Source: an uncultured Planctomycetaceae bacterium
GTDB taxonomy: Bacteria; Planctomycetota; UBA8742; UBA2392
Length of the DNA stretch: 64,000 bases
Direction of reading: 5' to 3'
NCBI GenBank assembly: GCA_964652605.1
Contig: CAZZBH010000003.1
Span: 7,800-71,799, forward strand
Part shown: piece by piece, positions 1-64,000 of the stretch
Layout: each line of letters starts with the position of its first letter
Position numbering within the stretch: the first letter of the stretch is position 1
Made by a program: the position numbers and the translations under genes
Notes under the pieces: generated by a model
The model's input: only the letters and a program-made list of their open reading frames with translations
Told to the model about the DNA's origin: nothing
The model's database searches: none

Positions 1-191
1 GCCATGCCGGGCTCAAGATCGTGCAATCACACGGCCGGCAGGACCCGATGCTGCCGTTTACCTGGGCGGAAAGCCTGCGCGATTGCATGACAGAGCTGGC
101 ATGGCAGGTTGACTGGCTGCCGTTCGACGGCCCACACACGATTTCGCCGGAGGCATTGCGCGCAGCGATCAAGCTGATCGAAAGCGTCTGA
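1..191 (+). CDS. alpha/beta hydrolase (phospholipase/carboxylesterase-like), C-terminal fragment; 5' end lies outside the window
   Basis: Frame open from the window edge (codons from nt 3) to TGA 189-191. Translation is HAGLKIVQSHGRQDPMLPF...FDGPHTISPEALRAAIKLIESV. The HG-x-x-D ... G-x-H spacing resembles the Asp/His end of Abhydrolase_2-type esterases. Confidence 0.4.
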   Translation, partial: HAGLKIVQSHGRQDPMLPFTWAESLRDCMTELAWQVDWLPFDGPHTISPEALRAAIKLIESV

Positions 192-1500
192 GGCGCATGC
201 CAATCAGCGCAATGACGATCAGGGGCAACCACACACGCTGATCGCGGCCTGAACATCCGCCATCGCCGCCGCCGCCGCCGCCGCCGCCGTTGCTGCCCGA
301 GCCGCTGATGTCAAACGGGTCCGACACAGCAGTCGCCAATGCTCCGGAAGTGAACGTGAGCTGGTATCCCGCACCCTGCGTGTCCACTCCCAGTGTAGTG
401 AACACAGCCACACCGCCGACGCACTGCACAGCCGCGACGCCGGTCAGGCCGGCCCCGGCGCTGCCGCTGCTGATGGTGGCAACGACAAGTCCGTTGTACG
501 TCGTGTCGAGCGCGCCAGCGCCGGTGCGTGCCTCGACAACGGGCTGTGGCGACAGCGCCTTGCCGACTCGGGCACCGCCCGGTTGGGTTGTGATAGTGAG
601 CTCGACGGCGGCAATCGCGGCTGCGTTTCCTGACACCGCAAACAGGTACGGGTTGATGGCTGAGTTGTTGAAAATCGAGACCCCCAGGGTGAACGGGCCC
701 GGTGCAGACGGCAGAATCTCAAGCACAAACGTAGCGCTGCCGCCGGGTGCCACTGTGGTTGACGCTGGTTGTGTGACGTTGACGGCGCAGTTGGCGACGG
801 GCGCGGCGGCGACGGCCGGCGTGCCGGTAAGCGAAAGCGGGCCGCTGCCGGTATTGCGGATGGTGAAGGTGTAGCTCTGGCCATTCACGTCGCTGCTCCC
901 TTGCGCGGCTGCCAGGTCGTACGTGCTGCTGATGCCGCTGGAGATCGCCGTGCCGGCAACGTCCTGTACAACCATCTGCGGCGGACTGCCTGTGTTGCTG
1001 ATCGTGTGCGTGCTGCCCTGGATCGGCCCTCCGGTGACCGTCCCCGCCGACACCGTGACCTGCGCGGACGAGGCCGAGAATATGAACGTCGCGCCGTCTT
1101 GTGCTGACAGTGGCAATTCGGCCGTTACCAGAAAGATCGTTTGCAGGTCCGGAATCAGCAGTCGATTGAACCCGCTGAACGACGTGGCGGGCGAAGCCGC
1201 GGTCGCAATCAGTGTTTGCGTAACGCCGCTTGTGCCCAGTTCAAACTGGTACAGCTTCAATGCCGTGTAGTCTGCGGGCGCGGCAGTACCCGCCTGCGTC
1301 AGCGACAAACCGGTGAACAGTATGGGCAGAAGCGGCGACGTGCTGTCACGCGTCAAAACAAAGTTAAACACAGCAGCGTCGGTTGCCCCCGCCTGTACCT
1401 GACCGGCTGGCACCTGCAACGGCGCATCCAACGCGACAGTCTGTGCCACAAGGCTGCACGGCGCGGTCAGCGTGATCAGAAGAAGCAGCAGGGTGCGCAT
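169..1500 (-). CDS. secreted repeat protein with Gly-rich linker and Cys-containing C-terminal sorting-signal-like tail
   Basis: ORF 169..1539. Preferred start is Met14 (CAT at 1498-1500), giving the signal peptide MRTLLLLLITLTAPCSLVAQ. The body has choice-of-anchor-D-like segments (TFTIRNTGSGPLSLTG...APGGSATFVLEILP). The tail is GGGGGGGGDGGCSGRDQRVWLPLIVIALIGMRLRRFRSA. Confidence 0.7.
   Translation of the reverse strand: MRTLLLLLITLTAPCSLVAQTVALDAPLQVPAGQVQAGATDAAVFNFVLTRDSTSPLLPILFTGLSLTQAGTAAPADYTALKLYQFELGTSGVTQTLIATAASPATSFSGFNRLLIPDLQTIFLVTAELPLSAQDGATFIFSASSAQVTVSAGTVTGGPIQGSTHTISNTGSPPQMVVQDVAGTAISSGISSTYDLAAAQGSSDVNGQSYTFTIRNTGSGPLSLTGTPAVAAAPVANCAVNVTQPASTTVAPGGSATFVLEILPSAPGPFTLGVSIFNNSAINPYLFAVSGNAAAIAAVELTITTQPGGARVGKALSPQPVVEARTGAGALDTTYNGLVVATISSGSAGAGLTGVAAVQCVGGVAVFTTLGVDTQGAGYQLTFTSGALATAVSDPFDISGSGSNGGGGGGGGDGGCSGRDQRVWLPLIVIALIGMRLRRFRSA
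265..288. repeat. (GCC)8 trinucleotide microsatellite inside the CDS, encoding the poly-Gly linker
   Basis: Eight perfect GCC units read directly at 265-288. On the minus strand they are GGC codons for the G8 run just before the Cys/TM tail. Confidence 0.9.
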
Positions 1501-1566
1501 GGCGGAGACTCCGGTACGCTCAAAGTCTGCCCGCAACACCCACGCGCGGCAAGGGCACGCAGAGGT

Positions 1567-2106
1567 TCAGCGCCAGTCGTCGGGAGCATCGGGCTCGCCG
1601 GCGGTTTCAAGCCATCCGGCGCGGGCTTCCGGAAACGCGTCGGCGTAGGGGACGTAGGGCTTGATGTCGAGCACCGGGGTGCCGTCCAGCAGGTCGATGC
1701 CGCGCACGTGCAACGTCAAGCCATCCACACCGGTCAGCCTGAGCGCCGACATTGCGATCGGGTTCGGCCGGTGGGGCGAGCGCGTCGAAAACAGCCCGCG
1801 TTTGATGCGCGGGCCGCGCGGCGGAATCACCGACGGCTTCCAGTCTTCGTTCAGGTGAAGCCAGGCCACTAACCAGATGTAGTCAAAGCCCTCCAGGTCT
1901 TTAAGCGCCTGCTCAAAGTTCCAGCCGGACAGCAGCTCAATGCGCGCATCTACGGCGGCATCGGTCAGTGTCTGCGCCGTCACGACCGGTTGGCGCGGAG
2001 TGCCAAAGCGCTCGCGATACGGCGAACGCACATGGCCGATCACGCGCGCGCTGAACGTCTCCGGCGCCGGCAGCGTGTGATCCTGTGGAGGCTTCTTGCG
2101 CTTCAT
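1567..2106 (-). CDS. trmO: tRNA (N6-threonylcarbamoyladenosine(37)-N6)-methyltransferase TrmO (TsaA/YaeB family)
   Basis: 179 aa. Family motifs: RSPYRERFGTPRQP, LEGFDYIWLVAWLH, RSPHRPNPIAMS, LDGTPVLDIKPYVPYAD. Confidence 0.85.
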   Translation of the reverse strand: MKRKKPPQDHTLPAPETFSARVIGHVRSPYRERFGTPRQPVVTAQTLTDAAVDARIELLSGWNFEQALKDLEGFDYIWLVAWLHLNEDWKPSVIPPRGPRIKRGLFSTRSPHRPNPIAMSALRLTGVDGLTLHVRGIDLLDGTPVLDIKPYVPYADAFPEARAGWLETAGEPDAPDDWR

Positions 2107-2115
2107 GAACGCCGC

Positions 2116-2472
2116 CTAATTCGCGCGCCTTAGCAGTGTCAGCAGTGCCGCCTTGAGCTCATCGTGCCCCGCGGTTTTTGCCTCGTCGCGCTTGCCGGGC
2201 AGCACGACGACGTCGCGGCTGCCGAAGGCCGCCTTGTTGCGGCGGAAGATTTCGCGGATTTGCCGCTTCCAGGCGTTGCGCTTGACCGCGTTGCCAAAGC
2301 GCACGCCGACGACCAGTCCAAGCCGGGGATGTTGAAGCTTGTTCTCAAGCCAGTGCACGACCAGGATCTTGCCGCCGACGCTCCGGCCGCGCTCAAAGAC
2401 AGCGTCAAACTCCGCCCGCTTGAGCAGCTTCTCAGCTTTCCGTAATCGTTCGTCTTCCAGATAAGCGTGCAT
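2116..2472 (-). CDS. rnpA: ribonuclease P protein component
   Basis: LRKAEKLLKRAEFDAVFERGRSVGGKILVVHWL...LGLVVGVRFGNAVKRNAWKRQIREIFR is typical RnpA. Start moved to the internal ATG (CAT 2470-2472), giving about 118 aa. The ORF extends to 2547. Confidence 0.85.
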   Translation of the reverse strand: MHAYLEDERLRKAEKLLKRAEFDAVFERGRSVGGKILVVHWLENKLQHPRLGLVVGVRFGNAVKRNAWKRQIREIFRRNKAAFGSRDVVVLPGKRDEAKTAGHDELKAALLTLLRRAN

Positions 2473-2609
2473 GGCCGCGTGAATAGTGTCTAAAGGCAGG
2501 AAGTTAGAAAGGCCCGGCCCGGCTTCGGCTTTCCTGTCGCCCCGCACACTACACTCAACATTCGGCTGACAGGGGAGTGTCCACCGTGCGCAGGGCTATA
2601 TTCGGAAGC

Positions 2610-4982
2610 ATGGCCGAGAAGGGCAAGCTGTTCGATCTTGCTCCCAAGCTGATCGTGAAGGGCCGGTTCATTGAGGTCGCGCTGCCGACGCCTGTGGACC
2701 GCCTGTTCGACTACGCAGTGCCGGAGCCGCTGGCGCACCGCGCGCGTGTCGGCCATCGTGTCACCGTGCCCTTCGGCAAGCGCAGCCTGCAAGGGTTCGT
2801 GGTCACCGAGAAATCGGACTCTTCCCTGATGCGCCACCAGGTCAAGGACATCCTGGAGGCCCCGGACGATGAGCCGCTGGTCAACAAGGGCATGCTTGAG
2901 CTGACACAGTGGATGGCCGACTACTACGCCTGCAGTTGGGGAGAAGCGTTGCAGGCTGTGCTGCCGTCCGTGGTGCGCACCGGGCGCAAGCGCCGCCTTT
3001 TGACTGTCGTGCGCCCCGGCAAGCCACCCGACGAGCTGCTGGCTTTCGCCGAAGAGCTTGAGGCCAAGGCCCGCGATGCAAAAGCCGCCAAAAACGCGGG
3101 CGCCAGCGCCGGCGAGCGCAACCTGTCGTATGCGCGCGTGCTTCGTGCCCTCGGGACATACCTGGACGACACGTTTACGCCGTCTGATTTAGCCGAGCGG
3201 CTTGGCGTCAGCCAGGCACCGATCCGTACACTCGCAAAGCAGGGTTGGGTGCGCTTTGACCGCATCGAGCCCGACCACGCGCCCGGCGGGTTGTACGGCA
3301 GCAGCGCCGAGGACGGGCCCAAGCAGCCGACCGGCGACCAGCAGCTTGCGCTGGAGGCAATCAACGGGGCGCTTGACCGGGACGAGTTCAAGACTTTCTT
3401 GCTGTTCGGCGTAACCGGAAGCGGCAAGACCGAAGTGTATGTGCGGGCCATTGAGCACGCGCTGAAGCTGGGCAAGGCGGCAATCGTGCTGGTGCCCGAA
3501 ATCAGCCTGACGCCGCAGACTGTGCGTCGCTTTGCCACGCGCTTCGAGAATGTCAGCGTGCTGCACAGCAGCATGACCGACCCGCAGCGCCGCGATGCCT
3601 GGCGGGCAATCCGCTCCGGCGAGTCGCGCGTGGTAATCGGCCCGCGCAGCGCGCTGTTCGCGCCGGTCGTGGACCTTGGCCTGGTCGTCGTAGATGAAGA
3701 GCACGAGGGCACATACAAGCAGGACAACACGCCGCGCTATCACGCCCGCGACACGGCAATCATGCGCTGCCGCCTTGAGCACGCCGCTGTCGTGCTGGGC
3801 TCCGCCACGCCAAGCCTGGAGACCTGGCAGAACGCCCAGGCGGGCAAGTATGAGCTGCTTGAGCTGAGAAGTCGTGTCCGGGGCTCGCAGGCAGCAACGC
3901 CGAGCGTCGAACACCAAAGCTCGAATCTCGCTCAGGTCGAGATCATTGACATGGCACAGGAGTGTCGTGAGCAGCACAAATTCACGTACTTTTCGAGGCG
4001 CCTGCGTGGTGCTTGTGCGGCGGCGCTTGAGCGCGACGAGCAGGTAATCATCTTTCTGAACCGCCGCGGCTATCACACGCTGCTTTCTTGCGCGAATTGC
4101 GGCCAGGCCATGATGTGCACGCGCTGCGACGTGCCCATGTCGTATCACCGCGGCCTGCAGAAGATGACCTGCCACTACTGCCTGGAGACTTCTGATCTGC
4201 CGCGCCAGTGCCCTTCCTGCAACGGCGGGCCGCTGCGCCTGCAGGGCATGGGGACGGAACGGCTTGAGGAGGAGCTCAAGGTAGTGTTCGCCGACCGGAG
4301 CATCGCGCGCATGGACAGCGACGTGATGAAGTCGCGCGAAGACTATGAAGAGACGCTGGATGCCTTTCGTGACGGTGACACGCGCATCCTCGTCGGCACG
4401 CAGATGATCGCCAAGGGCCTGGACTTTCCCAACGTGACCGTCGTCGGGGTGGTCAGCGCCGATGTCGGCATGGGTCTTGGCGACTTCCGCAGCTTTGAGC
4501 GCACGTTTCAACTGCTGACGCAGGTCGCCGGGCGCGCCGGCCGCGGCAGCAAGCCCGGCACCGTCGTTGTCCAGACGTTTCAGCCTCAGCACATTTCCAT
4601 TGTGACGGGAGCGCGGCAGGACTATCGGGCCTTCGCTGAATACGAGCTGAAGCACCGCGAGGAAAGCCGATACCCGCCCTACTCTCGGCTCGTGCTTGTA
4701 ACGGTTGAGGCCGGCGACAAGGAAAAGGGCGAACAGGAGGCGGTCAAGATCGCCAACACCGCCCGGGATTTTGCCGGGCGCTTCAAGGGCGCGATTTACG
4801 CGGTTGCCGGGCCGTTCGAGGCGCCCATTGCCCGCCTTCGCGGCAGGTACAGGCGGCAGGTCATCATCAAGGCGCGCGGCTTTCGTGAAGTGCGCGGCGT
4901 GGTGGATGCGATCAAGCCGCTGGTCAAGGTGCAGGAAAGGCTGAAGATCAGCATCGATGTTGACCCCGTCAGCATGCTCTAG
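2610..4982 (+). CDS. priA: primosomal protein N' (replication restart helicase PriA)
   Basis: Walker A GVTGSGKTEVY, DEEHE box and Cys-rich zinc region (CANCGQAMMCTRCDVPMSYH...CHYC...CPSC). ATG 2610 preferred over GTG 2577. Confidence 0.9.
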   Translation: MAEKGKLFDLAPKLIVKGRFIEVALPTPVDRLFDYAVPEPLAHRARVGHRVTVPFGKRSLQGFVVTEKSDSSLMRHQVKDILEAPDDEPLVNKGMLELTQWMADYYACSWGEALQAVLPSVVRTGRKRRLLTVVRPGKPPDELLAFAEELEAKARDAKAAKNAGASAGERNLSYARVLRALGTYLDDTFTPSDLAERLGVSQAPIRTLAKQGWVRFDRIEPDHAPGGLYGSSAEDGPKQPTGDQQLALEAINGALDRDEFKTFLLFGVTGSGKTEVYVRAIEHALKLGKAAIVLVPEISLTPQTVRRFATRFENVSVLHSSMTDPQRRDAWRAIRSGESRVVIGPRSALFAPVVDLGLVVVDEEHEGTYKQDNTPRYHARDTAIMRCRLEHAAVVLGSATPSLETWQNAQAGKYELLELRSRVRGSQAATPSVEHQSSNLAQVEIIDMAQECREQHKFTYFSRRLRGACAAALERDEQVIIFLNRRGYHTLLSCANCGQAMMCTRCDVPMSYHRGLQKMTCHYCLETSDLPRQCPSCNGGPLRLQGMGTERLEEELKVVFADRSIARMDSDVMKSREDYEETLDAFRDGDTRILVGTQMIAKGLDFPNVTVVGVVSADVGMGLGDFRSFERTFQLLTQVAGRAGRGSKPGTVVVQTFQPQHISIVTGARQDYRAFAEYELKHREESRYPPYSRLVLVTVEAGDKEKGEQEAVKIANTARDFAGRFKGAIYAVAGPFEAPIARLRGRYRRQVIIKARGFREVRGVVDAIKPLVKVQERLKISIDVDPVSML

Positions 4983-5304
4983 CATCCGGCGCCTGTCGCG
5001 GCGGTGTTCGAATTGTGGCAGCCATGCTTGAATCCATACATGCCCGTGTTCGACATTCATTGCGCGCAGGTTGAAGAAGACGTGCGCATCGATTTTGGTG
5101 GCGACGCCGTCCGCGGCCGCCCCGAGTTTCGCGGGTTTTCCTGCGAGCATGAATCCGCATGCCAACAAGCAGGAACGCGCTGCGCGTTGTTCGAAAGCGA
5201 CGGCATCGCGCCCTTTGACCCGGCCGATGCGCTTCGCTTCTTCAACTCGTGAGGCCTGCCCGAGATTCGCGCAAGCGGCTGCGCCTGTGTATGCTGCGCG
5301 AACG

Positions 5305-6969
5305 ATGAAGCTGTCACTCAAGCCACAGCACCTGAAGCGCTATCGCCAGATCGCATCGCTGATGCTGCGCTTCGGGTTTGGTGAAGTCGTGCGCGGAAGC
5401 GGTCTTGCTGAGCTGCTTGGCGAAGAGTTGGGCAAGCTGACACAGAAGGCGCAGCCTGACCCGCATGATTTCGTGCACGAGTTGGAAGAGTTGGGCCCAA
5501 CGTTTGTGAAGCTGGGCCAGGTGCTGAGCACACGCGGTGACATGCTGCCGCCGGAGTACGTTTCGGCGCTCAGTGCACTGCAGGATCGTGTCGGGCCGGT
5601 GCCATTTGAGCAGATCGAGCAGGTCGTTGGCGAAGAGTTCGGGCGTAACATCGCGCGCGTCTTCTTGACCTTTGAGCCTGTTCCGGTCGCGTCGGCGTCG
5701 CTGGGCCAGGTGCACCGCGCAACACTGCAGGACGGAACGCACGTTGCAGTGAAGGTTCAGCGGCCGGGCATCCGCGCGCGCCTTGTCGATGACCTGGATG
5801 TGCTGGATGAGGTCGCGGGCGTGCTGGAGTCGGTCAGCGATTTCGCCCGGCGCCACCGCGTGCAGTCGATCGTGGACGATCTGCGCCGCACATTGATGCG
5901 CGAGCTGGACTATCACAGCGAGGCGCAGAATCTTGCAACGCTGGCCGCCAACCTGCGCGGCTTTGATGACATCGTGGTGCCGGCACCGTTTGACGACTAC
6001 ACCACGCAGCGCGTGCTGACGATGGATTATATCGAAGGCTGCAAGCTGACCGAGTTATCCGATGAGCGCCGCGAGGGCCTTGACGGCCTGCGTCTGGCAA
6101 GCCAGTTGCAGAAGTCCTACATGAAGCAGGTGTGCATCGATGGCTTCTTTCACGCCGATCCTCACCCCGGCAACGTTCTTCTGACCCCCGCAAACCGTCT
6201 TGCGTTGATCGATCTGGGTATGGTGGGCCGGGTTTCTCGCGAGATGCGCGAGCGACTGCTGCGCCTTCTGATCGCGCTGGGTGAAGGCCGGGCCGAAGCC
6301 GCTGCCGACCTGGCAGTCAAGATCGGGCAGCCGTCGCGCGACTTTGATGAGCCGGCATTTCGCTCACGCATGAAGACGCTGGTCAACGCGCACCAGGGCG
6401 AGGCCGTGGCCGAGATTCAATTGGGCAAGGTGGTGATTGAGCTGGCGCGGGGGGCGGGCATGGCCGGCATGCGCCCACCGGGTGAGTTGACCATGCTGGG
6501 CAAAGCATTGATGAGCCTGGATGAGCTTGGTCGCTCGCTGTCGCCCGAGTTCGATCCGTACCGCGCGATTCGCGAAGACGCCATCCCGCTCGTGCTGAAG
6601 ATGATGCGGCAGTCGGCTTCGCCGGCTGCGGCGCTGGGCCGAATCCTTGAAGTAAACGAGTTTGCCAACGAGCTGCCGGGGCGCGTCAACAAGATCATGG
6701 ATCGCCTGGCGGAGAACCGGCTCGAGTTCAAGGTGCGCAGCTTTGACGAGACCGAACTGATCGGGGGCTTCCAGAAAGTCGCCAACCGCATCGCGCAGGG
6801 GCTGGTAATCGCCGCGCTGATCGTGGGCGCCGCGCTGCTGATGAGTGTGCAGACCGAGTTCACAATTCTGGGCTACCCGGGGCTGGCGATCCTGCTGTTT
6901 CTGCTGGCGGTAGCAGGCGGCCTTGCGCTGGTGTGGGACATCTGGCGGCATGACCGGCGACGGAAATAG
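5305..6969 (+). CDS. ABC1/AarF/UbiB-family atypical protein kinase with C-terminal TM helices
   Basis: LGPTFVKLGQVLSTRGDMLPPEY, ASASLGQVHRATL..G..VAVKVQRPGI, FFHADPHPGNVL. Two hydrophobic C-terminal helices. Start set at ATG 5305 (MKLSLKPQHLKRY); the upstream part of ORF 5071.. looks non-coding. Confidence 0.85.
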   Translation: MKLSLKPQHLKRYRQIASLMLRFGFGEVVRGSGLAELLGEELGKLTQKAQPDPHDFVHELEELGPTFVKLGQVLSTRGDMLPPEYVSALSALQDRVGPVPFEQIEQVVGEEFGRNIARVFLTFEPVPVASASLGQVHRATLQDGTHVAVKVQRPGIRARLVDDLDVLDEVAGVLESVSDFARRHRVQSIVDDLRRTLMRELDYHSEAQNLATLAANLRGFDDIVVPAPFDDYTTQRVLTMDYIEGCKLTELSDERREGLDGLRLASQLQKSYMKQVCIDGFFHADPHPGNVLLTPANRLALIDLGMVGRVSREMRERLLRLLIALGEGRAEAAADLAVKIGQPSRDFDEPAFRSRMKTLVNAHQGEAVAEIQLGKVVIELARGAGMAGMRPPGELTMLGKALMSLDELGRSLSPEFDPYRAIREDAIPLVLKMMRQSASPAAALGRILEVNEFANELPGRVNKIMDRLAENRLEFKVRSFDETELIGGFQKVANRIAQGLVIAALIVGAALLMSVQTEFTILGYPGLAILLFLLAVAGGLALVWDIWRHDRRRK

Positions 6970-7024
6970 CACGCAGAGTCGCATTTTCCATCAGGATCAG
7001 TCATCCAGCGGAACCAGCAGATTG

Positions 7025-7885
7025 ATGGACAACAGCGAACTCTTTCCTGCCACCTTTCTCCGCCAGCTTGAGGCGCTTGAGGCAGCGCTGATGCGCCTGC
7101 GCGGATCAGTCGGCGAGGGCATTGCCCGCCACGGCCGCGCACAGGGACAGAGCGAGTTCAAGGGTCACCGCCCGTACGCGCGCGGCGACGACCTGCGGCG
7201 GCTTGACTGGAATGCCTACGGGCGCCTGGGCAAGTTGTTTCTTCGTGAGTTCGAGCCCGAGCGCGCCGAAGTGCTGACGCTGCTGGTGGATACTTCGCGA
7301 TCCATGGCGGCGGGCAACCCGGCCAAGCACCTGCTGGCCCGGCGGGTGGCTGCGGCCTTTGGTTATCTTGCGCTGAAGCACGGCGCAGGGGCCGAGGTTG
7401 CGGGCAATGCGCTGTTGCAGGGCCCGGCGCGTTTTCATCGACTGCTGGACGAGCTTGCGATGCTGGAGTTCACCGAGGGTGTGGGCCTGGGTGACGCCAC
7501 GCGCGCGCTGTCGGCGCGGCCGCGCACACCGGCGAATCTTGTGGTGGTGAGTGACGGGCTTGAACCGCTTGAAGCGTTCGCGCCGCTGGCGACGCTGTCG
7601 GGTCGGCGGTGCAGTGTCACGCTTGTGCAAGTGCTTGCTCCCGACGAGGTCAACCCGCCGCTGATCGGCGAAGTCAGCCTGCGCGGCCTTGAAGATTCCG
7701 CGGCGTTGGCGTTAACGCTGGACGCGGCGACCGTGGCGGCCTATCGCGCCGAGCTTGCGGTGCATCTTGACGCGATCGGCGCGATTGCGCTGCGCCACGG
7801 CTGGACGTACGCCGTGGCGGAAAGCGACGCCGACGTGCGCGGGTTGATGCTGGATGGCCTGCTGTCGGCAGGAGCCGCGCGATGA
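7025..7885 (+). CDS. DUF58 domain protein (vWA-like, MoxR/Bat-cluster type)
   Basis: FKGHRPYARGDDLRRLDWNAYGRLGKLFLREFEPERAEVLTLLVDTSRSM is the DUF58 signature. ATG at 7025. Confidence 0.8.
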   Translation: MDNSELFPATFLRQLEALEAALMRLRGSVGEGIARHGRAQGQSEFKGHRPYARGDDLRRLDWNAYGRLGKLFLREFEPERAEVLTLLVDTSRSMAAGNPAKHLLARRVAAAFGYLALKHGAGAEVAGNALLQGPARFHRLLDELAMLEFTEGVGLGDATRALSARPRTPANLVVVSDGLEPLEAFAPLATLSGRRCSVTLVQVLAPDEVNPPLIGEVSLRGLEDSAALALTLDAATVAAYRAELAVHLDAIGAIALRHGWTYAVAESDADVRGLMLDGLLSAGAAR

Positions 7886-9291
7886 CGCTGCTTTCACTGC
7901 CTGCGTTACTGCTGCTGGCGGCACTGGGCGTGCTGCTGTGGCTGGCGCTGCAACGGCGCGAACCCGCCCGGCTTGAAGTCGGCACGCTGCTGCTGTGGCG
8001 GCGAGTGGCCCAGAAGTCCTCGTCCGCACCTCGCAGCCGCCGAAGGCTTGAGCCTCTGTTGTGGCTGCTGCTGGTGGCGGCGGCTATGGGCGCGTTGGGA
8101 GCGGCGAGGCCAGCAATGTTGCAGGCGGCACGCACGCCACGCGTGGCGGTGTTCATCGAGCGCGCGGGAGCGGGCGACATTGAGCCGGCACTGGCGCAGG
8201 CGCTCGATCGGGCGCGGGCGCTGGCAAAGGGCAGTGAGCTGGAATTCTACATGCCGCTGACAACGCGGGTGGAAGGCGCACCAGATGGCTTGGTCATGCT
8301 CTCGCCGGGCGCGATCGAGGCCGAACTTGCGCAGTTCGAGCGCCGTACCGCGCACGCAGACCAGCGTCTGCTGTTGCTGTGCACACCGCACCCCGCTGCG
8401 TCGCGCATTGGCGTCGTCGCGAATCGCGTCACCCTGGCAGCGCGGGGCGTGATGTACCAGGCGACGGTGCAGGGCAGCGAGTTACTGACGCGCTCAAGCC
8501 CCGGCCCGTCGCCGCAAGCTCAGGGGCTGACGCTGATCGAGGAACGCGACGGCGGAGAAGTGATGCACCGATGGGCCGTTGAAGATCTGCCGGCAACGCT
8601 GACCGACGCCAGCGGCCATCAAGTCCGCGTGGTGGCTATGCCATTTGTGGTTGCCGCCGGGAACGACTGGGCCAGCGCGCGCCACCAGGTTCTGCTGGCC
8701 GCGCTGGGTGCCGATGCGCCGGGCGCGGGCAACGCGCAGGTCTGGCTGGGCGACAATGAACGCGCTCCCGCCATTCGGATCAATCAAGGTGAGCCAACCG
8801 ACACCACCGACCTGGAAGTCAGCTACGACCCCGCTCACAGCCTGTTTGACCAGCTTCCTCTCGGCGGCTTGAACTGGGCCGCCGGCGGCCGCGTGATGAC
8901 GCCCCAGCCGGGGCGCCGTGCGCTGGTGACTGGCGTTCGCGACGGCGCACCCGTGGGTGACCTCGTGACTCTGGATGCCTCGGGCCGCGTGCTGCGATTT
9001 GCGGGCGATCCGTTTTCGATTGCGCCGGTGCAGGATGCTGCACTGCTGCTTGATAACTCCGTGGGCGTGGTGACCGGCAGACGCCCGTCCGCGGGAGACC
9101 GGATTGCCGTGCAGGGTGAGCTGCCCTCGGCGCGGGCGGCGCACGCCAAGCCATTCACGCAACAGGGAACGATCAGCGCGGGTGCGCATCGGGATGAGCC
9201 GCGCGAGTGGACAAGCTGGGTGCTGGCGCTGTCGGCGTGTGCGGCGCTGGCGGCTGCGCTGCTCAGCGTGAGCGGTCCTCGTCAACCTTGA
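7882..9291 (+). CDS. membrane protein with BatA-type N-terminal double-TM anchor and a C-terminal TM helix
   Basis: ATGA overlap with the DUF58 stop. N-terminus MTLLSLPALLLLAALGVLLWLALQRRE...LLLWRRV resembles the aerotolerance-regulator N-terminal domain. C-terminal hydrophobic helix WVLALSACAALAAALL. Confidence 0.6.
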   Translation: MTLLSLPALLLLAALGVLLWLALQRREPARLEVGTLLLWRRVAQKSSSAPRSRRRLEPLLWLLLVAAAMGALGAARPAMLQAARTPRVAVFIERAGAGDIEPALAQALDRARALAKGSELEFYMPLTTRVEGAPDGLVMLSPGAIEAELAQFERRTAHADQRLLLLCTPHPAASRIGVVANRVTLAARGVMYQATVQGSELLTRSSPGPSPQAQGLTLIEERDGGEVMHRWAVEDLPATLTDASGHQVRVVAMPFVVAAGNDWASARHQVLLAALGADAPGAGNAQVWLGDNERAPAIRINQGEPTDTTDLEVSYDPAHSLFDQLPLGGLNWAAGGRVMTPQPGRRALVTGVRDGAPVGDLVTLDASGRVLRFAGDPFSIAPVQDAALLLDNSVGVVTGRRPSAGDRIAVQGELPSARAAHAKPFTQQGTISAGAHRDEPREWTSWVLALSACAALAAALLSVSGPRQP

Positions 9292-10021
9292 TTACGCCGA
9301 GAAACTCGCGCACATTCTTTTCAAGCTTGTTGACGCGGAAGACGTTGTCCACCACCAGGCTGCGGTGCGAGTCCTGCCCGACGCCCGGCTTGAAGATCAG
9401 CCGGCCGCTGCCGAAAAGCATGAACTCGAAGATGTCCGGGATTTCCTTTTCGACGGCCATATTGAGCGTGGCGTAGTGGCGCTCGTCGCCCAGGATGCCG
9501 TGCTTGTGCGTGAGTTGGTTGGGCGAAAGCACCCAGTAGTTGAAGCGTGTGGTGATGAACGCCATCAGCATCAGGACAGCCAGCACTCCCGCCATCATGG
9601 CGTAGAAGTTGGGGTGCATGTTCAGTTCCTGGTCGGCGAAGAAGCGGTAGATGCTTCCGTAAACCTCGACGTCACTCTGTAGGTCCCAGACGTACAGGCC
9701 GAGCAGCCCGACACCAAGCACGGCCAGGGTGGCAATAAAGTTGTTGCGCCCGAAGTCAAAGGTGTGCACCAGCAGGTTGAAGAAGAACAGCACAATCCAC
9801 CACCAGCCAAGCGCTGAGCGCTCGACCAGCGGGTCTGCCGGGTCGCCGACTCCGCCACCCAGAAAGAAGAACACAAGGCTGACCACCATCACCGGCCACA
9901 GCAGGACGACCTTCGGGAACGGGTGAATCACGATACGGTCAATGACTTCTTTGCCCGCGACCTGGGCTTTGGCGTCGCTGACGCTGATGTCTCCGCGAGG
10001 TGAGGCTGGCTGGTCGGTCAT
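9263..10021 (-). CDS. polytopic membrane protein, unknown function
   Basis: 252-aa ORF with about 4 hydrophobic helices and a soluble C-terminal domain. Codon third positions are GC-rich in this frame. No family recognised. Confidence 0.55.
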   Translation of the reverse strand: MTDQPASPRGDISVSDAKAQVAGKEVIDRIVIHPFPKVVLLWPVMVVSLVFFFLGGGVGDPADPLVERSALGWWWIVLFFFNLLVHTFDFGRNNFIATLAVLGVGLLGLYVWDLQSDVEVYGSIYRFFADQELNMHPNFYAMMAGVLAVLMLMAFITTRFNYWVLSPNQLTHKHGILGDERHYATLNMAVEKEIPDIFEFMLFGSGRLIFKPGVGQDSHRSLVVDNVFRVNKLEKNVREFLGVIKVDEDRSR

Positions 10022-10069
10022 GGAGTCTCCTGACGCGATGTTTAGCTGTCTGTTCGACGCGGCTCAACC

Positions 10070-11332
10070 CTACGGTTGCGGTATGCGCGGGTAGAGAATA
10101 CGCGCGGAGTCGTGCACCCGCTTCTTGACTTCCGCATCCTGGGCATAGCTGGCGTACAGTTCCTTGTAAACTTTCAGTTGCGCGCGCGCGGACTTCAGGA
10201 CTTCGCCGATGTGGTACTGGTTCATCTGCGCCTGCGGGCGCGGCGTGAGTTGCGCCTGCAGCGTCACTACCCAATCGTTGAACAGAAATTCTGCGCCATC
10301 GAGCACCGCGCGCTCGATGCCGGTCAGCTTGGCGACCTCATCCTTCAGGCGGTCATTCATTGTCTCGGTGTCGGGCGCGCGCACATCGTTCACGTTCATC
10401 TGCAGCATCACGCCCGCCGAGTAGATGTCCAGGCCGACCAGCCCGTCAATCTCGGGCGGCACGGCCACCGCGCGCTGCTGGGGCGTGCAGACGCCCAGCA
10501 TCTCGCCCTTGAACCATTCTTTCAGCTCGCCCTCGTCGAGCAGTTTCTGCAACTCAAACGTCGATACGTCATACGCCTTTGTAGTCTCTTCCCAACGCGA
10601 GTCGTACTCCGCGCCGAGCTTCTGGATTGCGGCGATTTGCGCGTCGCTCAGCGGCATGCCCGCCAACTCGAGGTGCGCCGCAAGCATGTTCGCCATGTTG
10701 ATCGGGTGGCTGAACTCGCCGTTGACACTGGCGTAGGTCGGCAACGCCTTCCGGATGCGCGCCCAGTAGGCGATCAGTGCCTGGTTGTGCTCGCCAATCT
10801 TTTCCAGCAGCTCGGGCGACATCTCTTTGCCATCGCGAATGTTCTCTGCCAGCTCCTTCAGCAATGGGACCAGACCCTTGGCCGCGCCGCCGATCTCCGT
10901 CCAGTCGGCGTCGCGCACTTCGGGCAGGTCGGCCCACTTGCCGAAAGGGACAGCCAGGTTGCCCTGCGCAGGCGCTTCCGGCTGAGCCTCGGGCTTTTCT
11001 GGCGCGTCCAACTGTTCTTTCAGGCGCTTTACCTCGTCGGCAAGATCCGCGGCCCGCTCCTGCTCGCCCGCAAGCTCTTTGCGCGCTTCGTCGCGCTCGG
11101 CCTCAAGGTCCTGCACCTGCCGTCGGCTTGACTCCACGATCTTGCGCAGGGTGTCAGTCTCGGCCTGGGCATTTTCGAGGTCGCGCTCAAGCTCGGGCGA
11201 GGCGTCTGCTGCGATCTCAGTGCCGGATTCCGGCTGCGCGTCCTGACGTTGATCCAGAATCAGCCATGTCGCCAGCGCTCCTGCTGCAATGCCGACCACT
11301 GCGGCGAGAATGGGGGGAAGTGTGCGCTCCAT
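10070..11332 (-). CDS. membrane-anchored coiled-coil protein, unknown function
   Basis: Start set at MERTLPPILAAVVGIAAGALATWLIL (CAT 11330-11332), one nt after the upstream gene's stop. Acidic coiled-coil (ELERDLENAQAETDTLRKIVESSRRQVQDLEAERDEARKELAGEQERAADLADEVKRLKEQL) followed by a ~300-aa helical domain. Confidence 0.6.
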   Translation of the reverse strand: MERTLPPILAAVVGIAAGALATWLILDQRQDAQPESGTEIAADASPELERDLENAQAETDTLRKIVESSRRQVQDLEAERDEARKELAGEQERAADLADEVKRLKEQLDAPEKPEAQPEAPAQGNLAVPFGKWADLPEVRDADWTEIGGAAKGLVPLLKELAENIRDGKEMSPELLEKIGEHNQALIAYWARIRKALPTYASVNGEFSHPINMANMLAAHLELAGMPLSDAQIAAIQKLGAEYDSRWEETTKAYDVSTFELQKLLDEGELKEWFKGEMLGVCTPQQRAVAVPPEIDGLVGLDIYSAGVMLQMNVNDVRAPDTETMNDRLKDEVAKLTGIERAVLDGAEFLFNDWVVTLQAQLTPRPQAQMNQYHIGEVLKSARAQLKVYKELYASYAQDAEVKKRVHDSARILYPRIPQP

Positions 11333-11333
11333 G

Positions 11334-12317
11334 TCAGTCTCCGTTTGTCTCGCTTTGCGCCTCGATGGCCTTCTTCTCGGCAAGCAGCCCAGCGTGCTGC
11401 GGTGCCTTGGCCAGGCCCGCGTTGACCTTGGCCAGCGCTTCGTCCAGCTTGCCCTGCTTGCGGTACCACATTCCGTAGGCCGCGTAGATCTCGCAGAAGT
11501 CGTCCTCCCAGGGCAGTTGCGCCTGCATCTCCAGCGCCTTGTCGAGGTCGGCCTTCGCGCCCTGGAATTCCTGCGCAAACGGAGGGTAGTTTACCTTCAA
11601 GATCGCGAGAAAGTGGACGGCCGTGTAGTAGTCCGGATCAAGCTCCAGTGCGCGCTCGGTTTCTTTGCGCACATCCGAGGCAAGCGTCGCCTGCTTCATC
11701 ATGTCGCCCCGGATGTCGCGGAAGCGGGACGTCAGCGCAAGCGCCAGCCCAAGGCGGGCGCGGCTGTTCTCGGGCTCCGATGCCACCCACTCCTGCATGC
11801 GCTTGATGAACTCGTCTCGAAACGACCTGGTTGACTTCTCCGCAACGCCGGCAAGTTCGAACAGTTGTTCTTCGCCGTTGGGTGCCTTGATCAGCGGCAA
11901 TAGATTTTCAAGCCGCCGCAGGTCGCCCTCCGGAATCTGCGTGGCTGGCGCTGCCTCTGCGGGATCGGTCTTTGCAGGCGTGCCTTCCGCGGGCTTCCCC
12001 TCTTCCGGCGCTGCGCGTACCCCCGGCGCCTGCGGCGCCGTGTGCTCAATCGCCTCAAGCTCGGTGACCCGTTGCCGCAGTTCTTGAAGTTCGCGCCGAA
12101 GGTCGTTGTCAGCCGTTGCGGGCGGCGTGTCGGGGCGAGCCTGGCTGCGCAGGGCGGCGACTTCTGTTGTCAGCAAGCCGTTGGCACGCTCCAGCTCGTC
12201 AATGCGCTGCGTCGCGTCCTGCAGTTGTGCAGACAGTTGATCTTGCTTGCCATTGTCGGAGCAGCCAGCCAGCACGAGCATCACCATCGCGATTGCTGCC
12301 AAAGTCGTCGGTCGCAT
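11334..12317 (-). CDS. lipoprotein with coiled-coil and TPR-like C-terminal domain
   Basis: Start at MRPTTLAAIAMVMLVLAGCSDNG (lipobox LAGC). C-terminus is TPR-like (ALELDPDYYTAVHFLA..., YAAYGMWYRKQGKLDEALAKVNAGLAKAP). Confidence 0.65.
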   Translation of the reverse strand: MRPTTLAAIAMVMLVLAGCSDNGKQDQLSAQLQDATQRIDELERANGLLTTEVAALRSQARPDTPPATADNDLRRELQELRQRVTELEAIEHTAPQAPGVRAAPEEGKPAEGTPAKTDPAEAAPATQIPEGDLRRLENLLPLIKAPNGEEQLFELAGVAEKSTRSFRDEFIKRMQEWVASEPENSRARLGLALALTSRFRDIRGDMMKQATLASDVRKETERALELDPDYYTAVHFLAILKVNYPPFAQEFQGAKADLDKALEMQAQLPWEDDFCEIYAAYGMWYRKQGKLDEALAKVNAGLAKAPQHAGLLAEKKAIEAQSETNGD

Positions 12318-12505
12318 GTCTTTTTCCCCCGGGGTGAAGAGTAGTAAGAGCGCGGGCGTGCGCAGTTGCAATCCCGCTTGTGGTTTGTAACGCGTCCATG
12401 ATTGCCACCTTCACATCTGCGATTGCACGCGCTTTGGCCTCGCCAGCTTGACCCTCTGTGCCGCGCCCCTAGACTGCGCCCCCTTGTGGCGGGAAGTGAG
12501 GCAGG

Positions 12506-13423
12506 ATGCTGCGGCTGTTGTGGATACTGTGCCTTGCGGCGACTGCCCTGCCGTGCGGGCTTTGGGCGCAGGAATCCGGCCCGCCGAACGAGTTCGAGGT
12601 CAAGCGCCGCCTTCCGCGCGAGCTGCACCCATCTGAGACCGACCGCTACAGCGCCATCGGCCTGAAAGAGTGGGGCCTGGCCTGGAACGTTTACTACACA
12701 ATGCGCAGCTACAACGTCACCGACATCCGCGGGCTGGATGAGTCGCTGGCAACAAGCTGGCTTTACAGTTTTGACCCGTGGGGCCTGGGCGTGCGGGCGC
12801 ACATCGAGCACAAGGCGACAACCGAATGGAGCTTCAGCATCATGCCGCGCGTGGATGCGGCCTACGGCATTCTGAACACCAGCCACCACAACCCGCATGA
12901 GCTGGAAGAGCTGCCATTCACGCGCAATTTTCGGGGCGCGAACGACTCGCAGAAGCTGAGTATCCGGGCAGAGCTTGAGTTCGCGGCGCGCTGGCGCTGG
13001 TTGTGGTTTGTGGGCAAGGTGGATTCGTGGATGGTGTTCAGGCGCCGCGCGATTCGCGCCAACGATACGGTATATCGCGACGACCAGCTTGGCACGCTGT
13101 CCAGGATCAAAGAGCGCAACCGCGTGGAGTGGGAGCAAGCGTACGTCTTCGGCGCGGCGACCGGTGTGGGCTTTGAGTTTTTCTTCCTGAACCCCGATGC
13201 GCGCTTCATCCTGTTTACGCTGTACCGTCCCTTCAACAACGTCAGCTTTCGCGACGCCGGCAGTTTGACCCACGGGTTTGAGTTCATGCTGCGCTCAGCC
13301 GACTACGACATCAGCGACGTGTTCGGGATCTACTTTGAGCTGTCGGTGCAGTTGTACCTGCCGACATCCGAGTTCAACGACGTGTACTACTCGCAATTCA
13401 GCGTCGGGGTGAAGTTCAGGTAG
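12506..13423 (+). CDS. secreted protein, probable outer-membrane beta-barrel
   Basis: Signal peptide MLRLLWILCLAATALPCGLWAQE. Alternating aromatic/polar beta-strand pattern. Terminal strand YYSQFSVGVKFR. Confidence 0.5.
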   Translation: MLRLLWILCLAATALPCGLWAQESGPPNEFEVKRRLPRELHPSETDRYSAIGLKEWGLAWNVYYTMRSYNVTDIRGLDESLATSWLYSFDPWGLGVRAHIEHKATTEWSFSIMPRVDAAYGILNTSHHNPHELEELPFTRNFRGANDSQKLSIRAELEFAARWRWLWFVGKVDSWMVFRRRAIRANDTVYRDDQLGTLSRIKERNRVEWEQAYVFGAATGVGFEFFFLNPDARFILFTLYRPFNNVSFRDAGSLTHGFEFMLRSADYDISDVFGIYFELSVQLYLPTSEFNDVYYSQFSVGVKFR

Positions 13424-13428
13424 TCGCG

Positions 13429-13719
13429 TTATTCAACCGACTGCTTGTCTTCAGGCGGCAGCTCCTGGTCTTTCGGAAGTAGCCCCAGAGCGCCCATGGC
13501 GTGGAAGGTCAGGTAGCCGCAGCGCGCGCAGGCCACGGTCACGCTGGGCACCAGGTTGCGGACACCTTCGTCCGCAAGCTGATCGACCATGCCGAACACG
13601 GCATAGCCGTCCACCAGGCTGAACTGGTCACTGCCGCAGCGCGGGCAGGGCCGGGTCACGCCGCGTTCCTGCAGTCGCTTGACGATCATCTGGCGGTGGT
13701 CGGCGTTCCAGGTGCTCAT
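13429..13719 (-). CDS. small zinc-ribbon protein
   Basis: 96 aa with CPRCG...CARCG pairs. Lies 44 nt downstream of the kinase gene on the same strand. Confidence 0.5.
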   Translation of the reverse strand: MSTWNADHRQMIVKRLQERGVTRPCPRCGSDQFSLVDGYAVFGMVDQLADEGVRNLVPSVTVACARCGYLTFHAMGALGLLPKDQELPPEDKQSVE

Positions 13720-13762
13720 GCCGCGAGACTACACAAGAGTGTCCCGACCTCAAGCACGGGCA

Positions 13763-15256
13763 CTAGCCCAGCAGGTTGCGGTCTCGTTCAATCAGCACGC
13801 TTCCGCCGGCGATGCTGGCTGGGCCCTTGGGATAGTTGTTGTGCGGGACAGGATTGGACTTGCTGCCCGCCTCCTGCCTGGCGATGACATTGTAAATGGG
13901 GCTGCGCTTGCGGTCCTTAACCATTTCAAGGCCTTGCTCGGTGAACAGGTTGCGTGAGATGCGACGCTGCAGCGCGACCTTGCCTTCGTCGTTGCGCAGG
14001 AATGTCAGCTGGCGCAGCTCGTCCTGGCTGGCGTCCATGAAGTCGGTTTCAAAGATGCGCAGATAGCTTGCCATGCTGTTGTTTGTGGGCCCGAAGCCCT
14101 GTGCGTACAAGTGGCGCTTCTCAAGCTCCATCAACACTTCGATCATGCGCTGCCAGCGCAGGCCCACATCGTACTCGAGCATCTTCATGACAATGTCGGA
14201 CACTTTCGGCGGCACGTCGTGGCAAACCTCGTGCGGGGGAACGATCGGGCGCGACTGGGCCTGCTTGACCCAGCGCACGTTTTCGTCCCAGCTTCCGCGC
14301 GTAAGCGGCTTGAAAAGGTTGATGCCGGTCAGCAACTCATAGGCGACAACGCCCAGGCTGAAAATGTCGGCGCGTGCGTCCACCTTGTCGCGTGCCAGTT
14401 GCTCGGGTGCCATGTAGTGCACCTTGCCCGCAAATTCTTCGGCGGCAAACGAAAGTGGCGCGGCGATGCCGAAATCAGCCAGTTTGGCGACGCCCTCGGT
14501 GCTGATCAGAATATTGCCCGGGGTGACATCCTTGTGGACGATCCACTGGTGCGCGTAGGCCAGCGCGCGCGCAATGCGGCTGATGATGAACATGGCGATG
14601 GGGATCGGCACCAGCAGGTGCAGCTTGAAGTGGTGGCGCATCAGCATCGCCATATCGACGCCGTCCACATAATCCATGCTCATGAACGTCACGCGCGGCC
14701 CGTCGTCGATCACACGGGTTGCCTTGGGGTTGGGCATGCGTGCGGGTGCAAACCCGGGTGTGCGCTTGCCGCCCTTGCGGGGGTCCATGCGCCGCATCGA
14801 AAACGTGGCGAGTTGCAGGTCGCTGGTCGGTTTGGGAAGGCTCTTGACCAGGAAACCCTTGCGGAACTCTTCAGGCATCTCGGAAAGCTTCACACTCTCC
14901 AAGCCGTAAGTCTTGACGATGTTTTCGTGACGCAGGAAGGTGGCGATGTTGGCCTCGTTGCGGAGACGGGCCTCCTGCTCTTCGTCCAGCGTTCGCAGTG
15001 CCTTGAAGACAACATAGTCAAGCACGCCGCCGCAGTTCTTCTCCACCAGGTACACGATGCCCATCCCGCCGCGGCCAAGCTCCTCCACGATGGTATAGGT
15101 CGCTGAACTTCCGAAGGTGAAACCCCTGAGCGAAGCTTCTTCCAAGACTGGACTCCTGCGTCGTGCAATATGCCCGACTGCCCAGTATCGCACATAAAGT
15201 CCGGCAACGCCAATGTTTACGCCATTCACAATGCACTGATTGCACATTTCTGCCAT
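13763..15256 (-). CDS. serine/threonine protein kinase (Hanks-type) with uncharacterised C-terminal domain
   Basis: GRGGMGIVYLV (Gly loop), HKDVTPGNILIS (catalytic loop), LADFGIA (DFG), YMAPEQ (APE). Confidence 0.85.
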   Translation of the reverse strand: MAEMCNQCIVNGVNIGVAGLYVRYWAVGHIARRRSPVLEEASLRGFTFGSSATYTIVEELGRGGMGIVYLVEKNCGGVLDYVVFKALRTLDEEQEARLRNEANIATFLRHENIVKTYGLESVKLSEMPEEFRKGFLVKSLPKPTSDLQLATFSMRRMDPRKGGKRTPGFAPARMPNPKATRVIDDGPRVTFMSMDYVDGVDMAMLMRHHFKLHLLVPIPIAMFIISRIARALAYAHQWIVHKDVTPGNILISTEGVAKLADFGIAAPLSFAAEEFAGKVHYMAPEQLARDKVDARADIFSLGVVAYELLTGINLFKPLTRGSWDENVRWVKQAQSRPIVPPHEVCHDVPPKVSDIVMKMLEYDVGLRWQRMIEVLMELEKRHLYAQGFGPTNNSMASYLRIFETDFMDASQDELRQLTFLRNDEGKVALQRRISRNLFTEQGLEMVKDRKRSPIYNVIARQEAGSKSNPVPHNNYPKGPASIAGGSVLIERDRNLLG

Positions 15257-15280
15257 CGCTGGCGAGGCGTGAGTGACTCA

Positions 15281-16723
<1,443 letters not shown>

Positions 16724-16730
16724 TACGCCC

Positions 16731-17546
16731 ATGGCAGACTTTTCGGTGATCATAGTGGCGGGGGGCAGCGGCACCCGCATCGGCGGCAAGACGAAGAAGG
16801 CGTTGATCGAGGTCGCGGGGGCGCCGCTGGTGGTCCACACCGCCCGCGCCTTCATGGGGTTTGAGGATGTGGGCGAGGTAATCGTCGCCCTGCCGCCGGA
16901 CATCATGGCGCAGGTTGCCGGCAACCATACCAACGTCGCCCTGGCCGACTTGCCGGAAACTACGCCGAACCCCGTGCTCGGCCTGCGTGCAGTGGGTGCG
17001 ACGCGGATTGTAGCCGGCGGGGCCCGCAGACAGGACAGCGTGCTGAATGCGCTTCGCGCTTGCGACGCCCGCCTGCCCTACGTGATGATCCACGACGCGG
17101 CGCGGCCGTTTGTCAGCCTGGACGACCTGATTTCGCTGGTGGCGGAAACCCGGCAGTCCGGCGCGGCGATTCTTGCGCACCCGGTGCGCGACACCCTCAA
17201 GCGCGTGCAAGGCGAGCTGATCCAGGCAACCGTGGACCGAGACGGCTTGTGGGCGGCGCAGACGCCACAGGCCTTCCGGCGAGATGATCTGGTCAGGGCA
17301 TTCGAGCAGCACAACGGCACTGACGTGACAGACGATGCCGCCATGGCCGCGCTTGCCGGCATGCGTTGTGCCGTAGTGAAAGGCGGCGCGGCAAACTTCA
17401 AGATCACGACGCCCGAAGATCTTGAGCTGGCTGAGGCGCTGCTTGCCATGCGCGCGGCTCAAAGCGGCGACATACGCCCCGCCAGCGCGCTGTTCCGCAA
17501 GATCCACGGCGGAGAAACCATGATCGACGTAAAACCACGCAAATGA
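16731..17546 (+). CDS. ispD: 2-C-methyl-D-erythritol 4-phosphate cytidylyltransferase
   Basis: FSVIIVAGGSGTRIGG..KKALIEVAGAPLV, HDAARPFV, DDAAMAALAG. ATG at 16731. Confidence 0.9.
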   Translation: MADFSVIIVAGGSGTRIGGKTKKALIEVAGAPLVVHTARAFMGFEDVGEVIVALPPDIMAQVAGNHTNVALADLPETTPNPVLGLRAVGATRIVAGGARRQDSVLNALRACDARLPYVMIHDAARPFVSLDDLISLVAETRQSGAAILAHPVRDTLKRVQGELIQATVDRDGLWAAQTPQAFRRDDLVRAFEQHNGTDVTDDAAMAALAGMRCAVVKGGAANFKITTPEDLELAEALLAMRAAQSGDIRPASALFRKIHGGETMIDVKPRK

Positions 17547-17735
17547 GTGTGCAGGCCGTGCAATGAGTCTGCAGTTGACCCACGACCCAAAACCCAAGAC
17601 CCAAGACCAAAGACCGGGCACCCAGCATCCCCCGTACCGCCCCATTGACCGCGCCGGCTTGCCTGCTACCCTCCCGCCGTCAATTTTGCACGCCTGCGGC
17701 GGTTGATACTGCCCTGAGCGCAAGTGGAGAAACAG

Positions 17736-18002
17736 ATGATCACGCAGCAACGCCGCAATGACCTTCTCAAGGAGTATGGCCGCGGCGAAAACGACTCAGG
17801 ATCGGTGGAAGTGCAGGTTGCGCTCCTCACCGAGGAAATCAACAACCTCACCGTACACCTGAAGATTCACAAGAAAGACCACAGCAGCCGTCGCGGGTTG
17901 CTGCGGATGGTCGGCAAGCGCAGCGCATTGCTCAAGTACCTTGACCGCAAGGACGAGCAGCGTTACCGCGACCTGATCGGCAAACTGGGTATTCGCAAGT
18001 AA
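17736..18002 (+). CDS. rpsO: 30S ribosomal protein S15
   Basis: [47 protein letters not shown] lies 6-10 nt upstream of ATG 17736. Confidence 0.95.
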
Positions 18003-18005
18003 CCA

Positions 18006-18035
18006 GGGCGGGCCATGTGGCCCGCCTGCTTGCTT
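18006..18035 (+). terminator. stem-loop after rpsO (attenuator/terminator candidate)
   Basis: gggcgggcc-atgt-ggcccgcct gives an 8-9 bp GC stem with a 4-nt loop, followed by the T-containing tract gcttgctt. Confidence 0.5.
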
Positions 18036-18085
18036 ACCCGGAGAAGTGCAGGGGGTTCGGGACCCTGTCACGCCCGCGCGGACAC

Positions 18086-18118
18086 AGAGGCGTGTGCTTG
18101 GATCAAGCACAGACCTCT
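18086..18118 (+). promoter_or_regulatory. long imperfect hairpin in the rpsO-pnp leader
   Basis: agagg-cg-tgtgcttg / gat / caagcaca-ga-cctct: 8 bp plus 5 bp stems with a 2x2 internal loop. It sits in the 220-nt leader upstream of pnp ATG 18223. Confidence 0.4.
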
Positions 18119-18222
18119 CTGCCCGCCCGGGCAAATACCCGGCCCTTTGCATTCTTAAAGTGAGGCCCCTCCAGACAGGGAGAGCGGCCGGTAGCCCCGT
18201 TGCAGGGGCGGAAGGTCTTATC

Positions 18223-20451
18223 ATGGCAGTAACCAAGCTCAGTCAGAACAAGCACACAGTGACCGTCGAAATCGGCGGCCGCAACATTACCTTCGAAACC
18301 GGATGGCTTGCCAAGCAGGCCGCGGGCTCGGTGCTCGTGCGTGAAGAAAACAGCGCCGTGTTCGTGGCGGTGACTACAGCCGCGCCACGGCCGGGTATCG
18401 ACTTCTTTCCGCTTACCGTCGAGTACAAGGAAAAGACCAGCGCGGCTGGCAAGTTTCCCGGCGGGTTCTTTAAGCGCGAAGGCCGTCCGAGCACCAAAGA
18501 AGTGCTCACCATGCGCATGACAGACCGCCCGCTGCGTCCCACGTTCCGTGAAGGCTACCGGGATGAAGTGCAGATCAACGGCATGGCCATGTCCGCTGAC
18601 CCGAACCTTGACCCAGACATGCTGATGATCAACGGCGGCAGCGCGGCAGTGATGCTTGCAGGCTTGCCCTTTGATGGCCCCGTCGGTGCCGTACGAATGG
18701 GCCGGCGCGACGGCAAGTTCGTCGTCAACCCGGACTATGAAACCGTCGATCACGGTGACCTTAACATGGTCGTTGCCGGCACCGTCAACGGCATCTCGAT
18801 GGTGGAAGCCGGCGCGCACGAGCTGTCTGAGGACGATATCGTCGAAGCGCTCGATCTCGCGCACAAAGCCATCATCAAGCTGTGCAACGCCCAGCTCGAG
18901 CTGGTCAAGAAGGCCGGCATCAAGCCGATGGACTTCACACCGCCTGAAGCCCCGCCGGCCAAGCTGGTGGATGAAGTCAAGAAGAAGTACTTCGGCCAGT
19001 TTCTTGAAAAGGTCCGCATCACGGCCAAGCATGAGCGCAGCAACGCGCTCAGCGAGATCAAAAAGGCCGCAATTGCCGAGTACACGCCGGCTGACGCGTC
19101 TGACACGGCCGCTGTTGAGCGCGCAAAGCAGGTCGCGCAGATCGTTGGCGACTTCAAATACGAAGCTACCCGCCACATCATCCTGACCGAGAACAAGCGC
19201 ATCGACGGCCGCAACCTCGACGAGGTGCGCGACATCATCATTGAGATGTCGCCGTTTCCGCGCAATCACGGCAGCGTGACGTTCACCCGCGGCGAGACCC
19301 AGGCCTTCGTCACCTGCACACTGGGCACCGCGCAGGACACCCAGCTGGTGGACGGCTTGCGAGAATCCCGCGAGGAGCGCTTTCTTCTGCACTACAATTT
19401 CCCGCCGTTCTGCACCGGCGAGGCCAAGCCGATCCGCGGTGTCTCGCGCCGCGAGCTCGGCCACGGCGCGCTGGCAGAGCGCAGCATTCGCGTGATGCTT
19501 CCCAGCGAGACCGAGTTCCCGTACACCATCCGTATCGTCAGCGACATCCTGGAAAGTAACGGCAGTTCAAGCATGGCCAGTGTCTGCGGCGCCACCCTGG
19601 CGGCCTTCGACGCGGGCGTGCCGCTGAAGAAGCCCGTCGCGGGCGTGGCCATGGGCCTTGTCAGCGAAGGCGACAAGAACGCTGTGCTCACCGACATCCT
19701 CGGCGACGAAGACCACGTCGGTGACATGGACTTCAAGGTCTGTGGCACAGCCGACGGCATTACCGCCCTGCAGATGGACATCAAGGTCAAGAACCTGACC
19801 AGCGAGCTTATGCGCAAGGCGCTGGGCCAGGCGCGCGACGCGCGGCTCCACATCCTGGGCAAGATGGCGGAAGTGCTGCCGGCCCCGCGGCCAGAGATCA
19901 GCAAATGGGCGCCGCGCTTTGAGGTGATCAAGATCAGCAGTGAGTTGATCGGCTCAGTGATCGGCCCCGGCGGCAAGGTGATCCGCGGCATGCAGGACGA
20001 GTTCAAGACCACCATCACCGTCGAAGAGGACGGCACCATCAAGATCTTCGGCGAGGACGGCGTGAAGGTGCTCGCGAACAAAGAGCGCATCCGCATGATG
20101 ACCGAAGTGCCCGAGGTAGGCCAGCGCTTCACGGGCAAGGTGGGCAGCATGCGCGAGTTTGGCGCCTTCATCGAGTTCAACGGCAAGGAAGCCCTGATCC
20201 ACGTAAGCGAGCTGAGCGACGGCTATGTCGAAAAGCCGGAAGACGTGGTGAAGGTAGGCGACGAGCTTGAGTTCGAGATCATCAACGTCGATCCCACCGG
20301 CAAGATCAAAGGCAGCCGCAAGGCGGTAATCCTCAAGGACCGCGGCGAAGAATACTCGGCGCCAAAGCCGCGAACCGGCGGGCGCGACCGGGGCGGCCGA
20401 CCCGGAGGCCGCGACAGAGGCCCAAGACGCGAACGCTCCCCCCGCGGGTAG
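18223..20451 (+). CDS. pnp: polyribonucleotide nucleotidyltransferase (PNPase) with Arg/Gly-rich C-terminal tail
   Basis: Start at MAVTKLSQNKHTVTVEIGGRNITFETG (ATG 18223). Two RNase PH domains, then KH (GPGGKVIRGMQ) and S1 (GKVGSMREFGAFIEF) domains. Tail is GGRDRGGRPGGRDRGPRRERSPRG. Confidence 0.95.
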   Translation: MAVTKLSQNKHTVTVEIGGRNITFETGWLAKQAAGSVLVREENSAVFVAVTTAAPRPGIDFFPLTVEYKEKTSAAGKFPGGFFKREGRPSTKEVLTMRMTDRPLRPTFREGYRDEVQINGMAMSADPNLDPDMLMINGGSAAVMLAGLPFDGPVGAVRMGRRDGKFVVNPDYETVDHGDLNMVVAGTVNGISMVEAGAHELSEDDIVEALDLAHKAIIKLCNAQLELVKKAGIKPMDFTPPEAPPAKLVDEVKKKYFGQFLEKVRITAKHERSNALSEIKKAAIAEYTPADASDTAAVERAKQVAQIVGDFKYEATRHIILTENKRIDGRNLDEVRDIIIEMSPFPRNHGSVTFTRGETQAFVTCTLGTAQDTQLVDGLRESREERFLLHYNFPPFCTGEAKPIRGVSRRELGHGALAERSIRVMLPSETEFPYTIRIVSDILESNGSSSMASVCGATLAAFDAGVPLKKPVAGVAMGLVSEGDKNAVLTDILGDEDHVGDMDFKVCGTADGITALQMDIKVKNLTSELMRKALGQARDARLHILGKMAEVLPAPRPEISKWAPRFEVIKISSELIGSVIGPGGKVIRGMQDEFKTTITVEEDGTIKIFGEDGVKVLANKERIRMMTEVPEVGQRFTGKVGSMREFGAFIEFNGKEALIHVSELSDGYVEKPEDVVKVGDELEFEIINVDPTGKIKGSRKAVILKDRGEEYSAPKPRTGGRDRGGRPGGRDRGPRRERSPRG

Positions 20452-20508
20452 GACAGCCCGGCGTGTAAACGTCGGGCCTGGGGCTTATGCAGGTTCAATT
20501 CACAGCAC

Positions 20509-20550
20509 GAAAACATCGAAGGAGCCAACGCTCCTTCGATGTTTTCTTTT
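20509..20550 (+). terminator. rho-independent terminator of pnp
   Basis: Perfect 17-bp stem gaaaacatcgaaggagc / caac / gctccttcgatgttttc, followed by tttt. Confidence 0.85.
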
Positions 20551-20712
20551 GGCTGCGCTGAGCCGGTGCTGGACACACTCCCCCGACATGACCGAATGGC
20601 GGCGTGTCAGCAACTTTCGCAGCGTGTGACTGAAATGTGACACAAGTATGGGCGGGCGATGACATTCACGGAATAGATTGCCTTTCGGTAATTGCTAACG
20701 CGAGAGCGGGCC

Positions 20713-21624
20713 ATGGCGTTCACTAATGCCAATCTGTTGATGAATCACCCGACCGCGCGGTGGTTGATTGAGAAAGATCCGACCATCCTGCAGATTGCCC
20801 GCGTCATGCCATTCCTCGGCATTGACGGGGATTCGATCAGGTACGCGCGCCGCACCACCGAATTGACCAACGCCGCGATTGTCAACGACGGCGCGGCGGC
20901 AATCGACAATTCCGGCGCGGCCGAGGACATCGAATTCGGATTGAACGAGTTCATCTCGACCTACAAGATCAAGGTCGCCGACCTGGACCGCTACGACAGG
21001 TCGGACGCGGCCCAATACGCCCTGGCGCTGCGCGCTGACTTGTACGGCTACTTCGCATGGCTGGACACTGTCCTGCCCAGCCTCGGTATCCAGACGAATT
21101 TGAGCAGCGCGCCACTGACGCTCGACACGATGGACGCCGCCTATCACGAGGTCCGCGCCAATGACGGCCGTCCGACGATTATCATGACTTCTACGCGCAT
21201 TCTTCTCTGGTACAACAAACTGTGCCGCGCCACGAACTACGAGCCGCCGATGGTGCCATGGCAGTGGTATGATCCGGCGGTGGGGCAGATGGTGTCTGGC
21301 TTCGCGCCGGCGTTCAACGGAACGCCGATCTTGATCAACGACAAACTGGCAAGCGGGAGTTCCGAAACCGCCGAGGATCAGCGCATCTACTTCATGGTAC
21401 TCGGCGACGACGGCAAAGCCGGCCCCACACGCGGCGTGACAGGCATCGTGCCGGAGAGGCTGAAGGGCACCATGTTCGTGAAACGGACGACCATGGGCGA
21501 TTGGTCAAGTGGGGTGGAGGAGCCGAACACCATCGCAACCACATGGGTAAGCTGGCCAGTCGGGATAGCGGTTGGCGCGGAGCGGGCACTAAGCGTCCTG
21601 ACCAACTTCAGCGCGCCGGAATAG
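20713..21624 (+). CDS. HK97-fold major-capsid / encapsulin-like shell protein (orphan)
   Basis: 303 aa from ATG 20713. Segment order resembles HK97-type capsids: SIRYARRTTELTNAAIVNDGAAAIDNSG...ISTYKIKVADLDR (compare HK97 gp5 ALEYVREEVFTNNADVVAEKALKPES, recalled from memory), TIIMTSTRILLWYNKL, FNGTPILINDKL (compare MWGLPVVPTKA), RIYFMVLGDD. No HMM was run. Confidence 0.45.
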   Translation: MAFTNANLLMNHPTARWLIEKDPTILQIARVMPFLGIDGDSIRYARRTTELTNAAIVNDGAAAIDNSGAAEDIEFGLNEFISTYKIKVADLDRYDRSDAAQYALALRADLYGYFAWLDTVLPSLGIQTNLSSAPLTLDTMDAAYHEVRANDGRPTIIMTSTRILLWYNKLCRATNYEPPMVPWQWYDPAVGQMVSGFAPAFNGTPILINDKLASGSSETAEDQRIYFMVLGDDGKAGPTRGVTGIVPERLKGTMFVKRTTMGDWSSGVEEPNTIATTWVSWPVGIAVGAERALSVLTNFSAPE

Positions 21625-21739
21625 AAAGCAGGAGACGGAGAAGGGAACAAGAGCCCGGAGCGCCAGCGACGGGAAGAGCGACAAGGCAACAAGGGATGTT
21701 CGGGAAGGCGCAAGCAAGCGCCCAACGCAAGGAGCCGCC
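21625..21739 (+). promoter_or_regulatory. purine-rich, GGA-dense intercistronic spacer
   Basis: The 115-nt spacer is overwhelmingly A/G on the coding strand and holds 7 GGA triplets. The last one lies in the AAGGAG Shine-Dalgarno sequence 6-7 nt before ATG 21740. Confidence 0.25.
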
Positions 21740-21952
21740 ATGGCCTGCGGATGCGGAGGACAGAAAATCGTAGTACCGCAAAGCACAGCCGCCAACGGGC
21801 CGCCGCTGGACTTTTCCACTATGCCCCGGGTCAGCCAATCAAAGGCCGACCCGGCAGTGGCGGCAACCAACAACGCGCGCGCGAAAACAGGCGCTCGCCG
21901 GCCTTGCACGTACCTCGCAAACACCTGGGCGCCCATCCCCGGCGCGTGTTGA
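21740..21952 (+). CDS. small Cys-bearing protein (70 aa), unknown
   Basis: AAGGAG SD upstream. Sequence MACGCGG...RRPCTYLANTWAPIPGAC has four Cys, at the extreme N- and C-termini. An alternative overlapping frame exists (21751..21969), so the call is tentative. Confidence 0.4.
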   Translation: MACGCGGQKIVVPQSTAANGPPLDFSTMPRVSQSKADPAVAATNNARAKTGARRPCTYLANTWAPIPGAC

Positions 21953-21972
21953 GCGCAACAGAGGACTGAACC

Positions 21973-22587
21973 ATGGTCGCAGGCTATCCCGGAACTCCAG
22001 TACCAGCGTACACCCACCCCGGCGCGTGGTGCGGTGTGCTGGCCGGCGATCCGTGCCGCGTCGTCTGCTATGCGGGCGAACGGGGTGAGTCTGCTCCGGC
22101 GGGAACCAAGTGGGTGTTTGGCGCGACCCCGGGCTATCACACCCTCGGCCCACCCGACAACTTTGCGCAATTGGTGGGTTCTTTTCCCTGCCCTCCGCAG
22201 TGCTGTGGAGTAGCGGGAGGCGGTCAACCGCCCTCCGGACCGCCGGTGGATGAGCCCGTTGTTCCGGAGGAAGGCGAGGACATCCCGACCAGCGATTATC
22301 CCGTGGACGACCCGGTACAAGGTCCAGGGCCTGGCCCATTGCCGCCGGGGCCGATCCCGCTGCCCGACCCGTTTCCGGAGCCTGTGCCGCCTCAGGGTGG
22401 CGGCGAGTATTCGGACTTTCCGTTCGCCAGCCTCGACCCGTGGGACTGGCCGGGCGGAAGCGGGCACGGGTCGCCAGGCGGACAGGAACCCATGCCAGCA
22501 AGCGGCGCGGGCGCGGTCTTTCTGCCGGACGTAACACCCACGGACACAGACCGGCTTGGCGAAGGCGCGCTTTCTCCACAAGGGTAA
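21973..22587 (+). CDS. Cys-cluster N-domain plus proline/acidic-rich disordered protein (204 aa)
   Basis: GAGGA lies 8 nt upstream of the ATG. N-half has WCGVLAGDPCRVVCYAG...FPCPPQCCG. C-half is PPSGPPVDEPVVPEEGEDIPTSDYPVDDPVQGPGPGPLPPGPIPLPDPFPEPVPPQ. Confidence 0.45.
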   Translation: MVAGYPGTPVPAYTHPGAWCGVLAGDPCRVVCYAGERGESAPAGTKWVFGATPGYHTLGPPDNFAQLVGSFPCPPQCCGVAGGGQPPSGPPVDEPVVPEEGEDIPTSDYPVDDPVQGPGPGPLPPGPIPLPDPFPEPVPPQGGGEYSDFPFASLDPWDWPGGSGHGSPGGQEPMPASGAGAVFLPDVTPTDTDRLGEGALSPQG

Positions 22588-22597
22588 CGGAACCGCA

Positions 22598-24229
22598 ATG
22601 GCGAACCCGAACTGCCAATGCCAACTGATCGTCTGGGGTCCGGCAGCCGACCTGAAGTTTGAGCCCGACATCGATCCCGGAGAGCCCCAGAAGCTGGTTC
22701 GCGCGTCGTTCCGCGAAATCTTTGTAGCCGTTGGTGGCGCACAGCAGTACAACGGCAGAATCACGTTGGTTCCCAAAGGGAATCAACCCTCGCCACCAGG
22801 TCGGTGGTCACTCGAAACACTGAGCCGAATGGGTCAAGCCAAACCCCTCCTTGAGTTCCGCGAGATCGATGTCTTGCCAATGTTCACGGGGAAAGCCCCA
22901 GTAATGGGTCCTTGGAACACCACGCTGATCGGCCCGGAAACCACTTGCGATACCTACCATCGTTTCCAGTTCCGCGCACCCCAAAATATTGAGCCAAACC
23001 ATCCCGACGACCCCTTCGACTTCTACCGGATCCGCCTCAAATGGCCTCACGACGTACCTGATCGCGACGCGGCAATTTGCATCGTAAGCGCCAAAGTGCT
23101 GCGCATGCGCGAGTCGCTGCCCGATGAGGATGAAGGGATAATCATTGTAGGCGTTGAAGATGAGGATGAGCGACGGAAGCGCAGGACGACATTTCTAAAC
23201 ATGGTAAATCCCGGTGGGGGTCTCGACAACTTGCCAATCGCCGGATTCATCAACGATGGGTTCGATCCAGATTGTGCGTATCAGAAACTGAACCAAGCCC
23301 AGAAGGACAAGCTCCACGTGCTGCATAAGGCGGGCTGGAGATTCGCCACCAAGGACGACGGTTCTACTTCCTACGGTGGCCTTGATATGGGCGGCAGAGA
23401 TGTCAGCAACATTGACGTCGAGATTGAGGATTCAGATTGGTCCGAACGGATGGCAAGCGGTGAAGATGTTCAATGGATCGACGACCGGTGGGGCGTCGAT
23501 TTCGACAACAAGATGCTCTACATCGACGCCGGAGACTGCGATACGGGAGCTACCATAGTTGGCGAGTTGCTAAAGAAGATGAAGGAGCCTGTGGCGGGAG
23601 GCATTGATAAGACGGACTTTCATGCTGGTATGGACAAATGGGCGCAGTTTGGCGGCGGCTTGGGAGACATCCAAGACCTGCTAAGCGCTGGCATCGTTGA
23701 CCAGAGGCGATGGAGTCAAGTTGGCTATCTAAACAAGGAAAAAATTCTGGGTGCATTGCAGAGCGGCATAGTAGAAGTTGCGGGTAGTTTTGTGCTGACA
23801 GCAGGATTTGGTGCGCTCGGACAAGTATTGAAGCTTTTCAAAATTGCAAAGGCCATGCGATCAATGCGTGGAGTCCTTGCTGGCAAAAGACTTGATGCTG
23901 GGCTATTTGCTCAAAAGACGTTCTCGCCGACCTTTGCTGAAAAGGGACTGCTACAGGGTGCAAAATTTGACGATGTAGTCAAAGCACTAAAAAATGGTAA
24001 TCTGAAAGTGGATGCCATGGGAATAGATTACATTACTAAAGCTGGGAGAACTTATATTGTGAACACCAGGTCAGCCATGGCCCTGCAGCGAGCTGGTATT
24101 AGCAGATCACAATGGAAAGTGTTGAATCGAACCGGAATGAAAGTGTATGAGGACAGGGTTGCCGCGCAGCTAGCGAGGAATGGTATGAAATGGGGAGACG
24201 GGGTAGCGGACCCTGCAATGGCGAAATGA
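22598..24229 (+). CDS. large modular protein with low-GC C-terminal cassette (polymorphic-toxin-like architecture)
   Basis: 543 aa from ATG 22598, 11 nt after the preceding stop. Contains a hydrophobic segment GIVEVAGSFVLTAGFGALGQVL. The C-terminal ~120 aa (GIDYITKAGRTYIVNTRSAMALQRAGISRSQWKVLNRTG) is encoded by DNA of about 38% G+C (45/120 at 23941-24060). Confidence 0.5.
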   Translation: MANPNCQCQLIVWGPAADLKFEPDIDPGEPQKLVRASFREIFVAVGGAQQYNGRITLVPKGNQPSPPGRWSLETLSRMGQAKPLLEFREIDVLPMFTGKAPVMGPWNTTLIGPETTCDTYHRFQFRAPQNIEPNHPDDPFDFYRIRLKWPHDVPDRDAAICIVSAKVLRMRESLPDEDEGIIIVGVEDEDERRKRRTTFLNMVNPGGGLDNLPIAGFINDGFDPDCAYQKLNQAQKDKLHVLHKAGWRFATKDDGSTSYGGLDMGGRDVSNIDVEIEDSDWSERMASGEDVQWIDDRWGVDFDNKMLYIDAGDCDTGATIVGELLKKMKEPVAGGIDKTDFHAGMDKWAQFGGGLGDIQDLLSAGIVDQRRWSQVGYLNKEKILGALQSGIVEVAGSFVLTAGFGALGQVLKLFKIAKAMRSMRGVLAGKRLDAGLFAQKTFSPTFAEKGLLQGAKFDDVVKALKNGNLKVDAMGIDYITKAGRTYIVNTRSAMALQRAGISRSQWKVLNRTGMKVYEDRVAAQLARNGMKWGDGVADPAMAK

Positions 24230-24753
24230 TCTACGTACTCAATGGTCGAGAGCGATTGCTACTTCGGTCGGATGTGCCTCAACCGCTGGAGGGAGCACCA
24301 CACCCGCTATTTATTTCGGACGAGAGGAGATTATTTCTTGCATATTTTGCTGAGGACGACGATGTTTCAATTGTTAATGATGGAGCGGTGAGTGAACCGC
24401 GCCTTGTCGAGCCGAACTCTGTTGACGATTTGGTTGCTGTCTGCGTGATGGAGTACTACTCCATGCATGCGGCACCGTTCGACTGGGAATCCCTTGCTGG
24501 ACATCCGCTTAGGGACAAGGGCCTCAACGTTTGCAACGTTTTTGAACTTCAGGCATCGAGTTGGATTGCCGACGTCGCACCACCTGACAAGGGCCTGCTG
24601 AACCCCCGCAAGTTTGAGCGCTGGAAGCATGTGATGTTTGTGTTCAATGATTCTATAATCGATATTATCGGGAGGAATCTTAGCTTCCAGGCTTCTAGAA
24701 CTGGTTCTAGGGAGGCAGTATTGCGCGAATTCTTCCGGAGTCGCAGTAGTTGA
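24226..24753 (+). CDS. immunity-like protein, translationally coupled to the preceding gene
   Basis: ATGA start/stop overlap at 24226-24229. 175 aa with G+C about 43% (26/60 at 24301-24360). Motif block GHPLRDKGLNVCNVFELQASSWIADV...FERWKHVMFVFNDSIIDIIG. Confidence 0.5.
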   Translation: MIYVLNGRERLLLRSDVPQPLEGAPHPLFISDERRLFLAYFAEDDDVSIVNDGAVSEPRLVEPNSVDDLVAVCVMEYYSMHAAPFDWESLAGHPLRDKGLNVCNVFELQASSWIADVAPPDKGLLNPRKFERWKHVMFVFNDSIIDIIGRNLSFQASRTGSREAVLREFFRSRSS

Positions 24754-24793
24754 GCATGAAGCAGGTCGGATCGAGAATGGTGGCAATGCTGAT

Positions 24794-25366
24794 GTGGTAG
24801 ATGCCTTTGGAGATTGTCCGGGCGGCACTTCTGCGGGCGTAGCCGCTGGCGGATTCGGTGGTTTCGGTTGCAACGGAAACGGAGGGCGCGGCGGGGACGC
24901 GACGGCAAGCGCCGCGCCGGAGATGACTGAGTCGATAGATCCGAAGGACTTTCCTGTCGAGTATTTGACCAGCAAGTTTGCCTTCGGCGGGGGCGGTGGC
25001 TACGGCATCGTCAAGGACACAAGTGCGCCGGATGGGCAGGGGGGTACGGGCGGCGACGCGATCATCCGCTTTGGTGCGCCCAGTACTACGCTGGATACTC
25101 GACACCGGCGCGCGATTGGAGGGTATGGAGGATTCGGCACGAACGCGGGAGGAGTTGGCGGTAGCGCCATCTGGGAACCCGAGAAGTACGGCGTTGACGC
25201 TCGCGGGAACGGGGGGCCGGGTGGCCAGAACAGCGTTCCGGGTGCAGTGCCAACTCACGGCACGCGGACGCCAGCGGCAGCCGCAAACGCCACACTAGTC
25301 AACCCGCCTATCCCCCAAGGTGGCGTCCCGGCTTGGAACGTGAATCAAAAGTACAGGTGTAGCTGA
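24794..25366 (+). CDS. glycine-rich protein (possible fragment)
   Basis: GTG start with no SD. Motifs GGFGGFGCNGNGGRGGD, FGGGGGYG, GQGGTGGDAIIRFG, GGYGGFGTNAGGVGGSAI. This composition is reminiscent of glycine-rich phage tail-fibre-type proteins. Start is uncertain. Confidence 0.35.
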   Translation: MVDAFGDCPGGTSAGVAAGGFGGFGCNGNGGRGGDATASAAPEMTESIDPKDFPVEYLTSKFAFGGGGGYGIVKDTSAPDGQGGTGGDAIIRFGAPSTTLDTRHRRAIGGYGGFGTNAGGVGGSAIWEPEKYGVDARGNGGPGGQNSVPGAVPTHGTRTPAAAANATLVNPPIPQGGVPAWNVNQKYRCS

Positions 25367-26877
25367 TGTTATCAAGGACGCGCATAGCACTTGTCCTGGC
25401 GGTGTTCATGATAAGTCTCGGTGTGGGAGGCGGCTTACTAATTAGACACAGATCGGTCCATGACTCCAATCAACCGAAGTCACTTCCACTGCGACTTTCA
25501 CAAGGGTCTTCAAGCAACGGCGAGGGCGACATTCAGTCGTCCGGGTCGCGCAGCAATGCAAGTAGTGAGGCTGACGCAGCGGCAATGCCGCCTCTGACCA
25601 ACTACCTCAGAATCAAATGCTTTCCGGAGCATGCGACGCGATCCGGCTTTTCAGTAGCACTAGCAGACGACCTGACGGTGACCGCGTCTGACGGCACCAG
25701 CAACTTGCGTTTATCGCAGCTTTTCGAGGCACCCGTTGCGTTGGTTGTGAAGGACCCACTTCCTGAACGAGTGGCGTTTCAATTGTGGCACGACATGGTT
25801 GACGAAGTGGTCTATTCCGGGCAGGCTGCCGCGCGAGAGGAGGGACTGTGCCGGTATTGGGATATTGTGATTCCTGCGGTCGCGGCAAGTATTACGATTG
25901 ATTTACCGGACGTTGAGGGGACAGTAGAAATAGGCTTTTATGGTTCTCCGAAATGGCGCGACGGCAACTACCCTTTTGGCGGCGAGATTGCATGCAGAGT
26001 GGAGAGGTGTACTACTATGACCGCTTGGTTGTTGCCGTGGACATACTGGTTAGGTGGCAACGACCTCGACGTCAAATGGCCGGACCCACCCTCTGACAGG
26101 CCGTCATACCTAGAAACGCAGTTTGAGTTCGATTCTGACTCAGTCGACTTGCGATTCGGCAGGTACGTGAGAATAGGGCTCACCATAACGCGGGTTGAAA
26201 CGTGGCGGCCAATCAACACGCTTGGGAGGAGAGTGACCGCTGCGTATGTGCGCGATGGTATTGGGCACGGCTCGGTTATCCCCTATGAGGACGATGGTCC
26301 CCATGAGATTAGCCTTGAGCAGGTTAGTCGGCCAAGCGATAATGAACGGTACGAGGGTAGGCGAGTATTGTATCACCAATCAGGTGATTGGGCAGTCACT
26401 GTGTCGGGAGATGTGTGGTTTCGTGAGCCAGAGTCGTGGCATACACCCTCCATCGCTGTACTTGAATTTGAAGATGGCGGGTTTTCCATCGTTCGCCGAA
26501 CGGAGCCGCTTGGCGAGGATGTCACGGAGCTGGTTGTTCCCGGAACGCCGGGGGATGGCGGCACCGTGGAGTTTAAAGTCTCCGCGCCGGATCACGCGGA
26601 GGGCCTGTCGCTGGAGTGCCATGTCCGGCTCCCGCAATGGGAGGCCGACGAGATTTTCTATTACATCAAAGATGTGGCGTTGCCGTCCAATGGCACTTCT
26701 ACAATCCGGATACCCTACGGGGCTGAGCTATGGATTACGGAGTTCAACTTCTCAAAGGAAGCCAACCTTGAGGTTGTTGAACCGAAGAGAGACGCCCGCA
26801 GGCGAAGTTCACGTTGGAGACAACCTTTTCGAGCGGGCGACACCGCAACCATCAAACTTGCAGATCGGAACGGCTAA
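25366..26877 (+). CDS. N-terminally membrane-anchored beta-rich protein, unknown
   Basis: TGATG stop/start overlap at 25364-25368. TM anchor IALVLAVFMISLGVGGGLLI. 503 aa with G+C about 48% in the sampled line 25921-25980. Confidence 0.55.
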   Translation: MLSRTRIALVLAVFMISLGVGGGLLIRHRSVHDSNQPKSLPLRLSQGSSSNGEGDIQSSGSRSNASSEADAAAMPPLTNYLRIKCFPEHATRSGFSVALADDLTVTASDGTSNLRLSQLFEAPVALVVKDPLPERVAFQLWHDMVDEVVYSGQAAAREEGLCRYWDIVIPAVAASITIDLPDVEGTVEIGFYGSPKWRDGNYPFGGEIACRVERCTTMTAWLLPWTYWLGGNDLDVKWPDPPSDRPSYLETQFEFDSDSVDLRFGRYVRIGLTITRVETWRPINTLGRRVTAAYVRDGIGHGSVIPYEDDGPHEISLEQVSRPSDNERYEGRRVLYHQSGDWAVTVSGDVWFREPESWHTPSIAVLEFEDGGFSIVRRTEPLGEDVTELVVPGTPGDGGTVEFKVSAPDHAEGLSLECHVRLPQWEADEIFYYIKDVALPSNGTSTIRIPYGAELWITEFNFSKEANLEVVEPKRDARRRSSRWRQPFRAGDTATIKLADRNG

Positions 26878-26959
26878 CGCTTCAAAGTGGCCGGCCTTGA
26901 AACGCCATTGGCGAGACGCCAAGGACACATCAGCGTGCGTTGGATGTGGCCTGGTGGGC

Positions 26960-28774
26960 TCAGCGGCGGAGGTCTTTGAGTTCGAGCTCTACTTCGGGGT
27001 GGCCTCGCCAGGTGCTGATTCTGGGCGTGAAGGCGGCCCTTAGTTTGCTGCCGCGCTCGAACTCTCCTATGCGCGCCCCCATCCCGAACCCGATGGCCTT
27101 GAAGCTGCCGCTGCCGCTGCGCTTCAGCATCATGCTCAGGTGCCCCGTCCCGCGACCTACCACGCGCGGCGCCGAGGCGACCTCAAGATCCTCGGTTGAA
27201 AATACCGGCTCCGGGTTGCCCTGCCCGAACGGCTCCAGCGCTTCCAACCAGCGCACGCCCGCCACATCCAGCTCATGCAGATCGATGCGCGCATCGATGT
27301 CCAGCGTCGGCGTGGCATAGTCGGCTTGCAGCACGTGCTTATCGGCAACTTCATTTACGGCGCGGCGCAACAGCCCCATGTTTTCGCGGCTGATTTCAAG
27401 CCCCGCAGCCTGCTCGTGGCCGCCGAAGCGGCTCATCAGGCCGGAGCAATCGCTCAGCGCGTTGTACAGGTGAAAGCCCGGGATGCTGCGGCCCGAGCCG
27501 CGGCCCGTGCCGCCGTTGAGCGCAACCAGAACAGCCGGCTTGTTGAATCGCCGCGAGATTCGCGCGGCGACAATTCCGACGACTCCGGGGTGAAACTCGT
27601 CGTGCGAAAGCACCAGTACACGGTCGCGCGAATACGTTTCGTCGGCGAGCACGATTTCTTCGGCGATGCCGGTCAGTCTGCGGTCCACTGTCTGGCGCTG
27701 CTTGTTCAGCTCGTCGGCTTCGGCGGCGAGTTTGATGGCTTCGCCGTAACTGCGGGCGGTGAGCAGCTCGACGGCCAGGCTTTCGCGGCCCATGCGCCCG
27801 CCGGCGTTGAGGCGCGGCGCGATCTTGAATGCAATATCGGTGCCGGTTGGAACGCCCGTGAGACCGCTGGTTTCCATCAGCGCGCGAATGCCGGGGTTGG
27901 GGCTGTCGGGCATGCAGCGCAAGCCGCTGCGGGTCAACACGCGGTTGTCGCCGACCAGCGGCACGACGTCAGCCACGCTGGCAAGCGCGACCAGGCTTTG
28001 CGCGCCGGCGAGGAAGTCCTTGAACGCAGCGTCGAGGTCGCGCCCGGTTGACACGCGCTGCAGAAGCGCCCAAGCCAGCTTGAACGCCACGCCGGCGCCG
28101 CAAAGGTCGCGGAACTTCACTTCTTCGCCCTTGCAGTGCGGGTTGAGAATGGCATGCGCCGGCGGCAGCGTTTCGCCGACGGTGTGGTGGTCAGTGATGA
28201 TGGCGTCGATGCCCAGGTCGCGTGCAAGCTCAACCTCGCGGTTGGCCGTAGTGCCGTTGTCGCAGGTGATCAGCAGCTTCACGCCCCGCGCGGCGGCTTT
28301 GCGCACTGCGTTTTCACTCAAGCCGTAGCCGTCTTCAGCGCGCGAGGGGATGCAGGCATCGACTTCGCGGCCAAGCAGACGAAAGAAATTGACCAGCAGC
28401 GCGGTGCTTGCGCTGCCATCGACGTCGTAGTCGCCCTGAATTGCGATGCGCTCGCCGCGATCGAGTGCGGCGCGGATGCGCTCAACGGCCCGTTCCATGT
28501 CACGAAATGTGAAGGGGTCTTCAAGGTGGGCGCTGCTGGGGTTCAAGTAGCGCGAGGCTGTGTCCGGGTCGCGGATGCCGCGGTTGACCAGCGCACGGGC
28601 CACAAACTCCGGCACTCGCAGGCCCGCCGCCAGCTCCTGCACCAGCGAAGCGCGCTGCGAAGCGACACACCAGGCAGAATCAATGGGCGATCTTGCGCTG
28701 TCGGTTGCAGACTGCGGATTGCTCACCGCTACCCCCTGCCTGGCATTAGTACACCACAGTGCCGACAGGGGCAA
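26960..28774 (-). CDS. recJ: single-stranded-DNA-specific exonuclease RecJ
   Basis: DHH motifs: IAIQGDYDVDGSASTALL, LLITCDNG, DAIITDHH. DHHA1 GGHEQAAG. The N-terminal start is uncertain; only one Met lies in the ORF 5' region. Confidence 0.9.
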   Translation of the reverse strand: MPLSALWCTNARQGVAVSNPQSATDSARSPIDSAWCVASQRASLVQELAAGLRVPEFVARALVNRGIRDPDTASRYLNPSSAHLEDPFTFRDMERAVERIRAALDRGERIAIQGDYDVDGSASTALLVNFFRLLGREVDACIPSRAEDGYGLSENAVRKAAARGVKLLITCDNGTTANREVELARDLGIDAIITDHHTVGETLPPAHAILNPHCKGEEVKFRDLCGAGVAFKLAWALLQRVSTGRDLDAAFKDFLAGAQSLVALASVADVVPLVGDNRVLTRSGLRCMPDSPNPGIRALMETSGLTGVPTGTDIAFKIAPRLNAGGRMGRESLAVELLTARSYGEAIKLAAEADELNKQRQTVDRRLTGIAEEIVLADETYSRDRVLVLSHDEFHPGVVGIVAARISRRFNKPAVLVALNGGTGRGSGRSIPGFHLYNALSDCSGLMSRFGGHEQAAGLEISRENMGLLRRAVNEVADKHVLQADYATPTLDIDARIDLHELDVAGVRWLEALEPFGQGNPEPVFSTEDLEVASAPRVVGRGTGHLSMMLKRSGSGSFKAIGFGMGARIGEFERGSKLRAAFTPRISTWRGHPEVELELKDLRR

Positions 28775-28990
28775 GCGTGCACGCTACGTAACTTGTTTTA
28801 TCAACAGTGTTTCCGCAAAATATACGGACTTGACTGCCACGCCCTTGCTACGACAATCACACGACCACTTGTGGAGCGATTGGTGATCCAGCGTGTGCGA
28901 TATGTGCAATCATTTGACGCAACGTATTGCAAGAGGTACGGTTAGAAACCGCGGAGCCCGCGGCGCTAAAGGCTTTTGACGGAGGCACCG

Positions 28991-31900
28991 ATGAGGCAAA
29001 TGCTCGCCGCCGTAGTGGCGACAATTCTGGCGGGTTCAGTCTCGGCGCAGACAACCTTCGTCTCTACACCCAATCAGCCGATCCCCGACAATTCGCCCAA
29101 CGGCGTCACGAACACGATTGTCATTCCGCCCACGTCCGACCGCATCCGGTCATTGCGTGTCGGAGTGCGCATCCAGCACACATACACCGCAGACCTTGAT
29201 ATCTGGCTGATCCCGCCCGGCGTGACCTGGAGCGGGCCGTACACCACAATCAATAACGGGCCGGTGGTGGAGGCGCCCCCCGGCGTGATCCAGCTTTCCA
29301 CCAACAACGGCTCCTCTGGCGACAATTACGGCAGCACGACCAACTCGTCGGTTTACGCGAACTTCAGTTCACCCAGCGACACGACGTGGCCGGCTGCGCA
29401 ATCGGTGACTAACGGGAATGCCCCGTTCACGTCGCAGTCGCAGTGGATTCCGGAATGGCGGGGCGCGTGGGACACGATGTACGGGCGCGACCCTTCCGGC
29501 GCGTGGACGCTGGCTGTCGGTGACGGATGGGCGCTCGATACCGGCACCCTGCTGGCATGGCGGATCGAGTACATGCCCGTCACACCGCCGTCACTGATCG
29601 TGCGCCAGGGAGAGGCCAACCGCCCCGGCACGCCGGCTGTTCCGGGCCAGGCCGGCCAGGTGCTGGGCCAGGCCCGCATTGAGGCAGTCGGCAACAATGC
29701 CATTTCGGGCGTGACGGTGACGGCGCAGAACGGCGTGAACATCGGTACGAGCCTTTCGCAACTGGCGCTGTATGCGGACACAAACGAAGACGGGCTGCTT
29801 GATCCGGGTGACACCTTTCTTCTGGCAGCGTCCTTGTCGGGCAGCACCGCGACGTTCAACTTCGGGGCGTCGGTGCCGCTGACATCGGGCACGACCGCGG
29901 CGTTGCTTCTCGTTGGCGACGTGCGGCCATCGCCGGCTGCTACGGGCTTGACGCTGCAGATCACGAATGCCGGCGCAATCGGCGGTGCGACGGGGGTGTT
30001 CGGGGTTTTTCCGGTGGTGTTTGGATTTCATCCGTTTGCGAGCTTGCGCACCTACACCAGCGTGCCGCCTGGCGGCAGGCAAATTCCGAACAACCAGGCG
30101 TATGGCGTGCGGGACTCGATTCAGATCCCGCCATTGAACGAGCGCGCGGCAAGCATCCGTGTCGGCGTGCGAATCCAGCACGACCGGCTTCAGGACATTG
30201 ACATGTATCTGCTGCCGCCGGGCGTGGACTGGAGCGGGCCCTATACCGGCTCCGGACCAGCCGGAGTGATTGAACTGAGCTCCGACAATGGCGGCAACGG
30301 CGACAACTACGGGACGGGCAACGGGCCGTTCGTGTTCACGTTATTCTGCAGCCAGACAGACCCGAATCTTGCCTGGCGCGCCAACCGCAACATCATCACT
30401 TCAAATCAGAATGAAGCACCGTTCACGCACCGTCCCGCCTACTACCCCGAAGACCAGAGCGATTTCAACGCGCTGTACAATGCGGATCCTTCGGGCCAGT
30501 GGACACTGGTTGTTCTGGATGATGCAGGCCAGAACAACGGCGGCGAGTTGATCGGTTGGCAGATCGAGTATCTGGCTCACCCGATTGCCACGCTGGCTGG
30601 CAACGCGGACCTTGGATCGGCGACCGTAGGATTCCCCAGCGGGGTGTCACCGCGCACTTTCACGATCGGCAACGACGGGGACTATCCGCTGGCGGTATCG
30701 GGCATCACGTTTGTCGGCGCGCACGCGGCGGATTTCAGCCGCAACGCGATATCGTTTCCGGTGAACGTCGCGCCCGGTGGCAGCTTCAACTTTAACGTGA
30801 CCTTCACGCCGACGGCTGATGGCGTGCGGCATACAACGCTTCGCGTGCTGTCGAACGAGAACGGCATCCCGGGCACCGCGGACGACATAACGATCTGGGG
30901 CTTTGGCGAAATGCCGGACCAGTTGCTGATCAATCCAGGGTTCAACAATCATCCGGGAGAGAGTTTCAAACACGCCGAAACCAACGCGGTCTTCGGGCAG
31001 TACGAGTTCGCCACTGGGGCCTCAGCGGTGACGGTGAACAGCGTGACGATCCGCGAGGAGTCAAACCTTGCGTTGGCCGCCAACCTGTCCAACCTGCGCC
31101 TGTATCACGACACCGACAACGACGGCGAGCACGGCCCGGGCGACGTGTTACTGGGCATCGCGGCGCTGGGGCCTACAGACGGGTTCGCTACGTTCAATGT
31201 GGGCCGCGTGATCGGTGCGCAGACCTTTGAGAATTGGATTGTTGTCGGCGACGTGCTTGCCACACCCGTCAACCAGCTGCTTGCGCTTGAGATTCGCGCC
31301 GCGACGGACGTAGTTGCCTCGCACACTCCGGCTGTGCTGTTCCCGGTATCAACGGGCCCGCGCACGCTGGATTCACAACGCGTGTTTACCAACACGCATC
31401 CCGGTGGCCTCTTGATCCCGAACAGCAGCACTGTCGGCGTGACCAGCAGCATCGTGATCCCGCCGACGACTGAGACAATCGCAGCGTTTCGCGTCGGTGT
31501 GCGCATCGATCACCCCGTGGATGAAGACATCGAGATGTGGCTGATCCCCCCCGGCGTGACGTGGAACGGACCATACTCCGGCAGCGGGCCAGCCGGGGTG
31601 ATCGAGCTGTCGAGCGACAACGGCGGCTCCGGCCAGGACTATGGCAGCGGCGCGTTTGACTTCGTGTATGCCAACTTCACGTCGGCGACTGACCAGGTTT
31701 TCACGCCGTCGGTGAACATTGCCGGGCAGGGCACCAGTGCCGCGCCGTTCACGAGCACGTACTACCGCCCCGAAGATCAAACCGACTTCAACGCGCGCTA
31801 TGGGCAAAGCCCGTCCGGCACCTGGACGCTGGCGGTGCGCGACGACGCCGGAAACCAGTTTACGACCGGCCGCCTGATTTCATGGCAGATCGAGTACAGG

Positions 31901-34900
31901 CCGCCGGCGACGCCGGTGGTCACCGGATTGTCTGACTGGGGCGGCAGCAACGTCGGTGCAGCTTCCGGGTTGAACCCGCAGTCGTACACAATCACCAACG
32001 TCGGCGGAACGCAGCTTGACATAACCGGCCTTTCGCTTGCCGGCGCAAATCCCGGCGACTGGGCCTTCAACGGGCCCACCGGCGCGCCGCTGTCTTTGGC
32101 ACCCGGATCGTCGCACAACCTTGCGCTGAATTTTGCACCGACCGCACTGGGGGCGCGCGCAGCCGTTTTGCGCGTTACCTACAACAACGGGCTGCAATCA
32201 GGTTTGACGCTGAACTTTTCTCTCACCGGCCTGGGCACGCGCGGTTTGATCGGCGTAACTACGCCCGTCGATTACGGCAGCGGGTTGATCGGAAGTCCGT
32301 CATCCGGGTCGCCGGTCACGCACACCGTAGCCAACACGGGCAATGGTCCGTTGACGATCACGGGCGTAAGCCTGCAGGGCACGCATGCCGCAGACTGGTC
32401 GCTGTCCGGCTTGCCGATCTTTCCCGTGGTGATACCGGTCGGCGGTAATCTTCAGTTCACGGGCACGCTCGTCGCCGATGATGTCGGCACGCGGCAAGCC
32501 ATCATCCGCATTACCAGCGACACCAACAACGCTCCCGGCACGCCGACCGATATCGCTGTATCCGGCGTGGGCATCGCCTTTGGCGAAATCGATGTGACAT
32601 CACCGGTGGATTATGGTCAGGGCAACCCCGGCAATGCTTCGTCGCTTTCGCCGGTTACGCACCAGGTCAACAACATCGGCGCATCGCCGCTGACGGTCAC
32701 CAGTGTGGTGATGGCCGGCACCGACGCCGGTGACTGGATGCTCAGCCTGCCCGGCATGCCGGTAGTGATCGCGCCCATGGGCTCGTTCACGTTTCAGGCT
32801 ACCCTGACGCCGTCGGCTGTCGGCCCGCGCAACGCGATTGTGCGCGTGTTCAGCGACACTGGTGGCGTACCGGGAACGCCCACGGACATTGTTGTGTTCG
32901 GTCTCGGCACGGCAGGTGTCATCCAGACCGCGGGTGGGCCGGTTGATTACGGCTCAGCCAACCCGGGCACGGTAAGCAGCCTTTCACCCCGGACGCACGT
33001 GATCTCCAACATCGGCAACGGGCCGCTTACACTTTCAAGCATCGGCATTGTCGGCACGCATGCGTCCGAGTGGCAGATCATTTCCGCCCCGCCGACGCCC
33101 GTGGTGATCGGCCCGAGCGGCAGCATCAACGTGCAGGTGCAGATGACTCCCGGCGGCATCGGCCTGCGTGAAGCCACGTTGCGCATCGAGAGCGACAGCA
33201 ACGACACGCCCACGCAGACAAACGTGGCATTACAGGCGCAGGGCACACGCGGCGTGCTATCGACCGACGCTGGGCCGGTTGACTATGGCGCGGGCGAGAC
33301 CGGCACCCCAAGCGCGCTTTCGCCGCGCACGCACGTGCTTGCGAACACTGGCGACGGCCCGTTGACGATTTTCGGCATCAGCCTGCTGGGTACGCACGCC
33401 GCCGACTGGACGTTGATCGGCGCGCCTTCAGGCTTTCCGGTCATCATTCCGGTTGCGGGCAGCATTCAGTTTGACGGCCAGCTTGTGCCGGCGGCGATGG
33501 GCGCACGAGATGCCGTCCTGCGCATCGAAAGCGACAGCAACGACATGCCCACTCAAACAAACGTACCGCTGCAAGGCTTGGGACTGGCCGCGACGACCGT
33601 AAGTGGGGTGACGGTTGGCGGCGACACCGGCGGCCCGGTGCTGGTTCAAGCACTGGTGTCTGGTCCGATGTCTTCACTGGTGGATGTGACGGTAACCTAT
33701 GCGGGCGGCAGCAATCCCGGCCCCGCGGTGCTGTCTGATGCTGGCGGTCTGGCGGTTTCGGGCAACATGATCCAGGGCATTCCGGCAAACACCACGCTGT
33801 CACTCCTGTGGGATGCCTATGCGTCTGAGCGCCATACCACCGCGTCAGACTACGTGCTGACACTGACCCCGTCGCAGGCGGCAGTGCTTGGCGAGCCGGG
33901 CAGCAGCGCGCCGTTCACGCTGCAACGCTCCGGCGGGTGGGCGCACCACGTGTCGCCCGAGGGCGCGGCGCCGGGCGTGTATTCGCACACCATGGTGTAC
34001 GACGACGCGAATGACCGTGCCGTGGTTTTCGGCGGGCGCGACACCGGCGCCAGGCTGAACACCGTGTGGGTGTTCGAGCGTTCAAGCCAGTATCAGGGAT
34101 GGCATCAGCTTCAGCCCGCCGGCACGCCTCCGTCGGGGCGGCAGTACTCGCACGCGATCTATGATGCCGCAAACCAGCGCATGGTGGTTCACGGTGGTTT
34201 GACCGACGGCGGCGTCGCGGCCGATACCTGGGCGCTGAGCCTTGTTCGCGGCTCAGAGGCATGGACGCAGATCGCCGCTGGTTCACCGCCGCCTGCGCGT
34301 CGCAGCGCCAGTCTTGTCGTTGACACGGCACGCAACCGCGCGCTGCTGTTTGGCGGTATGGGAGCGGGCAATTTCAACGACGTGTGGGCGCTTGATCTTG
34401 CGACCGATACCTGGAGTCAACTGACGCCGTCGGGCAGTCCGCCCGTTGCGCGATTCGGTCACGCAGCGGCACTGGACGCAACCGGCGACCGCATGCTGGT
34501 GATCGGCGGCAGGTCCGGCACGGGCGATTTAATGGATGTCCATGAGCTCAGCCTGGCCGGCGCGGGAACCTGGGGCGCGATTGCCGTGCTGGGAACGCCG
34601 CCTTCGCCGCGGTACTTCACGACTTACGGATGGGATGCGGTCAATCGACGTCTTATCCTGCAGTGCGGCTACAGCGGCACGACGCCGCAGCGAGACATGT
34701 GGTACCTTTCGGCGGCTGGCGGCCCGACCTGGAGCCAGTTGCCCCCTGACGCCAATGCCGGCACGGGCCGGGTTGTAGGCGGCGCGGTACTGGACATCGC
34801 GCGCGAGGAGCTTCTGTTCTACGGCGGCACGGGGGTTGCGGGCCTCACATCGCCCGCGGTTTCCGTGCTTGACGTGTCTGCCGCGCCGGCGTGGGCGCCA

Positions 34901-36820
34901 TCAGCCGGCCCTGAGCCGGTGGGGCCGGACGGCCGCTGGGGCGGCTTGATGGCCTGGGATCATATTAACGACCGCGTGATTGCATGGGGTGGCAAAGACC
35001 ACACCTCGTACTTCGGTGACGTTTGGGTGCTTGATCAGTCATCCTTGACTGGCGAGTGGACACGGCTGCCGGTATCGGGGCCGCAGCCCGCGCCGCGCAC
35101 CTATTGCGCCTACGCCGTGGACACAGTGAACAACCGCCTGATCATTCACGGCGGCGGAATCTCCACCGGCAGCCTTACGAACGAGTTGTGGACGCTGGAT
35201 CTTGCCGCCGGCACCTGGACCCAGTGGCCGACAGGCGGCGGGCCGGCGCCGCGCGACCAGCACGTGCTGGTGTATGACAGCCTGCGCAACCGCGCCATCA
35301 TTCACGGCGGGCGCGCACCAACACCGAGCAACGGCGCGTGGGCGTACAACTTTGATCTGGGTATGTGGGCCGCGGTCGCGCTGCCCGCCGGGCCGATCGG
35401 CTTGTATGGCCATGGTGCAACCTATGACAGTGTCAACGACCGCATGGTGGTGTTCGGCGGACGCAGCACGGTTGCGCGGCACAACGAGGTGTGGGCGCTG
35501 AGCCTGGCACCGTCCAGCGAGCAGTGGACCGACATTTCGGCGCAGACGGGAACAATCCCGACGGGGCGCCAGTACTTCGGGGCAGCCTCCAACAGTCTGG
35601 GCACGCGCGCCTGGATTCACGCCGGCGACATTGGCGGCGCGACCAGCGAACTGTGGCAGCTTGACCTGGCTGGCACAGAGGCTGCCTGGACGCTGATGCC
35701 CACTCTCGGCTCAGCGCCGCTGCCGCGCTATCTGGGCAATGCCTGCATCTCGCCCGGCGGCATGCTGTATGCGGGGTTCGGGTTCCTCGACAATCGCGGC
35801 GCAGCCGATGTCTGGCGCTATGACACCCTGGCGCCGGGTGGCGGATGGACGCAGACCGGTGGCGGCGCGCCCCTGTCACTGGTTTCGACCAGTCATGCGT
35901 ACGACCCTGTCGGCAACCGCCTGATCGCCTTTGGCGGCCTTGGCGGGGGCGTGCACCAGACCGGATTGTGGCAGCTTGACCTGTCAAGCCCGGTGGCTGA
36001 GTGGTCGCCGTTGAACGTGTCAGGCCCGTCGCCAAGCGCGCGACGCAGCGCGAGCATGGTGTACGACGGAAGCAGCTCACCTCCGCGCATGCTGATGTTC
36101 GGCGGCCGCACCGCCTATGACCACGCCAGCATTGTCAGTGAGCTGTGGGCACTGGAACTCAGCCCGGGCAATGAGCAGTGGATAGAGCTTGCACCGACGT
36201 TCACGCAGCACCCCGGTGCGCGCACGAACCACGGCGCGGTAATCGATGGCAGCAACCGCATGATCGTGTACGGCGGCATCAACACTTCCGGCACCAGCAT
36301 CGGAACCGTGTTCGCCCTTGACCTGGGCACGCTGGACTGGAGCCAGTTGACGCCCACAGGCGTGTCGCCGCCGCCGCGCTATTCCATGGCCATGGTGTAC
36401 GACGCGCCGCGCAATCGCATTGTCATCCACGGCGGCATCCAGACCGGCGGCACGCTGCTGGCTGACACCCGCGTGCTAAGCCTCAGCGGAACACCTGCCT
36501 GGAGTGTGCTGTCGGCAAGCGGTACCGGCCCGGGGGCGCTGTACTACGCGGGCGCGGTAGTGGACCCTGCAGGCGAGCGCATGCTGATTTCGTGCGGCCA
36601 CGCCGTGGTGCCGCAGTCGCGCCTGTTTGAACTTGACCTTGCAACGGACACTTGGGCTGAGCGCACGCCCCCTGTCGCCCGGCCGCAGGCGCGCTGGTCG
36701 CATATCGCCGTTTGGGATACTGCCGGCAGCCGCATGGTGCTCGCCGGCGGCTACCTGCAGGGCGAGGTACCGGCATCGCAGGCCGGCGGCCGCGCGGACA
36801 CATGGTTCTGGGGCGAGTAG
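28991..36820 (+). CDS. giant secreted multi-domain protein: 3 proprotein-convertase P-domains, 6 choice-of-anchor-D-like modules, long Kelch-repeat region
   Basis: GGAGG lies 6 nt before ATG 28991. Signal peptide MRQMLAAVVATILAGSVSAQ. The P-domain pattern IP(D/N)N..GV...I.IPP....I...RVGVRI.H....D(L/I)(D/E)(I/M)WLIPPGV.W.GPY...W(R/Q)IEY occurs three times (about 29.05-29.59, 30.05-30.58 and 31.38-31.90 kb). Choice-of-anchor-D-like modules have VDYG....SP.TH...N.G..PLT. Kelch-like motifs (.W.L.P.G.PP..R..H...YD...R..V.GG) run from about 33.95 kb to the end. Confidence 0.85.
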   Translation: MRQMLAAVVATILAGSVSAQTTFVSTPNQPIPDNSPNGVTNTIVIPPTSDRIRSLRVGVRIQHTYTADLDIWLIPPGVTWSGPYTTINNGPVVEAPPGVIQLSTNNGSSGDNYGSTTNSSVYANFSSPSDTTWPAAQSVTNGNAPFTSQSQWIPEWRGAWDTMYGRDPSGAWTLAVGDGWALDTGTLLAWRIEYMPVTPPSLIVRQGEANRPGTPAVPGQAGQVLGQARIEAVGNNAISGVTVTAQNGVNIGTSLSQLALYADTNEDGLLDPGDTFLLAASLSGSTATFNFGASVPLTSGTTAALLLVGDVRPSPAATGLTLQITNAGAIGGATGVFGVFPVVFGFHPFASLRTYTSVPPGGRQIPNNQAYGVRDSIQIPPLNERAASIRVGVRIQHDRLQDIDMYLLPPGVDWSGPYTGSGPAGVIELSSDNGGNGDNYGTGNGPFVFTLFCSQTDPNLAWRANRNIITSNQNEAPFTHRPAYYPEDQSDFNALYNADPSGQWTLVVLDDAGQNNGGELIGWQIEYLAHPIATLAGNADLGSATVGFPSGVSPRTFTIGNDGDYPLAVSGITFVGAHAADFSRNAISFPVNVAPGGSFNFNVTFTPTADGVRHTTLRVLSNENGIPGTADDITIWGFGEMPDQLLINPGFNNHPGESFKHAETNAVFGQYEFATGASAVTVNSVTIREESNLALAANLSNLRLYHDTDNDGEHGPGDVLLGIAALGPTDGFATFNVGRVIGAQTFENWIVVGDVLATPVNQLLALEIRAATDVVASHTPAVLFPVSTGPRTLDSQRVFTNTHPGGLLIPNSSTVGVTSSIVIPPTTETIAAFRVGVRIDHPVDEDIEMWLIPPGVTWNGPYSGSGPAGVIELSSDNGGSGQDYGSGAFDFVYANFTSATDQVFTPSVNIAGQGTSAAPFTSTYYRPEDQTDFNARYGQSPSGTWTLAVRDDAGNQFTTGRLISWQIEYRPPATPVVTGLSDWGGSNVGAASGLNPQSYTITNVGGTQLDITGLSLAGANPGDWAFNGPTGAPLSLAPGSSHNLALNFAPTALGARAAVLRVTYNNGLQSGLTLNFSLTGLGTRGLIGVTTPVDYGSGLIGSPSSGSPVTHTVANTGNGPLTITGVSLQGTHAADWSLSGLPIFPVVIPVGGNLQFTGTLVADDVGTRQAIIRITSDTNNAPGTPTDIAVSGVGIAFGEIDVTSPVDYGQGNPGNASSLSPVTHQVNNIGASPLTVTSVVMAGTDAGDWMLSLPGMPVVIAPMGSFTFQATLTPSAVGPRNAIVRVFSDTGGVPGTPTDIVVFGLGTAGVIQTAGGPVDYGSANPGTVSSLSPRTHVISNIGNGPLTLSSIGIVGTHASEWQIISAPPTPVVIGPSGSINVQVQMTPGGIGLREATLRIESDSNDTPTQTNVALQAQGTRGVLSTDAGPVDYGAGETGTPSALSPRTHVLANTGDGPLTIFGISLLGTHAADWTLIGAPSGFPVIIPVAGSIQFDGQLVPAAMGARDAVLRIESDSNDMPTQTNVPLQGLGLAATTVSGVTVGGDTGGPVLVQALVSGPMSSLVDVTVTYAGGSNPGPAVLSDAGGLAVSGNMIQGIPANTTLSLLWDAYASERHTTASDYVLTLTPSQAAVLGEPGSSAPFTLQRSGGWAHHVSPEGAAPGVYSHTMVYDDANDRAVVFGGRDTGARLNTVWVFERSSQYQGWHQLQPAGTPPSGRQYSHAIYDAANQRMVVHGGLTDGGVAADTWALSLVRGSEAWTQIAAGSPPPARRSASLVVDTARNRALLFGGMGAGNFNDVWALDLATDTWSQLTPSGSPPVARFGHAAALDATGDRMLVIGGRSGTGDLMDVHELSLAGAGTWGAIAVLGTPPSPRYFTTYGWDAVNRRLILQCGYSGTTPQRDMWYLSAAGGPTWSQLPPDANAGTGRVVGGAVLDIAREELLFYGGTGVAGLTSPAVSVLDVSAAPAWAPSAGPEPVGPDGRWGGLMAWDHINDRVIAWGGKDHTSYFGDVWVLDQSSLTGEWTRLPVSGPQPAPRTYCAYAVDTVNNRLIIHGGGISTGSLTNELWTLDLAAGTWTQWPTGGGPAPRDQHVLVYDSLRNRAIIHGGRAPTPSNGAWAYNFDLGMWAAVALPAGPIGLYGHGATYDSVNDRMVVFGGRSTVARHNEVWALSLAPSSEQWTDISAQTGTIPTGRQYFGAASNSLGTRAWIHAGDIGGATSELWQLDLAGTEAAWTLMPTLGSAPLPRYLGNACISPGGMLYAGFGFLDNRGAADVWRYDTLAPGGGWTQTGGGAPLSLVSTSHAYDPVGNRLIAFGGLGGGVHQTGLWQLDLSSPVAEWSPLNVSGPSPSARRSASMVYDGSSSPPRMLMFGGRTAYDHASIVSELWALELSPGNEQWIELAPTFTQHPGARTNHGAVIDGSNRMIVYGGINTSGTSIGTVFALDLGTLDWSQLTPTGVSPPPRYSMAMVYDAPRNRIVIHGGIQTGGTLLADTRVLSLSGTPAWSVLSASGTGPGALYYAGAVVDPAGERMLISCGHAVVPQSRLFELDLATDTWAERTPPVARPQARWSHIAVWDTAGSRMVLAGGYLQGEVPASQAGGRADTWFWGE
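32240..33590 (+). repeat. four tandem ~111-codon choice-of-anchor-D-like modules (intragenic tandem repeat)
   Basis: Consecutive units begin GLIGVTTPVDYGSG, EIDVTSPVDYGQG, VIQTAGGPVDYGSA and VLSTDAGPVDYGAG. The last two share LRIESDSND(T/M)PTQTNV. Confidence 0.8.
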
Positions 36821-36863
36821 CGCGGGGGCGTACACGCGGCGGCCCGCAAGGTGGTATAACAAC

Positions 36864-37574
36864 GTGGTGTCATTGCTTCGCCCCATTCACGCCGCCCGCG
36901 CCCGCCTGAGGCCGCTGCTGCGCCCGCTGTCTCTGCAATGGCAGTGGCGGCTGCTGGGCCGCAAGATTGATCGCGATCAATGGTCGTCGCCTCCGCCCGA
37001 AGTCGATCATCGCTACCGGCGCATGATGAGCCTGAGCTGGGAGCAAACCGCCGCGGAGTACCCCGAGTACTTCGCCCGTCTGCGAGCGTCGGTTGGGCGC
37101 ACGCGCGGCGTTGTGCTTGAGCTGGGTTGTGGCTCGGGCAACATGACGCGCTGGATTGCCGCCCGCGATGAGGTCAGCCGGGTCGTCGCCGTGGATGCGT
37201 TTGCGCAAGCTGTGAGCAGGCTGCAAAGCCACAACCTGCCCAAAGTCGAGGTTCGCCGCGCCGATATGGCAAAGCTTCAGCTCGATCCAGCAGAGCGCTT
37301 CGACACGCTGGTGATGTGCGAGCTGCTGGAGCATCTCTACCCTGACGAGGAGCGTGCCTTGCGCGCCGCAGCGCTGCCGTGCATGGCTGACGACGCCGGC
37401 TATGTGATCTCGGTGCCGAACGGGTGGCTTGAAGACCCTCACCACGTGCGCTCGTTTTCTGCTTCGGCGCTTGAGAGGCACGCGGCGCGGCACTACGGGC
37501 CGGTGCTCGGGCGCGATGACAGCGCCGGGTACTCACAGGTGATCTGGGGCCGCATCGGCAATCGGGGTGTATAG
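36864..37574 (+). CDS. class I SAM-dependent methyltransferase
   Basis: Motif I VLELGCGSGNMTRWIA and post-I VVAVD. ORF 36627.. overlaps the giant gene's end. GTG 36864/36867 or ATG 37023 are possible starts. Confidence 0.7.
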   Translation: MVSLLRPIHAARARLRPLLRPLSLQWQWRLLGRKIDRDQWSSPPPEVDHRYRRMMSLSWEQTAAEYPEYFARLRASVGRTRGVVLELGCGSGNMTRWIAARDEVSRVVAVDAFAQAVSRLQSHNLPKVEVRRADMAKLQLDPAERFDTLVMCELLEHLYPDEERALRAAALPCMADDAGYVISVPNGWLEDPHHVRSFSASALERHAARHYGPVLGRDDSAGYSQVIWGRIGNRGV

Positions 37575-37659
37575 TGTCGGCGGGCGCGGCCAGGCTATCC
37601 ACCGACAATCCAGACCTTCTGTAGCTTTGACGCTGCGCTAGCCTTTGATTCCGGGGCAC

Positions 37660-38445
37660 ATGAGTGTTGTTTCCGACATCCGCGAAATTGCCGCCTGCCG
37701 CGAACTGATCGTGACACTGGCGATGCGCGAAGTGCGTGTGCGCTACAAGCACACGCTGCTTGGCATCGGGTGGGCGCTGGCGATGCCGGTTTCGCTGATG
37801 CTGGTGTTTTCGTTCGTGTTCAGCCGCGTGGCCGGGATCAACACGGGCGACATACCGTACCCGGTGTTTGCTTTTCTGGGACTGCTGCCGTGGCAGTTGC
37901 ACGCCAACATCATTCACCAGGGGGCACGCAGCCTCTCCGACAACCGGGCACTGGTGACCAAGGTGTATTTTGCGCGCGAAGTGCTGCCGCTGTCGGCTGT
38001 GCTGTCGTCGCTGGTGGATTTTCTTGTGGCGTCCATTGTGCTGGCGGGGTTGCTGGCCTGGTACGGCCTGGTGCCCGGCGTCGGCATTCTGCTGGTGCCG
38101 GTAGTGCTGCTGGTGCAGGTTGTGTTCGGTGTGGGGTGCGCGCTGCTGTTGTCGGCGGCGAATCTGCTCTATCGCGATGTGCAGTACATCCTTCAGGTTG
38201 GCGTGACGCTGTGGATGTTTGCCAGCTCAGTGGTGTACGAGATTCCACGCGTGGACGGATGGGAATGGCTGGCATACCTGAACCCGATTACGCCGATACT
38301 GGATGCATATCGCGGGCTGATTGCAGACGGGCAGACAAGCCTGGCCGGAGAGTTCTGGGTCGCAGCCGGCATCAGCCTGTTGACGCTGGTGCTGGCGTGG
38401 CGCTGGTTTCGGCATGTTGAACGCCGCTTCGGGGAGCTTGCATGA
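37660..38445 (+). CDS. wzm: ABC-2 type polysaccharide/O-antigen export permease
   Basis: LIVTLAMREVRVRYKHTLLGIGWALAMPVSLMLVFSFVFSRV plus six predicted TM helices. ATG 37660. Confidence 0.85.
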   Translation: MSVVSDIREIAACRELIVTLAMREVRVRYKHTLLGIGWALAMPVSLMLVFSFVFSRVAGINTGDIPYPVFAFLGLLPWQLHANIIHQGARSLSDNRALVTKVYFAREVLPLSAVLSSLVDFLVASIVLAGLLAWYGLVPGVGILLVPVVLLVQVVFGVGCALLLSAANLLYRDVQYILQVGVTLWMFASSVVYEIPRVDGWEWLAYLNPITPILDAYRGLIADGQTSLAGEFWVAAGISLLTLVLAWRWFRHVERRFGELA

Positions 38446-39710
38446 GCGAAAGCCCCGCGATCAGCCTGCGTTCAGTATGGAAGAGATTCCGCCGCGGCTA
38501 CCAGGTAAGCACGCTGGCTGAACTCGCCGTCACGCTGCCGCGACGCCTGCTTGAGAAGCGCGTGGACGGGTTGCGCCGGCACGAGTTCTGGGCCCTGCGC
38601 GACGTCTCGCTGGATGTGCCGCGCGGCGAGATGCTGGGCATCATGGGCCCCAACGGCGCGGGAAAGTCCACGGTATTGAAGTTGCTGTTCAATATCCTGC
38701 GCGCCGATCGGGGCAAAGTGCATGTGCCGGGTCGGGTGGGCGGCTTGATTGAACTTGGCGCGGGGTTTCATCCGTACCTCAGCGGGCGCGAAAATGTGCA
38801 GATCAACGGCGTAATACTGGGCATGGGTCGCGCTGAAATTCGCCGGAAGTATGACAGCATCGTCGAGTTCGCCGGCTTGCATGAGTTCATGGACATGCCG
38901 GTCAAGAACTACAGCAGCGGCATGTTTGCCAGGCTTGCCTTTGCCATTGCGGCGCACGCTGAGACCGACGTGCTGCTGGTGGATGAAGTGCTGGCTGTCG
39001 GGGACACTTCGTTCCAGCTCAAATGCTACGACTGGATGACCCGCCGCAGGCGCGCGGGCGGCACCATCGTGCTTGTCAGCCACGAGATGAACAACATGCG
39101 CGGGTGTGACCGCTGCCTGTACCTGCGCGATGGCGGCATCGGCGCACTTGGCGAGCCGGGCGAGGCGATCGCAGCCTACTTCGAAAGCGCCGGCGCAACG
39201 GGCGGGCCGGGCAGCGACGAAGTCGGCTTTGTCGCGGCGGCAGACGGCAAGCCACGCGCCGAGATCACCGGCGTCGAGTGGCGTGACGCACGGGGTGCTC
39301 CGCTCAAGACCTTCGTGCCGGGCTCAGCCGCCGTGGTGCGTTTTGATTACGTCGCGCGTGAGCCCGTCAGCCACCCGATTTTCGCGCTGACACTGTTTCA
39401 TGATGACGCGCGATTTTCGTTGCAGTCGCCGCGGCAGTACCTGGTGCACCTGTACAGCGGCGATGAGTTTGCGGACAGTACGCTGCGTGGGGCCGGCAGC
39501 GTCGAAGTCAGCGTGGACGCGCTGCACCTTCCTGTCGGCAGTTATCGCGCCAAGGCCTATTTGTTTGAAGGGGGCAGGCTCAGCCCACTGTATGTGCGCG
39601 ACGGCATCGCGCGCATTGAGTGTGTGCGTCCGGATTTCAGCGACGGGCGCGCGCTGGTTGACCTGCGGCAGCACTGGCGGGCATTGTCCGAACAGGGCGG
39701 CAAAGAATGA
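38442..39710 (+). CDS. wzt: polysaccharide/O-antigen export ABC ATPase with C-terminal substrate-binding-type extension
   Basis: ATGA overlap with wzm. Walker A GPNGAGKST, signature YSSGMFARLAFA, Walker B LLVDEVLAVGD. About 175 extra C-terminal residues (beta-rich). Confidence 0.9.
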   Translation: MSESPAISLRSVWKRFRRGYQVSTLAELAVTLPRRLLEKRVDGLRRHEFWALRDVSLDVPRGEMLGIMGPNGAGKSTVLKLLFNILRADRGKVHVPGRVGGLIELGAGFHPYLSGRENVQINGVILGMGRAEIRRKYDSIVEFAGLHEFMDMPVKNYSSGMFARLAFAIAAHAETDVLLVDEVLAVGDTSFQLKCYDWMTRRRRAGGTIVLVSHEMNNMRGCDRCLYLRDGGIGALGEPGEAIAAYFESAGATGGPGSDEVGFVAAADGKPRAEITGVEWRDARGAPLKTFVPGSAAVVRFDYVAREPVSHPIFALTLFHDDARFSLQSPRQYLVHLYSGDEFADSTLRGAGSVEVSVDALHLPVGSYRAKAYLFEGGRLSPLYVRDGIARIECVRPDFSDGRALVDLRQHWRALSEQGGKE

Positions 39711-41698
39711 GCAAGCGACTGCTCGTGATCACGGAAGAATTGCCGTCGGAGCTTCGGCTGGCGGGTGCTGATCCTGTCGCCAAAGCCGCCTACTACAACC
39801 CGGATGGCTGCTTTGATTCCGTTGCGTTGATCGACTGGGGTCGCGGCGGCGACTGGCCGGAGCTTTCTCATCCTGTACTGGCACTGCCACGCGATGCGGC
39901 TTTGGAGGCCTGGCTGACGGCTGTGCAAGCGGCCGACTTTGCGGCGCCGATGCACGACGAGCTTGTTGCGGGCTGGCCCGGTGTGCCCAATTCATGGCTG
40001 GAATTGATTCGCGAGTTCAACCCCTGCGCGATCCGCGCCTATGGCGTGCGCTGGAGCGGTTGGCTGGCGCTGCAAGTCGGCAGGGCGCTGGAGGTCCCCG
40101 TGCTGTGCAGCGCCCACAACGTGATCGGGCTGGCGTCGCGCGTGCTGCAGGACGCGCCGCTGATCGCCGCCGTCAGCGACGAGGTGGCGCGCGCGTGCAT
40201 TGATTGCGGCGCAGACCCGGCGCGGGTGGTAACGGTTCACAATCGTGTGGATCGCGACCTGTTCACGCCGGACGGGCCCGCGGCTGACGGCCCCGAAGGC
40301 TCGCCGCGCCTGCTGAGCGTCGCGCGCGATGTTCCGCAGAAGAACCTTGACCGGCTGCTTCAGGCCTGCGCCATCGCGCGGCGTCAACTGCCGGGCCTGC
40401 GACTGGTGCACGCCGGGCGCAGCTCCCGCGACTGGTCTGCGCACGACTTCGCGCTGCACTTTGACGCTTTGCCAAATCGAGACCTGCCGTCGTGGATGCG
40501 CTGGGCTGACGCACTGATTCTTCCCAGCCTGTGGGAGGGCTTCGGTACCGTGATTGTCGAGGCGCTGGCATGCGGCACACCGGTTATCACCAGCAACCGC
40601 GGATGCATGGCCGAGATCGTGATCGACCGGTGGGACGGCTTGCATTGCGATCCCGAAGACGCGGCAGACATCGCGCGAGCGATCACTGAGTTGGCAGTGC
40701 CCGGCACACGCGCACGCCTTTCCGCGCCCGCGAGAACGGCCAGCGAGCCCTACGCCCTCGATGCCATCGGCCGACGTGAAGCGGCGCTTTATCGCTGGCT
40801 GCTTGAGCCTGAGCGCCCGGGCATCAGCGTCGTCATTCCAACGCACAACCGCGCTGCGTTCATTGAGCGCGCAGTCAATGGTGTGCTGCTTCAGGCCTAC
40901 CCGGCGCTTGAGCTGGTGGTGGTGGACGACGGCAGCACCGACAACACGCCGGAGATCCTCCGCAATCTGGCCGCACGGCACGGCGACAGGCTGCACGTGA
41001 TTCGCCAGGCCAACACCGGCTTGCCTGGGGCACTCAATGCCGGCTTTGCCGCCGCGCACGGCGAATTGCTTGCCTGGATGGCTGACGACGACGCCTACAA
41101 GCCCGGCGCGCTCGACGCGCTGGCCCGTGAGCTGACGCTGGACCCGCAAACCGGAGGCGTGTTCGCCGACTACGAGTGGGTCAGCGACGGGGGACTGCGC
41201 CAGACGATCGAAACTGGCCCGGTAGAAGAGCTCGCGCAACGCAACGTGGTAGGGTTGTGCGTGATGTTTCGGCGCGAAGCGCTGCAACGCGCGGGCGGGT
41301 TGGACCCGGATTTTCAGCTGGCGGAAGACTACGAGCTCTGGGTACGCATGTCGCGCGCCACACGCCTTTCGCGGCTGCGCCGGGTGTTGTTTGAAGTTAC
41401 GGATCATCCGGGCACGCTGACTAACCGCAACGTCGCCCAGGTGCAGGAAGCTACGATGCGCGTGCAGCACCGTCACTACGGCCCGCCGCGCGATGCGACC
41501 GCACATGCCCAGCAGCTGGCGCGCCTGGCCAGCGCCTACAAGCAACAACGCATGGTGGGCAGGAGCCTTGCCACGGCTTGGCGGCTGATGCGGCACGCCC
41601 CGGCCTCCGGGCTGCGTGCGATGGTGCGCGCCCTTACGCCGGGGTTGCTGCTGCGGCTGACGCGAAGGCTGCGCGGACTCAAGACGGGGGACGCATGA
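39707..41698 (+). CDS. fused glycosyltransferase (GT4-like GT-B N-half, GT2 C-half)
   Basis: ATGA overlap with wzt. N-half PSLWEGFGTVIVEALACGTPVITSNRG...DGLHCDPED. C-half ISVVIPTHNRAAFIERAVNGVLLQAYPALELVVVDDGSTDNT...DDDAY. Confidence 0.85.
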   Translation: MSKRLLVITEELPSELRLAGADPVAKAAYYNPDGCFDSVALIDWGRGGDWPELSHPVLALPRDAALEAWLTAVQAADFAAPMHDELVAGWPGVPNSWLELIREFNPCAIRAYGVRWSGWLALQVGRALEVPVLCSAHNVIGLASRVLQDAPLIAAVSDEVARACIDCGADPARVVTVHNRVDRDLFTPDGPAADGPEGSPRLLSVARDVPQKNLDRLLQACAIARRQLPGLRLVHAGRSSRDWSAHDFALHFDALPNRDLPSWMRWADALILPSLWEGFGTVIVEALACGTPVITSNRGCMAEIVIDRWDGLHCDPEDAADIARAITELAVPGTRARLSAPARTASEPYALDAIGRREAALYRWLLEPERPGISVVIPTHNRAAFIERAVNGVLLQAYPALELVVVDDGSTDNTPEILRNLAARHGDRLHVIRQANTGLPGALNAGFAAAHGELLAWMADDDAYKPGALDALARELTLDPQTGGVFADYEWVSDGGLRQTIETGPVEELAQRNVVGLCVMFRREALQRAGGLDPDFQLAEDYELWVRMSRATRLSRLRRVLFEVTDHPGTLTNRNVAQVQEATMRVQHRHYGPPRDATAHAQQLARLASAYKQQRMVGRSLATAWRLMRHAPASGLRAMVRALTPGLLLRLTRRLRGLKTGDA

Positions 41699-42903
41699 GC
41701 GCCCCCTCAAACGACACGCGCACCAGCCGCCGGCCCCGCGTATTGTGGGTCGGCCGGATGCAGTTCGCCGAGCATTTGCGCGTGCGCGAAACCGAGCTTG
41801 CGCGCGAGCTTACACGCCACGCCGATATCTTCGCGCTGGATCGCAGCGATGCCATGCCCTTCGCGCCCCAGGGATGGCGCGGCAAACTGGGCATGCGCAT
41901 CGGTTTGTGGCGCAGCGCGACGCGAGTGCTTGAAGAGGGGCCGATCACCCGTTTTCGCATGCGCGTCGCCGGGGCGACTGGCCCGGTATGCAACCGGGTC
42001 GCTGCGCGCTTTAACAACCGCAAGCTGGCGGCCGCCGTTAAGCGGTTTGAGTGTTCGCACGTCTTCTTGAGCAGCCCTCTGTTTTTTCTGCCGCAACCGC
42101 CAAGCCGGCGCGGCTACCGAGTGCACTTCGACCTGGTGGATAATTTCTACGATGAATGGCCTGCCGGCATCGTCGGAGATTCGCGCAGGCGCTTTGCCGC
42201 CGACATCATGCGCAACGCCGACACGCTGTCGGCGTCCAGCCACAGTTTGTGCGAACACGCGCAGCTTGTGGCGGGCCGTGTTGCCGCATATGCGCCCAAT
42301 GGCGCGCCGCACGAGCGCTTTCGGAACGTTTCCCATGCCGATGCGGAACGCGTGCGGGAAACGCTGGGCCTTGAGGGCCGCTTTGTCGTTGGGTTCATCG
42401 GCAATCACCACATGCCCTTTGACGGCATGGCAACCCTGCTCGATGCACTGCAGCAGGCACGCCGCACACGGCCGGATCTCGCGCTGATGATCGTCGGGCC
42501 CGGCGCGGACAGGCTGGCCGGACCGGCGGGACTAGGCCGCGACGAGGGCGTGTGGGCGGTCGGCCCGGTGGCGCCGGATGACGTGCCCGCCTACTTCATG
42601 GCTTGCGACGCGGGCGTGCATCCGTACGACATGCGGCCGCTGACGCACGACGCGACACCGCTGAACGTGATTGAGTTCAGCGTGTGCGGCAAGCCCATGC
42701 TGTGCAACCCGCTGCGTGAGCTGCAACGGCTTGCCTTGCCGAATCTGCGGTTCACGCCGGATGGCTCGGTACAGGCGTGGGCGCGTGCGCTGGCCGATCC
42801 GGCAACCTTTGCTGATTTTGACTCGAGCGCGTTGGGTGTTGCCGTGGCCGCATTCGACTGGTGCCGCTCAGCGTCAGTCCTGCGCGCGGAGATGGGCCTT
42901 TGA
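41695..42903 (+). CDS. GT-B fold glycosyltransferase-like protein
   Basis: ATGA overlap at 41695-41698. GT4-like layout (RFVVGFIGNHH...LMIVGPG...) but the motifs are weak. Confidence 0.6.
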   Translation: MSAPSNDTRTSRRPRVLWVGRMQFAEHLRVRETELARELTRHADIFALDRSDAMPFAPQGWRGKLGMRIGLWRSATRVLEEGPITRFRMRVAGATGPVCNRVAARFNNRKLAAAVKRFECSHVFLSSPLFFLPQPPSRRGYRVHFDLVDNFYDEWPAGIVGDSRRRFAADIMRNADTLSASSHSLCEHAQLVAGRVAAYAPNGAPHERFRNVSHADAERVRETLGLEGRFVVGFIGNHHMPFDGMATLLDALQQARRTRPDLALMIVGPGADRLAGPAGLGRDEGVWAVGPVAPDDVPAYFMACDAGVHPYDMRPLTHDATPLNVIEFSVCGKPMLCNPLRELQRLALPNLRFTPDGSVQAWARALADPATFADFDSSALGVAVAAFDWCRSASVLRAEMGL

Positions 42904-42992
42904 AACGCGCGCTGGCACAGTTGGCAAGGGGTTTGGCGGGCCCACCCGGGTGGCTTGCCGGCGCGACTTCAAGCCGCTGGCGGAATCACAGC

Positions 42993-44063
42993 ATGTTCCT
43001 GTTTTTCGCCACGCCGGCGCTCGGCGGCGCAGAGCGTGTGCACGCACAGATTGTCGCGACAGTGGCCGACTATCACCCCGTCGTGATGTTCACCGAGCCA
43101 CCCCGCAAGGCCGAGTTGCTGCCGCTTTACCAGCAACACGCCAGGCCGATGTTTCTACACCCGCTGCGCCGGTCACGGCTGCGCGAATACTTCAACGAAG
43201 CGCGCATCGCCGCCGAGATCAATCGCGCGCGCGACCCCGTTGTGCTTGGCGCGTTCAGCCACTTTTTTTACGCGCTGCTGCCACGCCTGCGAAGCCACGT
43301 GCGCTGTGTGGACCTGATCCACAACTTCGGCGTTCAGTTTGAAACGTTCAGTCTGCCGTACGCGCAGCGGCTGGACGCGCGCGTTGTGCTGTCCGATCGC
43401 ATTAAGACCGACCTTGTGGCGCTGTATGACGCGTTCGGCATTGCACGGGATTGTGAGCGGCGCATTCGGGTGATCCCCAATGCCGTGCCGGTTCCGCCCG
43501 ACGCGCCTCGCAAGCCCGACGGGCCGCTGCGCATTCTGTACGTTGGCCGCGCCGGCCCTGAAAAGCGCCCGCACCTGGTCGTCGCGATAGCAGCAGAGCT
43601 GGCGGCGCGCGGCGTGCAAGCTGACACGACAATGGTCGGCGTAACGGACTCCGACCTGCCCCGCGACCTGCGGCAGCATTGCTCGGCGGTGGGCGTGGTG
43701 ACGGACCGGCAGCGGCTTGACGAGCTGTACGACGCGGCGCACGTAGTACTGCTGACGTCCTCGCGCGAAGGCTTGCCGATGGCGATGCTCGAGGGCATGG
43801 CGCGCTGTGCCGTCCCGGTCGTGACAGCCGTCGGCGCAATTCCTGAGCACGTAAACGATGGCGTAAACGGTGTGCTGCTGCCCGCTGGGCCGGAGCAGGC
43901 GGTGGTGACGCAAGCTGCCGACGCAATCGGCCGGCTGGCGTCGCACCGTGGTGCCTTGGCGGCAATGGGCCAGGCGGCGCGCGAGCACGTGATGCGGCAA
44001 TGCAACGAGGAAGCATTCCGCAGTGGCTGGCGCAGCGTGTTGCTGGGGGGCGATGATGCCTGA
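42993..44063 (+). CDS. glycosyltransferase family 4
   Basis: GGAERVHAQIV N-terminal motif. LLTSSREGLPMAMLEGMARCAVPVVTAVGAIPEHVNDGVNGVLLP (E-x7-E region). Start uncertain (ORF opens at 42861). Confidence 0.8.
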   Translation: MFLFFATPALGGAERVHAQIVATVADYHPVVMFTEPPRKAELLPLYQQHARPMFLHPLRRSRLREYFNEARIAAEINRARDPVVLGAFSHFFYALLPRLRSHVRCVDLIHNFGVQFETFSLPYAQRLDARVVLSDRIKTDLVALYDAFGIARDCERRIRVIPNAVPVPPDAPRKPDGPLRILYVGRAGPEKRPHLVVAIAAELAARGVQADTTMVGVTDSDLPRDLRQHCSAVGVVTDRQRLDELYDAAHVVLLTSSREGLPMAMLEGMARCAVPVVTAVGAIPEHVNDGVNGVLLPAGPEQAVVTQAADAIGRLASHRGALAAMGQAAREHVMRQCNEEAFRSGWRSVLLGGDDA

Positions 44064-46377
44064 CCTGCCCGCCCGGCGCGTTGCGATCGTTACGCCATCC
44101 GTCAGCGACCTCGGCGGCACCGAGGTTTACGTGCAGCGCCTGATACGCATCCAGCACAACCTGGGCCTGCACGTGCGAGTCTATACCCAGGACCCTTCGC
44201 GCGTAAGGCGGACTTGCGAAGGGGCTGAAGTTGTCGGCTGCGGCGACACGCTAAGTGAGGGCATCGCGCCGGCCGGGGTCGTCAGTCGCGCGGCTGCCGT
44301 GCGGCAACTCGCCGACGAGATTGCCGCTTCGTCAGATTGGGTCGAGTTTCACCGGCTCGCGCCGTTTGACTTGATGCGCGCCCTTCGCGGCCGTTTGCCG
44401 ACGCTCGTGTTTCTGCACACGCCGGAGTTGACGTGCCCCGCCCTGGGCAGGCACCTGCCGCGGTCGGGTGTCAGTTGCGATCGACCTCCCGGCATGGGCT
44501 GCATCCGCGTAGATTCATTTGAAGGCTGCATGTCACGCCCGGACGGCAAACGCTTCGCGCCTCACCAGCGACTGCGCGCGCTGGCGCGATTGCCGCTGAC
44601 TCGCGCGACGGCAGAGGCTGCAACGGCGTTCGTGTTCAACAGCGAGGCGCTGTGCGAACTGTTTCTGCGCACCGTGACCGCGTCGCCGCGCACGCTGGTG
44701 CTCCATCCGCCGATCACCGGCAGCGTTGCAGACGCCCCGCGCGTGCCGGATCGTGTGCTGTTTGCGGGACGCCTCGAATGGCACAAGGGCATGCTGGACG
44801 CGCTGGAAGTCGCCGCTCGACTGCCCGGTGTCGAGCTGCGCGTCTGCGGCGAAGGCGGTGCCCGCGCCGCCGCACAAGCCATCGCGGCCAGGCGCGGCAT
44901 CCGCGCAACGTTCACGGGCTGGCTGGATGACGCGGCGCTCGCGCGCGAATACGCTTCGGCGTCGTGCACGCTGGTGCCAAGCCGCTCGTTCGAGGCCTGG
45001 GGTATGGTCGGGCCGGAGTCGATTGCCGCCGGCTGCCCGGTTGTCGGGTTCGATTCCGGCGGAATCCGGGAGTGGCTTGCGCCGGATTTCGGCGAGGTTG
45101 TCCCACAGGGCGACGTCCATGCGCTGGCGCAAGCCGCCGAGCGACAGCTTGTCCGGATGCGCCAGGGCCTCGATACAAGTTCATGGCGTGGCCGCGTGCG
45201 CGCGCGCTGGGGCGAGCCTACATACGTCGAAAGCTATGTGCGCGTCGTTCGCGCCGCTTTCGCGCCGTCGATTGCCGTCAACCCGGGCCATCGAATTGCA
45301 TCTCGGCCGGCAGGCGGGGGGCGGCGCATCGCCGCGGCGCTTGCGATAGCGACACAGCACGCCCGGCAGGCGGTTGCCGCGACAGCGCAAGCCCTTTTGT
45401 TTCGCGAAGGGCCGGAAGATCCTGCACGCGTGGCTGTGTATCGCATCGGCACCATGGGCGACCACGCCTGCGCTGTACATGCATTGAGCGCCATCCGGGC
45501 ACGCCATCCCGACGCCAAAGTTTCACTGATCACGGATAAGCAGGTTGGCGAGCCCTGGCCGGAAAAGCTTGGCATCGCGCAATCACTCCGGCTTGAAGTG
45601 CACACGTATGACACCGCGCGTTCGCTGCGCGAGCTTGTCCGGCAACTCGCCCCGCAGGCCTTGTACTACCTGGCACCCAGGCCGCTGACGCTGCGCCGCG
45701 CACTGCGCGATGCCATGTTCTTTCGCGGCGCCGGCATCACCAGCGCAACCGGTTTTTCAGCCGTTGACTTCACGCCATCGGCGGCCCGCGCGGCACAACC
45801 CTGGCGGACTTCGCCGCCCGAGCCACTTCGACTGCTAAGGGCCTGCGGCCTGCCCGAGCGTTCGGCCATCGCGCCGCCGCTAGGCAGACTCGAAAGCCTT
45901 CCGCCCAACGCAGTCGCCATCGCGCCCGGCGGCAAGTACCCGGTACAGCATTGGCCGGAGGCACGCTACATCGAACTGGCGGTACGGCTGTCGGCGCTTG
46001 GATACGCGCCCGTGTGGCTTGGCGACGCACAGGACGGCGCGCGGCTGCGTGCCCTTGGCGCCAAGCCCGGTACAGACCTGACAGGCAAGCTGTCGCCGCC
46101 TGAGCTGATGGCCGCACTGGCACAGACCCGCGCTGTTGTCAGCAACGACACCGGCACGGCCCACTTAGCCGCCTGGCTTGGCACCCCGCTGCTGGTGATC
46201 AGCTCGGCGCGCGACAACGCGGGCTCGTGGCACCCGTGGGGGGCAAGCGCCGTGCGCGTCCTTCGTCGGCCGATGACGTGCGAGGGCTGTCGTCTGCGCG
46301 AGTGCGACGACACATCCTGCCTGCAATGGATCGATGTCGAGTCAGCGTGGCGAGCGTTGCAATCTTTGTTGTCATGA
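44053..46377 (+). CDS. fused glycosyltransferase (GT4 N-half, GT9 heptosyltransferase-like C-half)
   Basis: Overlaps the previous stop by 11 nt. N-half PSRSFEAWGMVGPESIAAGCPVVGFDSGGIREW. C-half VAVYRIGTMGDHACAVHALSAIRARHPDAKVSLI, PGGKYPVQHWPEARYIELAVRL, VVSNDTGTAHLAAWLGTPLLVI. Confidence 0.8.
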   Translation: MMPDLPARRVAIVTPSVSDLGGTEVYVQRLIRIQHNLGLHVRVYTQDPSRVRRTCEGAEVVGCGDTLSEGIAPAGVVSRAAAVRQLADEIAASSDWVEFHRLAPFDLMRALRGRLPTLVFLHTPELTCPALGRHLPRSGVSCDRPPGMGCIRVDSFEGCMSRPDGKRFAPHQRLRALARLPLTRATAEAATAFVFNSEALCELFLRTVTASPRTLVLHPPITGSVADAPRVPDRVLFAGRLEWHKGMLDALEVAARLPGVELRVCGEGGARAAAQAIAARRGIRATFTGWLDDAALAREYASASCTLVPSRSFEAWGMVGPESIAAGCPVVGFDSGGIREWLAPDFGEVVPQGDVHALAQAAERQLVRMRQGLDTSSWRGRVRARWGEPTYVESYVRVVRAAFAPSIAVNPGHRIASRPAGGGRRIAAALAIATQHARQAVAATAQALLFREGPEDPARVAVYRIGTMGDHACAVHALSAIRARHPDAKVSLITDKQVGEPWPEKLGIAQSLRLEVHTYDTARSLRELVRQLAPQALYYLAPRPLTLRRALRDAMFFRGAGITSATGFSAVDFTPSAARAAQPWRTSPPEPLRLLRACGLPERSAIAPPLGRLESLPPNAVAIAPGGKYPVQHWPEARYIELAVRLSALGYAPVWLGDAQDGARLRALGAKPGTDLTGKLSPPELMAALAQTRAVVSNDTGTAHLAAWLGTPLLVISSARDNAGSWHPWGASAVRVLRRPMTCEGCRLRECDDTSCLQWIDVESAWRALQSLLS

Positions 46378-46413
46378 CTCGCGCAAAATTTCCCGGTCAT
46401 TTCGGAATTCGGT

Positions 46414-46442
46414 TTGACAGCCTCATCGCCGTCTTGTATTAA
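46414..46442 (+). promoter_or_regulatory. sigma70-type promoter of the ArsR-family operon
   Basis: TTGACA (46414-46419), exact 17-bp spacer, TATTAA (46437-46442). Located 30 nt upstream of ATG 46472. Confidence 0.6.
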
Positions 46443-46468
46443 ACCAGTTGGTTACATAACCGAACGGT
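46443..46468. promoter_or_regulatory. imperfect inverted repeat, candidate ArsR-family operator
   Basis: ACCAGTTGGTT-ACAT-AACCGAACGGT lies immediately downstream of the -10, overlapping the expected transcription start. Confidence 0.45.
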
Positions 46469-46471
46469 AAA

Positions 46472-46846
46472 ATGATGGTGATGCTCGACCAACTCAGCGC
46501 AACGTTTGGTGCCCTCGCCGACCCAACACGCCGCGAAATCCTGGCCCGTCTAAGCCGCCGCCAGATGAGCGTCACGGAGCTGGCCGAGCCTTTCGACATG
46601 ACCATGCCGGCCGTGTCCAAGCACCTCAAAGTGCTGGAGCGCGCGGGACTGATCGAGCGCTCACGTGAAGCGCAGTGGCGCCCCTGCAAGCTCAACGCCA
46701 AGCCTTTGAAGGAAGTTTCCGACTGGGTGGAGCGCTACCGCAAGCAGTGGGAGGAAAGACTGGACCGGCTGGACGAGTATTTGAAAGAACTGCAATCCAA
46801 AGAACTGAGATCCAGGGAGAAGAAGGATGGCCGCAACAATGATTGA
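46472..46846 (+). CDS. ArsR/SmtB-family transcriptional regulator
   Basis: ALADPTRREILARLSRRQMSVTELAEPFDMTMPAVSKHLKVLERAGLIERSREAQW is a typical wHTH. Confidence 0.9.
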   Translation: MMVMLDQLSATFGALADPTRREILARLSRRQMSVTELAEPFDMTMPAVSKHLKVLERAGLIERSREAQWRPCKLNAKPLKEVSDWVERYRKQWEERLDRLDEYLKELQSKELRSREKKDGRNND

Positions 46847-47822
46847 GCTGCACATCAAGCGCGAATTCAACGCTCAGCGTACCATGGTCTGGCAGGCGTG
46901 GACCGACACCCGGCACCTTCCGTACTGGTGGGGGCCCAAAGGCATGCCGACCAGTGTGATCAGCGCGGACGTACGCGTCGGCGGCGACTTCCGGTACAGC
47001 ATGCAGCGGCCCGACGGCACGACGATGTGGGGCAAATTCACGTACAAGGAAATCAGGGCGCCAGAAAAGCTGGTGTGGATCAATTCGTTCACCGACGACA
47101 AAGGCAACGTAATCCGTGCGCCATTTGGCGGTCCGTGGGACAAGTGGCCGCTGGAAATCGAATACACGATCACGCTGACAGAAACAAACGGCCGCACGGC
47201 CCTTGAGCTGCGCGGCGTGCCGATCAACACCGACGAAGCCGGATGGGCCGTCTTCCGCGAGATGCACGACAACGTCACCGCGGGGTTCAACGCCACCATG
47301 GACCAGCTCGAGTACTTCCTGCGTGGCGGCTCGACAGTCACCAATTCTGACACGTTCAAGCTCGACCTGGTCGGAGATACCGAAATTGAGACCAGCCGCG
47401 TGTTTGATGCCCCAAAGCGGCTTGTCTATCTGGCGCACACAACCGCCGAACACATCCAGCGCTGGTGGGGGCCGCGCGGCATGGAAATCACAGTGCCGTT
47501 GATGGATTTCAGAAAAGGCGGCAGGTACCGCATTGTTCATCGCGATCCGCAGGGCAACGAGTATGCCTTTCGCGGCGAGTACCTCGAAATAGTGCCGGAA
47601 GAGCGGCTGTCGATGACCTTTGAGTTTGAGGGCATGCCGGGACACATAGCGATTGAAACTCTGCATTTTACAGAAGCGGGCGGCCGGACAACTCTAAGCT
47701 CGACAATGAAGTTCAAATCGAAGAGTGACCGCGACGGAATGGCGCAATCCGGCATGGAGTCAGGCGCAAGACAGACCTGGGACCGGCTGGAAGAGCTCCT
47801 GTCCCAGTTCCAGGCGAAGTAA
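46827..47822 (+). CDS. tandem SRPBCC/AHSA1 (Aha1-like) domain protein
   Basis: Two copies of the AHSA1-type pattern (VWQAWTDTRHLPYWWGPKG... and AEHIQRWWGPRG...). Overlaps the arsR-family stop by 20 nt. Confidence 0.8.
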   Translation: MAATMIELHIKREFNAQRTMVWQAWTDTRHLPYWWGPKGMPTSVISADVRVGGDFRYSMQRPDGTTMWGKFTYKEIRAPEKLVWINSFTDDKGNVIRAPFGGPWDKWPLEIEYTITLTETNGRTALELRGVPINTDEAGWAVFREMHDNVTAGFNATMDQLEYFLRGGSTVTNSDTFKLDLVGDTEIETSRVFDAPKRLVYLAHTTAEHIQRWWGPRGMEITVPLMDFRKGGRYRIVHRDPQGNEYAFRGEYLEIVPEERLSMTFEFEGMPGHIAIETLHFTEAGGRTTLSSTMKFKSKSDRDGMAQSGMESGARQTWDRLEELLSQFQAK

Positions 47823-47893
47823 GTCAGGATGGCGAGGGTGAAAAGTTGCGCGGCCTTGACTTTGCCGCGCAAGGATAAAACGAAAGGAAAACC

Positions 47894-48478
47894 ATGAAGC
47901 GAAGCATTCTTACATTGTCGTCGGCAATCGCAGTAGTCGTGCTCGCCGGCCTGATTCCTGCGCTGTCACAGGACGCTTCGGAGGAAAGAAAGAAGCCGGC
48001 CAATCCGAACCAGCCGGGTGCCGAGCACGCATGGCTGGCAGAAGACGCAGGCGAGTGGACGATCAGGGCGAAGATGTTTCAGCCGGGAACGAACCAGACC
48101 TTCGTAGTAGTCGGCAAATCCAAAATGGAAATGCTCTGGGGTCGCTACCTGAAAGAAGAGTTTTCCATCGGCGAGGGCGACTTTGTGATGCGGGGCATCG
48201 GGTTGTTGGCATTTGACGTCCAGACCGGCGAGTTTATGTCCGTGTACTGTCTGAACACCGGCACGTCGATGTCGCTTTCAACGGGCGCGTTGAAGGATGA
48301 CGTGCTGACCTTGTCGAACGAGCAAGCCGGTCCGGACAAAGTAAAGATCGTCAGTCGCAGCGTCGTCACCCGCAAGTCCAGGGATGAACGCATTGTTAAG
48401 TACTTTGTCAAACGCGGTGACAACCCGGAGGAGCAGAAGTTCGAAATGACTTACACGCGAGTCGGCAAGAGTGAGTAG
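47894..48478 (+). CDS. secreted DUF1579-like protein
   Basis: Signal peptide MKRSILTLSSAIAVVVLAGLIPALSQ. Pattern EHAWLAEDAGEWT...MLWGRYL...F... recalled as DUF1579-like. This family commonly sits beside ArsR/AHSA1 genes. Confidence 0.55.
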   Translation: MKRSILTLSSAIAVVVLAGLIPALSQDASEERKKPANPNQPGAEHAWLAEDAGEWTIRAKMFQPGTNQTFVVVGKSKMEMLWGRYLKEEFSIGEGDFVMRGIGLLAFDVQTGEFMSVYCLNTGTSMSLSTGALKDDVLTLSNEQAGPDKVKIVSRSVVTRKSRDERIVKYFVKRGDNPEEQKFEMTYTRVGKSE

Positions 48479-48490
48479 GTGGAGAGTCCA

Positions 48491-49288
48491 ATGCCGAAGG
48501 TCCAGTCAAAAGACGGCACTACAATTGCGTACGACAAACTCGGAAGCGGGCCGTCGCTGATTCTTGTGGACGGAGCCCTGTGCTACCGTGCATCTGGCCC
48601 GAACCAGCCGCTGGCTGAGCTGCTGGCATCGCAATTCACCGTGTACACCTACGACCGCCGCGGCCGGGGCGAGAGCACCAATGAGTTGCCGTATGCCGTT
48701 CAGCGCGAGGTAGAGGATATTGAAGCGCTGATGCACGAAGCCGGCGGCAGCGCGCACCTGTACGGTATCTCGTCCGGCGCCGCACTGGCACTGGAGGCCG
48801 CGCAAGCCGGCTTGCCGGTTCGTAAACTGGCACTGTACGAGGCGCCGTTCATGGTCGATGACACGCGCCGCCCGGTGCCCGCCGACTACCTGGACCGGCT
48901 GAACGCAATGCTTGCCGAGAACCGTCGCGGCGCGGCCGTCAAACACTTCATGAAAAATGCGGTCGGGTTGCCGGGAATTATTGTTGCGTTGTTCGGGTTC
49001 ATGCCCGGCTGGTCCAAGCTCAAGGGCGTCGCGCACACGCTGCCTTATGACGCGCAGATTCTCGGCGACACCGTCTTCTGCAAACCGCTACCGAAAGACC
49101 GCTGGGCGGCGGTGAAGATTTCCACGCTCGTGATCGGCGGCAGCAAGAGCCAGAAGTGGATTCGCAACGCAAACGTCGAACTCGCCAAGATCCTGCCGAA
49201 CGCGCGGCACCAGACGCTGGAGGGCCAGACGCATATCGTGAAACCGGGGGCGTTGGCGCCCGTCCTGGAGGAGTTCTTCAGGAGCTGA
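48491..49288 (+). CDS. alpha/beta hydrolase
   Basis: LILVDGA..., nucleophile elbow YGISSGA, C-terminal GQTHIV (His). Confidence 0.8.
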   Translation: MPKVQSKDGTTIAYDKLGSGPSLILVDGALCYRASGPNQPLAELLASQFTVYTYDRRGRGESTNELPYAVQREVEDIEALMHEAGGSAHLYGISSGAALALEAAQAGLPVRKLALYEAPFMVDDTRRPVPADYLDRLNAMLAENRRGAAVKHFMKNAVGLPGIIVALFGFMPGWSKLKGVAHTLPYDAQILGDTVFCKPLPKDRWAAVKISTLVIGGSKSQKWIRNANVELAKILPNARHQTLEGQTHIVKPGALAPVLEEFFRS

Positions 49289-49414
49289 TGGGCGGGAACA
49301 GGAACAGAGGAACCGCCCGTATGCACTACTTCACTTTGTTCTGGGAGAAGTTCTGGATTGACAGTTTCGCCCGCCTCGACGCCCTGATAAAGGCGCTGCA
49401 ATCGGAGAACGACT

Positions 49415-50335
49415 ATGGCAACCAATGCACCTGCGCGGGAACTTGTGATCACCCGCGTGTTTGACGCGCCGCGCGACCTTGTGTGGGACGCGTGGACCAA
49501 ACCCGCACACTTCATGAAATGGTGGGGCCCGCGCGAGTTCACCGCGCCCGTCTGCAAGATGGATGTGCGCAAGGGCGGGCGCTACCACTGGCTGATGCGC
49601 GGCCCGGACGGCAAGGACTACTGGACCGCGGGCGAGTTCACAGCCGTCGAGCCGAAGTCGCGCCTCGTCTACACCGACAACTTCGCGGACGAAAAGGGCA
49701 ACGTCGTGCCGGCTTCGCACTATGGCTTAGGCGGCGACTGGCCCGAGACAACGATCGTGACGATCACGCTGGATGACCTCGGCGGCCGCACAAGGATGAC
49801 GCTGCGCCACGAAGGCCTGCCGGCTGGAGAGATGAGCGACATGACAGGCATGGGGTGGATGGAGAGCTTCGACAAGATGGCTGAAGCGCTGGCAGCCGCG
49901 GACGAAATCGTGCTGACGCGGGTATTCGACGCGCCGCGCGAGAAGGTGTGGAAGGCGATGACGGACCCCGCGCTGATCCCGAATTGGTGGGGCCCCAACG
50001 GGTTCACCACCACGATCAAGAGCATGGATTTCAAGGTGGGCGGCGCGTGGCTGTACACCATGCACGGCCCCGACGGCAAGGATTACCCCAACGCGGTGAA
50101 GTACCTCGAAATTGAAAAGCCGTCACGCATGGTATTCGACCACGGCGAAGAGATCGGCAAGCCGTGGTTCCGCACCACCATAAGCTTGATCGAGCAGGGC
50201 AACAGAACGCACGTCGTACTGCTGCAGAAGCACCCCAGCAAGCACAGGCGCGACCAGGTCGTGCGCGACTTCGGCGCCATCGAGGGCGGCAGGCAGACGC
50301 TGGCCAGACTGGCGGAGCACCTGGCGGCAGCGTGA
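49415..50335 (+). CDS. tandem SRPBCC/AHSA1 domain protein (second paralogue)
   Basis: ELVITRVFDAPRDLVWDAWTKPAHFMKWWGPREF and EIVLTRVFDAPREKVWKAMTDPALIPNWWGPNGF. Confidence 0.8.
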   Translation: MATNAPARELVITRVFDAPRDLVWDAWTKPAHFMKWWGPREFTAPVCKMDVRKGGRYHWLMRGPDGKDYWTAGEFTAVEPKSRLVYTDNFADEKGNVVPASHYGLGGDWPETTIVTITLDDLGGRTRMTLRHEGLPAGEMSDMTGMGWMESFDKMAEALAAADEIVLTRVFDAPREKVWKAMTDPALIPNWWGPNGFTTTIKSMDFKVGGAWLYTMHGPDGKDYPNAVKYLEIEKPSRMVFDHGEEIGKPWFRTTISLIEQGNRTHVVLLQKHPSKHRRDQVVRDFGAIEGGRQTLARLAEHLAAA

Positions 50336-50340
50336 ACGGC

Positions 50341-50440
50341 GGTTTGAAACACAGAGTCACGGAGACACAGAGAACAGCAGAATCAAACGCCGGCCCGGAA
50401 GGGTCGGCACCGCAAGCGCCCTCTGTGTCTCTGTGGTCGA
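50341..50440. repeat. heptad-arm inverted-repeat intergenic element, copy B
   Basis: Left arm ggtttgaaacacagagtcacggagacacagagaac. Internal hairpin gccggccc-ggaa-gggtcggc. Right arm ccctctgtgtctctgtggtcga. Confidence 0.8.
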
Positions 50441-50456
50441 TCCAATGGAGCCAGCC

Positions 50457-50966
50457 ATGCAGAAGAAGGAAAGTGCAACATCCATCGGACTACTGATTCT
50501 AAGAATCGGCGTTGGCGGCTATATGCTCAGCCACGGGTGGGGCAAGTTTCAGATGGTGCTCGACGGCAACTACGCCATGTTCGGCGACCCGATCGGCATC
50601 GGCCCGCACGCAAGCCTGATTCTCACAGCATTCGCGGAGTTCGCCTGCGCGGCGCTGGTTGTCGTCGGCTTGGGCACAAGGCTAGCCGCGATTCCGCTGG
50701 TGATTGCGATGGGGGTTGCCGCGTTCGTCGCCCACGGCGCCGACCCGTGGTCCATGGAAACCGCCGCGATCCGCTTCATGTCCGGCGAGTCCGAAAGCTG
50801 GGGCAGCAAAGAACCCGCCCTGCTGTTCCTGATCCCGTTTCTAGCCATAGCGTTCACAGGCCCCGGCCGGTACGCGCTAGACACACTCGTGCTCGTATGG
50901 TGGCAAAGGCGCCACGGCAAGCCCGAGTCTGCCACGGCGGCAGGCAGTTCCTCGCCCGCCGTGTGA
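50457..50966 (+). CDS. DoxX-family membrane protein
   Basis: SIGLLILRIGVGGYMLSHGWGKF plus four TM helices. Start at ATG 50457 or 50445. Confidence 0.8.
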   Translation: MQKKESATSIGLLILRIGVGGYMLSHGWGKFQMVLDGNYAMFGDPIGIGPHASLILTAFAEFACAALVVVGLGTRLAAIPLVIAMGVAAFVAHGADPWSMETAAIRFMSGESESWGSKEPALLFLIPFLAIAFTGPGRYALDTLVLVWWQRRHGKPESATAAGSSSPAV

Positions 50967-50990
50967 AATTTCGGTAACCGAAATGAACAC

Positions 50991-51060
50991 GGTTTCAACC
51001 ACAGTGTCATGGAGTCACGGAGAAAGCGGCAATCAAGGGCCGACCCAGAAGGGTCGGCAA
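50991..51060. repeat. heptad-arm element, copy C (left half only)
   Basis: ggtttcaaccacagtgtcatggagtcacggagaaagcggcaatcaagggccgacccagaagggtcggcaa aligns without gaps to the first 70 nt of copy B at roughly 80% identity. No right arm is found. Confidence 0.7.
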
Positions 51061-51185
51061 CCTGACAACCCGGGCTTCCCAGTCGTCGGTGTTCATGTGT
51101 TGCATGTCCCGCTGTTCGTCCTCAGCCATCGACTCTAGCGTGGCCTCGACAGACGCAACAACTCTTTCGCTGGATGGGCAAATCG

Positions 51186-51293
51186 CTAAGCCTCTACCGC
51201 CTGCTTGCTGAAGTGTCTTATCAGTAGGTCTCTGGCTTGGTCAATCAGCCAGTTTGGTGTGCTGCTTCCCGACAAATTGCCTGTGCGGTGCCA
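51186..51293 (-). pseudogene. detached duplicate of the ispH 3' end (last ~35 codons plus stop)
   Basis: Gapless manual alignment to 53899-54006 gives about 86/106 identical nt. It encodes HRTGNLSGSSTPNWLIDQARDLLIRHFSKQAVEA*, against HRIGILAGASTPNWLIDQARDLLIEHFSKQAVEA* in the intact gene. Confidence 0.8.
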
Positions 51294-51345
51294 GCGCGGG
51301 TAGCTAAGCTGGCATAACCCCGGGGTACCCCTTGTGGAGCAATCC

Positions 51346-53835
51346 ATGCGTACCCGAATTTTCGTTGCCACAACACTGGTGTTCGTCGTCGCTGGCGCAA
51401 TGGGACGGGCGCAGGAGGCGCCACCCAAGATCGACCTGCTCACGGAAGCGGCCAAGCTCGTCGTTGACCCAACCGGCGGTGAGTGTGTTGAGTTTGTGGC
51501 AAAGGCGTACTCCTGTTGGGGCGGAAGCGGCGAAGCCAAGAAGATCGGTTGGTTGTACCGCGACGAAGAAGGCAACCCCCAAAAACTGCTCGACATCGAC
51601 GGGCCGTGGCACGAGCTGCCTTCGAAGTTCGAAAAGGTGGATTTTGTTGAGCTGTGCAAGAAGCGATTCGCAGCAGAGGCCGGCGAAGAACCTTTTTCAG
51701 CCATGCAGGACACGGCGGCAGGCGCCAGTGCGCCCATTCCGCCGTTCGTAGCCGGCGCCTGGTTGAACAGGCTTGGGCAGCGGGAGTTGGCGCGAAAAGC
51801 CACGGAAGGCTATGAACGTCGCGACGAGGCCGATGCCCTGCGAGCGTTCAAGGAAGAATTGGCGTGGCGATCCTACGCCAGTGCAGCCCATGCATACATC
51901 AACGGCGATGACAGCCAGGCGCTTCATTACGCAGATCGGTTCACGCATAGGTATGCCAGCTTCGACGAGGAATTCGGGACGCCCGCTTCGGTGATTCACG
52001 CCGAACTGAAGAGGCGCGAGAAGGCTGGAACAACAGGGAAGTACAAACCAACCGAGTATGACGAAGAGACGTGGGAGCCCAAAGCCACGCTGCCAGAAGG
52101 GTTCGGTGACTGGACAGCGGCGAACAAGACCGCGTGGCTGATCGGCGAGCTCGAAAACGTAGATGCGAGGCAATGGGGCCAGCCTGGCGGCGTGAATCTC
52201 GGCTCGGATTGGCGAGTCGCGGAATTGATCAAGGTTGGCGAACCTGCAGTACCGACGCTCATTGACACCATTGAAAAAGACGGGCGACTCACGCGGAGTA
52301 TGCACTTCTGGCGCGACTTCGCGACGCACCGAACGGTGCTATCCGTTCGCGAGGCCGCGCTGGTTGCGGTGATGACAATCCTTCAGGTGTCGTTTTTCGA
52401 TGCGGCATCCACGGGCGACAGCTTCTCGGCGAGAGGTGAAGAAGCCGCGAAAAAGACAGCAGCCAAGCTGCGCAAGTACTGGGAGGAGTACGGAAAGTAC
52501 GCATACGACGAGCGCATGATGAAGGTGCTCACCAATCCCGAGGCTAGCCTCGATGCTCGCGAGGAAGCCGCCGCGAACCTGGCGTTCCATGGTGAGCGGC
52601 CGGTCCGCGGAACGATGGTCTGGACGTCAAGGAGCCGCTCGGCCCGCAAGGATCCCAATCCGACTGTTGAGAAGTTCAGCAACCCGACCGTCGCCGAGGC
52701 CATTCTCCAAGTGATGGACAAGCGGATTGAAGAAATCGACGCGGAGAACAAGGGACGCGACATGCACTCCTACTACATCCGGCGCGCGATCGACAGGTAT
52801 GCCCACATGCTGTTCGCTCTGGGTGACAACCGGATCGCGTCCGCCGTGCGCCAACGTCATGACAAAGCTGAGATGCCTGCGCTCAAGCGTGGGTATGCAT
52901 GGGCGTGCCTCTGGCTGGACGACCCGGCGCCGTTCAAGGCGTTGTGCCGGCGCTTCGCGGAGGGCAAGGAATCCGGGCTGAGCGGACGAGACGATTTGCG
53001 TCATGCACTTCGAATGCTCGGCTCGGTGCAGTTGGCCGCGGCCGACGAGGCGCTGGCTGCGCTGGCAGAACCGAAGCATTCGCTGCACGCGGCGTTCCGT
53101 GAAGCAGTCTTGCAAAGCAGCGTGACGTGGAGCGACGACGCCCCATGGTTCATGGTGCGGCCCGTGATCCAGCTGCTGCGATCTTTGCTGGACGATACGA
53201 CTGAAAGCGACGTTACATATGTGATTCGCGATGGGGCGTTGGTGGCCGAAACAGCCAACGGGTGGAGTTCAGGTGAAATTCCGGAGTTCCTGAAGGACGC
53301 GAAAAACAGGAAGGACCGCGCGAAGGGCCGTGTCTGCGACGAAGCGGCCATGAAGCTGAACGAACTGGTGATCGGCCTGCCACGCGTCCATCCACTGCTC
53401 AAGGCAAACGATGCATTGATCCAGCAGATGAAGGAGATGATTGACCGTTTCTCTCCCGCGCTGCGGCTGGCAATTGATGCGGAGCGATACGCAATTGGGC
53501 ACTGGCGCCCGGACGTAGCTTGGGTGATCGCGGTAGAGTTGAATAGCGCGGCGACCGCTGACGACGTGGCCAAGGGCAGGGCAATCTTCCACTTGGACGG
53601 AAAGGGGAAACCGGCCGGGATAGACTTGCCGTTGAGGGCGTCGTTAGAGGCAGCGCCGTCATCTGCGGAAGATGCCGAGCCACAGCATGACGAACGGCAA
53701 TGGGTACTTGTCGTGCAGGCTGAAACCGACAGGGACGGCAAGACGTGGTATGGAATCGTCGAGCGTCACGACATCCGCAAAGTTGCAGCCGATCAACTGC
53801 ACGACATCCAACCGCTGGACGCGCACATGGATTGA
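51346..53835 (+). CDS. secreted helical-repeat (HEAT/ARM-like) protein, unknown function
   Basis: GGAGC SD before ATG 51346. Signal peptide MRTRIFVATTLVFVVAGAMGRAQE. Helical composition with HEAT-like segments (REEAAANLAF, LFALGDNRIASAV). Confidence 0.6.
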   Translation: MRTRIFVATTLVFVVAGAMGRAQEAPPKIDLLTEAAKLVVDPTGGECVEFVAKAYSCWGGSGEAKKIGWLYRDEEGNPQKLLDIDGPWHELPSKFEKVDFVELCKKRFAAEAGEEPFSAMQDTAAGASAPIPPFVAGAWLNRLGQRELARKATEGYERRDEADALRAFKEELAWRSYASAAHAYINGDDSQALHYADRFTHRYASFDEEFGTPASVIHAELKRREKAGTTGKYKPTEYDEETWEPKATLPEGFGDWTAANKTAWLIGELENVDARQWGQPGGVNLGSDWRVAELIKVGEPAVPTLIDTIEKDGRLTRSMHFWRDFATHRTVLSVREAALVAVMTILQVSFFDAASTGDSFSARGEEAAKKTAAKLRKYWEEYGKYAYDERMMKVLTNPEASLDAREEAAANLAFHGERPVRGTMVWTSRSRSARKDPNPTVEKFSNPTVAEAILQVMDKRIEEIDAENKGRDMHSYYIRRAIDRYAHMLFALGDNRIASAVRQRHDKAEMPALKRGYAWACLWLDDPAPFKALCRRFAEGKESGLSGRDDLRHALRMLGSVQLAAADEALAALAEPKHSLHAAFREAVLQSSVTWSDDAPWFMVRPVIQLLRSLLDDTTESDVTYVIRDGALVAETANGWSSGEIPEFLKDAKNRKDRAKGRVCDEAAMKLNELVIGLPRVHPLLKANDALIQQMKEMIDRFSPALRLAIDAERYAIGHWRPDVAWVIAVELNSAATADDVAKGRAIFHLDGKGKPAGIDLPLRASLEAAPSSAEDAEPQHDERQWVLVVQAETDRDGKTWYGIVERHDIRKVAADQLHDIQPLDAHMD

Positions 53836-53898
53836 GCAAGTCAAGCCAAGTTGCCCTCGCATCGGCGAGGGCAGCTTTGCCCAGTCCCCCGCTGTTAA

Positions 53899-54852
53899 TC
53901 ACGCCTCTACAGCTTGCTTGCTGAAGTGCTCTATCAGCAGGTCTCTGGCTTGGTCGATCAGCCAGTTGGGTGTGCTGGCTCCGGCTAGGATGCCTATGCG
54001 GTGGGCGTTCTTTAGCTGCTCGAAGTTTATGTCGTGCGGCTTTTCTATCAGCTGCGCCTTGGCGCCGAAGCTTTCGGCCACGATCGCCAGCTTCTTTGTG
54101 TTGCTGCTGGCTTTGCCGCCTATGACGATCACGTGGTCGTTCTGCTTGGCGATGGTCTCGGCGTCTTCCTGGCGCTCGGTGGTCACGTAGCAGATCGTGT
54201 TGAACACGCGCACTTCCTGCGCGCGGGCGAGCAGCGCGTTCACGATCTCGTTGACCTTCTTGAGAATCAGCGTGCTCTGCACCACCACGCCCAGGCGGCG
54301 CTTGTTCTTGGGGATCTTGTACAGGTCGTCCATCCCCTTGATCACCGTGCCCTCGCCCTTGGCGTAGGCGAGGATGCTGATGACCTCCGGGTGCTTGGGG
54401 TCGCCGATGATCACCACGTGGTACTTCTGCTTGTGCAGCAGTTGCGCGTAGTTCTGCGTCACGCGCACGTACGGGCAGGTCGCGTCGATGACTTCGGCGC
54501 CCTTGGCCTTGAACTGATCCTGCATTTCGGGCGGCACGCCGTGGGTGCGGATGATGACGGTGCTGCCCGGGCCGGCGCGCGGGTCCTCGACCTCGTCGAT
54601 GTAATCCACCCCGTACTTCTGGGTCAGCAGGTCGATGGTCTGCGGGTTGTGAATCAGCGGCCCGAAGGTGTACACGGGCCCCGGCTTGGCGTTGGCGGTG
54701 GCCACGGTCTGCTCATAGGCGCGGTCAACGCCCCAGCAATAGCCGCTGTGCTTGGCGATGTTGATCTCTACGGTTCCTGCGTGGTACTGCGTGGTGTCAC
54801 GCAAGTCGCCGGTGTACTTGTTGTGTCCCATCACATTCCTTATGCCGACCAT
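53899..54852 (-). CDS. ispH: 4-hydroxy-3-methylbut-2-enyl diphosphate reductase
   Basis: HSGYCWGVDRAYE, GPLIHNPQ, DATCPYVRV, NTICYVTTERQ, VIVIGGKASSNT. ATG (CAT 54850-54852) is preceded by GGGAG. The ORF opens at TTG 54867. Confidence 0.9.
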   Translation of the reverse strand: MVGIRNVMGHNKYTGDLRDTTQYHAGTVEINIAKHSGYCWGVDRAYEQTVATANAKPGPVYTFGPLIHNPQTIDLLTQKYGVDYIDEVEDPRAGPGSTVIIRTHGVPPEMQDQFKAKGAEVIDATCPYVRVTQNYAQLLHKQKYHVVIIGDPKHPEVISILAYAKGEGTVIKGMDDLYKIPKNKRRLGVVVQSTLILKKVNEIVNALLARAQEVRVFNTICYVTTERQEDAETIAKQNDHVIVIGGKASSNTKKLAIVAESFGAKAQLIEKPHDINFEQLKNAHRIGILAGASTPNWLIDQARDLLIEHFSKQAVEA

Positions 54853-54948
54853 CCTGGGCTCCCGCAATCCGCGGTCACCCCCCGCTTACCTTATCGTACC
54901 AGATCGGCTGTCAATCCGCACTAAATCGTTGTGCCCGGCAGTGCCTAA

Positions 54949-55179
54949 GTTTGCTTCAAGCACCGAGTCATAACTGCGCACCGCAGAGTCGCGGGGACGC
55001 GGAGCACAGCCGCAGAGAACAACGAGCAACGTCCTGCCGGTTCGTGAAAGCCCTGGCGCCAGAGCGATGCGCAGCACCCAGAACGCGGCCGCTTTTCAGC
55101 CCGCCTTCGCAAGGCGCCGCTGGTTGCTGGTGTCAGCCGGCGTGCCGGACAGGCTATCTCGGCGTCTCTGCGGTTTGCC
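54949..55179. repeat. degenerate, GC-enriched copy E of the heptad-arm element
   Basis: Left side gtttgcttcaagcaccgagtcataactgcgcaccgcagagtcgcggggacgcggagcacagccgcagagaac. Right side ggcgtctctgcggtttgcc (reverse complement ggcaaaccgcagagacgcc). Confidence 0.4.
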
Positions 55180-55349
55180 GTTTGGTCGCTCAATGACACT
55201 GATGCCCGCAAACTCAGTCACTACCCTGTGTCCACCTTTGCGGCAAAGAAGTGCCTCACGCGGGGCTCCGCATGCGTGTCGCCTGCGCCCCGCAACGTGT
55301 GACTCTGCCCTCTTGCCGCGTTTTGGACTCGCCTTGCCGTTGAATCATC

Positions 55350-55355
55350 TATAAT
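55350..55355 (+). promoter_or_regulatory. perfect TATAAT -10 box placed for a leaderless transcript
   Basis: TATAAT at 55350-55355 is followed by 6 nt and then ATG 55362. There is no SD and no convincing -35. Confidence 0.3.
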
Positions 55356-55361
55356 GAAACA

Positions 55362-57209
55362 ATGGCTTTTCGCCTGGACATCCGTTCTTTCTACTTCATT
55401 GCGGCGGCTGCGCTGTTGCTGGCAGCGCTGCTGGGCTTTGTGCTCGGTTTGATGGGCGGCGGCGTCGATGTGGCGCCCACGATCCCGGATACACAAGACC
55501 TCTCAGAGCTGCCAGCCGCGCCCGGCGACTATCACCGAATTGACGACCCTCCCCCGCGGCAAGCCGATCCGACTGTCCGCAATGGGCCGTTGCGTGAGCC
55601 ATCGCGGCCGGGCCCGACCGCTCGCGCCACCCCTGCGGCGGATGTCGGGGCTGCGCCGGCCCGTCAACTGGCCGACAGCCGGGTTGACGAGATGGTTCAG
55701 GCCGCAAGCATTCAGTCGGCCGACGCGCAGATCCAGGTGACGCTTACCGATGACTCCGGCAATCGCATTGCGCAGCCGTGGGTCGCGCTGGACATCAAGG
55801 CGGGGCCGCTTGGCTGGCAGGTGCATTCGGGCATGGCAGAAATCGTGCGGGGCGAGCGCGGCGTGTTCGTGTTTCGCGGCTTGTACCCCGGCGAGTATCG
55901 CGCGCGCACGACGTCTGTGAACCATTCGCCGGCCGAGCAGCCCGTTACCGTGCACGCCGGCAGCGGGACTGAGCAGGTCACGCTGGTGCTGCAGAGAACC
56001 ATGCCCGTCGTACTCGAAATCACCCCGCGGTTCGCCGACGGCGAAAAGCCCGAGAGCGTGCAGGTGATGACCGATCGTACCGACCCCCAGGTGACACAGC
56101 CGGGCCGCTTTGGCGACCACCGCGTGCAGGGCGCATTTGACCGGCCGCCCGTGCGGCCTGTGGCGTACTGGACGACGCTGGGGCCCGAAGGCGTGCTGCG
56201 GCTTGACCTGGTGTCCGGCATAGCGGTGACCGTCACGCTGAGTGCCTTTCGCGACAACGCCAACTGGGCCTGGAGCGAGCGCATGACCCCGCAGGGCCAG
56301 GGGCAGCGGATCGATGCCGTGCTGCAGCGGGTGGACGATGACGGCAATGAGTTTCCGGGCCAATCCGGCGTCGGGCGCGTCGATGTCGCGATTGCGTTCA
56401 CGGTAGATGGCAGCGCAAGCCACCAGTTCACGCAGGTGACGCTGCGGCGGCGCCTTGAAGACGCAGCCTATACCACGCCAACAAGCGCAGAGGGCAACAA
56501 GTTCACGTGGCGAAGCCTTGCAGCGGGCACGTATTTCGTTGTCGCGCAGGTGCAGGGCCTGCACGCGCGGTTTGTCGGCTCGGTTGACGTAACGCGGGGC
56601 CTTGAGCACAGCTTTGACATTCGCACGGGCAAGCTGCTCATCGTCGCGCGGCGCGAACAGGGCAGCCCTGACCCGGACGGAAAGGCGGCGCGGTACCGCG
56701 TGAAGTTGAAGCCTCGCGGCCACGGCACCGTAGAGAACTCGTTTCTGGGCGAAGTGACCGGGCAGAACAGTCACTCGCAGAATTTTGTGCTGCCCGAAGG
56801 CGAGTACGAGGTGCAGCTCGAATCCGGCGACCTGGGCGCACCGTTGGCGGCTGAGCCGGCATCACAGAAACTGAGGATGACGGCTGGAGGATCGGAGAGT
56901 TTGTCATTTGTGCTGCGGGCTGCTTCAACACTGACGTTCCGTTGCGTTGACATCAACGGCGTGCCGTATGCCGGCGCGGAGTTTCTGCTGACGTTTCACG
57001 CGGCGGGCAGCGTGCCCGCAAGCGAGCAGGCGAACGTGCGCAAGGCGGGCGCTGACGGCGTCTGCCGCTTTGAGTCAGCGCCATACGGCAGTTCATACCT
57101 GATGATCTGGGCCGGCAGCGCCGAGTGGGACAACCCGGACCGTGTATTCAAGATCGACTTGCCGGCATACAGCGGCAAAGATCTGGGCAACATCGTTGTC
57201 GCACCGTAG
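55362..57209 (+). CDS. membrane-anchored protein with carboxypeptidase-regulatory-like beta-sandwich repeats
   Basis: TM anchor FYFIAAAALLLAALLGFVLGLMGGG. Pro-rich linker. Repeated I.V.L.D..G..........G.Y-type segments (IQVTLTDDSGNRI...FRGLYPGEYRA; FRCVDINGVPYAGAEF). Confidence 0.6.
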   Translation: MAFRLDIRSFYFIAAAALLLAALLGFVLGLMGGGVDVAPTIPDTQDLSELPAAPGDYHRIDDPPPRQADPTVRNGPLREPSRPGPTARATPAADVGAAPARQLADSRVDEMVQAASIQSADAQIQVTLTDDSGNRIAQPWVALDIKAGPLGWQVHSGMAEIVRGERGVFVFRGLYPGEYRARTTSVNHSPAEQPVTVHAGSGTEQVTLVLQRTMPVVLEITPRFADGEKPESVQVMTDRTDPQVTQPGRFGDHRVQGAFDRPPVRPVAYWTTLGPEGVLRLDLVSGIAVTVTLSAFRDNANWAWSERMTPQGQGQRIDAVLQRVDDDGNEFPGQSGVGRVDVAIAFTVDGSASHQFTQVTLRRRLEDAAYTTPTSAEGNKFTWRSLAAGTYFVVAQVQGLHARFVGSVDVTRGLEHSFDIRTGKLLIVARREQGSPDPDGKAARYRVKLKPRGHGTVENSFLGEVTGQNSHSQNFVLPEGEYEVQLESGDLGAPLAAEPASQKLRMTAGGSESLSFVLRAASTLTFRCVDINGVPYAGAEFLLTFHAAGSVPASEQANVRKAGADGVCRFESAPYGSSYLMIWAGSAEWDNPDRVFKIDLPAYSGKDLGNIVVAP

Positions 57210-57231
57210 GGGCGACGCAAGCGTCGCCCCT
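57208..57231. terminator. GC-rich perfect palindrome between convergent genes (bidirectional terminator candidate)
   Basis: aggggcgacgc-aa-gcgtcgcccct gives an 11-bp stem. It overlaps the TAG stop at 57207-57209. Confidence 0.55.
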
Positions 57232-57259
57232 ACACGACCAGATTCGATCGACGCGATCG

Positions 57260-58078
57260 CTACTCGTTCACGGCACCCGGGATTCGCAGTGTGAAACGCG
57301 CGCCGCCCTGGCGGTTGTTTGAAGCGACAATTTCGCCGCCGTGGGTGTCAGCGATGCGGCGGCACAGCGCGAGGCCGAGGCCGGTCCCGCCTTCGCGGCT
57401 TGAAAACGCCGGCACAAAGATGCGCGTGAGCAGGTCAGCAGGAATGCCGGGCCCGTCATCGCGCACCTCAAACTCGGCGACAGCATCGTCTATGTGTGCG
57501 CTGACGTGCACCGCTCCGCCCTTGCGGCCGTCCTTGCGCCCGCGAATGGCTTGTGCCGCGTTGACAATCAGGTTGAGCAATGCCCGGGCCACCAGGTCTG
57601 CATCCACGTCGGCCTGGCCCTCACCGCAGTCGACGTACAGCTTGATCTCGCCTTCCGGGAGCTCGCGCGCGGCGAGGTTCACAGCCTCCATGACAACGTA
57701 CGTCAGTGGCGTCAGTGCGCGGTTCGCCTCAACCTGACGGCTGTGCGCGAGTACGTCGTGGACCACGCGGTCAAGCCGGGCCACCACGCCGCGAATCCTG
57801 GCGATCGAGGCGTTGCGTTGCATGCCACGCTCGCGGGCAAGCAGGTCAAGGCAGTGGCGGATGCCGCCCAGCGGGTCACGGATTTCCTGCGCCACGCCCG
57901 CGGCGAGTTCGCCAAGCACAGCCATCTGTTCGTGCTGGGCGAGGAGCTCATCTTTCAGCACCAGCTCGGCCTGCAACTGATGGATTTGATCGAGCAGGGC
58001 GTCGTGCTCCGGCCCGGCTTGGCGGTGCGATCCACGCGTGTTTCGCGAGAACTCGGCAGTGGGAGATTTCACTTGCAT
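57260..58078 (-). CDS. soluble histidine-kinase-like protein with Gln at the phospho-acceptor position
   Basis: HisKA-like LGELAAGVAQEIRDPLGGI, where family members usually read AHEIRNPL. N box LLNLIVNAAQAI, G1 DDGPGIP, G2 GGTGLGLALCRRI. Codon CAG verified as ctg at 57887-57889. Confidence 0.8.
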   Translation of the reverse strand: MQVKSPTAEFSRNTRGSHRQAGPEHDALLDQIHQLQAELVLKDELLAQHEQMAVLGELAAGVAQEIRDPLGGIRHCLDLLARERGMQRNASIARIRGVVARLDRVVHDVLAHSRQVEANRALTPLTYVVMEAVNLAARELPEGEIKLYVDCGEGQADVDADLVARALLNLIVNAAQAIRGRKDGRKGGAVHVSAHIDDAVAEFEVRDDGPGIPADLLTRIFVPAFSSREGGTGLGLALCRRIADTHGGEIVASNNRQGGARFTLRIPGAVNE

Positions 58079-58292
58079 CCTCCATACCCCGTACTGGAAC
58101 TATAAAATACGTAAATAGCGGTGGCAACCGAAAAGCATGTACATTCAGTAAAAATCCGGAGTGCCGCTTGCCGGCGTGTGTAGCGTCATGCCCAAGTCAT
58201 GTTCGTTTCAATCCTTGTGCGGAGCTTGACAGGGTCGCGCCTGCGGCTAGATTGGCCATCCTTCGCCCACCCCCCTGAAGGAGTTTTTCACG

Positions 58293-60857
58293 ATGCTGCT
58301 ACGCATTGCGCGTGCGTCGATTGTCGTCGCTTGTGCGGTCCTTCTGACCCTTACCTTCAATCCGCTTGAGAACGTACCTGTGGCGTTTGCACAGGACGAC
58401 GAGCTTTCGGACGTCCGCGAGGGCATTCGCGAGTACAAGCGCGGCAACTGGGAAAACGCGATCCGCAAGTTTGACGAAGTGCTGGCGCGCGACCCCAACG
58501 ACGAACTTGCCCGCAAGATTCGCGACGAGGTCGGCCTTGAACTGGCCCAGAACTTCGTGCAGGCGAACATGACGGCGCCGGGCCTGACGGGCCGCTACAA
58601 CCGCTTCGGGAAGTGGTTGATGGCGGGCCGACCCAAGACCGACCCCATGGGCCGCACCAACAACCCGGAAGAAATCAAGGAGTACGTTGACGCGTACTTT
58701 GCTGACCGGGACGTTGGCCGCAAGCTTTTGCGCGCGCAGAGCATCCGCGACAGCTACGGCGACTTTGCGGTGCCTTACATTCAGGCAACGTACATGCACG
58801 CCGAAAGCATGGATTGGCGCTATGAGGCGCGCAATCTGCTGCGCACCCTGGGCTCGCAGGCCGTCAACGCGCTGATCCAGTGCATGCACAGCGACGAGCT
58901 GCATGACCGCCAGACGGCGGCGCTGGCACTGGGCGACATCGGCGACGCTCGCGCGCTTCCTGTCCTGGCCAAGCACTTCCAGAACAGCGAAGAGGATGAG
59001 CAGGTGCGCGAGGCTTGCCGCGCCGGCATCCAGGCCATCCGCGCCGGCGGGTCTGAGCAGGACCGGCAGGTGACCGACGCCAAGGACCTGTACTACCTTC
59101 AGGCTGAGGGCTACTACCGCAACAACGCTGCCGGGCGCTTCTGGCGCAACCGGCTGGTGGGCGGCGGGTATCCCGGCAATCTGCCGATCGCGATGTACAG
59201 CCACGACCGCCGCTACACGGCATGGAAGTGGATTCCTGAGAAAGAGGTCGGCGAAGGGGAAAGCAAGTTGACGCCACAGGACGTTCCGCTGTGGGCTTTT
59301 GCAGACATCCTGGCCGAGGACGCGGCGATTGAGGCGATTGAGCTGGGCATACGCTACGGTGGTGCGAACAGCAACTGGGTTCGCGACGCCGAGGCTCTGC
59401 TGGCATGCATTCACATGCACATGTACGGCGAGTGCCGCGCGCGCTTCCACCTTGGCGACGAGGCTGAGCAGGCATTCATCGTCGAAATGCTCGGCGAAGA
59501 AGGCTTCCTGCCGCAGCTTCACGGCCTTGGCCTGTCAGCTGCAAGCGGCAGCCCGGTGCTGTACCGCGCGCTTGAGCGCAGCCTGGCCGACGGCTATCCG
59601 TCGGTCAGCGTGGCGCTTTGCGACGCCCTGGCGCAGCTTGGCGACCAGTCGGCAGTAGGCACCCAGGCGGGTGCGCCCCTGTTGCGCGCGCTTGGCGACC
59701 CGGACAAGAACGTCCGCTACGCCGCTGCACGCGCACTGATCAGCCTGGCCGGCGACAAGGACACAGGCCAGAACCCGGAAGTCGTCGCCGCCGCCGTGCA
59801 GAACCTGCAGGAAGTCGCGGCCCGCACGGTGCTGGTCATCATGGAAGACGAGGCGCTGCGCAACCGCTTTCTGTCCGACCTGGCGAGCCTCGGGCACGCG
59901 TCGGTCGGCGCGCGCACCCTTGAAGAGGGCGCCGATCTTGCCACGCAAGGCACGCCATGGGACGCCATCATCCTGCAAGGCGACCTGGCAGTCGGCGCGG
60001 TAAGCGTGTTTGAGGCACCCAACATCGCCGGCGCCACAAACCGCTCGCAGATGGCCGAGCCGATCTTCCACCTGCTCAAGAACGACATCCGCACTCGCGG
60101 CGTGCCGGTACTGGTGGCGGTGCCGGGCGCCGAGCTTGACTCGCGCCGCGGTGACCTGAGCGCACTTGAGCTGTCTGACAACCGGTTTGTCACCTTCCAG
60201 GTTGAAGCCGGCTATGCCGTGGACGCTGACGGCCTGGCGCAGTCACTGGACGCGGCCTGGAGCGAAAGCGTCGAGAATACCAAGAGCAAGACCAACGACG
60301 CGGTGGTCGCAACCGCCAACGCCATCGGCGCGCTGAACCCTGCCACCACAAAGTTCAACGTGCAGGCGCTGCTGGAGGGTCTGTCCGGCGGCCTGCGGCT
60401 TGACGGCCGCACTTCGGCGGCGCGCGAAGCAATCTGCTCAGCCATAGCCTCGCTGGTCGCGGATGCCAACCGCACTGGTGCGTCGTGGGTGCGCGAGAAC
60501 GTGGTGCCCAACCTGCTGGACACCATCGCCAGTGAAGAGCTGGTGGATCGTGCAAGCGTGAAGGCTGCTGCCGCCCGCGCGCTGGGTGCTACCTACGGCA
60601 CGCATCGCGGGGCGTGGGATGAGGACGGGTTCAACGCCCTGAAGTCCATGCTTCGCCTGAAGGCTGAGCTTGCGCAGGCCACCGACGACGCGCAGCGCAT
60701 GGCCCTGGCCCTGGAAGTGTACGACGCCCGTAACGCGGCCGGTAAAGCCATCGGGCGCGCGCCGACAACCGAGGCGCAGCGGCTTGAAGTTCGCAAGCTG
60801 CAGGCGGTCAACCCGCATGCGCCACACCCGGCACGACGCACCGCCGGCAATGACTAG
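58293..60857 (+). CDS. secreted HEAT-repeat (PBS-lyase type) protein
   Basis: Signal peptide MLLRIARASIVVACAVLLTLTF. HEAT-PBS motifs TAALALGDIGDARALPVLAKHF, ALAQLGDQSAVG, LLRALGDPDKNVRYAAARALISL. Confidence 0.75.
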   Translation: MLLRIARASIVVACAVLLTLTFNPLENVPVAFAQDDELSDVREGIREYKRGNWENAIRKFDEVLARDPNDELARKIRDEVGLELAQNFVQANMTAPGLTGRYNRFGKWLMAGRPKTDPMGRTNNPEEIKEYVDAYFADRDVGRKLLRAQSIRDSYGDFAVPYIQATYMHAESMDWRYEARNLLRTLGSQAVNALIQCMHSDELHDRQTAALALGDIGDARALPVLAKHFQNSEEDEQVREACRAGIQAIRAGGSEQDRQVTDAKDLYYLQAEGYYRNNAAGRFWRNRLVGGGYPGNLPIAMYSHDRRYTAWKWIPEKEVGEGESKLTPQDVPLWAFADILAEDAAIEAIELGIRYGGANSNWVRDAEALLACIHMHMYGECRARFHLGDEAEQAFIVEMLGEEGFLPQLHGLGLSAASGSPVLYRALERSLADGYPSVSVALCDALAQLGDQSAVGTQAGAPLLRALGDPDKNVRYAAARALISLAGDKDTGQNPEVVAAAVQNLQEVAARTVLVIMEDEALRNRFLSDLASLGHASVGARTLEEGADLATQGTPWDAIILQGDLAVGAVSVFEAPNIAGATNRSQMAEPIFHLLKNDIRTRGVPVLVAVPGAELDSRRGDLSALELSDNRFVTFQVEAGYAVDADGLAQSLDAAWSESVENTKSKTNDAVVATANAIGALNPATTKFNVQALLEGLSGGLRLDGRTSAAREAICSAIASLVADANRTGASWVRENVVPNLLDTIASEELVDRASVKAAAARALGATYGTHRGAWDEDGFNALKSMLRLKAELAQATDDAQRMALALEVYDARNAAGKAIGRAPTTEAQRLEVRKLQAVNPHAPHPARRTAGND

Positions 60858-60999
60858 TTTTGCCTTGCCATGCCCGGGGCCGCCTATGTGGGCGGCCCCA
60901 ACTCATTTGGCTCGCCGTGCGCTCCGTTACTGCGGTGGTGGCGGTCGAAGGATGAACCCGCTGCGACCTCTCTTCGCCGTTTGCCACCATTCGCAAGTT

Positions 61000-61139
61000 G
61001 GTTTCAAACGGAGCAACGGAGAAACAGAGGTTTGATGCCGCGCGGCGGCCCTCACTCCCTTGGCGCGCTTTCGTGCAGAGCCGGGCGCACGCCGCCCAAC
61101 CATCCCTTCTCTGTTACTCCGTGTCTCCGTTTTCATTCC
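61000..61139. repeat. heptad-arm inverted-repeat intergenic element, copy D
   Basis: Left arm ggtttcaaacggagcaacggagaaacagagg. The reverse complement of the right arm is ggaatgaaaacggagacacggagtaacagagaaggg. About 73 bp lies between them. Confidence 0.75.
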
Positions 61140-61281
61140 AGCCATGCAAGCGGCCGTGAGTTGCAACCGTCAAGCTCGAAAGGTGTTACGAGCAAACAAT
61201 GTCGCTGCGCCGGAGAGCGGGGATTTGCGCGTTCAACTTGAGCGCCCCGAGCTTGCGCTCGGGGCACCAGTTTTGGCTGCG

Positions 61282-63645
61282 CTACGGCGAGAGTGTCAGC
61301 GGTTGTACGTGCACCCCGCCCGCGCCGCGCGCTGAAACCAATACGAACTCGTTGCCGAACAGGCTGGCAATCGCGGGGCCGTCAGGCGTTGTGTCCAGCG
61401 CCAAGCCGCCCTGCAGGTTGCCGTACACCGGCGCCGCCAGCAGCGTGGGGCCCGCTGTGCCCGATTCAAGCGCGAACATGCCAGCCTCGGGTGTGATGAA
61501 CACGGCGCCGTCGCTGCCCCAGGCCGCGTGCGAAAACGCTTCCAGTGCCGGCAATGGCAACGCGTCGCCAGACGATGCGGCGGCCCCAGGCTGTACCGTG
61601 ACTGCCTGGCGCACGGTGAAGAAGCCGCCCAGCACTTGCTCGGTCATTACCAGGTAGCTGCCGTCCACGGCGTCCCAACTGCAAGCGCCGCCGCCACCGG
61701 CGGTAGAAATGTCAAAGGCCGCTGCTGCTGCGGCACCGGTGCTGACAGTCAGCAGGCGGCCGCGCACACCGCTGCCGTCGCGTGCCGTGACCAGCGCTTC
61801 GTCGGTAAGGTCGCCCGGTGCCGCGAGGCCGGCCAGCGTGGCCGCCGTAAAGACGGTCACTGTGGTGCCGACCTGCGTGCCGTCGAACTCAAACACGCCC
61901 GCGTGCACATCGAGGCCGGATTGCCACGCGATGACGAACAAGTCTTGTTCATAGTGGTACTGCACAAGCGGGCGCGTGCCGGTGCCCAGGTTGATCTCGC
62001 TGTACAGGCTGCCGAAGACAGGGTCGAAAAAGATGCCCCAGACGCTGGATGTTGCGGCATCCGCGCCGGTGGCGCCCACCACAACCGTGTCGGCAATGTC
62101 GTTGGCGGCAAGGCCGAACCCGCCCGCTGGGTCAAGGTTGACGCCCGGTTCGTGCGTCTCGGCGCCGAAGGGGTTCAGCGTTGTACCGTCCAGAAAGGTG
62201 TACTCCAGCGTACGGTTGGTGGTGCCGACATCCGACAGCCAGGCCACAATGTAGTCGGTCCCGTCTGAAGCCACGGCGCATTCGTCCGCTACATCGGTGG
62301 TGGTGATGTCAAAGGCAGTGCCGACATCCAGCGAGCCCGGGCCGCCGTCGCTGCCTGCAATGATCGTGAAGGTGTAGTTCAGCGTGCGCGTGGCCGGCGA
62401 GGCGTTGGCCAGCGTCCCGGTGATGGTGCCCGTGCCCGTCAGGTCCGTCGTGTCGAAGTCGGTGAACGTCACGGTGGCGGATGCGGCAGCCAGGTCGCTG
62501 GTGAACTGGTCGGCACCGTCGGTCAGCGTCATCAGGCGGCTTGTCGCGCTGAACGGGTCGCCACTGTCAAAGGCCGCGTCATTGAACTGGATTGGCGCCA
62601 GGCCCGCATCCGGCAGCGTGTCGGGCATGAGCAGCAGCAAGGTCTGGGTCCCGGTGGCGTTGCTCAGCGCGATGGTGCGCCGGCCGCCCGCATCGGTGAT
62701 TGCGCCGCCCAGCGCGGTCGCAACGCCGCTGCCCGTCGTGAACGTAAAGTTGACCTGCAACGTGCCCGCGCCGCCCTGTTGCGCCAGGGTGCCGATCATG
62801 CTTCCGCTGCTGCTGGTGGCTGTGAACGTGTCAATCTGCACGACAACCGAAGCCGTCGGGCTGTCACTTGTGTAGGTGTTGCCGCCGGTCTGCACGGTCA
62901 GCAGGCGGTTGTTCGGGTCAAACGGGTTGGCGGCGTTGAATGCCGCGTCGTTCAGGGTGATCAGCGTGGGGGGTGTCAGGGTGTCGGCTGTGCGCACCAG
63001 CAGGTTGACACTGAAGGCTGAAGCCGCATCGGCAAGCTGAAACACCGTGCTGGTTGCCAGGGCGCTGACGGTGCCGGTCAAGGCAGTGGAGGGCGGAGGC
63101 GGATCGGTATCTTTGTGCGTGCTGACCGCATAGCTGTCCAGCGCGGTGAATGTCGCGCGAACGTAGGGCGATTCCAGCACGGTGAACTGCGTGTCTGCAG
63201 CCGGGCTTAGTGTCGTGAAGTTCAGCTCGGCTACATTGTTGCCGCGGATGCGCAGCAATGACAGCTCGGCATTGCTGACGCCATCCTCGTTGGCAAGGCC
63301 GCGATCGTAAAGCAGCTCCAGCGATGCCGGCGGGTCAAGGTCAATCCCCTCTACGGGCTTGCCGTCGTCGTCCTGCACCTCGACTTTCACCACGGGCGAG
63401 TAAAGCCGATAGCCGGCGGGCTTGCTGCTGCCCAGCGACAGCTTGACGCGGCTGCCCTCAGGGATCTGGCCGGCGCCGCTGCCGATGTTGGTGCCGCTGA
63501 TAAACAGCCGGGCACTGCCCAGTTCAAGCTCGATGTCCTGTCCGGCGCGGGCGGTGGCCGTTTTCGGATCGACCGATGTGCCGTCGTCCATGGTGCACGC
63601 GGCGAGCACCAGCAGGAAACAGGGCAATACGAGGCGGTAACGCAT
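61282..63645 (-). CDS. large lipoprotein, unknown function (Thr/Gly/Ala-rich beta-type)
   Basis: MRYRLVLPCFLLVLAACTMDDG (lipobox LAAC). 787 aa with internal similar segments (LTPPTLITLNDAAFNAANPFDPNNRLLTV versus LAPIQFNDAAFDSGDPFSATSRLMTL). Confidence 0.65.
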   Translation of the reverse strand: MRYRLVLPCFLLVLAACTMDDGTSVDPKTATARAGQDIELELGSARLFISGTNIGSGAGQIPEGSRVKLSLGSSKPAGYRLYSPVVKVEVQDDDGKPVEGIDLDPPASLELLYDRGLANEDGVSNAELSLLRIRGNNVAELNFTTLSPAADTQFTVLESPYVRATFTALDSYAVSTHKDTDPPPPSTALTGTVSALATSTVFQLADAASAFSVNLLVRTADTLTPPTLITLNDAAFNAANPFDPNNRLLTVQTGGNTYTSDSPTASVVVQIDTFTATSSSGSMIGTLAQQGGAGTLQVNFTFTTGSGVATALGGAITDAGGRRTIALSNATGTQTLLLLMPDTLPDAGLAPIQFNDAAFDSGDPFSATSRLMTLTDGADQFTSDLAAASATVTFTDFDTTDLTGTGTITGTLANASPATRTLNYTFTIIAGSDGGPGSLDVGTAFDITTTDVADECAVASDGTDYIVAWLSDVGTTNRTLEYTFLDGTTLNPFGAETHEPGVNLDPAGGFGLAANDIADTVVVGATGADAATSSVWGIFFDPVFGSLYSEINLGTGTRPLVQYHYEQDLFVIAWQSGLDVHAGVFEFDGTQVGTTVTVFTAATLAGLAAPGDLTDEALVTARDGSGVRGRLLTVSTGAAAAAAFDISTAGGGGACSWDAVDGSYLVMTEQVLGGFFTVRQAVTVQPGAAASSGDALPLPALEAFSHAAWGSDGAVFITPEAGMFALESGTAGPTLLAAPVYGNLQGGLALDTTPDGPAIASLFGNEFVLVSARGAGGVHVQPLTLSP

Positions 63646-63853
63646 CAGGGCTCTCCGGCAAAGACTGGATCAGGGCGACGCAGGCAGACGGGCAGCAATA
63701 CAAGGGCTCCACATTCCCGCCAGCGGTGAAACGAGCGGCACAAGGGCGGGTTGGCAAAGGATGGTGGGAGAAGGTAGGGCTTGAAAATCGGGTTGCCCGG
63801 GGTACGCTTAAGCTAGTTGCCAGCAAATAGCGTACCGATTTGAAAGAAATCCC

Positions 63854-64000
63854 TTGAATTCCTATCCCGAAAGCCTCTCGCGACTCGTCGAGAGCCTCAA
63901 AAAGCTTCCAGGCATCGGCAATCGTACCGCTGAAAGACTTGCGTTTCACCTGGTCAACCTCTCCGACGATGAAGCCATGGCGCTCGCACGTGCCATTCGC
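63854..64000 (+). CDS. recR: recombination protein RecR, N-terminal fragment (runs off the window)
   Basis: Not in the ORF track (shorter than 60 aa). My translation from TTG 63854 is (M)NSYPESLSRLVESLKKLPGIGNRTAERLAFHLVNLSDDEAMALARAIR, the RecR HhH N-terminus. An in-frame TAA sits at 63809-63811, and there is no ATG or GTG between it and the TTG. Confidence 0.7.
   Translation, partial: MNSYPESLSRLVESLKKLPGIGNRTAERLAFHLVNLSDDEAMALARAIR

Follow-up and report, generated by a model that had tools for sequence, protein, structure and literature searches.

A putative polymorphic toxin cassette headed by a predicted HK97-fold shell gene in the pnp-recJ interval of a planctomycete

Phage T4 sends unrelated internal proteins into its HK97-fold head by means of a short N-terminal capsid-targeting peptide, a process that relies on a scaffold core along with a prohead protease and DNA packaging. 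Of the Family 2 encapsulins, SrpI of Synechococcus (6x8m), the A. baumannii 2A shell (8t6r), Mmp1 (8wol) and the Streptomyces 2B shells were compared here; their neighbour genes bear N-terminal extensions, partly low-complexity or disordered, with short conserved motifs (PMC8346489), and their partners are a cysteine desulfurase, terpene cyclase, polyprenyl transferase or xylulose kinase. The MuF toxins of temperate phages are polymorphic toxins tied to an HK97-type capsid, with variable C-terminal domains and a proposed loading into the capsid (PMC3482391; PMC5576092). We analyzed a stretch of 64,000 nucleotides (the window) from an uncultured Planctomycetaceae bacterium, in which a gene for a predicted HK97-fold protein, P1, precedes six genes that include toxin-like partners. 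P1 resembles the Family 2 shells in its length of ~300 aa, its N-arm and short N-helices, and in standing without other phage genes.

Layout and composition of the pnp-recJ interval

Between the pnp terminator and recJ lie seven ORFs, P1 to P7, all on the + strand. An earlier sequence-only reading of this DNA had described this arrangement, which the ORF list bore out, together with a textbook pnp terminator; its stem spans 20509-20546, and the T run follows directly. The features are as follows.

20509..20550, + strand: intrinsic terminator of pnp and left cassette border (17-bp perfect stem, 4-nt loop, T run)
20713..21624, + strand: P1, 303 aa, predicted HK97-fold encapsulin-like shell protein (ATG start; AF2 and Foldseek)
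21625..21739, + strand: purine-rich P1-P2 spacer of 115 nt (sequence read directly)
21740..21952, + strand: P2, 70 aa, begins MACGCGG; conserved small shell-gene partner (homologues in loci L004 and L005)
21973..22587, + strand: P3, 204 aa, Cys in the N-terminal part and otherwise Pro-rich (homologues in L004 and L005)
22598..24229, + strand: P4, whole ORF (ATG; other possible start TTG at 22556)
22598..23122, + strand: P4 N-terminal domain, residues 1-175, begins MANPNCQCQ; candidate shell-targeting or trafficking domain (seen beside P1 relatives)
23204..23686, + strand: P4 middle domain, residues 203-363 (match to P0046)
23750..24217, + strand: P4 putative C-terminal toxin domain, residues about 385-540 (~150 aa; common to RHS and PT-HINT proteins)
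24226..24753, + strand: P5, 175 aa, candidate cognate immunity protein (ATGA overlap with the P4 stop; other ATG at 24190)
24794..25366, + strand: P6, Gly-rich with GGxGG[DS]A-type repeats; apparent free-standing copy of the C-terminal domain of an effector (phmmer)
25366..26877, + strand: P7, 503 aa, whose hydrophobic N-terminal stretch looks like a membrane anchor; putative P6 partner (TGATG overlap with P6)

Public gene calls agree exactly with P1, P2, P4 and P7, and the junctions are as first read: the P3 stop and the P4 ATG are separated by a 10-nt gap, P4 and P5 share ATGA at 24226, and P6 and P7 share TGATG at 25364. A longer P1 variant begins at TTG 20692. AT skew reaches 0.41 in 21501-22000, around the P1-P2 spacer.

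G+C was 0.578 in the island versus 0.638 elsewhere in the window, and 3-kb windows over 22-27 kb gave tetranucleotide z values of 3.0-3.3, compared with at most 1.6 for all others, making this region the strongest tetranucleotide outlier of the window. The suggested tetranucleotide check therefore agreed with the claimed departure from the flanks, and the four G+C counts given with that claim (44/60, 45/120, 26/60 and 29/60) were exact on recount; however, the break begins at P4 rather than at 20551. The stepwise fall in G+C is not monotonic, with 0.65 for P2, 0.68 for P3, then 0.57, 0.53 and 0.48 for the N-terminal, middle and C-terminal domains of P4, 0.51 for P5, 0.64 for P6 and 0.55 for P7. 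P1 had a GC3 of 0.80, between recJ (0.79) and pnp (0.82), whereas the partner genes ranged from 0.53 to 0.65. The toxin, immunity and effector modules alone are compositionally foreign; the shell gene is not.

No tRNAs were found within the window and no flanking repeats at the island, Rfam returned zero matches, and Pfam, NCBIfam and PADLOC returned zero matches in the seven ORFs and the antisense ORFs, so that the reported lack of integrase, transposase, tRNA and border repeats was upheld. Relatives with RecJ 73-78% identical are syntenic on the giant-Kelch side of recJ, while the opposite side carries neither pnp nor a cassette; the pnp-recJ junction therefore appears to be a rearrangement point and not a clean insertion site.

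The shell gene family

The AF2 model of P1 (pLDDT 83, pTM 0.79) holds an N-arm, E-loop hairpin, spine helix, and P and A domains, i.e., all HK97 elements for capsomer formation. Its best Foldseek matches in the PDB are Family 2A/2B encapsulin shells, namely 8t6r (E 6.6e-16, TM 0.68), 8wol and 6x8m, followed by HK97-type capsids; viral capsids of the BFVD also scored below the encapsulins (best E 3.6e-13). As modelled, P1 is a complete HK97-fold protein that comes closest, among solved structures, to the shells of Family 2 encapsulins; its earlier description as capsid-like is borne out. P1 itself matched no encapsulin Pfam model, and the Pfam SrpI-like model was matched weakly by 4 of 38 P1-family members (best E 1.3e-4).

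The P1 family comprises 43 members, almost all from Planctomycetota, and 29 P1-type loci were located in genomes, with up to four divergent copies per genome and 3-4 in some genomes; since several of the roughly 30 related loci come from related MAGs and nearly duplicate each other, the independent count is closer to 20 than to 30. ORFs of related loci were called by a home-made GC3 filter. Where gene calls were available (L001, L002, L036-L038), the flanks are cellular genes. Mean GC3 across 27 loci was 0.805 for shell and 0.659 for partner genes (Wilcoxon p 2e-5). Because its GC3 is host-like and the family is often multi-copy per Planctomycetota genome, the shell gene is best read as a resident of this phylum that is adapted to its host; the gain of all seven genes as one unit, as first proposed, is not the best reading.

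Partner proteins and their modules

A CxC/CxxC motif opens the + strand partner downstream of the shell gene in ~25 of 30 loci but only 4.8% of the 354 ORFs taken as background (binomial p 1e-28), and the type of Cys motif tracks the shell clade. In the window this motif occurs as MACGCGG in P2 and MANPNCQCQ in P4. The P2 homologues in L004 and L005 were found by phmmer (1e-19), and a GCGCGG N-terminal motif as in P2 is also present in small shell-adjoining proteins of L002, L016, L018 and L021. The P3 homologues keep the C-terminus ALSPQG, and a 1120-aa toxin-like protein of L021 has, fused ahead of its P4-type N-domains, a region like the N-terminal part of the P3 homologue from L004. By this comparison, P3 is likely an adaptor or a detached N-terminal part of the toxin.

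Among the partner proteins, the N-terminal parts are conserved and the C-terminal parts are unrelated. The N-domain of P4 is restricted to proteins adjoining P1 relatives in L004, L005 and L021 (three copies in two L021 proteins), and it was also matched in P0045, P0096 and P0135; the C-termini of its carriers all differ, apart from one common to the L004 protein and the 1120-aa L021 protein. The middle domain, without a Pfam match, is 46% identical to residues 299-458 of P0046. A HMMER search with whole P4 gave 793 matches, and among the matches listed nearly all cover the C-terminal domain and most bear it at their own C-end. Scanned carriers include RHS-repeat, RHS-core and PT-HINT proteins, whose C-terminal domains are 35-49% identical to that of P4; the earlier view of P4 as a toxin-like modular protein gains from this sharing. 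The core of the domain was modelled at a pLDDT of about 96, Foldseek returned weak ParB/Srx matches (E 0.05, prob 0.8), and an invariant NTR, part of a nearly invariant NTRS, fits the [NT][RT][RT] signature of Tox-ParBL1 (PMC3482391); a ParB/sulfiredoxin-like fold is suspected. The N-terminus of P4, read directly, is not hydrophobic. Judged by its domains, P4 appears to be a polymorphic toxin with an exchangeable C-terminal domain. The remaining partner proteins have no annotated domains, P4 alone being tied to known toxin architectures.

P5, earlier labelled immunity-like, is a candidate immunity protein by position only. Its G+C is similar to that of the P4 toxin domain; no homologues were found in the fetched related loci, and it does not resemble the gene that follows an RHS protein carrying the P4 toxin domain. 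Residues 8-164 of P6 match residues 587-731 of a 758-aa shell-following protein of L002 (phmmer 2e-17), and P7 aligns colinearly along 464 aa (20% identity, pairwise E 3e-4) to a 494-aa L002 protein that comes after the Gly-rich domain and likewise has a hydrophobic N-terminal start; P7 had already been called membrane-anchored. P6 and P7 thus appear to form a second effector/partner module that is present in L002 too.

In other loci, the partner is followed by LRR, MORN_2 and PDZ repeat proteins, and LRR and MORN_2 have precedents as immunity-type proteins (PMC3482391). Partners of clade c1 have low-complexity N-terminal regions, probably disordered, with repeated FTLAE..A..V.P motifs similar to those at the disordered ends of Family 2 cargo proteins (PMC8346489). 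An imported duplicate of 429 bp, from an arginase 3' end, brackets the cassette of L038.

Proposed model, alternatives and comparison with known systems

From the folds, domain sharing, conserved gene order, motif enrichment and composition pattern observed here, we infer, as somewhat more likely than not, that a domesticated HK97-fold shell gene leads a cassette for polymorphic toxins, with exchangeable 3' modules and an N-terminal Cys motif or domain as shell-targeting signal. In this model P1 would build an encapsulin-like shell, and the N-terminal elements (MACGCGG of P2; MANPNCQCQ with the 175-aa N-domain of P4) would bring the toxin into or onto it, much as cargo-loading signals do in encapsulins or capsid-targeting sequences in phages; Pro-rich P3, fused to a toxin in one relative, would be among the loading elements. 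The exchangeable toxin domain of P4, probably of ParB/sulfiredoxin type, would act on nucleotides or nucleic acids, P5 would neutralise it inside the producer, and P6/P7 would be a second, displaced effector/partner module. The 3' modules behind the resident shell gene would be swapped via recombination or horizontal transfer, which would explain the fall in G+C. The loaded particle, of roughly 24 nm and with no evident export route, may be released to attack competitors.

Several defence systems sense capsid proteins, and the shell could instead hold the toxin in the producer's cytoplasm and free it upon phage infection or stress, with P5 as antitoxin. The multi-copy, variable and compositionally foreign cassettes, such as defence islands often are, and the lack of export machinery or Pfam trafficking domains (MuF, RHS repeats, PT-HINT) in P4, the other island proteins and the partners scanned would suit such intracellular defence or abortive infection. 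We nevertheless consider it rather unlikely: PADLOC finds nothing in the island, the P4 toxin domain recurs in secreted interbacterial toxins of the RHS and PT-HINT types, and a constant N-terminus with swapped C-termini and a downstream displaced module is a competition-toxin signature (PMC3482391).

Linkage and motif co-variation imply a functional tie and not encapsulation as such, and the shell gene is split over two ORFs in some copies (L010, L027, L032); P1 might thus form no closed shell and serve as a chaperone, scaffold or secretion adaptor for Cys-motif proteins that leave the cell otherwise. The complete set of capsomer elements in the P1 model and a full-length TM of 0.62-0.68 to assembled encapsulin shells make this doubtful, and we know of no HK97-fold protein acting as a monomeric chaperone.

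A decayed prophage, gene-transfer-agent or phage-satellite remnant, in which the major capsid gene alone survives beside unrelated morons or tail-fibre-like genes, would accord with the atypical G+C, with a match of P1 to the phrog_212 major head protein (E 4e-8) and with weak tblastn matches (23-30% identity) to head proteins of Pseudomonas and Xanthomonas phages. It is improbable, as the capsid gene is a lone one with host-like GC3, no portal, terminase, protease or integrase lies near P1 in the window or nearby in ~30 related Planctomycetota loci, 2.9 million IMG/VR contigs hold no relatives, and within-genome shell paralogues only 30-45% identical each retain a Cys-motif partner, an order that decay would not repeatedly keep. 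That an ordinary metabolic Family 2 encapsulin adjoins an unrelated toxin-immunity island by chance is hardly credible despite the Family 2A/2B structural matches, because all four enzyme types of such systems are absent and Cys-motif proteins adjoin the shell gene repeatedly in loci whose flanks differ.

The favoured shell-headed toxin cassette differs from each described system. Unlike Family 2 encapsulins, to which P1 is about 17% identical and with which it shares no Pfam SrpI-like match, the family is multi-copy per genome, its partners are toxin-like and its 3' modules are swapped; the N-terminal CxC/CxxC is no known loading signal. In contrast to MuF systems, the cassette lies outside a prophage and has no MuF domain, portal or terminase, and its N-terminal module of Cys motif and domain is unrelated to MuF. 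P4 shares its C-terminal domain with RHS and PT-HINT toxins, and its NTR motif fits the Tox-ParBL1 class (PMC3482391), but it lacks RHS repeats, PT-HINT or another known pre-toxin or trafficking domain, and its C-terminal domain is not recognised by Pfam and matches the ParB fold weakly. The scaffold core, prohead protease and DNA packaging of phage T4 are not encoded in the cassette. Domain, defence-system and literature searches agreed with the sequence-only reading that the gene combination matches no described system, with no comparable shell-toxin system in the literature searched, and the layout in about 30 Planctomycetota loci may represent an undescribed route of toxin packaging or trafficking.

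The interval between pnp and recJ

From the sequence alone, 20551-26877 had been described as an island of seven same-strand genes, and the ORF listing bore this out: all seven ORFs lie on the plus strand, and for P1, P2, P4 and P7 the public gene calls agree exactly.

20713-21624, + strand: P1, predicted capsid-derived shell protein
21740-21952, + strand: P2, small protein with an N-terminal Cys motif
21973-22587, + strand: P3, candidate toxin part or adaptor
22598-24229, + strand: P4, putative polymorphic toxin
24226-24753, + strand: P5, candidate immunity protein by position
24794-25366, + strand: P6, Gly-rich protein
25366-26877, + strand: P7, protein with a hydrophobic N-terminal stretch

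The left flank consists of rpsO and pnp, the latter ending at 20451. The pnp terminator that had been called is real, a perfect stem of 17 bp (20509-20546) with a T run after it, and on the right recJ converges from the minus strand (26960-28774). The short gap and the overlaps between the ORFs also match the earlier description. A purine-rich spacer of 115 nt (21625-21739) separates the shell gene from P2, with an AT skew of 0.41 in 21501-22000 and no Rfam match. No Rfam family was matched anywhere in the window, and no convincing promoters were found in the interval.

All four G+C counts made by the sequence-only reading were exact on recount, and the interval has a G+C content of 0.578 vs 0.638 elsewhere in the window. 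Composition does depart from the flanks, as had been proposed: across all 64 kb, only the 3-kb windows over 22-27 kb stand out strongly in tetranucleotide usage (z = 3.0-3.3). The break is not at the left border, where it had been placed; it starts at P4, as P1 still resembles pnp (GC3 0.82) and recJ (0.79) with its own GC3 of 0.80. The supposed stepwise fall in G+C also failed on computation, the fall being non-monotonic. At 47501-48500 the G+C drops a second time, less markedly, to 0.55-0.56, and the GC skew there is positive.

The marks of a prophage or integrative island (an integrase or transposase, a tRNA target, flanking att repeats) were not found; as first noticed by eye, there was no integrase, transposase, tRNA or border repeat in Pfam, NCBIfam, tRNA and repeat searches that included antisense ORFs, and these ORFs gave no Pfam matches at all. 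A giant ORF of 2614 aa (28976-36820) is divergent from recJ; at the same position three related loci from other genomes (L033-L035) encode a Kelch/beta-propeller protein of 2712-2850 aa, after which come genes for a methyltransferase and an ABC-2 transporter, and this block forms the conserved side of the recJ neighbourhood. Relatives with a 73-78% identical RecJ keep this giant Kelch gene, methyltransferase and ABC-transporter side, whereas on the other side of recJ they carry neither pnp nor a cassette, and no empty site is definable; the pnp-recJ junction is therefore read as a rearrangement point.

The predicted shell protein and its family

Pfam, NCBIfam and PADLOC searches on all seven proteins returned nothing usable; P1 had no Pfam match (none at E <= 1) and no NCBIfam match. 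Among the seven, only P1 was matched in PHROGs, to the major head protein family PHROG 212 (E 4e-8). An AlphaFold2 model of P1 built from 38 family members (pLDDT 83, pTM 0.79) has the full set of HK97 elements, namely N-arm helices, a long E-loop hairpin, a 28-residue spine helix, and P and A domains, so that the first guess of a capsid-like shell protein held up under both modeling and Foldseek. The seven best PDB matches found by Foldseek are all Family 2A/2B encapsulin shells, in the order 8t6r (E 6.6e-16, TM 0.68), 8wol, 6x8m, 8won, 9bje, 9bix and 9bhu. HK97 and other phage capsids rank next, from E 2e-10, and the best match among predicted viral structures had an E value of 3.6e-13. At the sequence level, 4 of 38 P1 relatives match the SrpI-like family PF19307 weakly (best E 1.3e-4), a few genuine phage head proteins are weakly similar to P1 (23-30% identity), and a PDB sequence search with the P1 family profile found nothing. 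Based on the HK97 model and this pattern of encapsulin, phage-capsid and head-protein matches, we read P1 as a capsid-derived, encapsulin-like shell protein whose predicted fold is nearest to the Family 2 encapsulins and whose sequence places it outside every described encapsulin family. One of the main rivals to the overall interpretation bears on this point: P1 may be a non-shell chaperone or adaptor.

The presumed shell family is small: 5.8 billion clustered proteins include just 43 relatives of P1, and those with names come from Planctomycetes or Planctomycetota MAGs, plus one Fimbriimonadaceae. A genome scan for relatives gave 29 loci, and single MAGs hold three or four copies, each 30-45% identical to P1. 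Three loci have the shell gene broken into a pair of ORFs (L010:9846-10849, L027:10001-10962, L032:9884-10970), and these may be decaying copies or assembly frameshifts. In the closest relative, L004, the shell protein is 84% identical and three extra plus-strand ORFs (L004:1693-3376), one with a hydrophobic, signal-peptide-like N-terminus, separate the shell gene from the gene for a small GCGCGG protein; the cassette thus tolerates insertions here. A DDE transposase gene lies inside or beside the cassette at L036:11804-12570, after a PDZ-domain gene.

Partner proteins, the P4 toxin and module exchange

Across the loci, the plus-strand gene that follows the shell gene, here called the partner, encodes a CxC or CxxC motif a few residues past the initial Met. 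The motif was present in about 25/30 partners vs 4.8% of 354 background ORFs (binomial p 1e-28), several loci being near-duplicates from related MAGs, so that independent observations are nearer 20 than 30. The motif type tracks the clade of the shell protein, and on these sequence comparisons the N-terminal Cys motif ties the partners to the shell gene.

Partner types by N-terminal Cys motif
Small 70-80 aa GCGCGG proteins: P2 in the window (MACGCGG), L002, L004, L005, L016, L018, L021
Long DCGCG proteins: L028, L030, L031, L038
Long C[PNTG]xC proteins: remaining clades
P4 and its relatives: motif of the same kind, MANPNCQCQ

The long partners combine conserved N-terminal parts of 90-180 aa with unrelated C-terminal parts. 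In one clade the N-region is of low complexity and probably disordered, with repeated FTLAE..A..V.P motifs that are reminiscent of those conserved in the disordered ends of Family 2 cargo proteins (PMC8346489). The gene after the partner often encodes a repeat protein (LRR, MORN_2 or PDZ), and LRR proteins are counted among the immunity-type proteins of polymorphic toxin systems (PMC3482391). Pfam searches on 29 partner and neighbour proteins of the related loci matched LRR and MORN_2 only, plus a weak TPR match (E 0.017).

A word-indexed homologue search with P4 returned P4 alone, and an exhaustive HMMER search gave 793 relatives. Among the matches listed, nearly all cover P4 residues about 385-540 alone, and most bear that stretch at their own C-terminal end. 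Carriers range from 83 to 2303 aa, and those scanned include RHS-repeat/DUF6531 proteins, one RHS-core protein and one PT-HINT protein. The recurrence of a C-terminal stretch on unrelated proteins is a hallmark of polymorphic toxin C-terminal domains. The P4 N-domain (residues 1-175) occurs, among the related loci examined, only in proteins encoded beside P1 relatives, with carriers elsewhere in L004, L005 and two L021 proteins, one of which has a tandem pair. The five carriers lead to four different C-terminal parts, the only one in common being that of the L004 carrier and the L021 1120-aa protein; a conserved N-terminus with a variable C-terminus also characterizes the partner clades c1 and c14. 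With a constant N-region joined to variable C-domains, and the same C-domain on unrelated architectures, P4 is, as judged from these comparisons, a polymorphic toxin, in agreement with its initial description as a toxin-like modular protein. No Pfam match to a known trafficking domain (MuF, RHS repeats, PT-HINT, or T5SS/T6SS/T7SS domains if in Pfam) was found in P2-P7, and the N-terminal module is accordingly regarded as new. For P4, a Sec signal peptide was judged by direct reading of the N-terminus, which is not hydrophobic.

The P4 C-terminal domain has no Pfam family and no solved relative by PDB sequence profile search. Its model has a core pLDDT of about 96, and Foldseek gave weak ParB/sulfiredoxin matches (E 0.05-0.1, prob 0.6-0.84). 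NTR is invariant in the alignment and the next S nearly so (NTRS); this NTR fits the [NT][RT][RT] motif which, together with an [ST] motif and a ParB fold, makes up the published signature of Tox-ParBL1 (PMC3482391). We tentatively assign a ParB/sulfiredoxin fold to this domain.

L004 and L005 both carry homologues of P2 and P3, likewise in this order, and the P3 C-terminus ALSPQG is conserved. One L021 protein joins a region resembling the N-part of the L004 P3 homologue to P4-type domains that lie downstream of it, so that P3 looks either like an N-terminal piece split off from the toxin or like an adaptor. If read from a TTG at 22556, the longer P4 ORF would overlap P3 by 32 nt, and an overlap of equal length exists in L005; P3 and P4 may thus be one gene that has been split, or might be joined by frameshifting.

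P5 had been guessed to be immunity-like. Its position 3' of P4, its overlap with the P4 stop and its low G+C, like that of P4, favor the guess, whereas no P5 homologue was detected in the related loci compared and P5 is unlike the gene that follows, in L039, an RHS protein with this toxin domain. P5 is thus a candidate immunity protein by position only. Its start is ambiguous (ATG at 24190 or 24226), and since the 175-aa P5 is absent from the public protein collection, the database entry was probably called from a different start.

P6 corresponds to the Gly-rich C-terminal domain of a 758-aa partner in L002 (phmmer 2e-17), and P7 is colinear with the 494-aa L002 protein encoded after that domain (pairwise E 3e-4); a hydrophobic stretch opens both of the latter proteins. 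From these parallels, P6 and P7 look like a second, displaced effector/partner module. Displaced effector modules are common downstream of polymorphic toxin genes.

Mean GC3 across 27 loci was 0.805 for the shell gene vs 0.659 for partner genes (Wilcoxon p 2e-5), and the window repeats this split, which on compositional grounds indicates that the shell gene is resident and host-adapted and that the 3' modules were imported. At L038:8300-15948 a 429-bp direct duplicate of the arginase 3' end brackets the whole shell cassette, with a 153-aa fragment on the left and the full gene on the right (95% DNA identity, 99.3% protein identity), which suggests that homologous recombination brought in the duplicate together with the cassette, from a related donor.

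A proposed packaging route and known systems

The evidence best supports a polymorphic toxin cassette in which an encapsulin-like shell gene forms the conserved 5' part. Direct results of the analysis are the folds, the sharing of domains, the order of the genes, the enrichment of the Cys motif and the compositional split. From this reading we infer that P1 would assemble into a domesticated, genome-free HK97 shell, that the N-terminal Cys motif or domain would direct the partner proteins to it, so that toxins bearing this signal would be packed inside, and that P5 may confer immunity. The loaded particle would then be released and deliver its toxin to competing bacteria. Such a hitherto unrecognised trafficking route, shell-packed, released and aimed at competitors, is a speculative proposal that we consider rather doubtful at present. 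Another main rival to the cassette reading as a whole is an intracellular defence system, in which a toxin would be sequestered.

A prophage or satellite remnant is unlikely as a general explanation. P1 does resemble head proteins, but where gene calls with Pfam marks allowed a flank survey (L001, L002, L036-L038), the surroundings consist of cellular genes (ABC transporters, pyruvate:ferredoxin oxidoreductase, DNA polymerase III tau, arginase) with no portal, terminase or protease near the shell gene, which argues against such a remnant; P1 relatives are also absent from the 2.9 million contigs of IMG/VR. No other phage morphogenesis or packaging genes were found in the window by Pfam, PHROG or NCBIfam. 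Chance adjacency to a metabolic encapsulin is likewise unlikely.

Encapsulins are familiar as compartments for metabolism or storage, and polymorphic toxins as proteins that leave by secretion systems or, in the case of MuF toxins, in phage heads. For one encapsulin, originally named linocin M18, old reports of bacteriocin activity were later discounted; the cassette, with its putative toxin cargo, would reopen those reports. No account of such a system turned up in full-text literature searches that paired encapsulins with polymorphic toxins, toxin/immunity or Planctomycetes. A genome-resident, portal-less capsid shell gene with exchangeable toxin modules would join the two fields. Toxin delivery in released shells, if true, would define a fifth functional class of encapsulin and a new arm of warfare between bacteria that is independent of secretion. 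Encapsulin engineering would gain a further class of cargo and a new loading signal at the N-terminus, and Planctomycetota a candidate route of toxin trafficking.

P1 shares with encapsulins in general the HK97 fold and a setting without other phage genes, here known from sequence and model. Fold and context are common to P1 and the Family 2 encapsulins, whereas sequence family, putative cargo and putative signal differ. Family 2 cargo is a cysteine desulfurase, terpene cyclase, polyprenyl transferase or xylulose kinase (PMC8346489), and an ordinary metabolic Family 2 encapsulin was rejected, as none of these enzymes was found in the window or among the partners scanned. In comparison to MuF toxins, the cassette has no MuF domain, portal, terminase or prophage and is flanked by pnp and recJ, but the idea of capsid-loaded toxins would be common to both (PMC3482391; PMC5576092).

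What the first reader, a model, noticed from the sequence alone, without database searches (positions are those of the whole stretch)
20713..21624. Orphan HK97-fold shell gene without packaging machinery: candidate encapsulin-like compartment
The 303-aa protein shows the segment order and several strand motifs I associate with HK97-type capsid proteins (see the feature evidence). The stretch ARWLIE...SIRYARR and G-T-P-I-L-I-N-D-K-L...RIYFMVLGDD...GVTGI also reminds me of Family 2 encapsulin shells. That comparison is from memory only. No terminase, portal, protease/scaffold, tail or lysis gene is recognisable anywhere in the 64 kb. An HK97-fold protein standing alone next to non-phage genes is the genomic signature by which encapsulins were recognised. 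The genes that follow are not any of the known cargo classes (ferritin-like, DyP peroxidase, cysteine desulfurase, terpene cyclase). If it is a shell, the cargo would be new.
Basis: inference. Interest (0 to 1): 0.75.

Follow-up and report, generated by a model that had tools for sequence, protein, structure and literature searches.

The report
Stand-alone capsid-like shell gene cassette
A Planctomycetota chromosome carries a virus-capsid-type shell gene with no other virus genes; it belongs to a small undescribed family that sits in several copies per genome, each followed by fast-changing partner genes and usually preceded by a slippery on/off promoter tract, which suggests a new kind of bacterial protein compartment.

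Summary
ORF 20713-21624 (+) encodes a 303-aa protein with a true HK97 capsid fold: a PHROG major-head hit, weak tblastn hits to phage head proteins, and an AlphaFold model (pLDDT 81) whose seven best PDB matches are all Family 2 encapsulins. No terminase, portal, protease or tail gene was found in the 64 kb, which is ordinary chromosome (PNPase upstream, RecJ downstream).

The family is small, with 43 close clusters among 5.8 billion. It is almost entirely confined to Planctomycetota MAGs, is absent from IMG/VR viral contigs, and is under strong purifying selection (dN/dS about 0.1).

- **Copy number.** There are up to four copies on one chromosome.
- **Partner genes.** In most loci, the next gene encodes a protein that starts with a CxxC/CGCG motif and has long disordered linkers (window 21740-21952). 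Hypervariable genes with low GC3 follow.
- **Promoter tract.** 32 of 41 loci carry a homopolymer tract (A, C, G or T, 7-22 nt) in the promoter. Its length differs between otherwise identical sequences, so expression is probably phase-variable. The window's tract is degenerate (GGGCGGGCG).

The encapsulin-like reading is partly supported. The protein misses Pfam's Family 2 model, and neither shell assembly nor cargo loading is shown.

The parts
20509..20546 (+). Intrinsic terminator of the upstream PNPase gene (17-bp perfect stem followed by a T-run). It marks the left limit of the cassette and shows that the shell gene needs its own promoter.
   Evidence: (I6)
20602..20610 (+). Upstream motif GCGTGTCAG. 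It matches GTGTGTCAG with one mismatch and lies 111 nt before the ATG.
   Evidence: The same motif (at most 1 mismatch) lies at -260..-60 in 10 of 41 loci; about 0.6 would be expected from its density in the loci. It is aligned with L007/L008.
20625..20641 (+). Two TGTGAC boxes (20625-30 and 20636-41) just 5' of the tract position. They are -35-like or regulator-site-like elements, conserved in the G-tract subgroup.
   Evidence: sequence; alignments
20650..20658 (+). Degenerate homopolymer tract GGGCGGGCG, 63 nt before the ATG. At this position relatives carry G8-G22, or A, C or T runs. In the window it is interrupted, so this copy is probably fixed rather than switchable.
20674..20679 (+). 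-10-like box TAGATT. The family pattern is TAnnnT, 8-20 nt after the tract.
   Evidence: Inferred, not mapped; the sigma-70 consensus scan did not call it.
20713..21624 (+). Shell gene: a 303-aa stand-alone HK97-fold protein. It is the constant first gene of the cassette.
21740..21952 (+). Small 70-aa ORF, MACGCGGQK...CTYLANTWAPIPGAC. It carries the family's N-terminal Cys-pair signature and is the candidate adaptor or cargo-loading partner.
   Evidence: It is conserved with the same start motif and the same C-terminus in L008 (dN/dS 0.38). An ORF starting with a CxxC/CxC motif lies directly downstream in 25 of 41 loci.
21973..22587 (+). 204-aa Pro/Gly/acidic-rich, probably disordered protein. 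Its equivalent is fused to the next gene's homologue in locus L024.
   Evidence: dN/dS 0.24 vs L008. The frame call is less certain.
22556..24229 (+). 557-aa ORF (probable start ATG 22598, giving 543 aa). It has an N-terminal 'CQCQLIVWGP...YRIRLKWP' beta-rich domain and a unique C-terminal half. GC3 is 0.58. It is the hypervariable partner and putative cargo.
   Evidence: The domain is repeated in the L024 1120-aa protein and present in L007/L008. There is no homologue beyond itself in 5.8 billion proteins, no family or PDB hit, and the AF2 model is uninformative.
24190..24753 (+). 187-aa ORF overlapping the end of the previous gene. GC3 is 0.53. Function unknown.
24794..25366 (+). 190-aa Gly-rich ORF. 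The coding call is uncertain.
25366..26877 (+). 503-aa protein with an N-terminal transmembrane or signal-anchor segment. GC3 is 0.59. It is the last gene before the convergent RecJ gene (26960-28774, minus strand) and marks the right limit of the cassette.

Best explanation
The gene encodes a stand-alone HK97-fold shell protein. It belongs to a small, previously undescribed family, almost entirely confined to Planctomycetota MAGs, whose fold is closest to Family 2 encapsulins.

It is the conserved first gene of a short cassette made of a shell gene plus variable partner genes.

**Most likely mechanism.** The protein self-assembles in the cytoplasm into a closed icosahedral compartment. That compartment takes up the co-transcribed partner proteins, which would dock through a short N-terminal Cys-pair motif (CxxC or CGCG) and short motifs embedded in long disordered linkers. 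Family 2 encapsulins load cargo in this way, through disordered terminal domains.

**Genome organisation.** A genome holds up to four such cassettes, each with a different partner set. In most of them transcription is gated by a hypermutable homopolymer tract in or next to the promoter spacer, so sub-populations switch individual cassettes on and off. In the window's copy the tract has decayed to GGGCGGGCG, so this copy is probably fixed in one state.

**Shown:** the fold, the orphan context, purifying selection, multi-copy status, the conserved partner signature, the tracts and their length variation, and the compositional break after the shell gene.

**Inferred:** assembly into a shell, loading of the partners, the on/off effect of tract length, and what the cargo does.
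For: **Fold**
- PHROG_212, E=3.8e-8.
- AF2 model with pLDDT 81.
- Foldseek PDB ranks 1-7 are Family 2A/2B encapsulins (8t6r, 8wol, 8won, 6x8m, 9bix, 9bje, 9bhu; E 1e-15 to 3e-12; TM 0.59-0.68). The best phage capsid is at 9e-11. The best BFVD viral hit is 7.5e-13, with viral TM scores of 0.41-0.65.
- There is a faint sequence link to PF19307 SrpI-like in 4/39 close and 7/53 distant members.

**Non-viral context**
- No phage genes in the window.
- The listed genes around homologues on contigs of up to 4.1 Mb include no portal or terminase.
- Zero relatives in IMG/VR.

**Function is maintained**
- dN/dS is 0.10-0.12.
- There are 11 invariant columns across 39 sequences that go down to 28% identity.

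**Partner gene**
- An ORF starting with M-x(3-25)-C-x(1,2)-C lies directly downstream in 25/41 loci. The two Cys are the only invariant columns in 17 aligned N-termini.
- The L001-type partners add an 'NFTLAETDAxxVLP' motif inside acidic/Pro-rich linkers and a Cys near the C-terminus.
- Partner type tracks shell subfamily.
- Family 2 cargo likewise has disordered termini carrying short motifs (PMC8346489).

**Constant shell, variable partner**
- GC3 is 0.79±0.04 for the shell genes and 0.60±0.05 for the downstream genes.
- DNA homology between the window and L007/L008 is strong only over the shell gene.

**Multi-copy**
- There are four copies on one 4.12-Mb contig, JADJRK010000001.

**Phase variation**
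- 25 of the 41 homopolymers of 7 nt or more in 570 kb lie at -131..-41 of the shell ATG. In the enlarged set, 32/41 loci have such a tract.
- Such runs are otherwise avoided: 2 in the 64-kb window against 29 expected.
- Tract length differs while flanks stay the same: A7/A9, G8/G12/G15, G8/G9, T9/T13, C7/C8.
- Variation also appears between samples of one locus: G9 in 8 samples and G10 in 2; T10 in 6 and T11 in 1; two contigs break inside the tract.
- One promoter reads TTGACA-ACC-T10-GCGGGG-TACCAT.
Against: - No experiment and no multimer model shows that the protein forms a closed shell.
- It does not reach Pfam's Family 2 threshold, and a family profile finds no encapsulin among PDB sequences.
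- The structural preference for encapsulins over phage capsids is modest: TM 0.64-0.68 against up to 0.65. E-values from different libraries are not comparable.
- The partners have no recognisable enzyme domain.
- Several cassette genes encode signal-peptide LRR, MORN or TM proteins, which a cytoplasmic shell could not enclose.
- Seven loci carry a fibre-like protein related to a podovirus structural-module gene. That points to a phage-particle heritage rather than a metabolic compartment.
- Multi-copy status, phase variation and hypervariable low-GC cassettes are hallmarks of conflict or surface systems, not of known encapsulins.
- Tract differences of ±1 nt between samples could partly be sequencing or assembly error.
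- The window's own copy lacks an intact tract.
- All data come from MAGs and metagenomes.
Confidence: 0.5

Rival explanations
1. Domesticated virus-like particle that acts outside the cell. The shell, together with the fibre-like, LRR and other binding proteins of the cassette, forms a released particle that displays or delivers the hypervariable partner proteins to other cells. This would resemble a bacteriocin or an effector-delivery particle. Each cassette would be a different specificity variant, switched by phase variation.
For: - The cassettes behave like contingency loci: multi-copy, with hypermutable promoter tracts.
- The downstream genes are hypervariable and low in GC3, with almost no homologues.
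- Seven loci contain a fibre-like protein whose C-terminal part is 38% identical to the last structural-module gene of a podovirus.
- LRR proteins with signal peptides recur as the second or third gene.
- One partner ends in an HELAH metalloprotease-like motif.
Against: - No lysis, secretion or tail gene is conserved in the cassettes.
- The shell protein and the Cys-motif partner lack signal peptides.
- Fibre-like genes occur in only a minority of loci and not in the window.
- No toxin or immunity family was detected.
Confidence: 0.2
2. Anti-phage or conflict system built on a captured capsid protein. The HK97-fold protein could act as a decoy, a capsid-assembly poison or a sensor partner against infecting tailed phages. 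The variable partners would be effectors, and phase variation would limit the cost.
For: - Phase-variable, multi-copy, rapidly diversifying cassettes with foreign composition are typical of defence loci.
- By sequence, the nearest named relatives are true phage head proteins.
Against: - No PADLOC model matches any of the ten cassette proteins tested.
- No nuclease, NTPase, TIR, SIR2 or other effector domain was found.
- The neighbours are housekeeping genes rather than defence islands.
- The full HK97 architecture is conserved under strong purifying selection. That fits a self-assembling shell better than a decoy.
Confidence: 0.12
3. Relic or cargo of a mobile element. The cassette would be the leftover structural module of a decayed prophage or satellite, or of a small integrative element, with no cellular function of its own.
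For: - The cassette sits at different chromosomal sites in related genomes.
- GC content dips to 0.53-0.58 over 23-27 kb.
- In L005 a 6.6-kb cassette is bracketed by a direct duplication of the 3' end of an arginase gene, 95% identical over 300 nt.
- Some copies are frameshifted or truncated: L022, L026, L030, L035.
Against: - dN/dS of about 0.1 and 11 invariant residues across deep divergence argue for a maintained function.
- The shell gene has host-like GC3 (0.80).
- No integrase, replicase, terminase or portal was found in the loci whose gene lists were examined, with one unrelated DDE transposase in L001.
- There are no relatives in viral contigs.
- There are no flanking repeats in the window.
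- The promoter architecture is conserved family-wide.
Confidence: 0.08
4. The HK97-fold protein does not form a closed shell. Instead it would form an open lattice, tube or scaffold, or work as a small oligomer that chaperones or organises the disordered Cys-motif partners.
For: - Nothing here tests closure.
- The very strongly conserved N-arm (residues 15-47) could serve a partner-binding role.
- Distant relatives occur as tandem pairs of two shell genes. This arrangement is also compatible with irregular tilings.
Against: - All HK97-fold elements needed for capsomer formation are present.
- The 50 best structural neighbours shown are all closed shells.
Confidence: 0.1

Closest known systems
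Family 2 encapsulins (2A: SrpI of Synechococcus elongatus, Mmp1 of mycobacteria, the Acinetobacter baumannii shell; 2B: Streptomyces shells); Pfam PF19307
   Same: - It is a stand-alone HK97-fold protein of about 300 aa in a non-viral chromosomal context.
- These shells are the best structural matches.
- It has an extended N-arm.
- The neighbouring gene products carry long disordered regions with short conserved motifs, as described for Family 2 cargo.
- Distant relatives occur as two tandem shell genes, as in Family 2B two-component shells.
   Different: - It falls below the PF19307 threshold, with 14-19% identity.
- It has no cysteine desulfurase, terpene cyclase, polyprenyl transferase or xylulose kinase neighbour, and no cNMP domain.
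- The partner has a Cys-pair N-terminus.
- There are several divergent copies per genome, a hypermutable promoter tract, and hypervariable partner genes of foreign composition.
- It is almost entirely confined to Planctomycetota MAGs.
HK97-type major capsid proteins of tailed phages (PHROG_212; PaMx28/PaMx74-like and Xanthomonas DoCa5 head proteins; Pfam SU10_MCP, GP7, Phage_capsid)
   Same: - The fold is the same, and these are the only named sequence relatives.
- Distant members of the wider superfamily hit these Pfam families.
   Different: - No portal, terminase, protease, scaffold or tail gene is nearby.
- It is absent from IMG/VR.
- It has host-like codon composition.
- It is the first gene of its own small operon.
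Tailless, portal-less 'mini' viral entities with encapsulin-like capsid proteins (Aguilar et al., bioRxiv 10.1101/2025.06.18.659913)
   Same: Both are HK97-fold proteins at the virus-encapsulin boundary, in elements of 5-12 kb without terminase, portal or tail genes.
   Different: Those elements are DTR-bounded, come from the human gut, and encode integrase, RepA or helicase, and regulators. The cassettes here have no replication or integration genes, are chromosomal, and are multi-copy in environmental Planctomycetota.
Promoter-tract phase-variable contingency loci (for example Neisseria porA/opc, Bordetella fim, Mycoplasma vlp; named from general knowledge)
   Same: A homopolymer tract lies between or beside the -35 and -10 elements, and its length varies between otherwise identical sequences.
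   Different: The gene under control is a capsid-fold shell, not a surface antigen or a restriction-modification gene. Any of the four bases can form the tract. The hosts are free-living Planctomycetota, for which a literature search found no report of phase variation. The window's copy has a degenerate tract.

Membership tests
Encapsulin (general definition: Andreas & Giessen 2021, PMC8346489) | HK97-fold shell protein | tested here: met
   AF2 model with pLDDT 81. Foldseek PDB gives 381 matches with E<=0.001; all 50 best shown are HK97-fold shells and the top 7 are encapsulins. PHROG_212 hit.
Encapsulin (general definition: Andreas & Giessen 2021, PMC8346489) | Not part of a phage or prophage (no terminase, portal, protease or tail genes nearby) | tested here: met
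   Window scans. Homologous loci. No relatives in IMG/VR.
Encapsulin (general definition: Andreas & Giessen 2021, PMC8346489) | Self-assembly into a closed icosahedral shell | not testable with these tools
   This needs expression plus EM, or at least multimer modelling. Only a monomer model was possible.
Encapsulin (general definition: Andreas & Giessen 2021, PMC8346489) | Dedicated cargo with a targeting peptide or domain encoded in the operon | tested here: inconclusive
   A conserved co-oriented partner has a Cys-pair N-terminus (25/41 loci), short motifs and disordered linkers. Binding to the shell was not tested, and no enzyme domain was recognised.
Family 2 encapsulin (Pfam PF19307 SrpI-like) | Sequence match to PF19307 above the gathering score | tested here: not met
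   The window protein has no Pfam hit even at E<=10. 4/39 family members hit weakly, best E 1.3e-4. The one bit score reported, for the distant relative P0101, is 21.3, below the 22.8 cutoff. A family profile finds no encapsulin in PDB sequences.
Family 2 encapsulin (Pfam PF19307 SrpI-like) | Closest structural neighbours are Family 2 shells | tested here: met
   Ranks 1-7 in Foldseek PDB, TM 0.59-0.68.
Family 2 encapsulin (Pfam PF19307 SrpI-like) | Operon with a cysteine desulfurase, terpene cyclase, polyprenyl transferase or xylulose kinase cargo | tested here: not met
   None of these domains was found in the window cassette or in the partner proteins scanned from other loci.
Tailed-phage major capsid protein within a (pro)phage | Linked morphogenetic module (portal, large terminase, maturation protease or scaffold) | tested here: not met
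Gene transfer agent or capsid-forming phage satellite (PICI/cf-PICI) | Head-tail-terminase cluster (GTA), or integrase plus replication plus small terminase/portal genes (satellites) | tested here: not met
   No such genes were found in the window or in the flanks of the homologous loci whose gene lists were examined.
Simple-sequence contingency (phase-variable) locus | Hypermutable repeat tract in the promoter or 5' coding region | tested here: met
   The family meets this: 32/41 loci, with extreme positional enrichment. The window's own copy does not: its tract is interrupted, GGGCGGGCG at 20650-20658.
Simple-sequence contingency (phase-variable) locus | Tract-length polymorphism between otherwise identical sequences | tested here: met
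   Controls without a tract are invariant.
Simple-sequence contingency (phase-variable) locus | Tract length switches expression on and off | not testable with these tools
   This needs reporter fusions or transcript mapping.
Known anti-phage defence systems (PADLOC-DB v2) | Match of any cassette protein to a defence-system model | tested here: not met
   0 hits for 10 cassette proteins.

The most novel reading that the evidence does not exclude
These cassettes are a new class of domesticated capsid. They would be phase-variable, multi-copy HK97 shells that package, display or deliver hypervariable effector proteins as a population-level bet-hedging or conflict device. That would make them a capsid-based counterpart of polymorphic-toxin or tailocin systems rather than a metabolic organelle. 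It would also be the first phase-variation system described in Planctomycetota.
Probability: 0.22. Interest if true: 0.92.

Novelty: new variant of a known kind. Interest (0 to 1): 0.74.

Why it matters
Encapsulins are the only well-established case of cells re-using the HK97 capsid fold. Four families are known, each tied to a few enzyme cargos.

This adds a fifth, sequence-distinct lineage that sits between phage head proteins and Family 2 shells. Its organisation is unlike any of the four. A conserved shell gene is followed by rapidly diversifying, compositionally foreign partners. There are several cassettes per chromosome, and a slippage-prone promoter tract probably switches each one on and off.

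If the shell forms and loads the partners, three things follow. The known cargo space and loading logic widen, through the N-terminal Cys pair and the short motifs in disordered linkers. A natural 'constant shell, swappable cargo' system becomes available for engineering. And there would be a living intermediate for the debate on how capsids and encapsulins interconvert.

The promoter tracts also matter independently. Phase variation is hardly documented in free-living environmental bacteria, and searches of the paper library found no report of it for Planctomycetota or for encapsulins.

Tried and rejected
**Searches on the cassette partners that found nothing**
- Pfam, NCBIfam, PHROGs, PADLOC and PDB-sequence searches of the downstream genes gave no hits.
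- A word-indexed homology search of the 543-aa partner found only itself.
- The same search for the L012 Cys-motif partner found 4 proteins, too few for a useful alignment.
- An AF2 single-sequence model of the 543-aa partner had pLDDT 34 and was unusable, so no fold search was run on it.

**Tests on the shell protein that were negative**
- A family-profile search of PDB sequences found no encapsulin or capsid. The link is structural only.

**Rejected: the cassette is a bounded mobile element in the window**
- No flanking direct or inverted repeats of note.
- No tRNA.
- No integrase.

**Rejected: the 204-aa and 557-aa ORFs are one recently frameshifted gene**
- The split is conserved in L007 and L008 at 78% DNA identity. 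The two are fused in L024.

**Rejected: the T-tracts are terminators of upstream genes**
- No GC hairpin precedes them.
- A, C and G tracts occupy the same position.

**Other checks**
- An apparent variation in downstream gene calls between samples of the P0011 locus was examined. The DNA is identical; only the gene caller differs.
- The P0032 locus, which has no tract, is identical in 10 samples and serves as a negative control.
- The T8 tract of the P0022 locus is the same in three MAGs.
- The NCBI contig of the window could not be retrieved with annotation. Only a 1.56-kb identical Logan contig was available.
- P0004 is not on record.
- The Rfam scan of the window found nothing.
Full report
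**1. The observation**

The ORF exists as described. The ORF listing gives 20692..21624 on the + strand. All 38 aligned homologues begin at the equivalent methionine.

The coding signal is strong. GC3 is 0.80-0.85 and GC2 is 0.40-0.47, like the surrounding housekeeping genes.

The gene has its own transcription unit. The upstream PNPase gene (18046-20451) ends in a perfect 17-bp hairpin plus T-run at 20509-20546.

**2. The fold**

Pfam and NCBIfam find nothing. PHROGs gives phrog_212 'major head protein' at E=3.8e-8. tblastn against 50,697 phage records gives 23-30% identity to the annotated major head proteins of Pseudomonas phages PaMx28/PaMx74 and Xanthomonas phage DoCa5.

An AlphaFold2 model built on a 39-sequence alignment has pLDDT 81 and pTM 0.77. 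It shows the full HK97 layout: an N-arm, an 18-residue E-loop hairpin, a 28-residue spine helix, and A- and P-domains.

Foldseek against the PDB returns 381 hits with E<=0.001. The first seven are all Family 2 encapsulin shells: A. baumannii 2A, Mmp1, SrpI and three Streptomyces 2B shells. Their E-values run from 1e-15 to 3e-12 and their TM scores from 0.59 to 0.68. Phage capsids begin at 9e-11. The best predicted viral structures score 7.5e-13, with TM scores of 0.41-0.65.

It is not borne out by sequence:
- The window protein misses PF19307.
- Only 4 of 39 relatives give sub-threshold hits.
- A family profile finds no encapsulin in PDB sequences.

**3. The orphan context**

The window is ordinary chromosome. 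Its genes include Ser/Thr kinase, enolase, PNPase, RecJ, a 2614-aa Kelch-repeat protein, PriA, ABC1 kinase, DUF58, a polysaccharide ABC ATPase, glycosyltransferases, AHSA1 and HEAT-repeat proteins. No terminase, portal, protease, scaffold, tail or lysis gene was found. There are no tRNAs and no Rfam matches.

**4. The family**

- Among 5.8 billion clustered proteins there are only 43 hits. Where a source names them, all but one come from Planctomycetota MAGs, many on contigs of 0.1-0.9 Mb.
- A profile search of 1.84 billion representatives finds 283 relatives, 50 of them below 1e-30.
- The distant fringe hits a mix of phage capsid Pfams (SU10_MCP, Phage_capsid, GP7) and SrpI-like. The family therefore lies between phage head proteins and Family 2 shells.
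- No relative is found in 2.9 million IMG/VR viral contigs.
- A scan of one genome per species gives 29 loci. The metagenome scan adds 8.
- The genes listed around homologues never include phage morphogenesis genes.
- The window gene compared with its two closest relatives (82-84% aa identity, both from one MAG) gives dN/dS of 0.10. The gene is maintained, not decaying.

**5. Multi-copy**

The same genome often has several divergent copies. Four lie on one 4.12-Mb contig at 0.16, 1.75, 2.52 and 3.03 Mb. Two other MAGs have four copies, one has three, and the window's nearest relative has two. The window itself has one copy.

DNA similarity between the window and its two closest relatives is strong only over the shell gene. 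It starts 3-11 nt before the ATG, and the flanks are unrelated apart from a few short conserved promoter motifs.

**6. The partner genes**

In most loci two to five co-oriented genes follow the shell gene.

In 25 of 41 non-redundant loci the next ORF begins with a short polar leader and a Cys pair, either CxxC or CGCG. In an alignment of 17 such N-termini the two cysteines are the only invariant columns.

In the window this is the 70-aa ORF 21740-21952 (MACGCGGQK...PIPGAC). It is conserved from start motif to stop in L008, with dN/dS of 0.38.

In another subgroup the motif heads a 300-500-aa protein. That protein also carries an 'NFTLAETDAxxVLP' motif within acidic/Pro-rich linkers and a Cys near its C-terminus. 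Partner type follows shell subfamily. This resembles the disordered, motif-bearing cargo-loading regions described for Family 2 cargo (PMC8346489).

Later genes are very variable:
- signal-peptide LRR proteins;
- a MORN protein and a PDZ protein;
- a fibre-like protein in seven loci, whose C-terminus is 38% identical to the last structural-module gene of a podovirus;
- large proteins built from a 'CxCxL.VW...YRIR..W' beta-rich domain.

The last group includes the window's 557-aa ORF 22556-24229. The same domain occurs three times in a 1120-aa protein of L024, which ends in an HELAH motif.

None of these proteins has a family, defence-system or PDB hit. They have almost no homologues.

There is a systematic compositional break. 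GC3 is 0.79±0.04 for the shell genes and 0.60±0.05 for the first large downstream ORF. The GC dip at 23-27 kb in the window reflects the same break.

**7. The promoter tracts**

Reading the upstream regions showed a homopolymer run of any base (A7-12, C7-9, G8-22, T8-14) 40-130 nt before nearly every shell gene. A TAnnnT box follows it.

- In the first 32 loci, 25 of all 41 runs of 7 nt or more in 570 kb lie in that 90-nt interval. In the enlarged set, 32 of 41 loci have one.
- Such runs are otherwise avoided. There are 2 in the 64-kb window against about 29 expected from base composition.
- Tract length changes while the flanks stay the same: A7 vs A9 (flanks 100% identical), G8/G12/G15, G8/G9/interrupted, T9/T13, C7/C8.
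- Across independent samples of one locus the tract is G9 in eight and G10 in two. In another locus it is T10 in six and T11 in one, and two contigs break inside the tract. Everything else is identical.
- Loci or regions without tracts are invariant.
- One promoter reads TTGACA-ACC-T10-GCGGGG-TACCAT, a tract inside the -35/-10 spacer. In the G-tract subgroup the run lies between TGTGAC-type boxes, at or just upstream of the -35 position.

This is the classical design of slipped-strand, promoter-level phase variation. That classification rests on my own knowledge of Neisseria, Bordetella and Mycoplasma loci. The effect on expression is inferred.

In the window the equivalent position, 20650-20658, reads GGGCGGGCG. 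L008 has G10 and L007 has GGGGTGGG. The window's copy is therefore probably locked. A further motif, GTGTGTCAG, lies about 110 nt upstream in the window (20602) and in 10 of 41 loci.

**8. Interpretation**

The best-supported reading (about 0.5) is an encapsulin-like compartment of a new lineage. A conserved shell gene would load the co-transcribed Cys-motif and disordered-linker partners. It is organised as several cassettes per genome, each under a hypermutable promoter.

Several features are untypical of metabolic encapsulins:
- phase variation;
- multi-copy status;
- hypervariable partners of foreign composition;
- secreted LRR proteins and phage-fibre-related proteins.

These keep alive a more novel reading: a capsid-derived particle used in conflict or delivery. 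That covers a delivery particle (about 0.2) and a defence system (about 0.1).

A dead prophage relic is unlikely, given the purifying selection, the host-like codon usage of the shell gene, the conserved promoter design, and the absence of integration or replication genes.

Membership in Family 2 is not claimed, because the defining Pfam model is not met. The claim that it works like an encapsulin rests on the fold, the genomic context and the partner architecture. It needs EM and co-purification to be shown.

**9. Limits**

- All sequences are from MAGs or metagenomes.
- The structural margin between encapsulins and phage capsids is small.
- E-values from different libraries are not comparable.
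- Promoter elements are inferred from conservation, not mapped. The generic sigma-70 scan did not call the window promoter.
- Tract differences of ±1 nt between samples could include sequencing error. The larger between-genome differences cannot be explained that way.
- The function of every partner protein remains unknown, and the single attempt to model one failed.

Noticed in passing
L005:9300-9730 and L005:15932-16360: In the P0042 locus a 6.6-kb cassette (shell gene plus 3 genes) is bracketed by a direct duplication of the 3' end of an arginase gene. The duplicated 142 aa are 99% identical, and the DNA is 95% identical over 300 nt. This looks like a Campbell-type or site-specific insertion scar, yet no integrase is present.
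   Followed up: partly
L057:3768-5660 and L056:2-1470: More distant relatives (27% identity to the window protein) occur as two tandem shell genes of equal length that are 73% identical to each other. This recalls the two-component Family 2B shells. A charged, Pro-rich protein follows them.
   Followed up: partly
window 1-64000: Homopolymer runs are strongly avoided in this genome. There are only 2 runs of 7 nt or more (31546 C7, 43263 T7), against about 29 expected from base composition.
   Followed up: yes
window 19959-19976 and 22339-22356: A perfect 18-nt inverted repeat (GATCGGCCCCGGCGGCAA / TTGCCGCCGGGGCCGATC) brackets the shell gene. One arm lies in the PNPase KH-domain coding region (IGPGGK), the other in the Pro-rich 204-aa ORF (PPGPI). 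It is probably a coincidence of Gly/Pro codons, because inversion would destroy pnp.
   Followed up: no
window 28976-36820: A giant 2614-aa ORF with many Kelch repeats, ASH/HYDIN-type Ig domains and proprotein-convertase P-domains lies just beyond RecJ.
   Followed up: no
window 24020-24034 and 23967-23995: The -10-region string of the shell promoter (GGAATAGATTGCCTT, 20670-20684) recurs at 24020-24034 (GGAATAGATTACATT). A sigma-70-like match (TTGACG-17-AAAAAT) lies next to it at 23967-23995, upstream of the 187-aa ORF. This may be an internal promoter or may be chance.
   Followed up: no
L022, L026, L030, L035 (shell genes at about 10001-10950): Some paralogous shell genes are truncated or split by a frameshift. 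Individual cassettes therefore do decay while others in the same genome stay intact.
   Followed up: no
L007:1650-3468: In one of the two closest relatives, about 1.8 kb is inserted between the shell gene and the partner genes. It holds a 144-aa ORF with the 'YLPEVVPPGPPGIG' motif, which is also found inside the large partner proteins of L024 and more weakly in the window's 543-aa protein, plus a 250-aa ORF on the other strand.
   Followed up: no
window 38442-46377: A polysaccharide-synthesis cluster: a Wzt-type ABC ATPase followed by GT1/GT2/GT4/GT9 glycosyltransferases, some matching the 'GT4-conflict' Pfam model.
   Followed up: no
window 18046-18225: The longest PNPase ORF begins about 60 codons before the conserved start (MAVTKLSQ...). 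The true start is probably the internal ATG.
   Followed up: no

Follow-up and report, generated by a model that had tools for sequence, protein, structure and literature searches.

The locus lies in a 64-kb window (the whole stretch of DNA analysed) and consists of two coupled genes placed within a series of genes read from the same strand (Table 1). The first open reading frame (P543; 22598-24229, plus strand, 543 amino acids) and the second (P175; plus strand, 175 amino acids) stand where the initial annotation had placed them. Direct reading of the junction (...GCG AAA TGA / ATG ATC TAC...) bears out the ATGA overlap at 24226-24229 by which that annotation had described the two genes as fused. 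The toxin gene probably starts at TTG 22556 instead of 22598, giving a product of 557 amino acids (P557), because homology to the related protein P0004 begins at that residue. For the downstream gene, the NCBI call uses an ATG at 24190 (187 amino acids), whereas the alignment with the homologue of P175 begins at the ATGA start. Searches of Pfam, NCBIfam, PADLOC and PHROGs returned nothing for P543, P175, P204, P190 and P503, and no homologues of P190 or P503 were found in L008, L009 and L016, three loci used for comparison. Around the toxin locus there was no tRNA, no integration-site (att-like) repeat and no significant excess of promoter or terminator signals, the pnp terminator excepted. 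Within the 64 kb there is no second copy of the tip, of P175 or of the N-terminal domain (N-domain).

Table 1. Features of the toxin locus and its neighbours (positions in the window)
Feature	Position	Strand	Remarks
Capsid-like (HK97-type major-head-like) gene	20692..21624	+	phrog_212 match; start probably ATG 20713
Small Cys-rich protein, 70 aa, MACGCGG...PGAC	21740..21952	+	Counterparts at the same position in L009 and L016
Pro-rich acidic P204	21973..22587	+	Counterpart in L009; 3' end overlaps toxin start by 32 nt
Toxin gene, N-terminal carrier domain (~170-190 aa, C-x-C-Q-L motif)	22556..23125	+	Homologous N-termini in P0004, P0055 and the 691-aa protein of L016
Toxin gene, acidic middle domain (P557 residues 217-357)	23204..23626	+	Counterpart in P0005
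Toxin gene, Gly/Ala-rich hydrophobic linker (P557 358-443)	23627..23884	+	Trunk/tip junction zone
Putative C-terminal toxin tip, ParB/Srx-like, Tox-ParBL1 type (P543 430-543)	23885..24229	+	HMMER family, AF2, Foldseek
P175, probable cognate immunity protein	24226..24753	+	ATGA overlap; homologue behind orphan tip
Gly-rich P190	24794..25366	+	Same strand; membership of the system uncertain
Membrane-anchored P503	25366..26877	+	Same strand, 55% G+C, N-terminal hydrophobic helix; membership of the system uncertain

By exact count the window contains 63.2% G+C, a lower value than the 65-70% or so that had been supposed for the genome. The tip and P175 (23867-24753, 887 bp) reach 49.6%, about 4 SD below the window mean (SD 3.5%). 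Of all 887-bp windows, 0.6% are this poor in G+C, every one of them overlapping this spot, and the window-wide minimum (48.7%) starts at 23823. The drop pointed out in the initial annotation is therefore real and the lowest in the window, but its depth had been overstated, since 38-43% is found in no sub-window longer than 200 bp. Codons 1-423 of P543 have 54.5% G+C, codons 424-543 have 47.9% (41.7% in the lowest 40-codon block, 441-480) and P175 has 50.6%. The fall begins within the Gly/Ala-rich linker and is also seen at third codon positions, where GC3 is 0.82 in pnp, 0.80 in the capsid-like gene, 0.62 in the N-terminal part of P543, 0.43 in the tip and 0.53 in P175. This drop over the tip and P175 is the strongest compositional anomaly of the window.

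A word-indexed search with P543 retrieved the protein itself alone, and the relatives of its C-terminal tip surfaced only through an exhaustive HMMER search, which gave 793 of them at E ≤ 1e-3 and 364 at E ≤ 1e-10. Nearly all of the 793 match only the residues from about 385 or 430 to 531 of P543, and for 146 of 151 matched stretches no more than 33 residues separate the end of the match from the C-terminus of its carrier, the carriers being 83 to 2303 amino acids long. Domains recognised on these carriers are RHS repeats (nine), RHS core (five), PT-HINT (two), PAAR, prePAAR, T7SS_signal and PT-TG. These matches support the reading of the tip as a putative toxin domain shared among hundreds of proteins with unrelated N-termini, in agreement with its original description as an exchanged module. 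When 50 tips were scanned against Pfam at E ≤ 10, no real family and no link to the ParB families emerged, nor any ParBL1 model, and PDB sequence searches with P543, P175 and the profiles of tip and capsid yielded chance-level matches only. Among 50 family members, T75 and R76 are invariant, while N74 and S77 reach a conservation of 90% or more (the window has LNTRS / VNTRS). In the consensus A-Q-K-T-F-S, where the conserved N-terminal Ser/Thr of Tox-ParBL1 might be sought, only Q and F are invariant, the T and S positions being less than 90% conserved. The window tip keeps all the invariant residues of the family (Q, F, T-R, A, R, W).

The AF2 model of the tip is confident (pLDDT 89.4, pTM 0.80). 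Among the PDB structures found with it by Foldseek, the top 13 are ParB CTPase domains, Noc or sulfiredoxin (E 0.036-0.8, probability ≤ 0.89), and the named top matches in BFVD are mostly ParB/Srx proteins. The scores are weak across both libraries (best E 0.03, TM 0.3-0.47), and with them a ParB/sulfiredoxin-like fold of the modelled tip is tentatively suggested. The loose resemblance to a ParB/sulfiredoxin core that had been proposed from the sequence thus returns, weakly, in two libraries, and it fits the published Tox-ParB and Tox-ParBL1 classes. Tox-ParBL1 is a computationally defined class, with NGK_2271 of N. gonorrhoeae as its seed, that has a predicted ParB fold and a motif [NT][RT][RT] and is found on RHS, HINT, T6SS and T7SS toxins; the motif Arg is equivalent to that of ParB DGHHR, the last two motif residues are mostly Arg, and the domain is paired with Imm-SUKH and Imm44 (Zhang et al., 2012, PMC3482391). 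Like Tox-ParBL1 and Tox-ParB, the tip is a short alpha+beta domain at the C-terminus of RHS, HINT, T6SS and T7SS carriers, and its N-T-R fits the [NT][RT][RT] type of motif, as far as the published pattern goes. On the other hand, the tip family has T-R followed by Ser in place of mostly Arg at the last two positions, its partner proteins are neither Imm-SUKH nor Imm44, and the window tip has no classical DGHHR motif of the Tox-ParB kind. The tip most likely belongs to Tox-ParBL1 or is sister to it, a likeness drawn through the published motif and the structure searches. The literature searched yielded neither experiments on Tox-ParBL1-type domains nor a later publication about ParBL1 toxins; candidate activities are those of a nuclease or of an NTP-dependent phosphotransferase or NTPase.

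The remaining part of the protein is made of domains that recur in other combinations. Residues 1-430 of P543 have no match in Pfam, NCBIfam or PHROGs and, as remarked at the outset, the Pfam search finds no PAAR, LXG, RHS or MuF domain in the protein itself. The N-domain is 38-42% identical to that of P0004, is homologous to the N-terminus of P0055 (where it is present in two to three tandem copies and the C-terminus has an HExxH motif) and also opens the 691-aa protein of L016. All three of these proteins have unrelated C-termini, which is the C-terminal polymorphism that had been predicted for such a locus. In addition, L016 carries two tandem genes that are 85% identical over 236 amino acids and then unrelated. 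The middle domain (pI 4.3) is 44-46% identical to residues 299-438 of P0005, a protein whose N-terminus and C-terminal tip both differ from those of the window protein. No signal peptide, transmembrane or N-terminal hydrophobic helix or known trafficking domain was found in the toxin protein, and its secretion is therefore assumed.

A search for orphan copies of the tip and its downstream gene, suggested by the initial annotation, is answered by a related Planctomycetaceae MAG (GCA_964571035.1). This genome carries a 5'-truncated cassette of both (L001-L004), in which homology spans from P543 residue 426 (nt 23873) to the end of P175, the tip part corresponding to residues 426-541. The nucleotide identity with the window is 67.5% and the amino acid identity 64-68%. 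Upstream of the orphan there are a stop codon and a divergent Y1 transposase. The ATGA overlap is kept in both genomes, and the cassette is of low G+C in the MAG as well (52-55% vs 62-69% in the flanks). Between the two copies of the tip, pN is 0.22 against a pS of 0.84. The main toxin locus of the same MAG has a different C-terminus, with a 532-aa LRR gene downstream, and a capsid-like gene whose product is 82% identical to that of the window. The start of the orphan homology and the matches to RHS-type carriers, which begin variously between P543 residues 342 and 435, locate the trunk/tip breakpoint that was to be sought in alignments of homologues. This comparison shows that the tip and the downstream gene behave as one exchangeable low-GC cassette of about 870 bp, joined to the trunk at the linker. 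With 38% identity between the two genomes, the N-domain has diverged further than the cassette (64-68%), whereas the textbook arrangement is a conserved trunk with a variable tip. A type II toxin-antitoxin module, to which a stand-alone 69-aa ORF in L002 might point, was rejected because the homology continues upstream of the ATG of this ORF, marking it as a remnant; this reading is also disfavoured by the placement of the toxin domain at the C-terminus of a 557-aa protein and by the presence of its family on exported RHS and PAAR proteins.

Upstream of the toxin gene, the capsid-like gene is a solitary one, flanked by pnp and recJ. Its product matches phrog_212 ('major head protein', E 4e-8), a family that the homologues in L016, L017 and L024 match as well. 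By tblastn it shares 23-30% identity with major head proteins from the phages PaMx28 and DoCa5. It has no Pfam match at E ≤ 1, no sequence or profile match in PDB and no relative in IMG/VR. Identity to the homologues is 82% in L009 and 37-41% in L016, and both homologues immediately precede toxin loci in which the N-domain of the window protein recurs; L016 also carries a tail-fibre-like gene. The possibility that the gene (dN/dS 0.10) is a prophage remnant was rejected, as three genomes conserve it under purifying selection. Of the small proteins next to it, the Cys-rich 70-aa protein is 50% identical to the product of a 73-aa gene at the same position in L009, and L016 has there an 80-aa protein with a GCGCGG motif. 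P204 (pI 4.05) is 59-63% identical in its C-terminal half to the product of the 202-aa gene of L009, where the overlap with the toxin gene is also present. The order 'capsid-like gene, low-GC variable gene, lipoprotein or LRR gene' was found in all seven other distinct metagenome loci with a readable downstream region, the variable gene opening with a related N-terminal 'PC.GC' motif. The variable genes downstream of the capsid homologues have no Pfam toxin domain, and the neighbours of the homologue in L017 have no PHROG matches, several of the long ORFs there being antisense artefacts. As judged from these comparisons, the new element is the N-terminal carrier domain, which three Planctomycetota genomes keep linked to a capsid-like gene that stands alone.

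With all these elements, we consider it likely that the gene at 22556/22598-24229 codes for a polymorphic toxin with a ParB/Srx-like tip and a swappable cassette in which P175 is the probable antidote. The toxin would be built of an N-terminal carrier domain of about 190 amino acids, an acidic middle domain, the Gly/Ala-rich linker and a basic toxin domain of about 115 amino acids. The tip would be the killing module, probably acting on nucleic acid or nucleotides in the cytoplasm of the target cell by means of its conserved Arg-containing N-T-R-S loop, which may correspond to the GERR/DGHHR/GCHR phosphate-binding loop of ParB/Srx proteins. The acidic, translationally coupled P175 would bind and neutralise the tip inside the producing cell. 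The likeness to polymorphic toxins (Rhs, CdiA, MafB, LXG) comprises a C-terminal toxin domain common to unrelated trunks, one trunk with unrelated tips and tandem alternative C-termini (as in L016), a small coupled gene immediately downstream of the toxin gene, and an orphan cassette of tip and downstream gene beside a transposase (Zhang et al., 2012, PMC3482391). Unlike these systems, the window trunk has no RHS, FilH, PAAR, LXG, WXG or MuF domain and no signal peptide. To our knowledge, no delivery route for polymorphic toxins has been described in Planctomycetota lineages.

The capsid-like gene could bear on such a route. For MuF phage-head systems, the proposal is that a capsid-like particle takes up the toxin as its load (Zhang et al., 2012, PMC3482391; Jamet et al., 2017, PMC5576092). 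As in these systems, a polymorphic toxin seems to be encoded beside a phage-head-type gene; unlike them, no protein encoded in the 20.7-26.9 kb region matches MuF, terminase or portal, the context is not that of a prophage, and a lone capsid-like gene between pnp and recJ is conserved with the toxin locus in three genomes. Encapsulins offer another parallel, with a lone HK97-type capsid-like gene, no packaging genes and variable putative cargo genes alongside. The capsid-like protein differs from them in having no match by sequence to encapsulin Pfam models or solved encapsulins, in having phage major head proteins as its best matches and in the lack of an identified targeting peptide; we know of no encapsulin that delivers toxins. 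A speculative and rather unlikely extension is that the toxin is one payload of an undescribed, phage-derived delivery or containment system of Planctomycetota. Polymorphic effectors with the C-x-C-Q-L N-domain would there be packaged or exported, without MuF, portal or terminase, by an HK97-type capsid-like protein that stands alone and has been domesticated, together with small proteins rich in Cys (CGCGG / PC.GC) or in Pro and, in one genome, a tail-fibre-like protein.

Alternatively, the pair might be an intracellular conflict module (abortive infection, phage defence or addiction), in which the large protein would stay in the cell as a sensor-effector, the tip would be released on a trigger such as a phage or the capsid-like product, and P175 would be the antitoxin. 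In favour of this, the toxin protein lacks a signal peptide, a transmembrane helix and any known secretion domain, the phage-type capsid-like gene adjoins the locus and L016 adds a tail-fibre-like gene. Toxin domains are common to polymorphic toxins and defence systems, which also counts for this reading. ParB-fold domains are found in restriction-like systems as well (Zhang et al., 2012, PMC3482391). Nevertheless, PADLOC matches none of the cluster proteins, the tip family occurs on RHS, PAAR, PT-HINT and T7SS-signal proteins, which are exported weapons, and tandem alternative C-termini together with an orphan cassette are a signature of polymorphic toxins; an intracellular module is for these reasons unlikely.

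The role of P175 in the polymorphic toxin reading is also open to an alternative. Among 5.8 billion clustered proteins P175 has a single homologue (68% identity), and the mention in the initial annotation of similar motif blocks in small proteins is not borne out; a scan of genome collections likewise returned one MAG only. This sole homologue follows the orphan tip, and the two overlap by ATGA as in the window. P175 has no match to known immunity families, including the Imm families of Pfam, and its structure prediction gave no usable model (pLDDT 34). Other tip carriers also have a small gene directly downstream, 2 nt away or overlapped through ATGA, and these partner genes form a family of about 131-140 amino acids. 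That P175 is a diverged member of it was not supported, since hhalign gave a probability of 8% over 21 columns and hmmsearch ranked it 80 and 27 against 2000 shuffles. Loci with other tips carry other downstream genes. P175 could then serve a true toxin domain in an accessory capacity, as chaperone, adaptor or co-effector, or its gene could be a passenger beside that domain, in line with P175 being unrelated to the partner family and to any Pfam Imm family, larger at 175 amino acids than those partners and devoid of a predicted fold. Against this, its position and ATGA coupling are conserved in both genomes, it accompanies the tip even where the latter is a truncated orphan, its sequence is strongly constrained by purifying selection (dN/dS 0.085), its charge is complementary to that of the tip (pI 5.1 vs 10.2, with no hydrophobic helix in P175), and there is no other candidate immunity gene adjacent. 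Moreover, several immunity families per toxin family are usual, as exemplified by Tox-ParBL1 with Imm-SUKH and Imm44 (Zhang et al., 2012, PMC3482391). A non-immunity role is accordingly improbable, and position, co-transfer, purifying selection and opposite charge make P175 a probable immunity protein. Finally, an ordinary gene pair, with a G+C dip due to amino acid composition or weak codon adaptation and no modular exchange, could draw on the broader low-GC region in which the dip lies (22.6-26.9 kb, 55.1% G+C, below the window average), but it is highly improbable, since the fall of GC3 from 0.80 to 0.43 cannot be accounted for by amino acid composition, the homology breakpoints coincide with the dip and the cassette sits in a different genomic context in another genome.

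The polymorphic toxin reading adds to this field in several ways. It provides a sequence-defined family of 793 members for a putative toxin domain missed by Pfam, NCBIfam and PDB sequence searches, and this family now has a confident AF2 model, with residues that are candidates for catalysis. The locus further contributes an immunity candidate and a carrier domain, both of them new. We know of no described contact-dependent weapon in Planctomycetota, and the locus points to the same cassette-swapping arms race in this phylum as in proteobacteria. If the linkage to the capsid-like gene is functional, it would point to a new delivery route for protein toxins and add a case of capsid domestication other than encapsulins and gene transfer agents.

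The toxin/immunity-type reading of this gene pair, put forward in the initial annotation, has been largely supported, and the finding is real: the C-terminal domain of the 543-aa protein P543 (the tip, ~residues 430–543) and the following gene, coding for the 175-aa P175, form a cassette of a known kind, a polymorphic-toxin tip with a partner gene. Both open reading frames were found where they had been placed, and the proposed ATGA overlap is present, these four bases (24226–24229) being common to the two genes. The toxin gene probably starts at a TTG codon at 22556 (557 aa), overlapping by 32 nt the end of the gene for P204, its Pro-rich acidic neighbour. The 14 extra residues are covered by homology to P0004 (a protein sharing trunk regions with P543) and to the fragment P0094, and the same overlap exists in L009, the main locus of the MAG GCA_964571035.1. 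Upstream lie rpsO and pnp, closed by a strong hairpin terminator at 20509–20546; the order after pnp is capsid-like gene, 70-aa ORF, P204, toxin, P175, P190 and P503, followed by recJ on the opposite strand. Neither tRNAs nor flanking repeats were found around the locus.

Coordinates of the capsid-like gene, the toxin gene pair and the ORFs between them
Feature	Position	Strand	Product	Match
Capsid-like gene	20692/20713–21624			phrog_212 'major head protein', E 4e-8
Cys-rich ORF	21740–21952		70 aa	
P204, Pro-rich acidic ORF	21973–22587		204 aa	
P543 gene	22598–24229	+	543 aa	
P175 gene	24226–24753	+	175 aa	

The drop in G+C content is real and non-random, although shallower than first claimed. 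Values of 38–43% are seen only in sub-windows of ≤200 bp, and the background, taken as ~65–70%, was computed as 63% (63.2% for the whole window). Codons 1–423 of P543 have 54.5% G+C, codons 424–543 have 47.9% (codons 441–480 being the lowest 40-codon block, 41.7%), and P175 has 50.6%. Third-position G+C follows the order pnp (0.82), capsid-like gene (0.80), N-part of P543 (0.62), P175 (0.53) and tip (0.43). The 887 bp at 23867–24753 (49.6%) lie ~4 SD under the mean for all windows of this length, and the one with least G+C in the whole 64 kb begins at 23823; the entire 22.6–26.9 kb region is also somewhat reduced (55%). Downstream of P175 on the same strand (24794–26877) are the Gly-rich 190-aa ORF (P190, with GGxGG repeats) and the 503-aa ORF (P503), which has an N-terminal membrane anchor and sits in low-GC DNA; neither gave a family match or a homologue in related loci. 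Just past recJ, a giant 2614-aa ORF (28976–36820) shows by eye repeated proprotein-convertase-P-like modules and, towards its C-terminus, apparent Kelch-like repeats.

The tip belongs to a large family. No match to P543 or P175 was obtained in curated libraries or PDB sequences, and a word-indexed protein search with P543 returned P543 alone; an exhaustive HMMER search gave 793 relatives at E ≤ 1e-3 (364 at E ≤ 1e-10), the match being confined in nearly all to P543 residues ~385/430–531. In 146 of 151 matched stretches it ends ≤33 residues from the C-terminus of carriers of 83–2303 aa. Among 145 carriers scanned against Pfam were examples with RHS repeats (9), RHS core (5), PT-HINT (2), PAAR, prePAAR, T7SS signal, PT-TG, DUF6443 and DUF6531, and Pfam has no family covering the tip domain itself. 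It is by a distribution of this kind that C-terminal domains of polymorphic toxins are defined. The tip family has the consensus A.FAQKTFS..FS..G.FAG.TVDDVA.ALRSG.L.P.DVPIDYIVRDGNTLILNTRSAQAL..AGIPRS.WN.VNRTG....E.RL.GQL.RN.L., and every invariant residue is retained in the window protein. The domain occurs, too, with 40% identity (E 2e-15), in OR848121.1 and OR846722.1, both of them unannotated 'Listeria phage' records, a hint that in Firmicutes it is also carried by phage or prophage DNA.

An AlphaFold2 model of the tip (50-sequence alignment; pLDDT 89.4, pTM 0.80) was compared by Foldseek with the PDB, and each of the top 13 matches was a ParB N-terminal CTPase domain, Noc or sulfiredoxin, with weak scores (E 0.036–0.8, probability up to 0.89, TM 0.27–0.47). 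In BFVD, named top matches were mostly 'ParB/Sulfiredoxin' or 'ParB-like nuclease' proteins, again with weak scores. Weak as the scores are, both libraries, which are independent, point to a ParB/Srx-like fold. Two ParB-fold toxin classes have been defined, and in one of them, Tox-ParBL1, a '[NT][RT][RT]' motif carries the Arg equivalent to that of ParB DGHHR; its carriers include RHS, FilH and HINT proteins, delivered via T2SS (MafB), T5SS, T6SS and T7SS (Zhang et al., 2012, PMC3482391). The N-T-R(-S) motif of the tip family, with T-R invariant and N and S in ≥90% of members, fits this pattern and, by motif alignment, would correspond to ParB GERR and Srx GCHR. The tip therefore likely belongs to Tox-ParBL1, a fit judged from the published motif, and its chemistry would be that of a nuclease, or of an NTP-dependent phosphotransferase or NTPase. 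The literature searched yielded no experimental work on this class.

The trunk of the protein is modular. Residues 1–193 (counted from TTG 22556; the N-domain) match the N-termini of P0004 (692 aa; 38–42% identity), of P0055 (859 aa, with two to three tandem N-domain copies and an HExxH C-terminus) and of a 691-aa protein of L016, a locus on a 4.1-Mb 'Planctomycetes bacterium' contig; the C-terminal regions of all three are unrelated. Residues 217–357 match P0005 (44–46%), in which both N-terminus and tip are different, and a Gly/Ala-rich hydrophobic linker (358–443) sits before the tip, as in RHS carriers. L016 itself (10001–20938) holds two tandem toxin genes, 85% identical over their first 236 aa and then unrelated; the one with the HExxH end is followed by a 219-aa gene and the other by a 633-aa LRR gene. 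Between them is a tail-fibre-like 644-aa gene (nine PHROG tail-fibre families, E down to 4e-14), whose 5' part is duplicated as a fragment at 20744–20938, a recombination or duplication scar.

The predicted pattern of trunk, exchangeable tip and orphan cassette was borne out in GCA_964571035.1 ('uncultured Planctomycetaceae bacterium'). L009 combines a capsid-like gene (82% identical) and genes for a Cys-rich (73 aa) and a Pro-rich (202 aa) protein with P0004; the C-terminus of P0004 is a different one, and the gene after it codes for a 532-aa LRR protein in place of a P175 homologue. Elsewhere in this MAG lies an orphan cassette, low-GC here too, whose homology runs from P543 residue 426 to the end of P175 (67.5% nucleotide identity over 868 nt; 64% and 68% aa) and keeps the ATGA overlap. 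Immediately before it come a stop codon and a gene for a Y1 transposase in divergent orientation, and after it an MreB-like gene. Its annotated 69-aa ORF is what is left of a longer frame, because homology extends upstream of its ATG. The Tyr codon of the D-Y-I-T-K motif is TAA in the MAG (L001, ~1558) and TAC in the three Logan assemblies (L002–L004), which come from related samples. The difference is due either to an assembly error or to a population polymorphism by which the orphan tip is inactivated. Sigma-70-like hexamers (TTGACG, 17 nt spacer, AAAAAT; 23967–23995) precede by ~20 nt the internal Met of P543 (24017), the counterpart of the first codon of the 69-aa ORF; such sites do not exceed the chance count in this region and the pair may mean nothing.

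P175 is a reasonably probable immunity protein for the tip. It lies directly downstream with conserved ATGA coupling, stays with the tip in the orphan cassette and evolves under strong purifying selection (pN 0.18, pS 0.72, dN/dS 0.085; tip pN 0.22, pS 0.84). With a pI of 5.1, P175 is a soluble acidic protein, whereas the tip is basic (pI 10.2), and behind other tip carriers, too, a small gene follows, either after 2 nt or with an ATGA overlap. Against this role, P175 matched no known Imm family, its AF2 model is unusable (pLDDT 34), and no relation could be demonstrated to the 131–140-aa partner family of other carriers. A search of 5.8 billion clustered proteins gave P175 a single homologue, P0003 (68% identity), found in the same MAG and the three Logan assemblies. 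A type II TA system was rejected for the pair: the tip ends a 557-aa protein, and its family is carried by exported RHS and PAAR proteins.

The capsid-like neighbour lies just upstream in all three N-domain loci found, in a block of lone capsid-like gene, small CGCGG-motif protein and Pro-rich acidic protein preceding the toxin (window 20692–22587, L009 968–2816, L016 7953–9432), whose chromosomal surroundings differ among the three. Its product shares 23–30% identity with phage major head proteins (PaMx28 and DoCa5) and is under purifying selection (dN/dS 0.10); an encapsulin was rejected by sequence, since neither Pfam (E ≤ 1) nor PDB sequence and profile searches gave a match. A scan with the capsid alignment found no relative in IMG/VR and 15 further loci in metagenomes (30–48% identity), eight of them with readable downstream sequence (seven distinct; two near-identical). 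In six of these eight (five distinct), the next gene has lower G+C, codes for a highly variable protein of 337–446 aa and opens with 'M..G.PC.GC', a motif reminiscent of the MACGCGG protein of the window. L018 has instead a 507-aa gene without the motif, and L028 a pair of short ORFs (91 and 98 aa). The third gene codes, except in L028, for a lipoprotein-like, membrane or LRR protein. The loci with a variable 337–507-aa gene (L017, L018, L021–L024 and L027) look like one family, in which variable effector/partner pairs are linked to a capsid-like gene. Because no known (Pfam) toxin domain, N-domain homologue or tip homologue was found in the metagenome loci, and no MuF, portal or terminase at any locus examined, the link between capsid-like gene and toxin is a suggestive synteny; a MuF-type toxin was rejected for the latter reason.

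In function and architecture, the locus probably corresponds to a polymorphic toxin–immunity system (Zhang et al., 2012, PMC3482391), the likely class of its tip being ParB/Srx (Tox-ParBL1-like). It differs from such systems in that no known trafficking domain, signal peptide or transmembrane helix was detected in the toxin protein. Further distinctions from known systems are the carrier domain, P175 as a family of two members and the conservation of the capsid-like neighbour. Its main interest lies in the predicted ParB-fold toxin chemistry and in a possible phage-derived delivery route in Planctomycetota.
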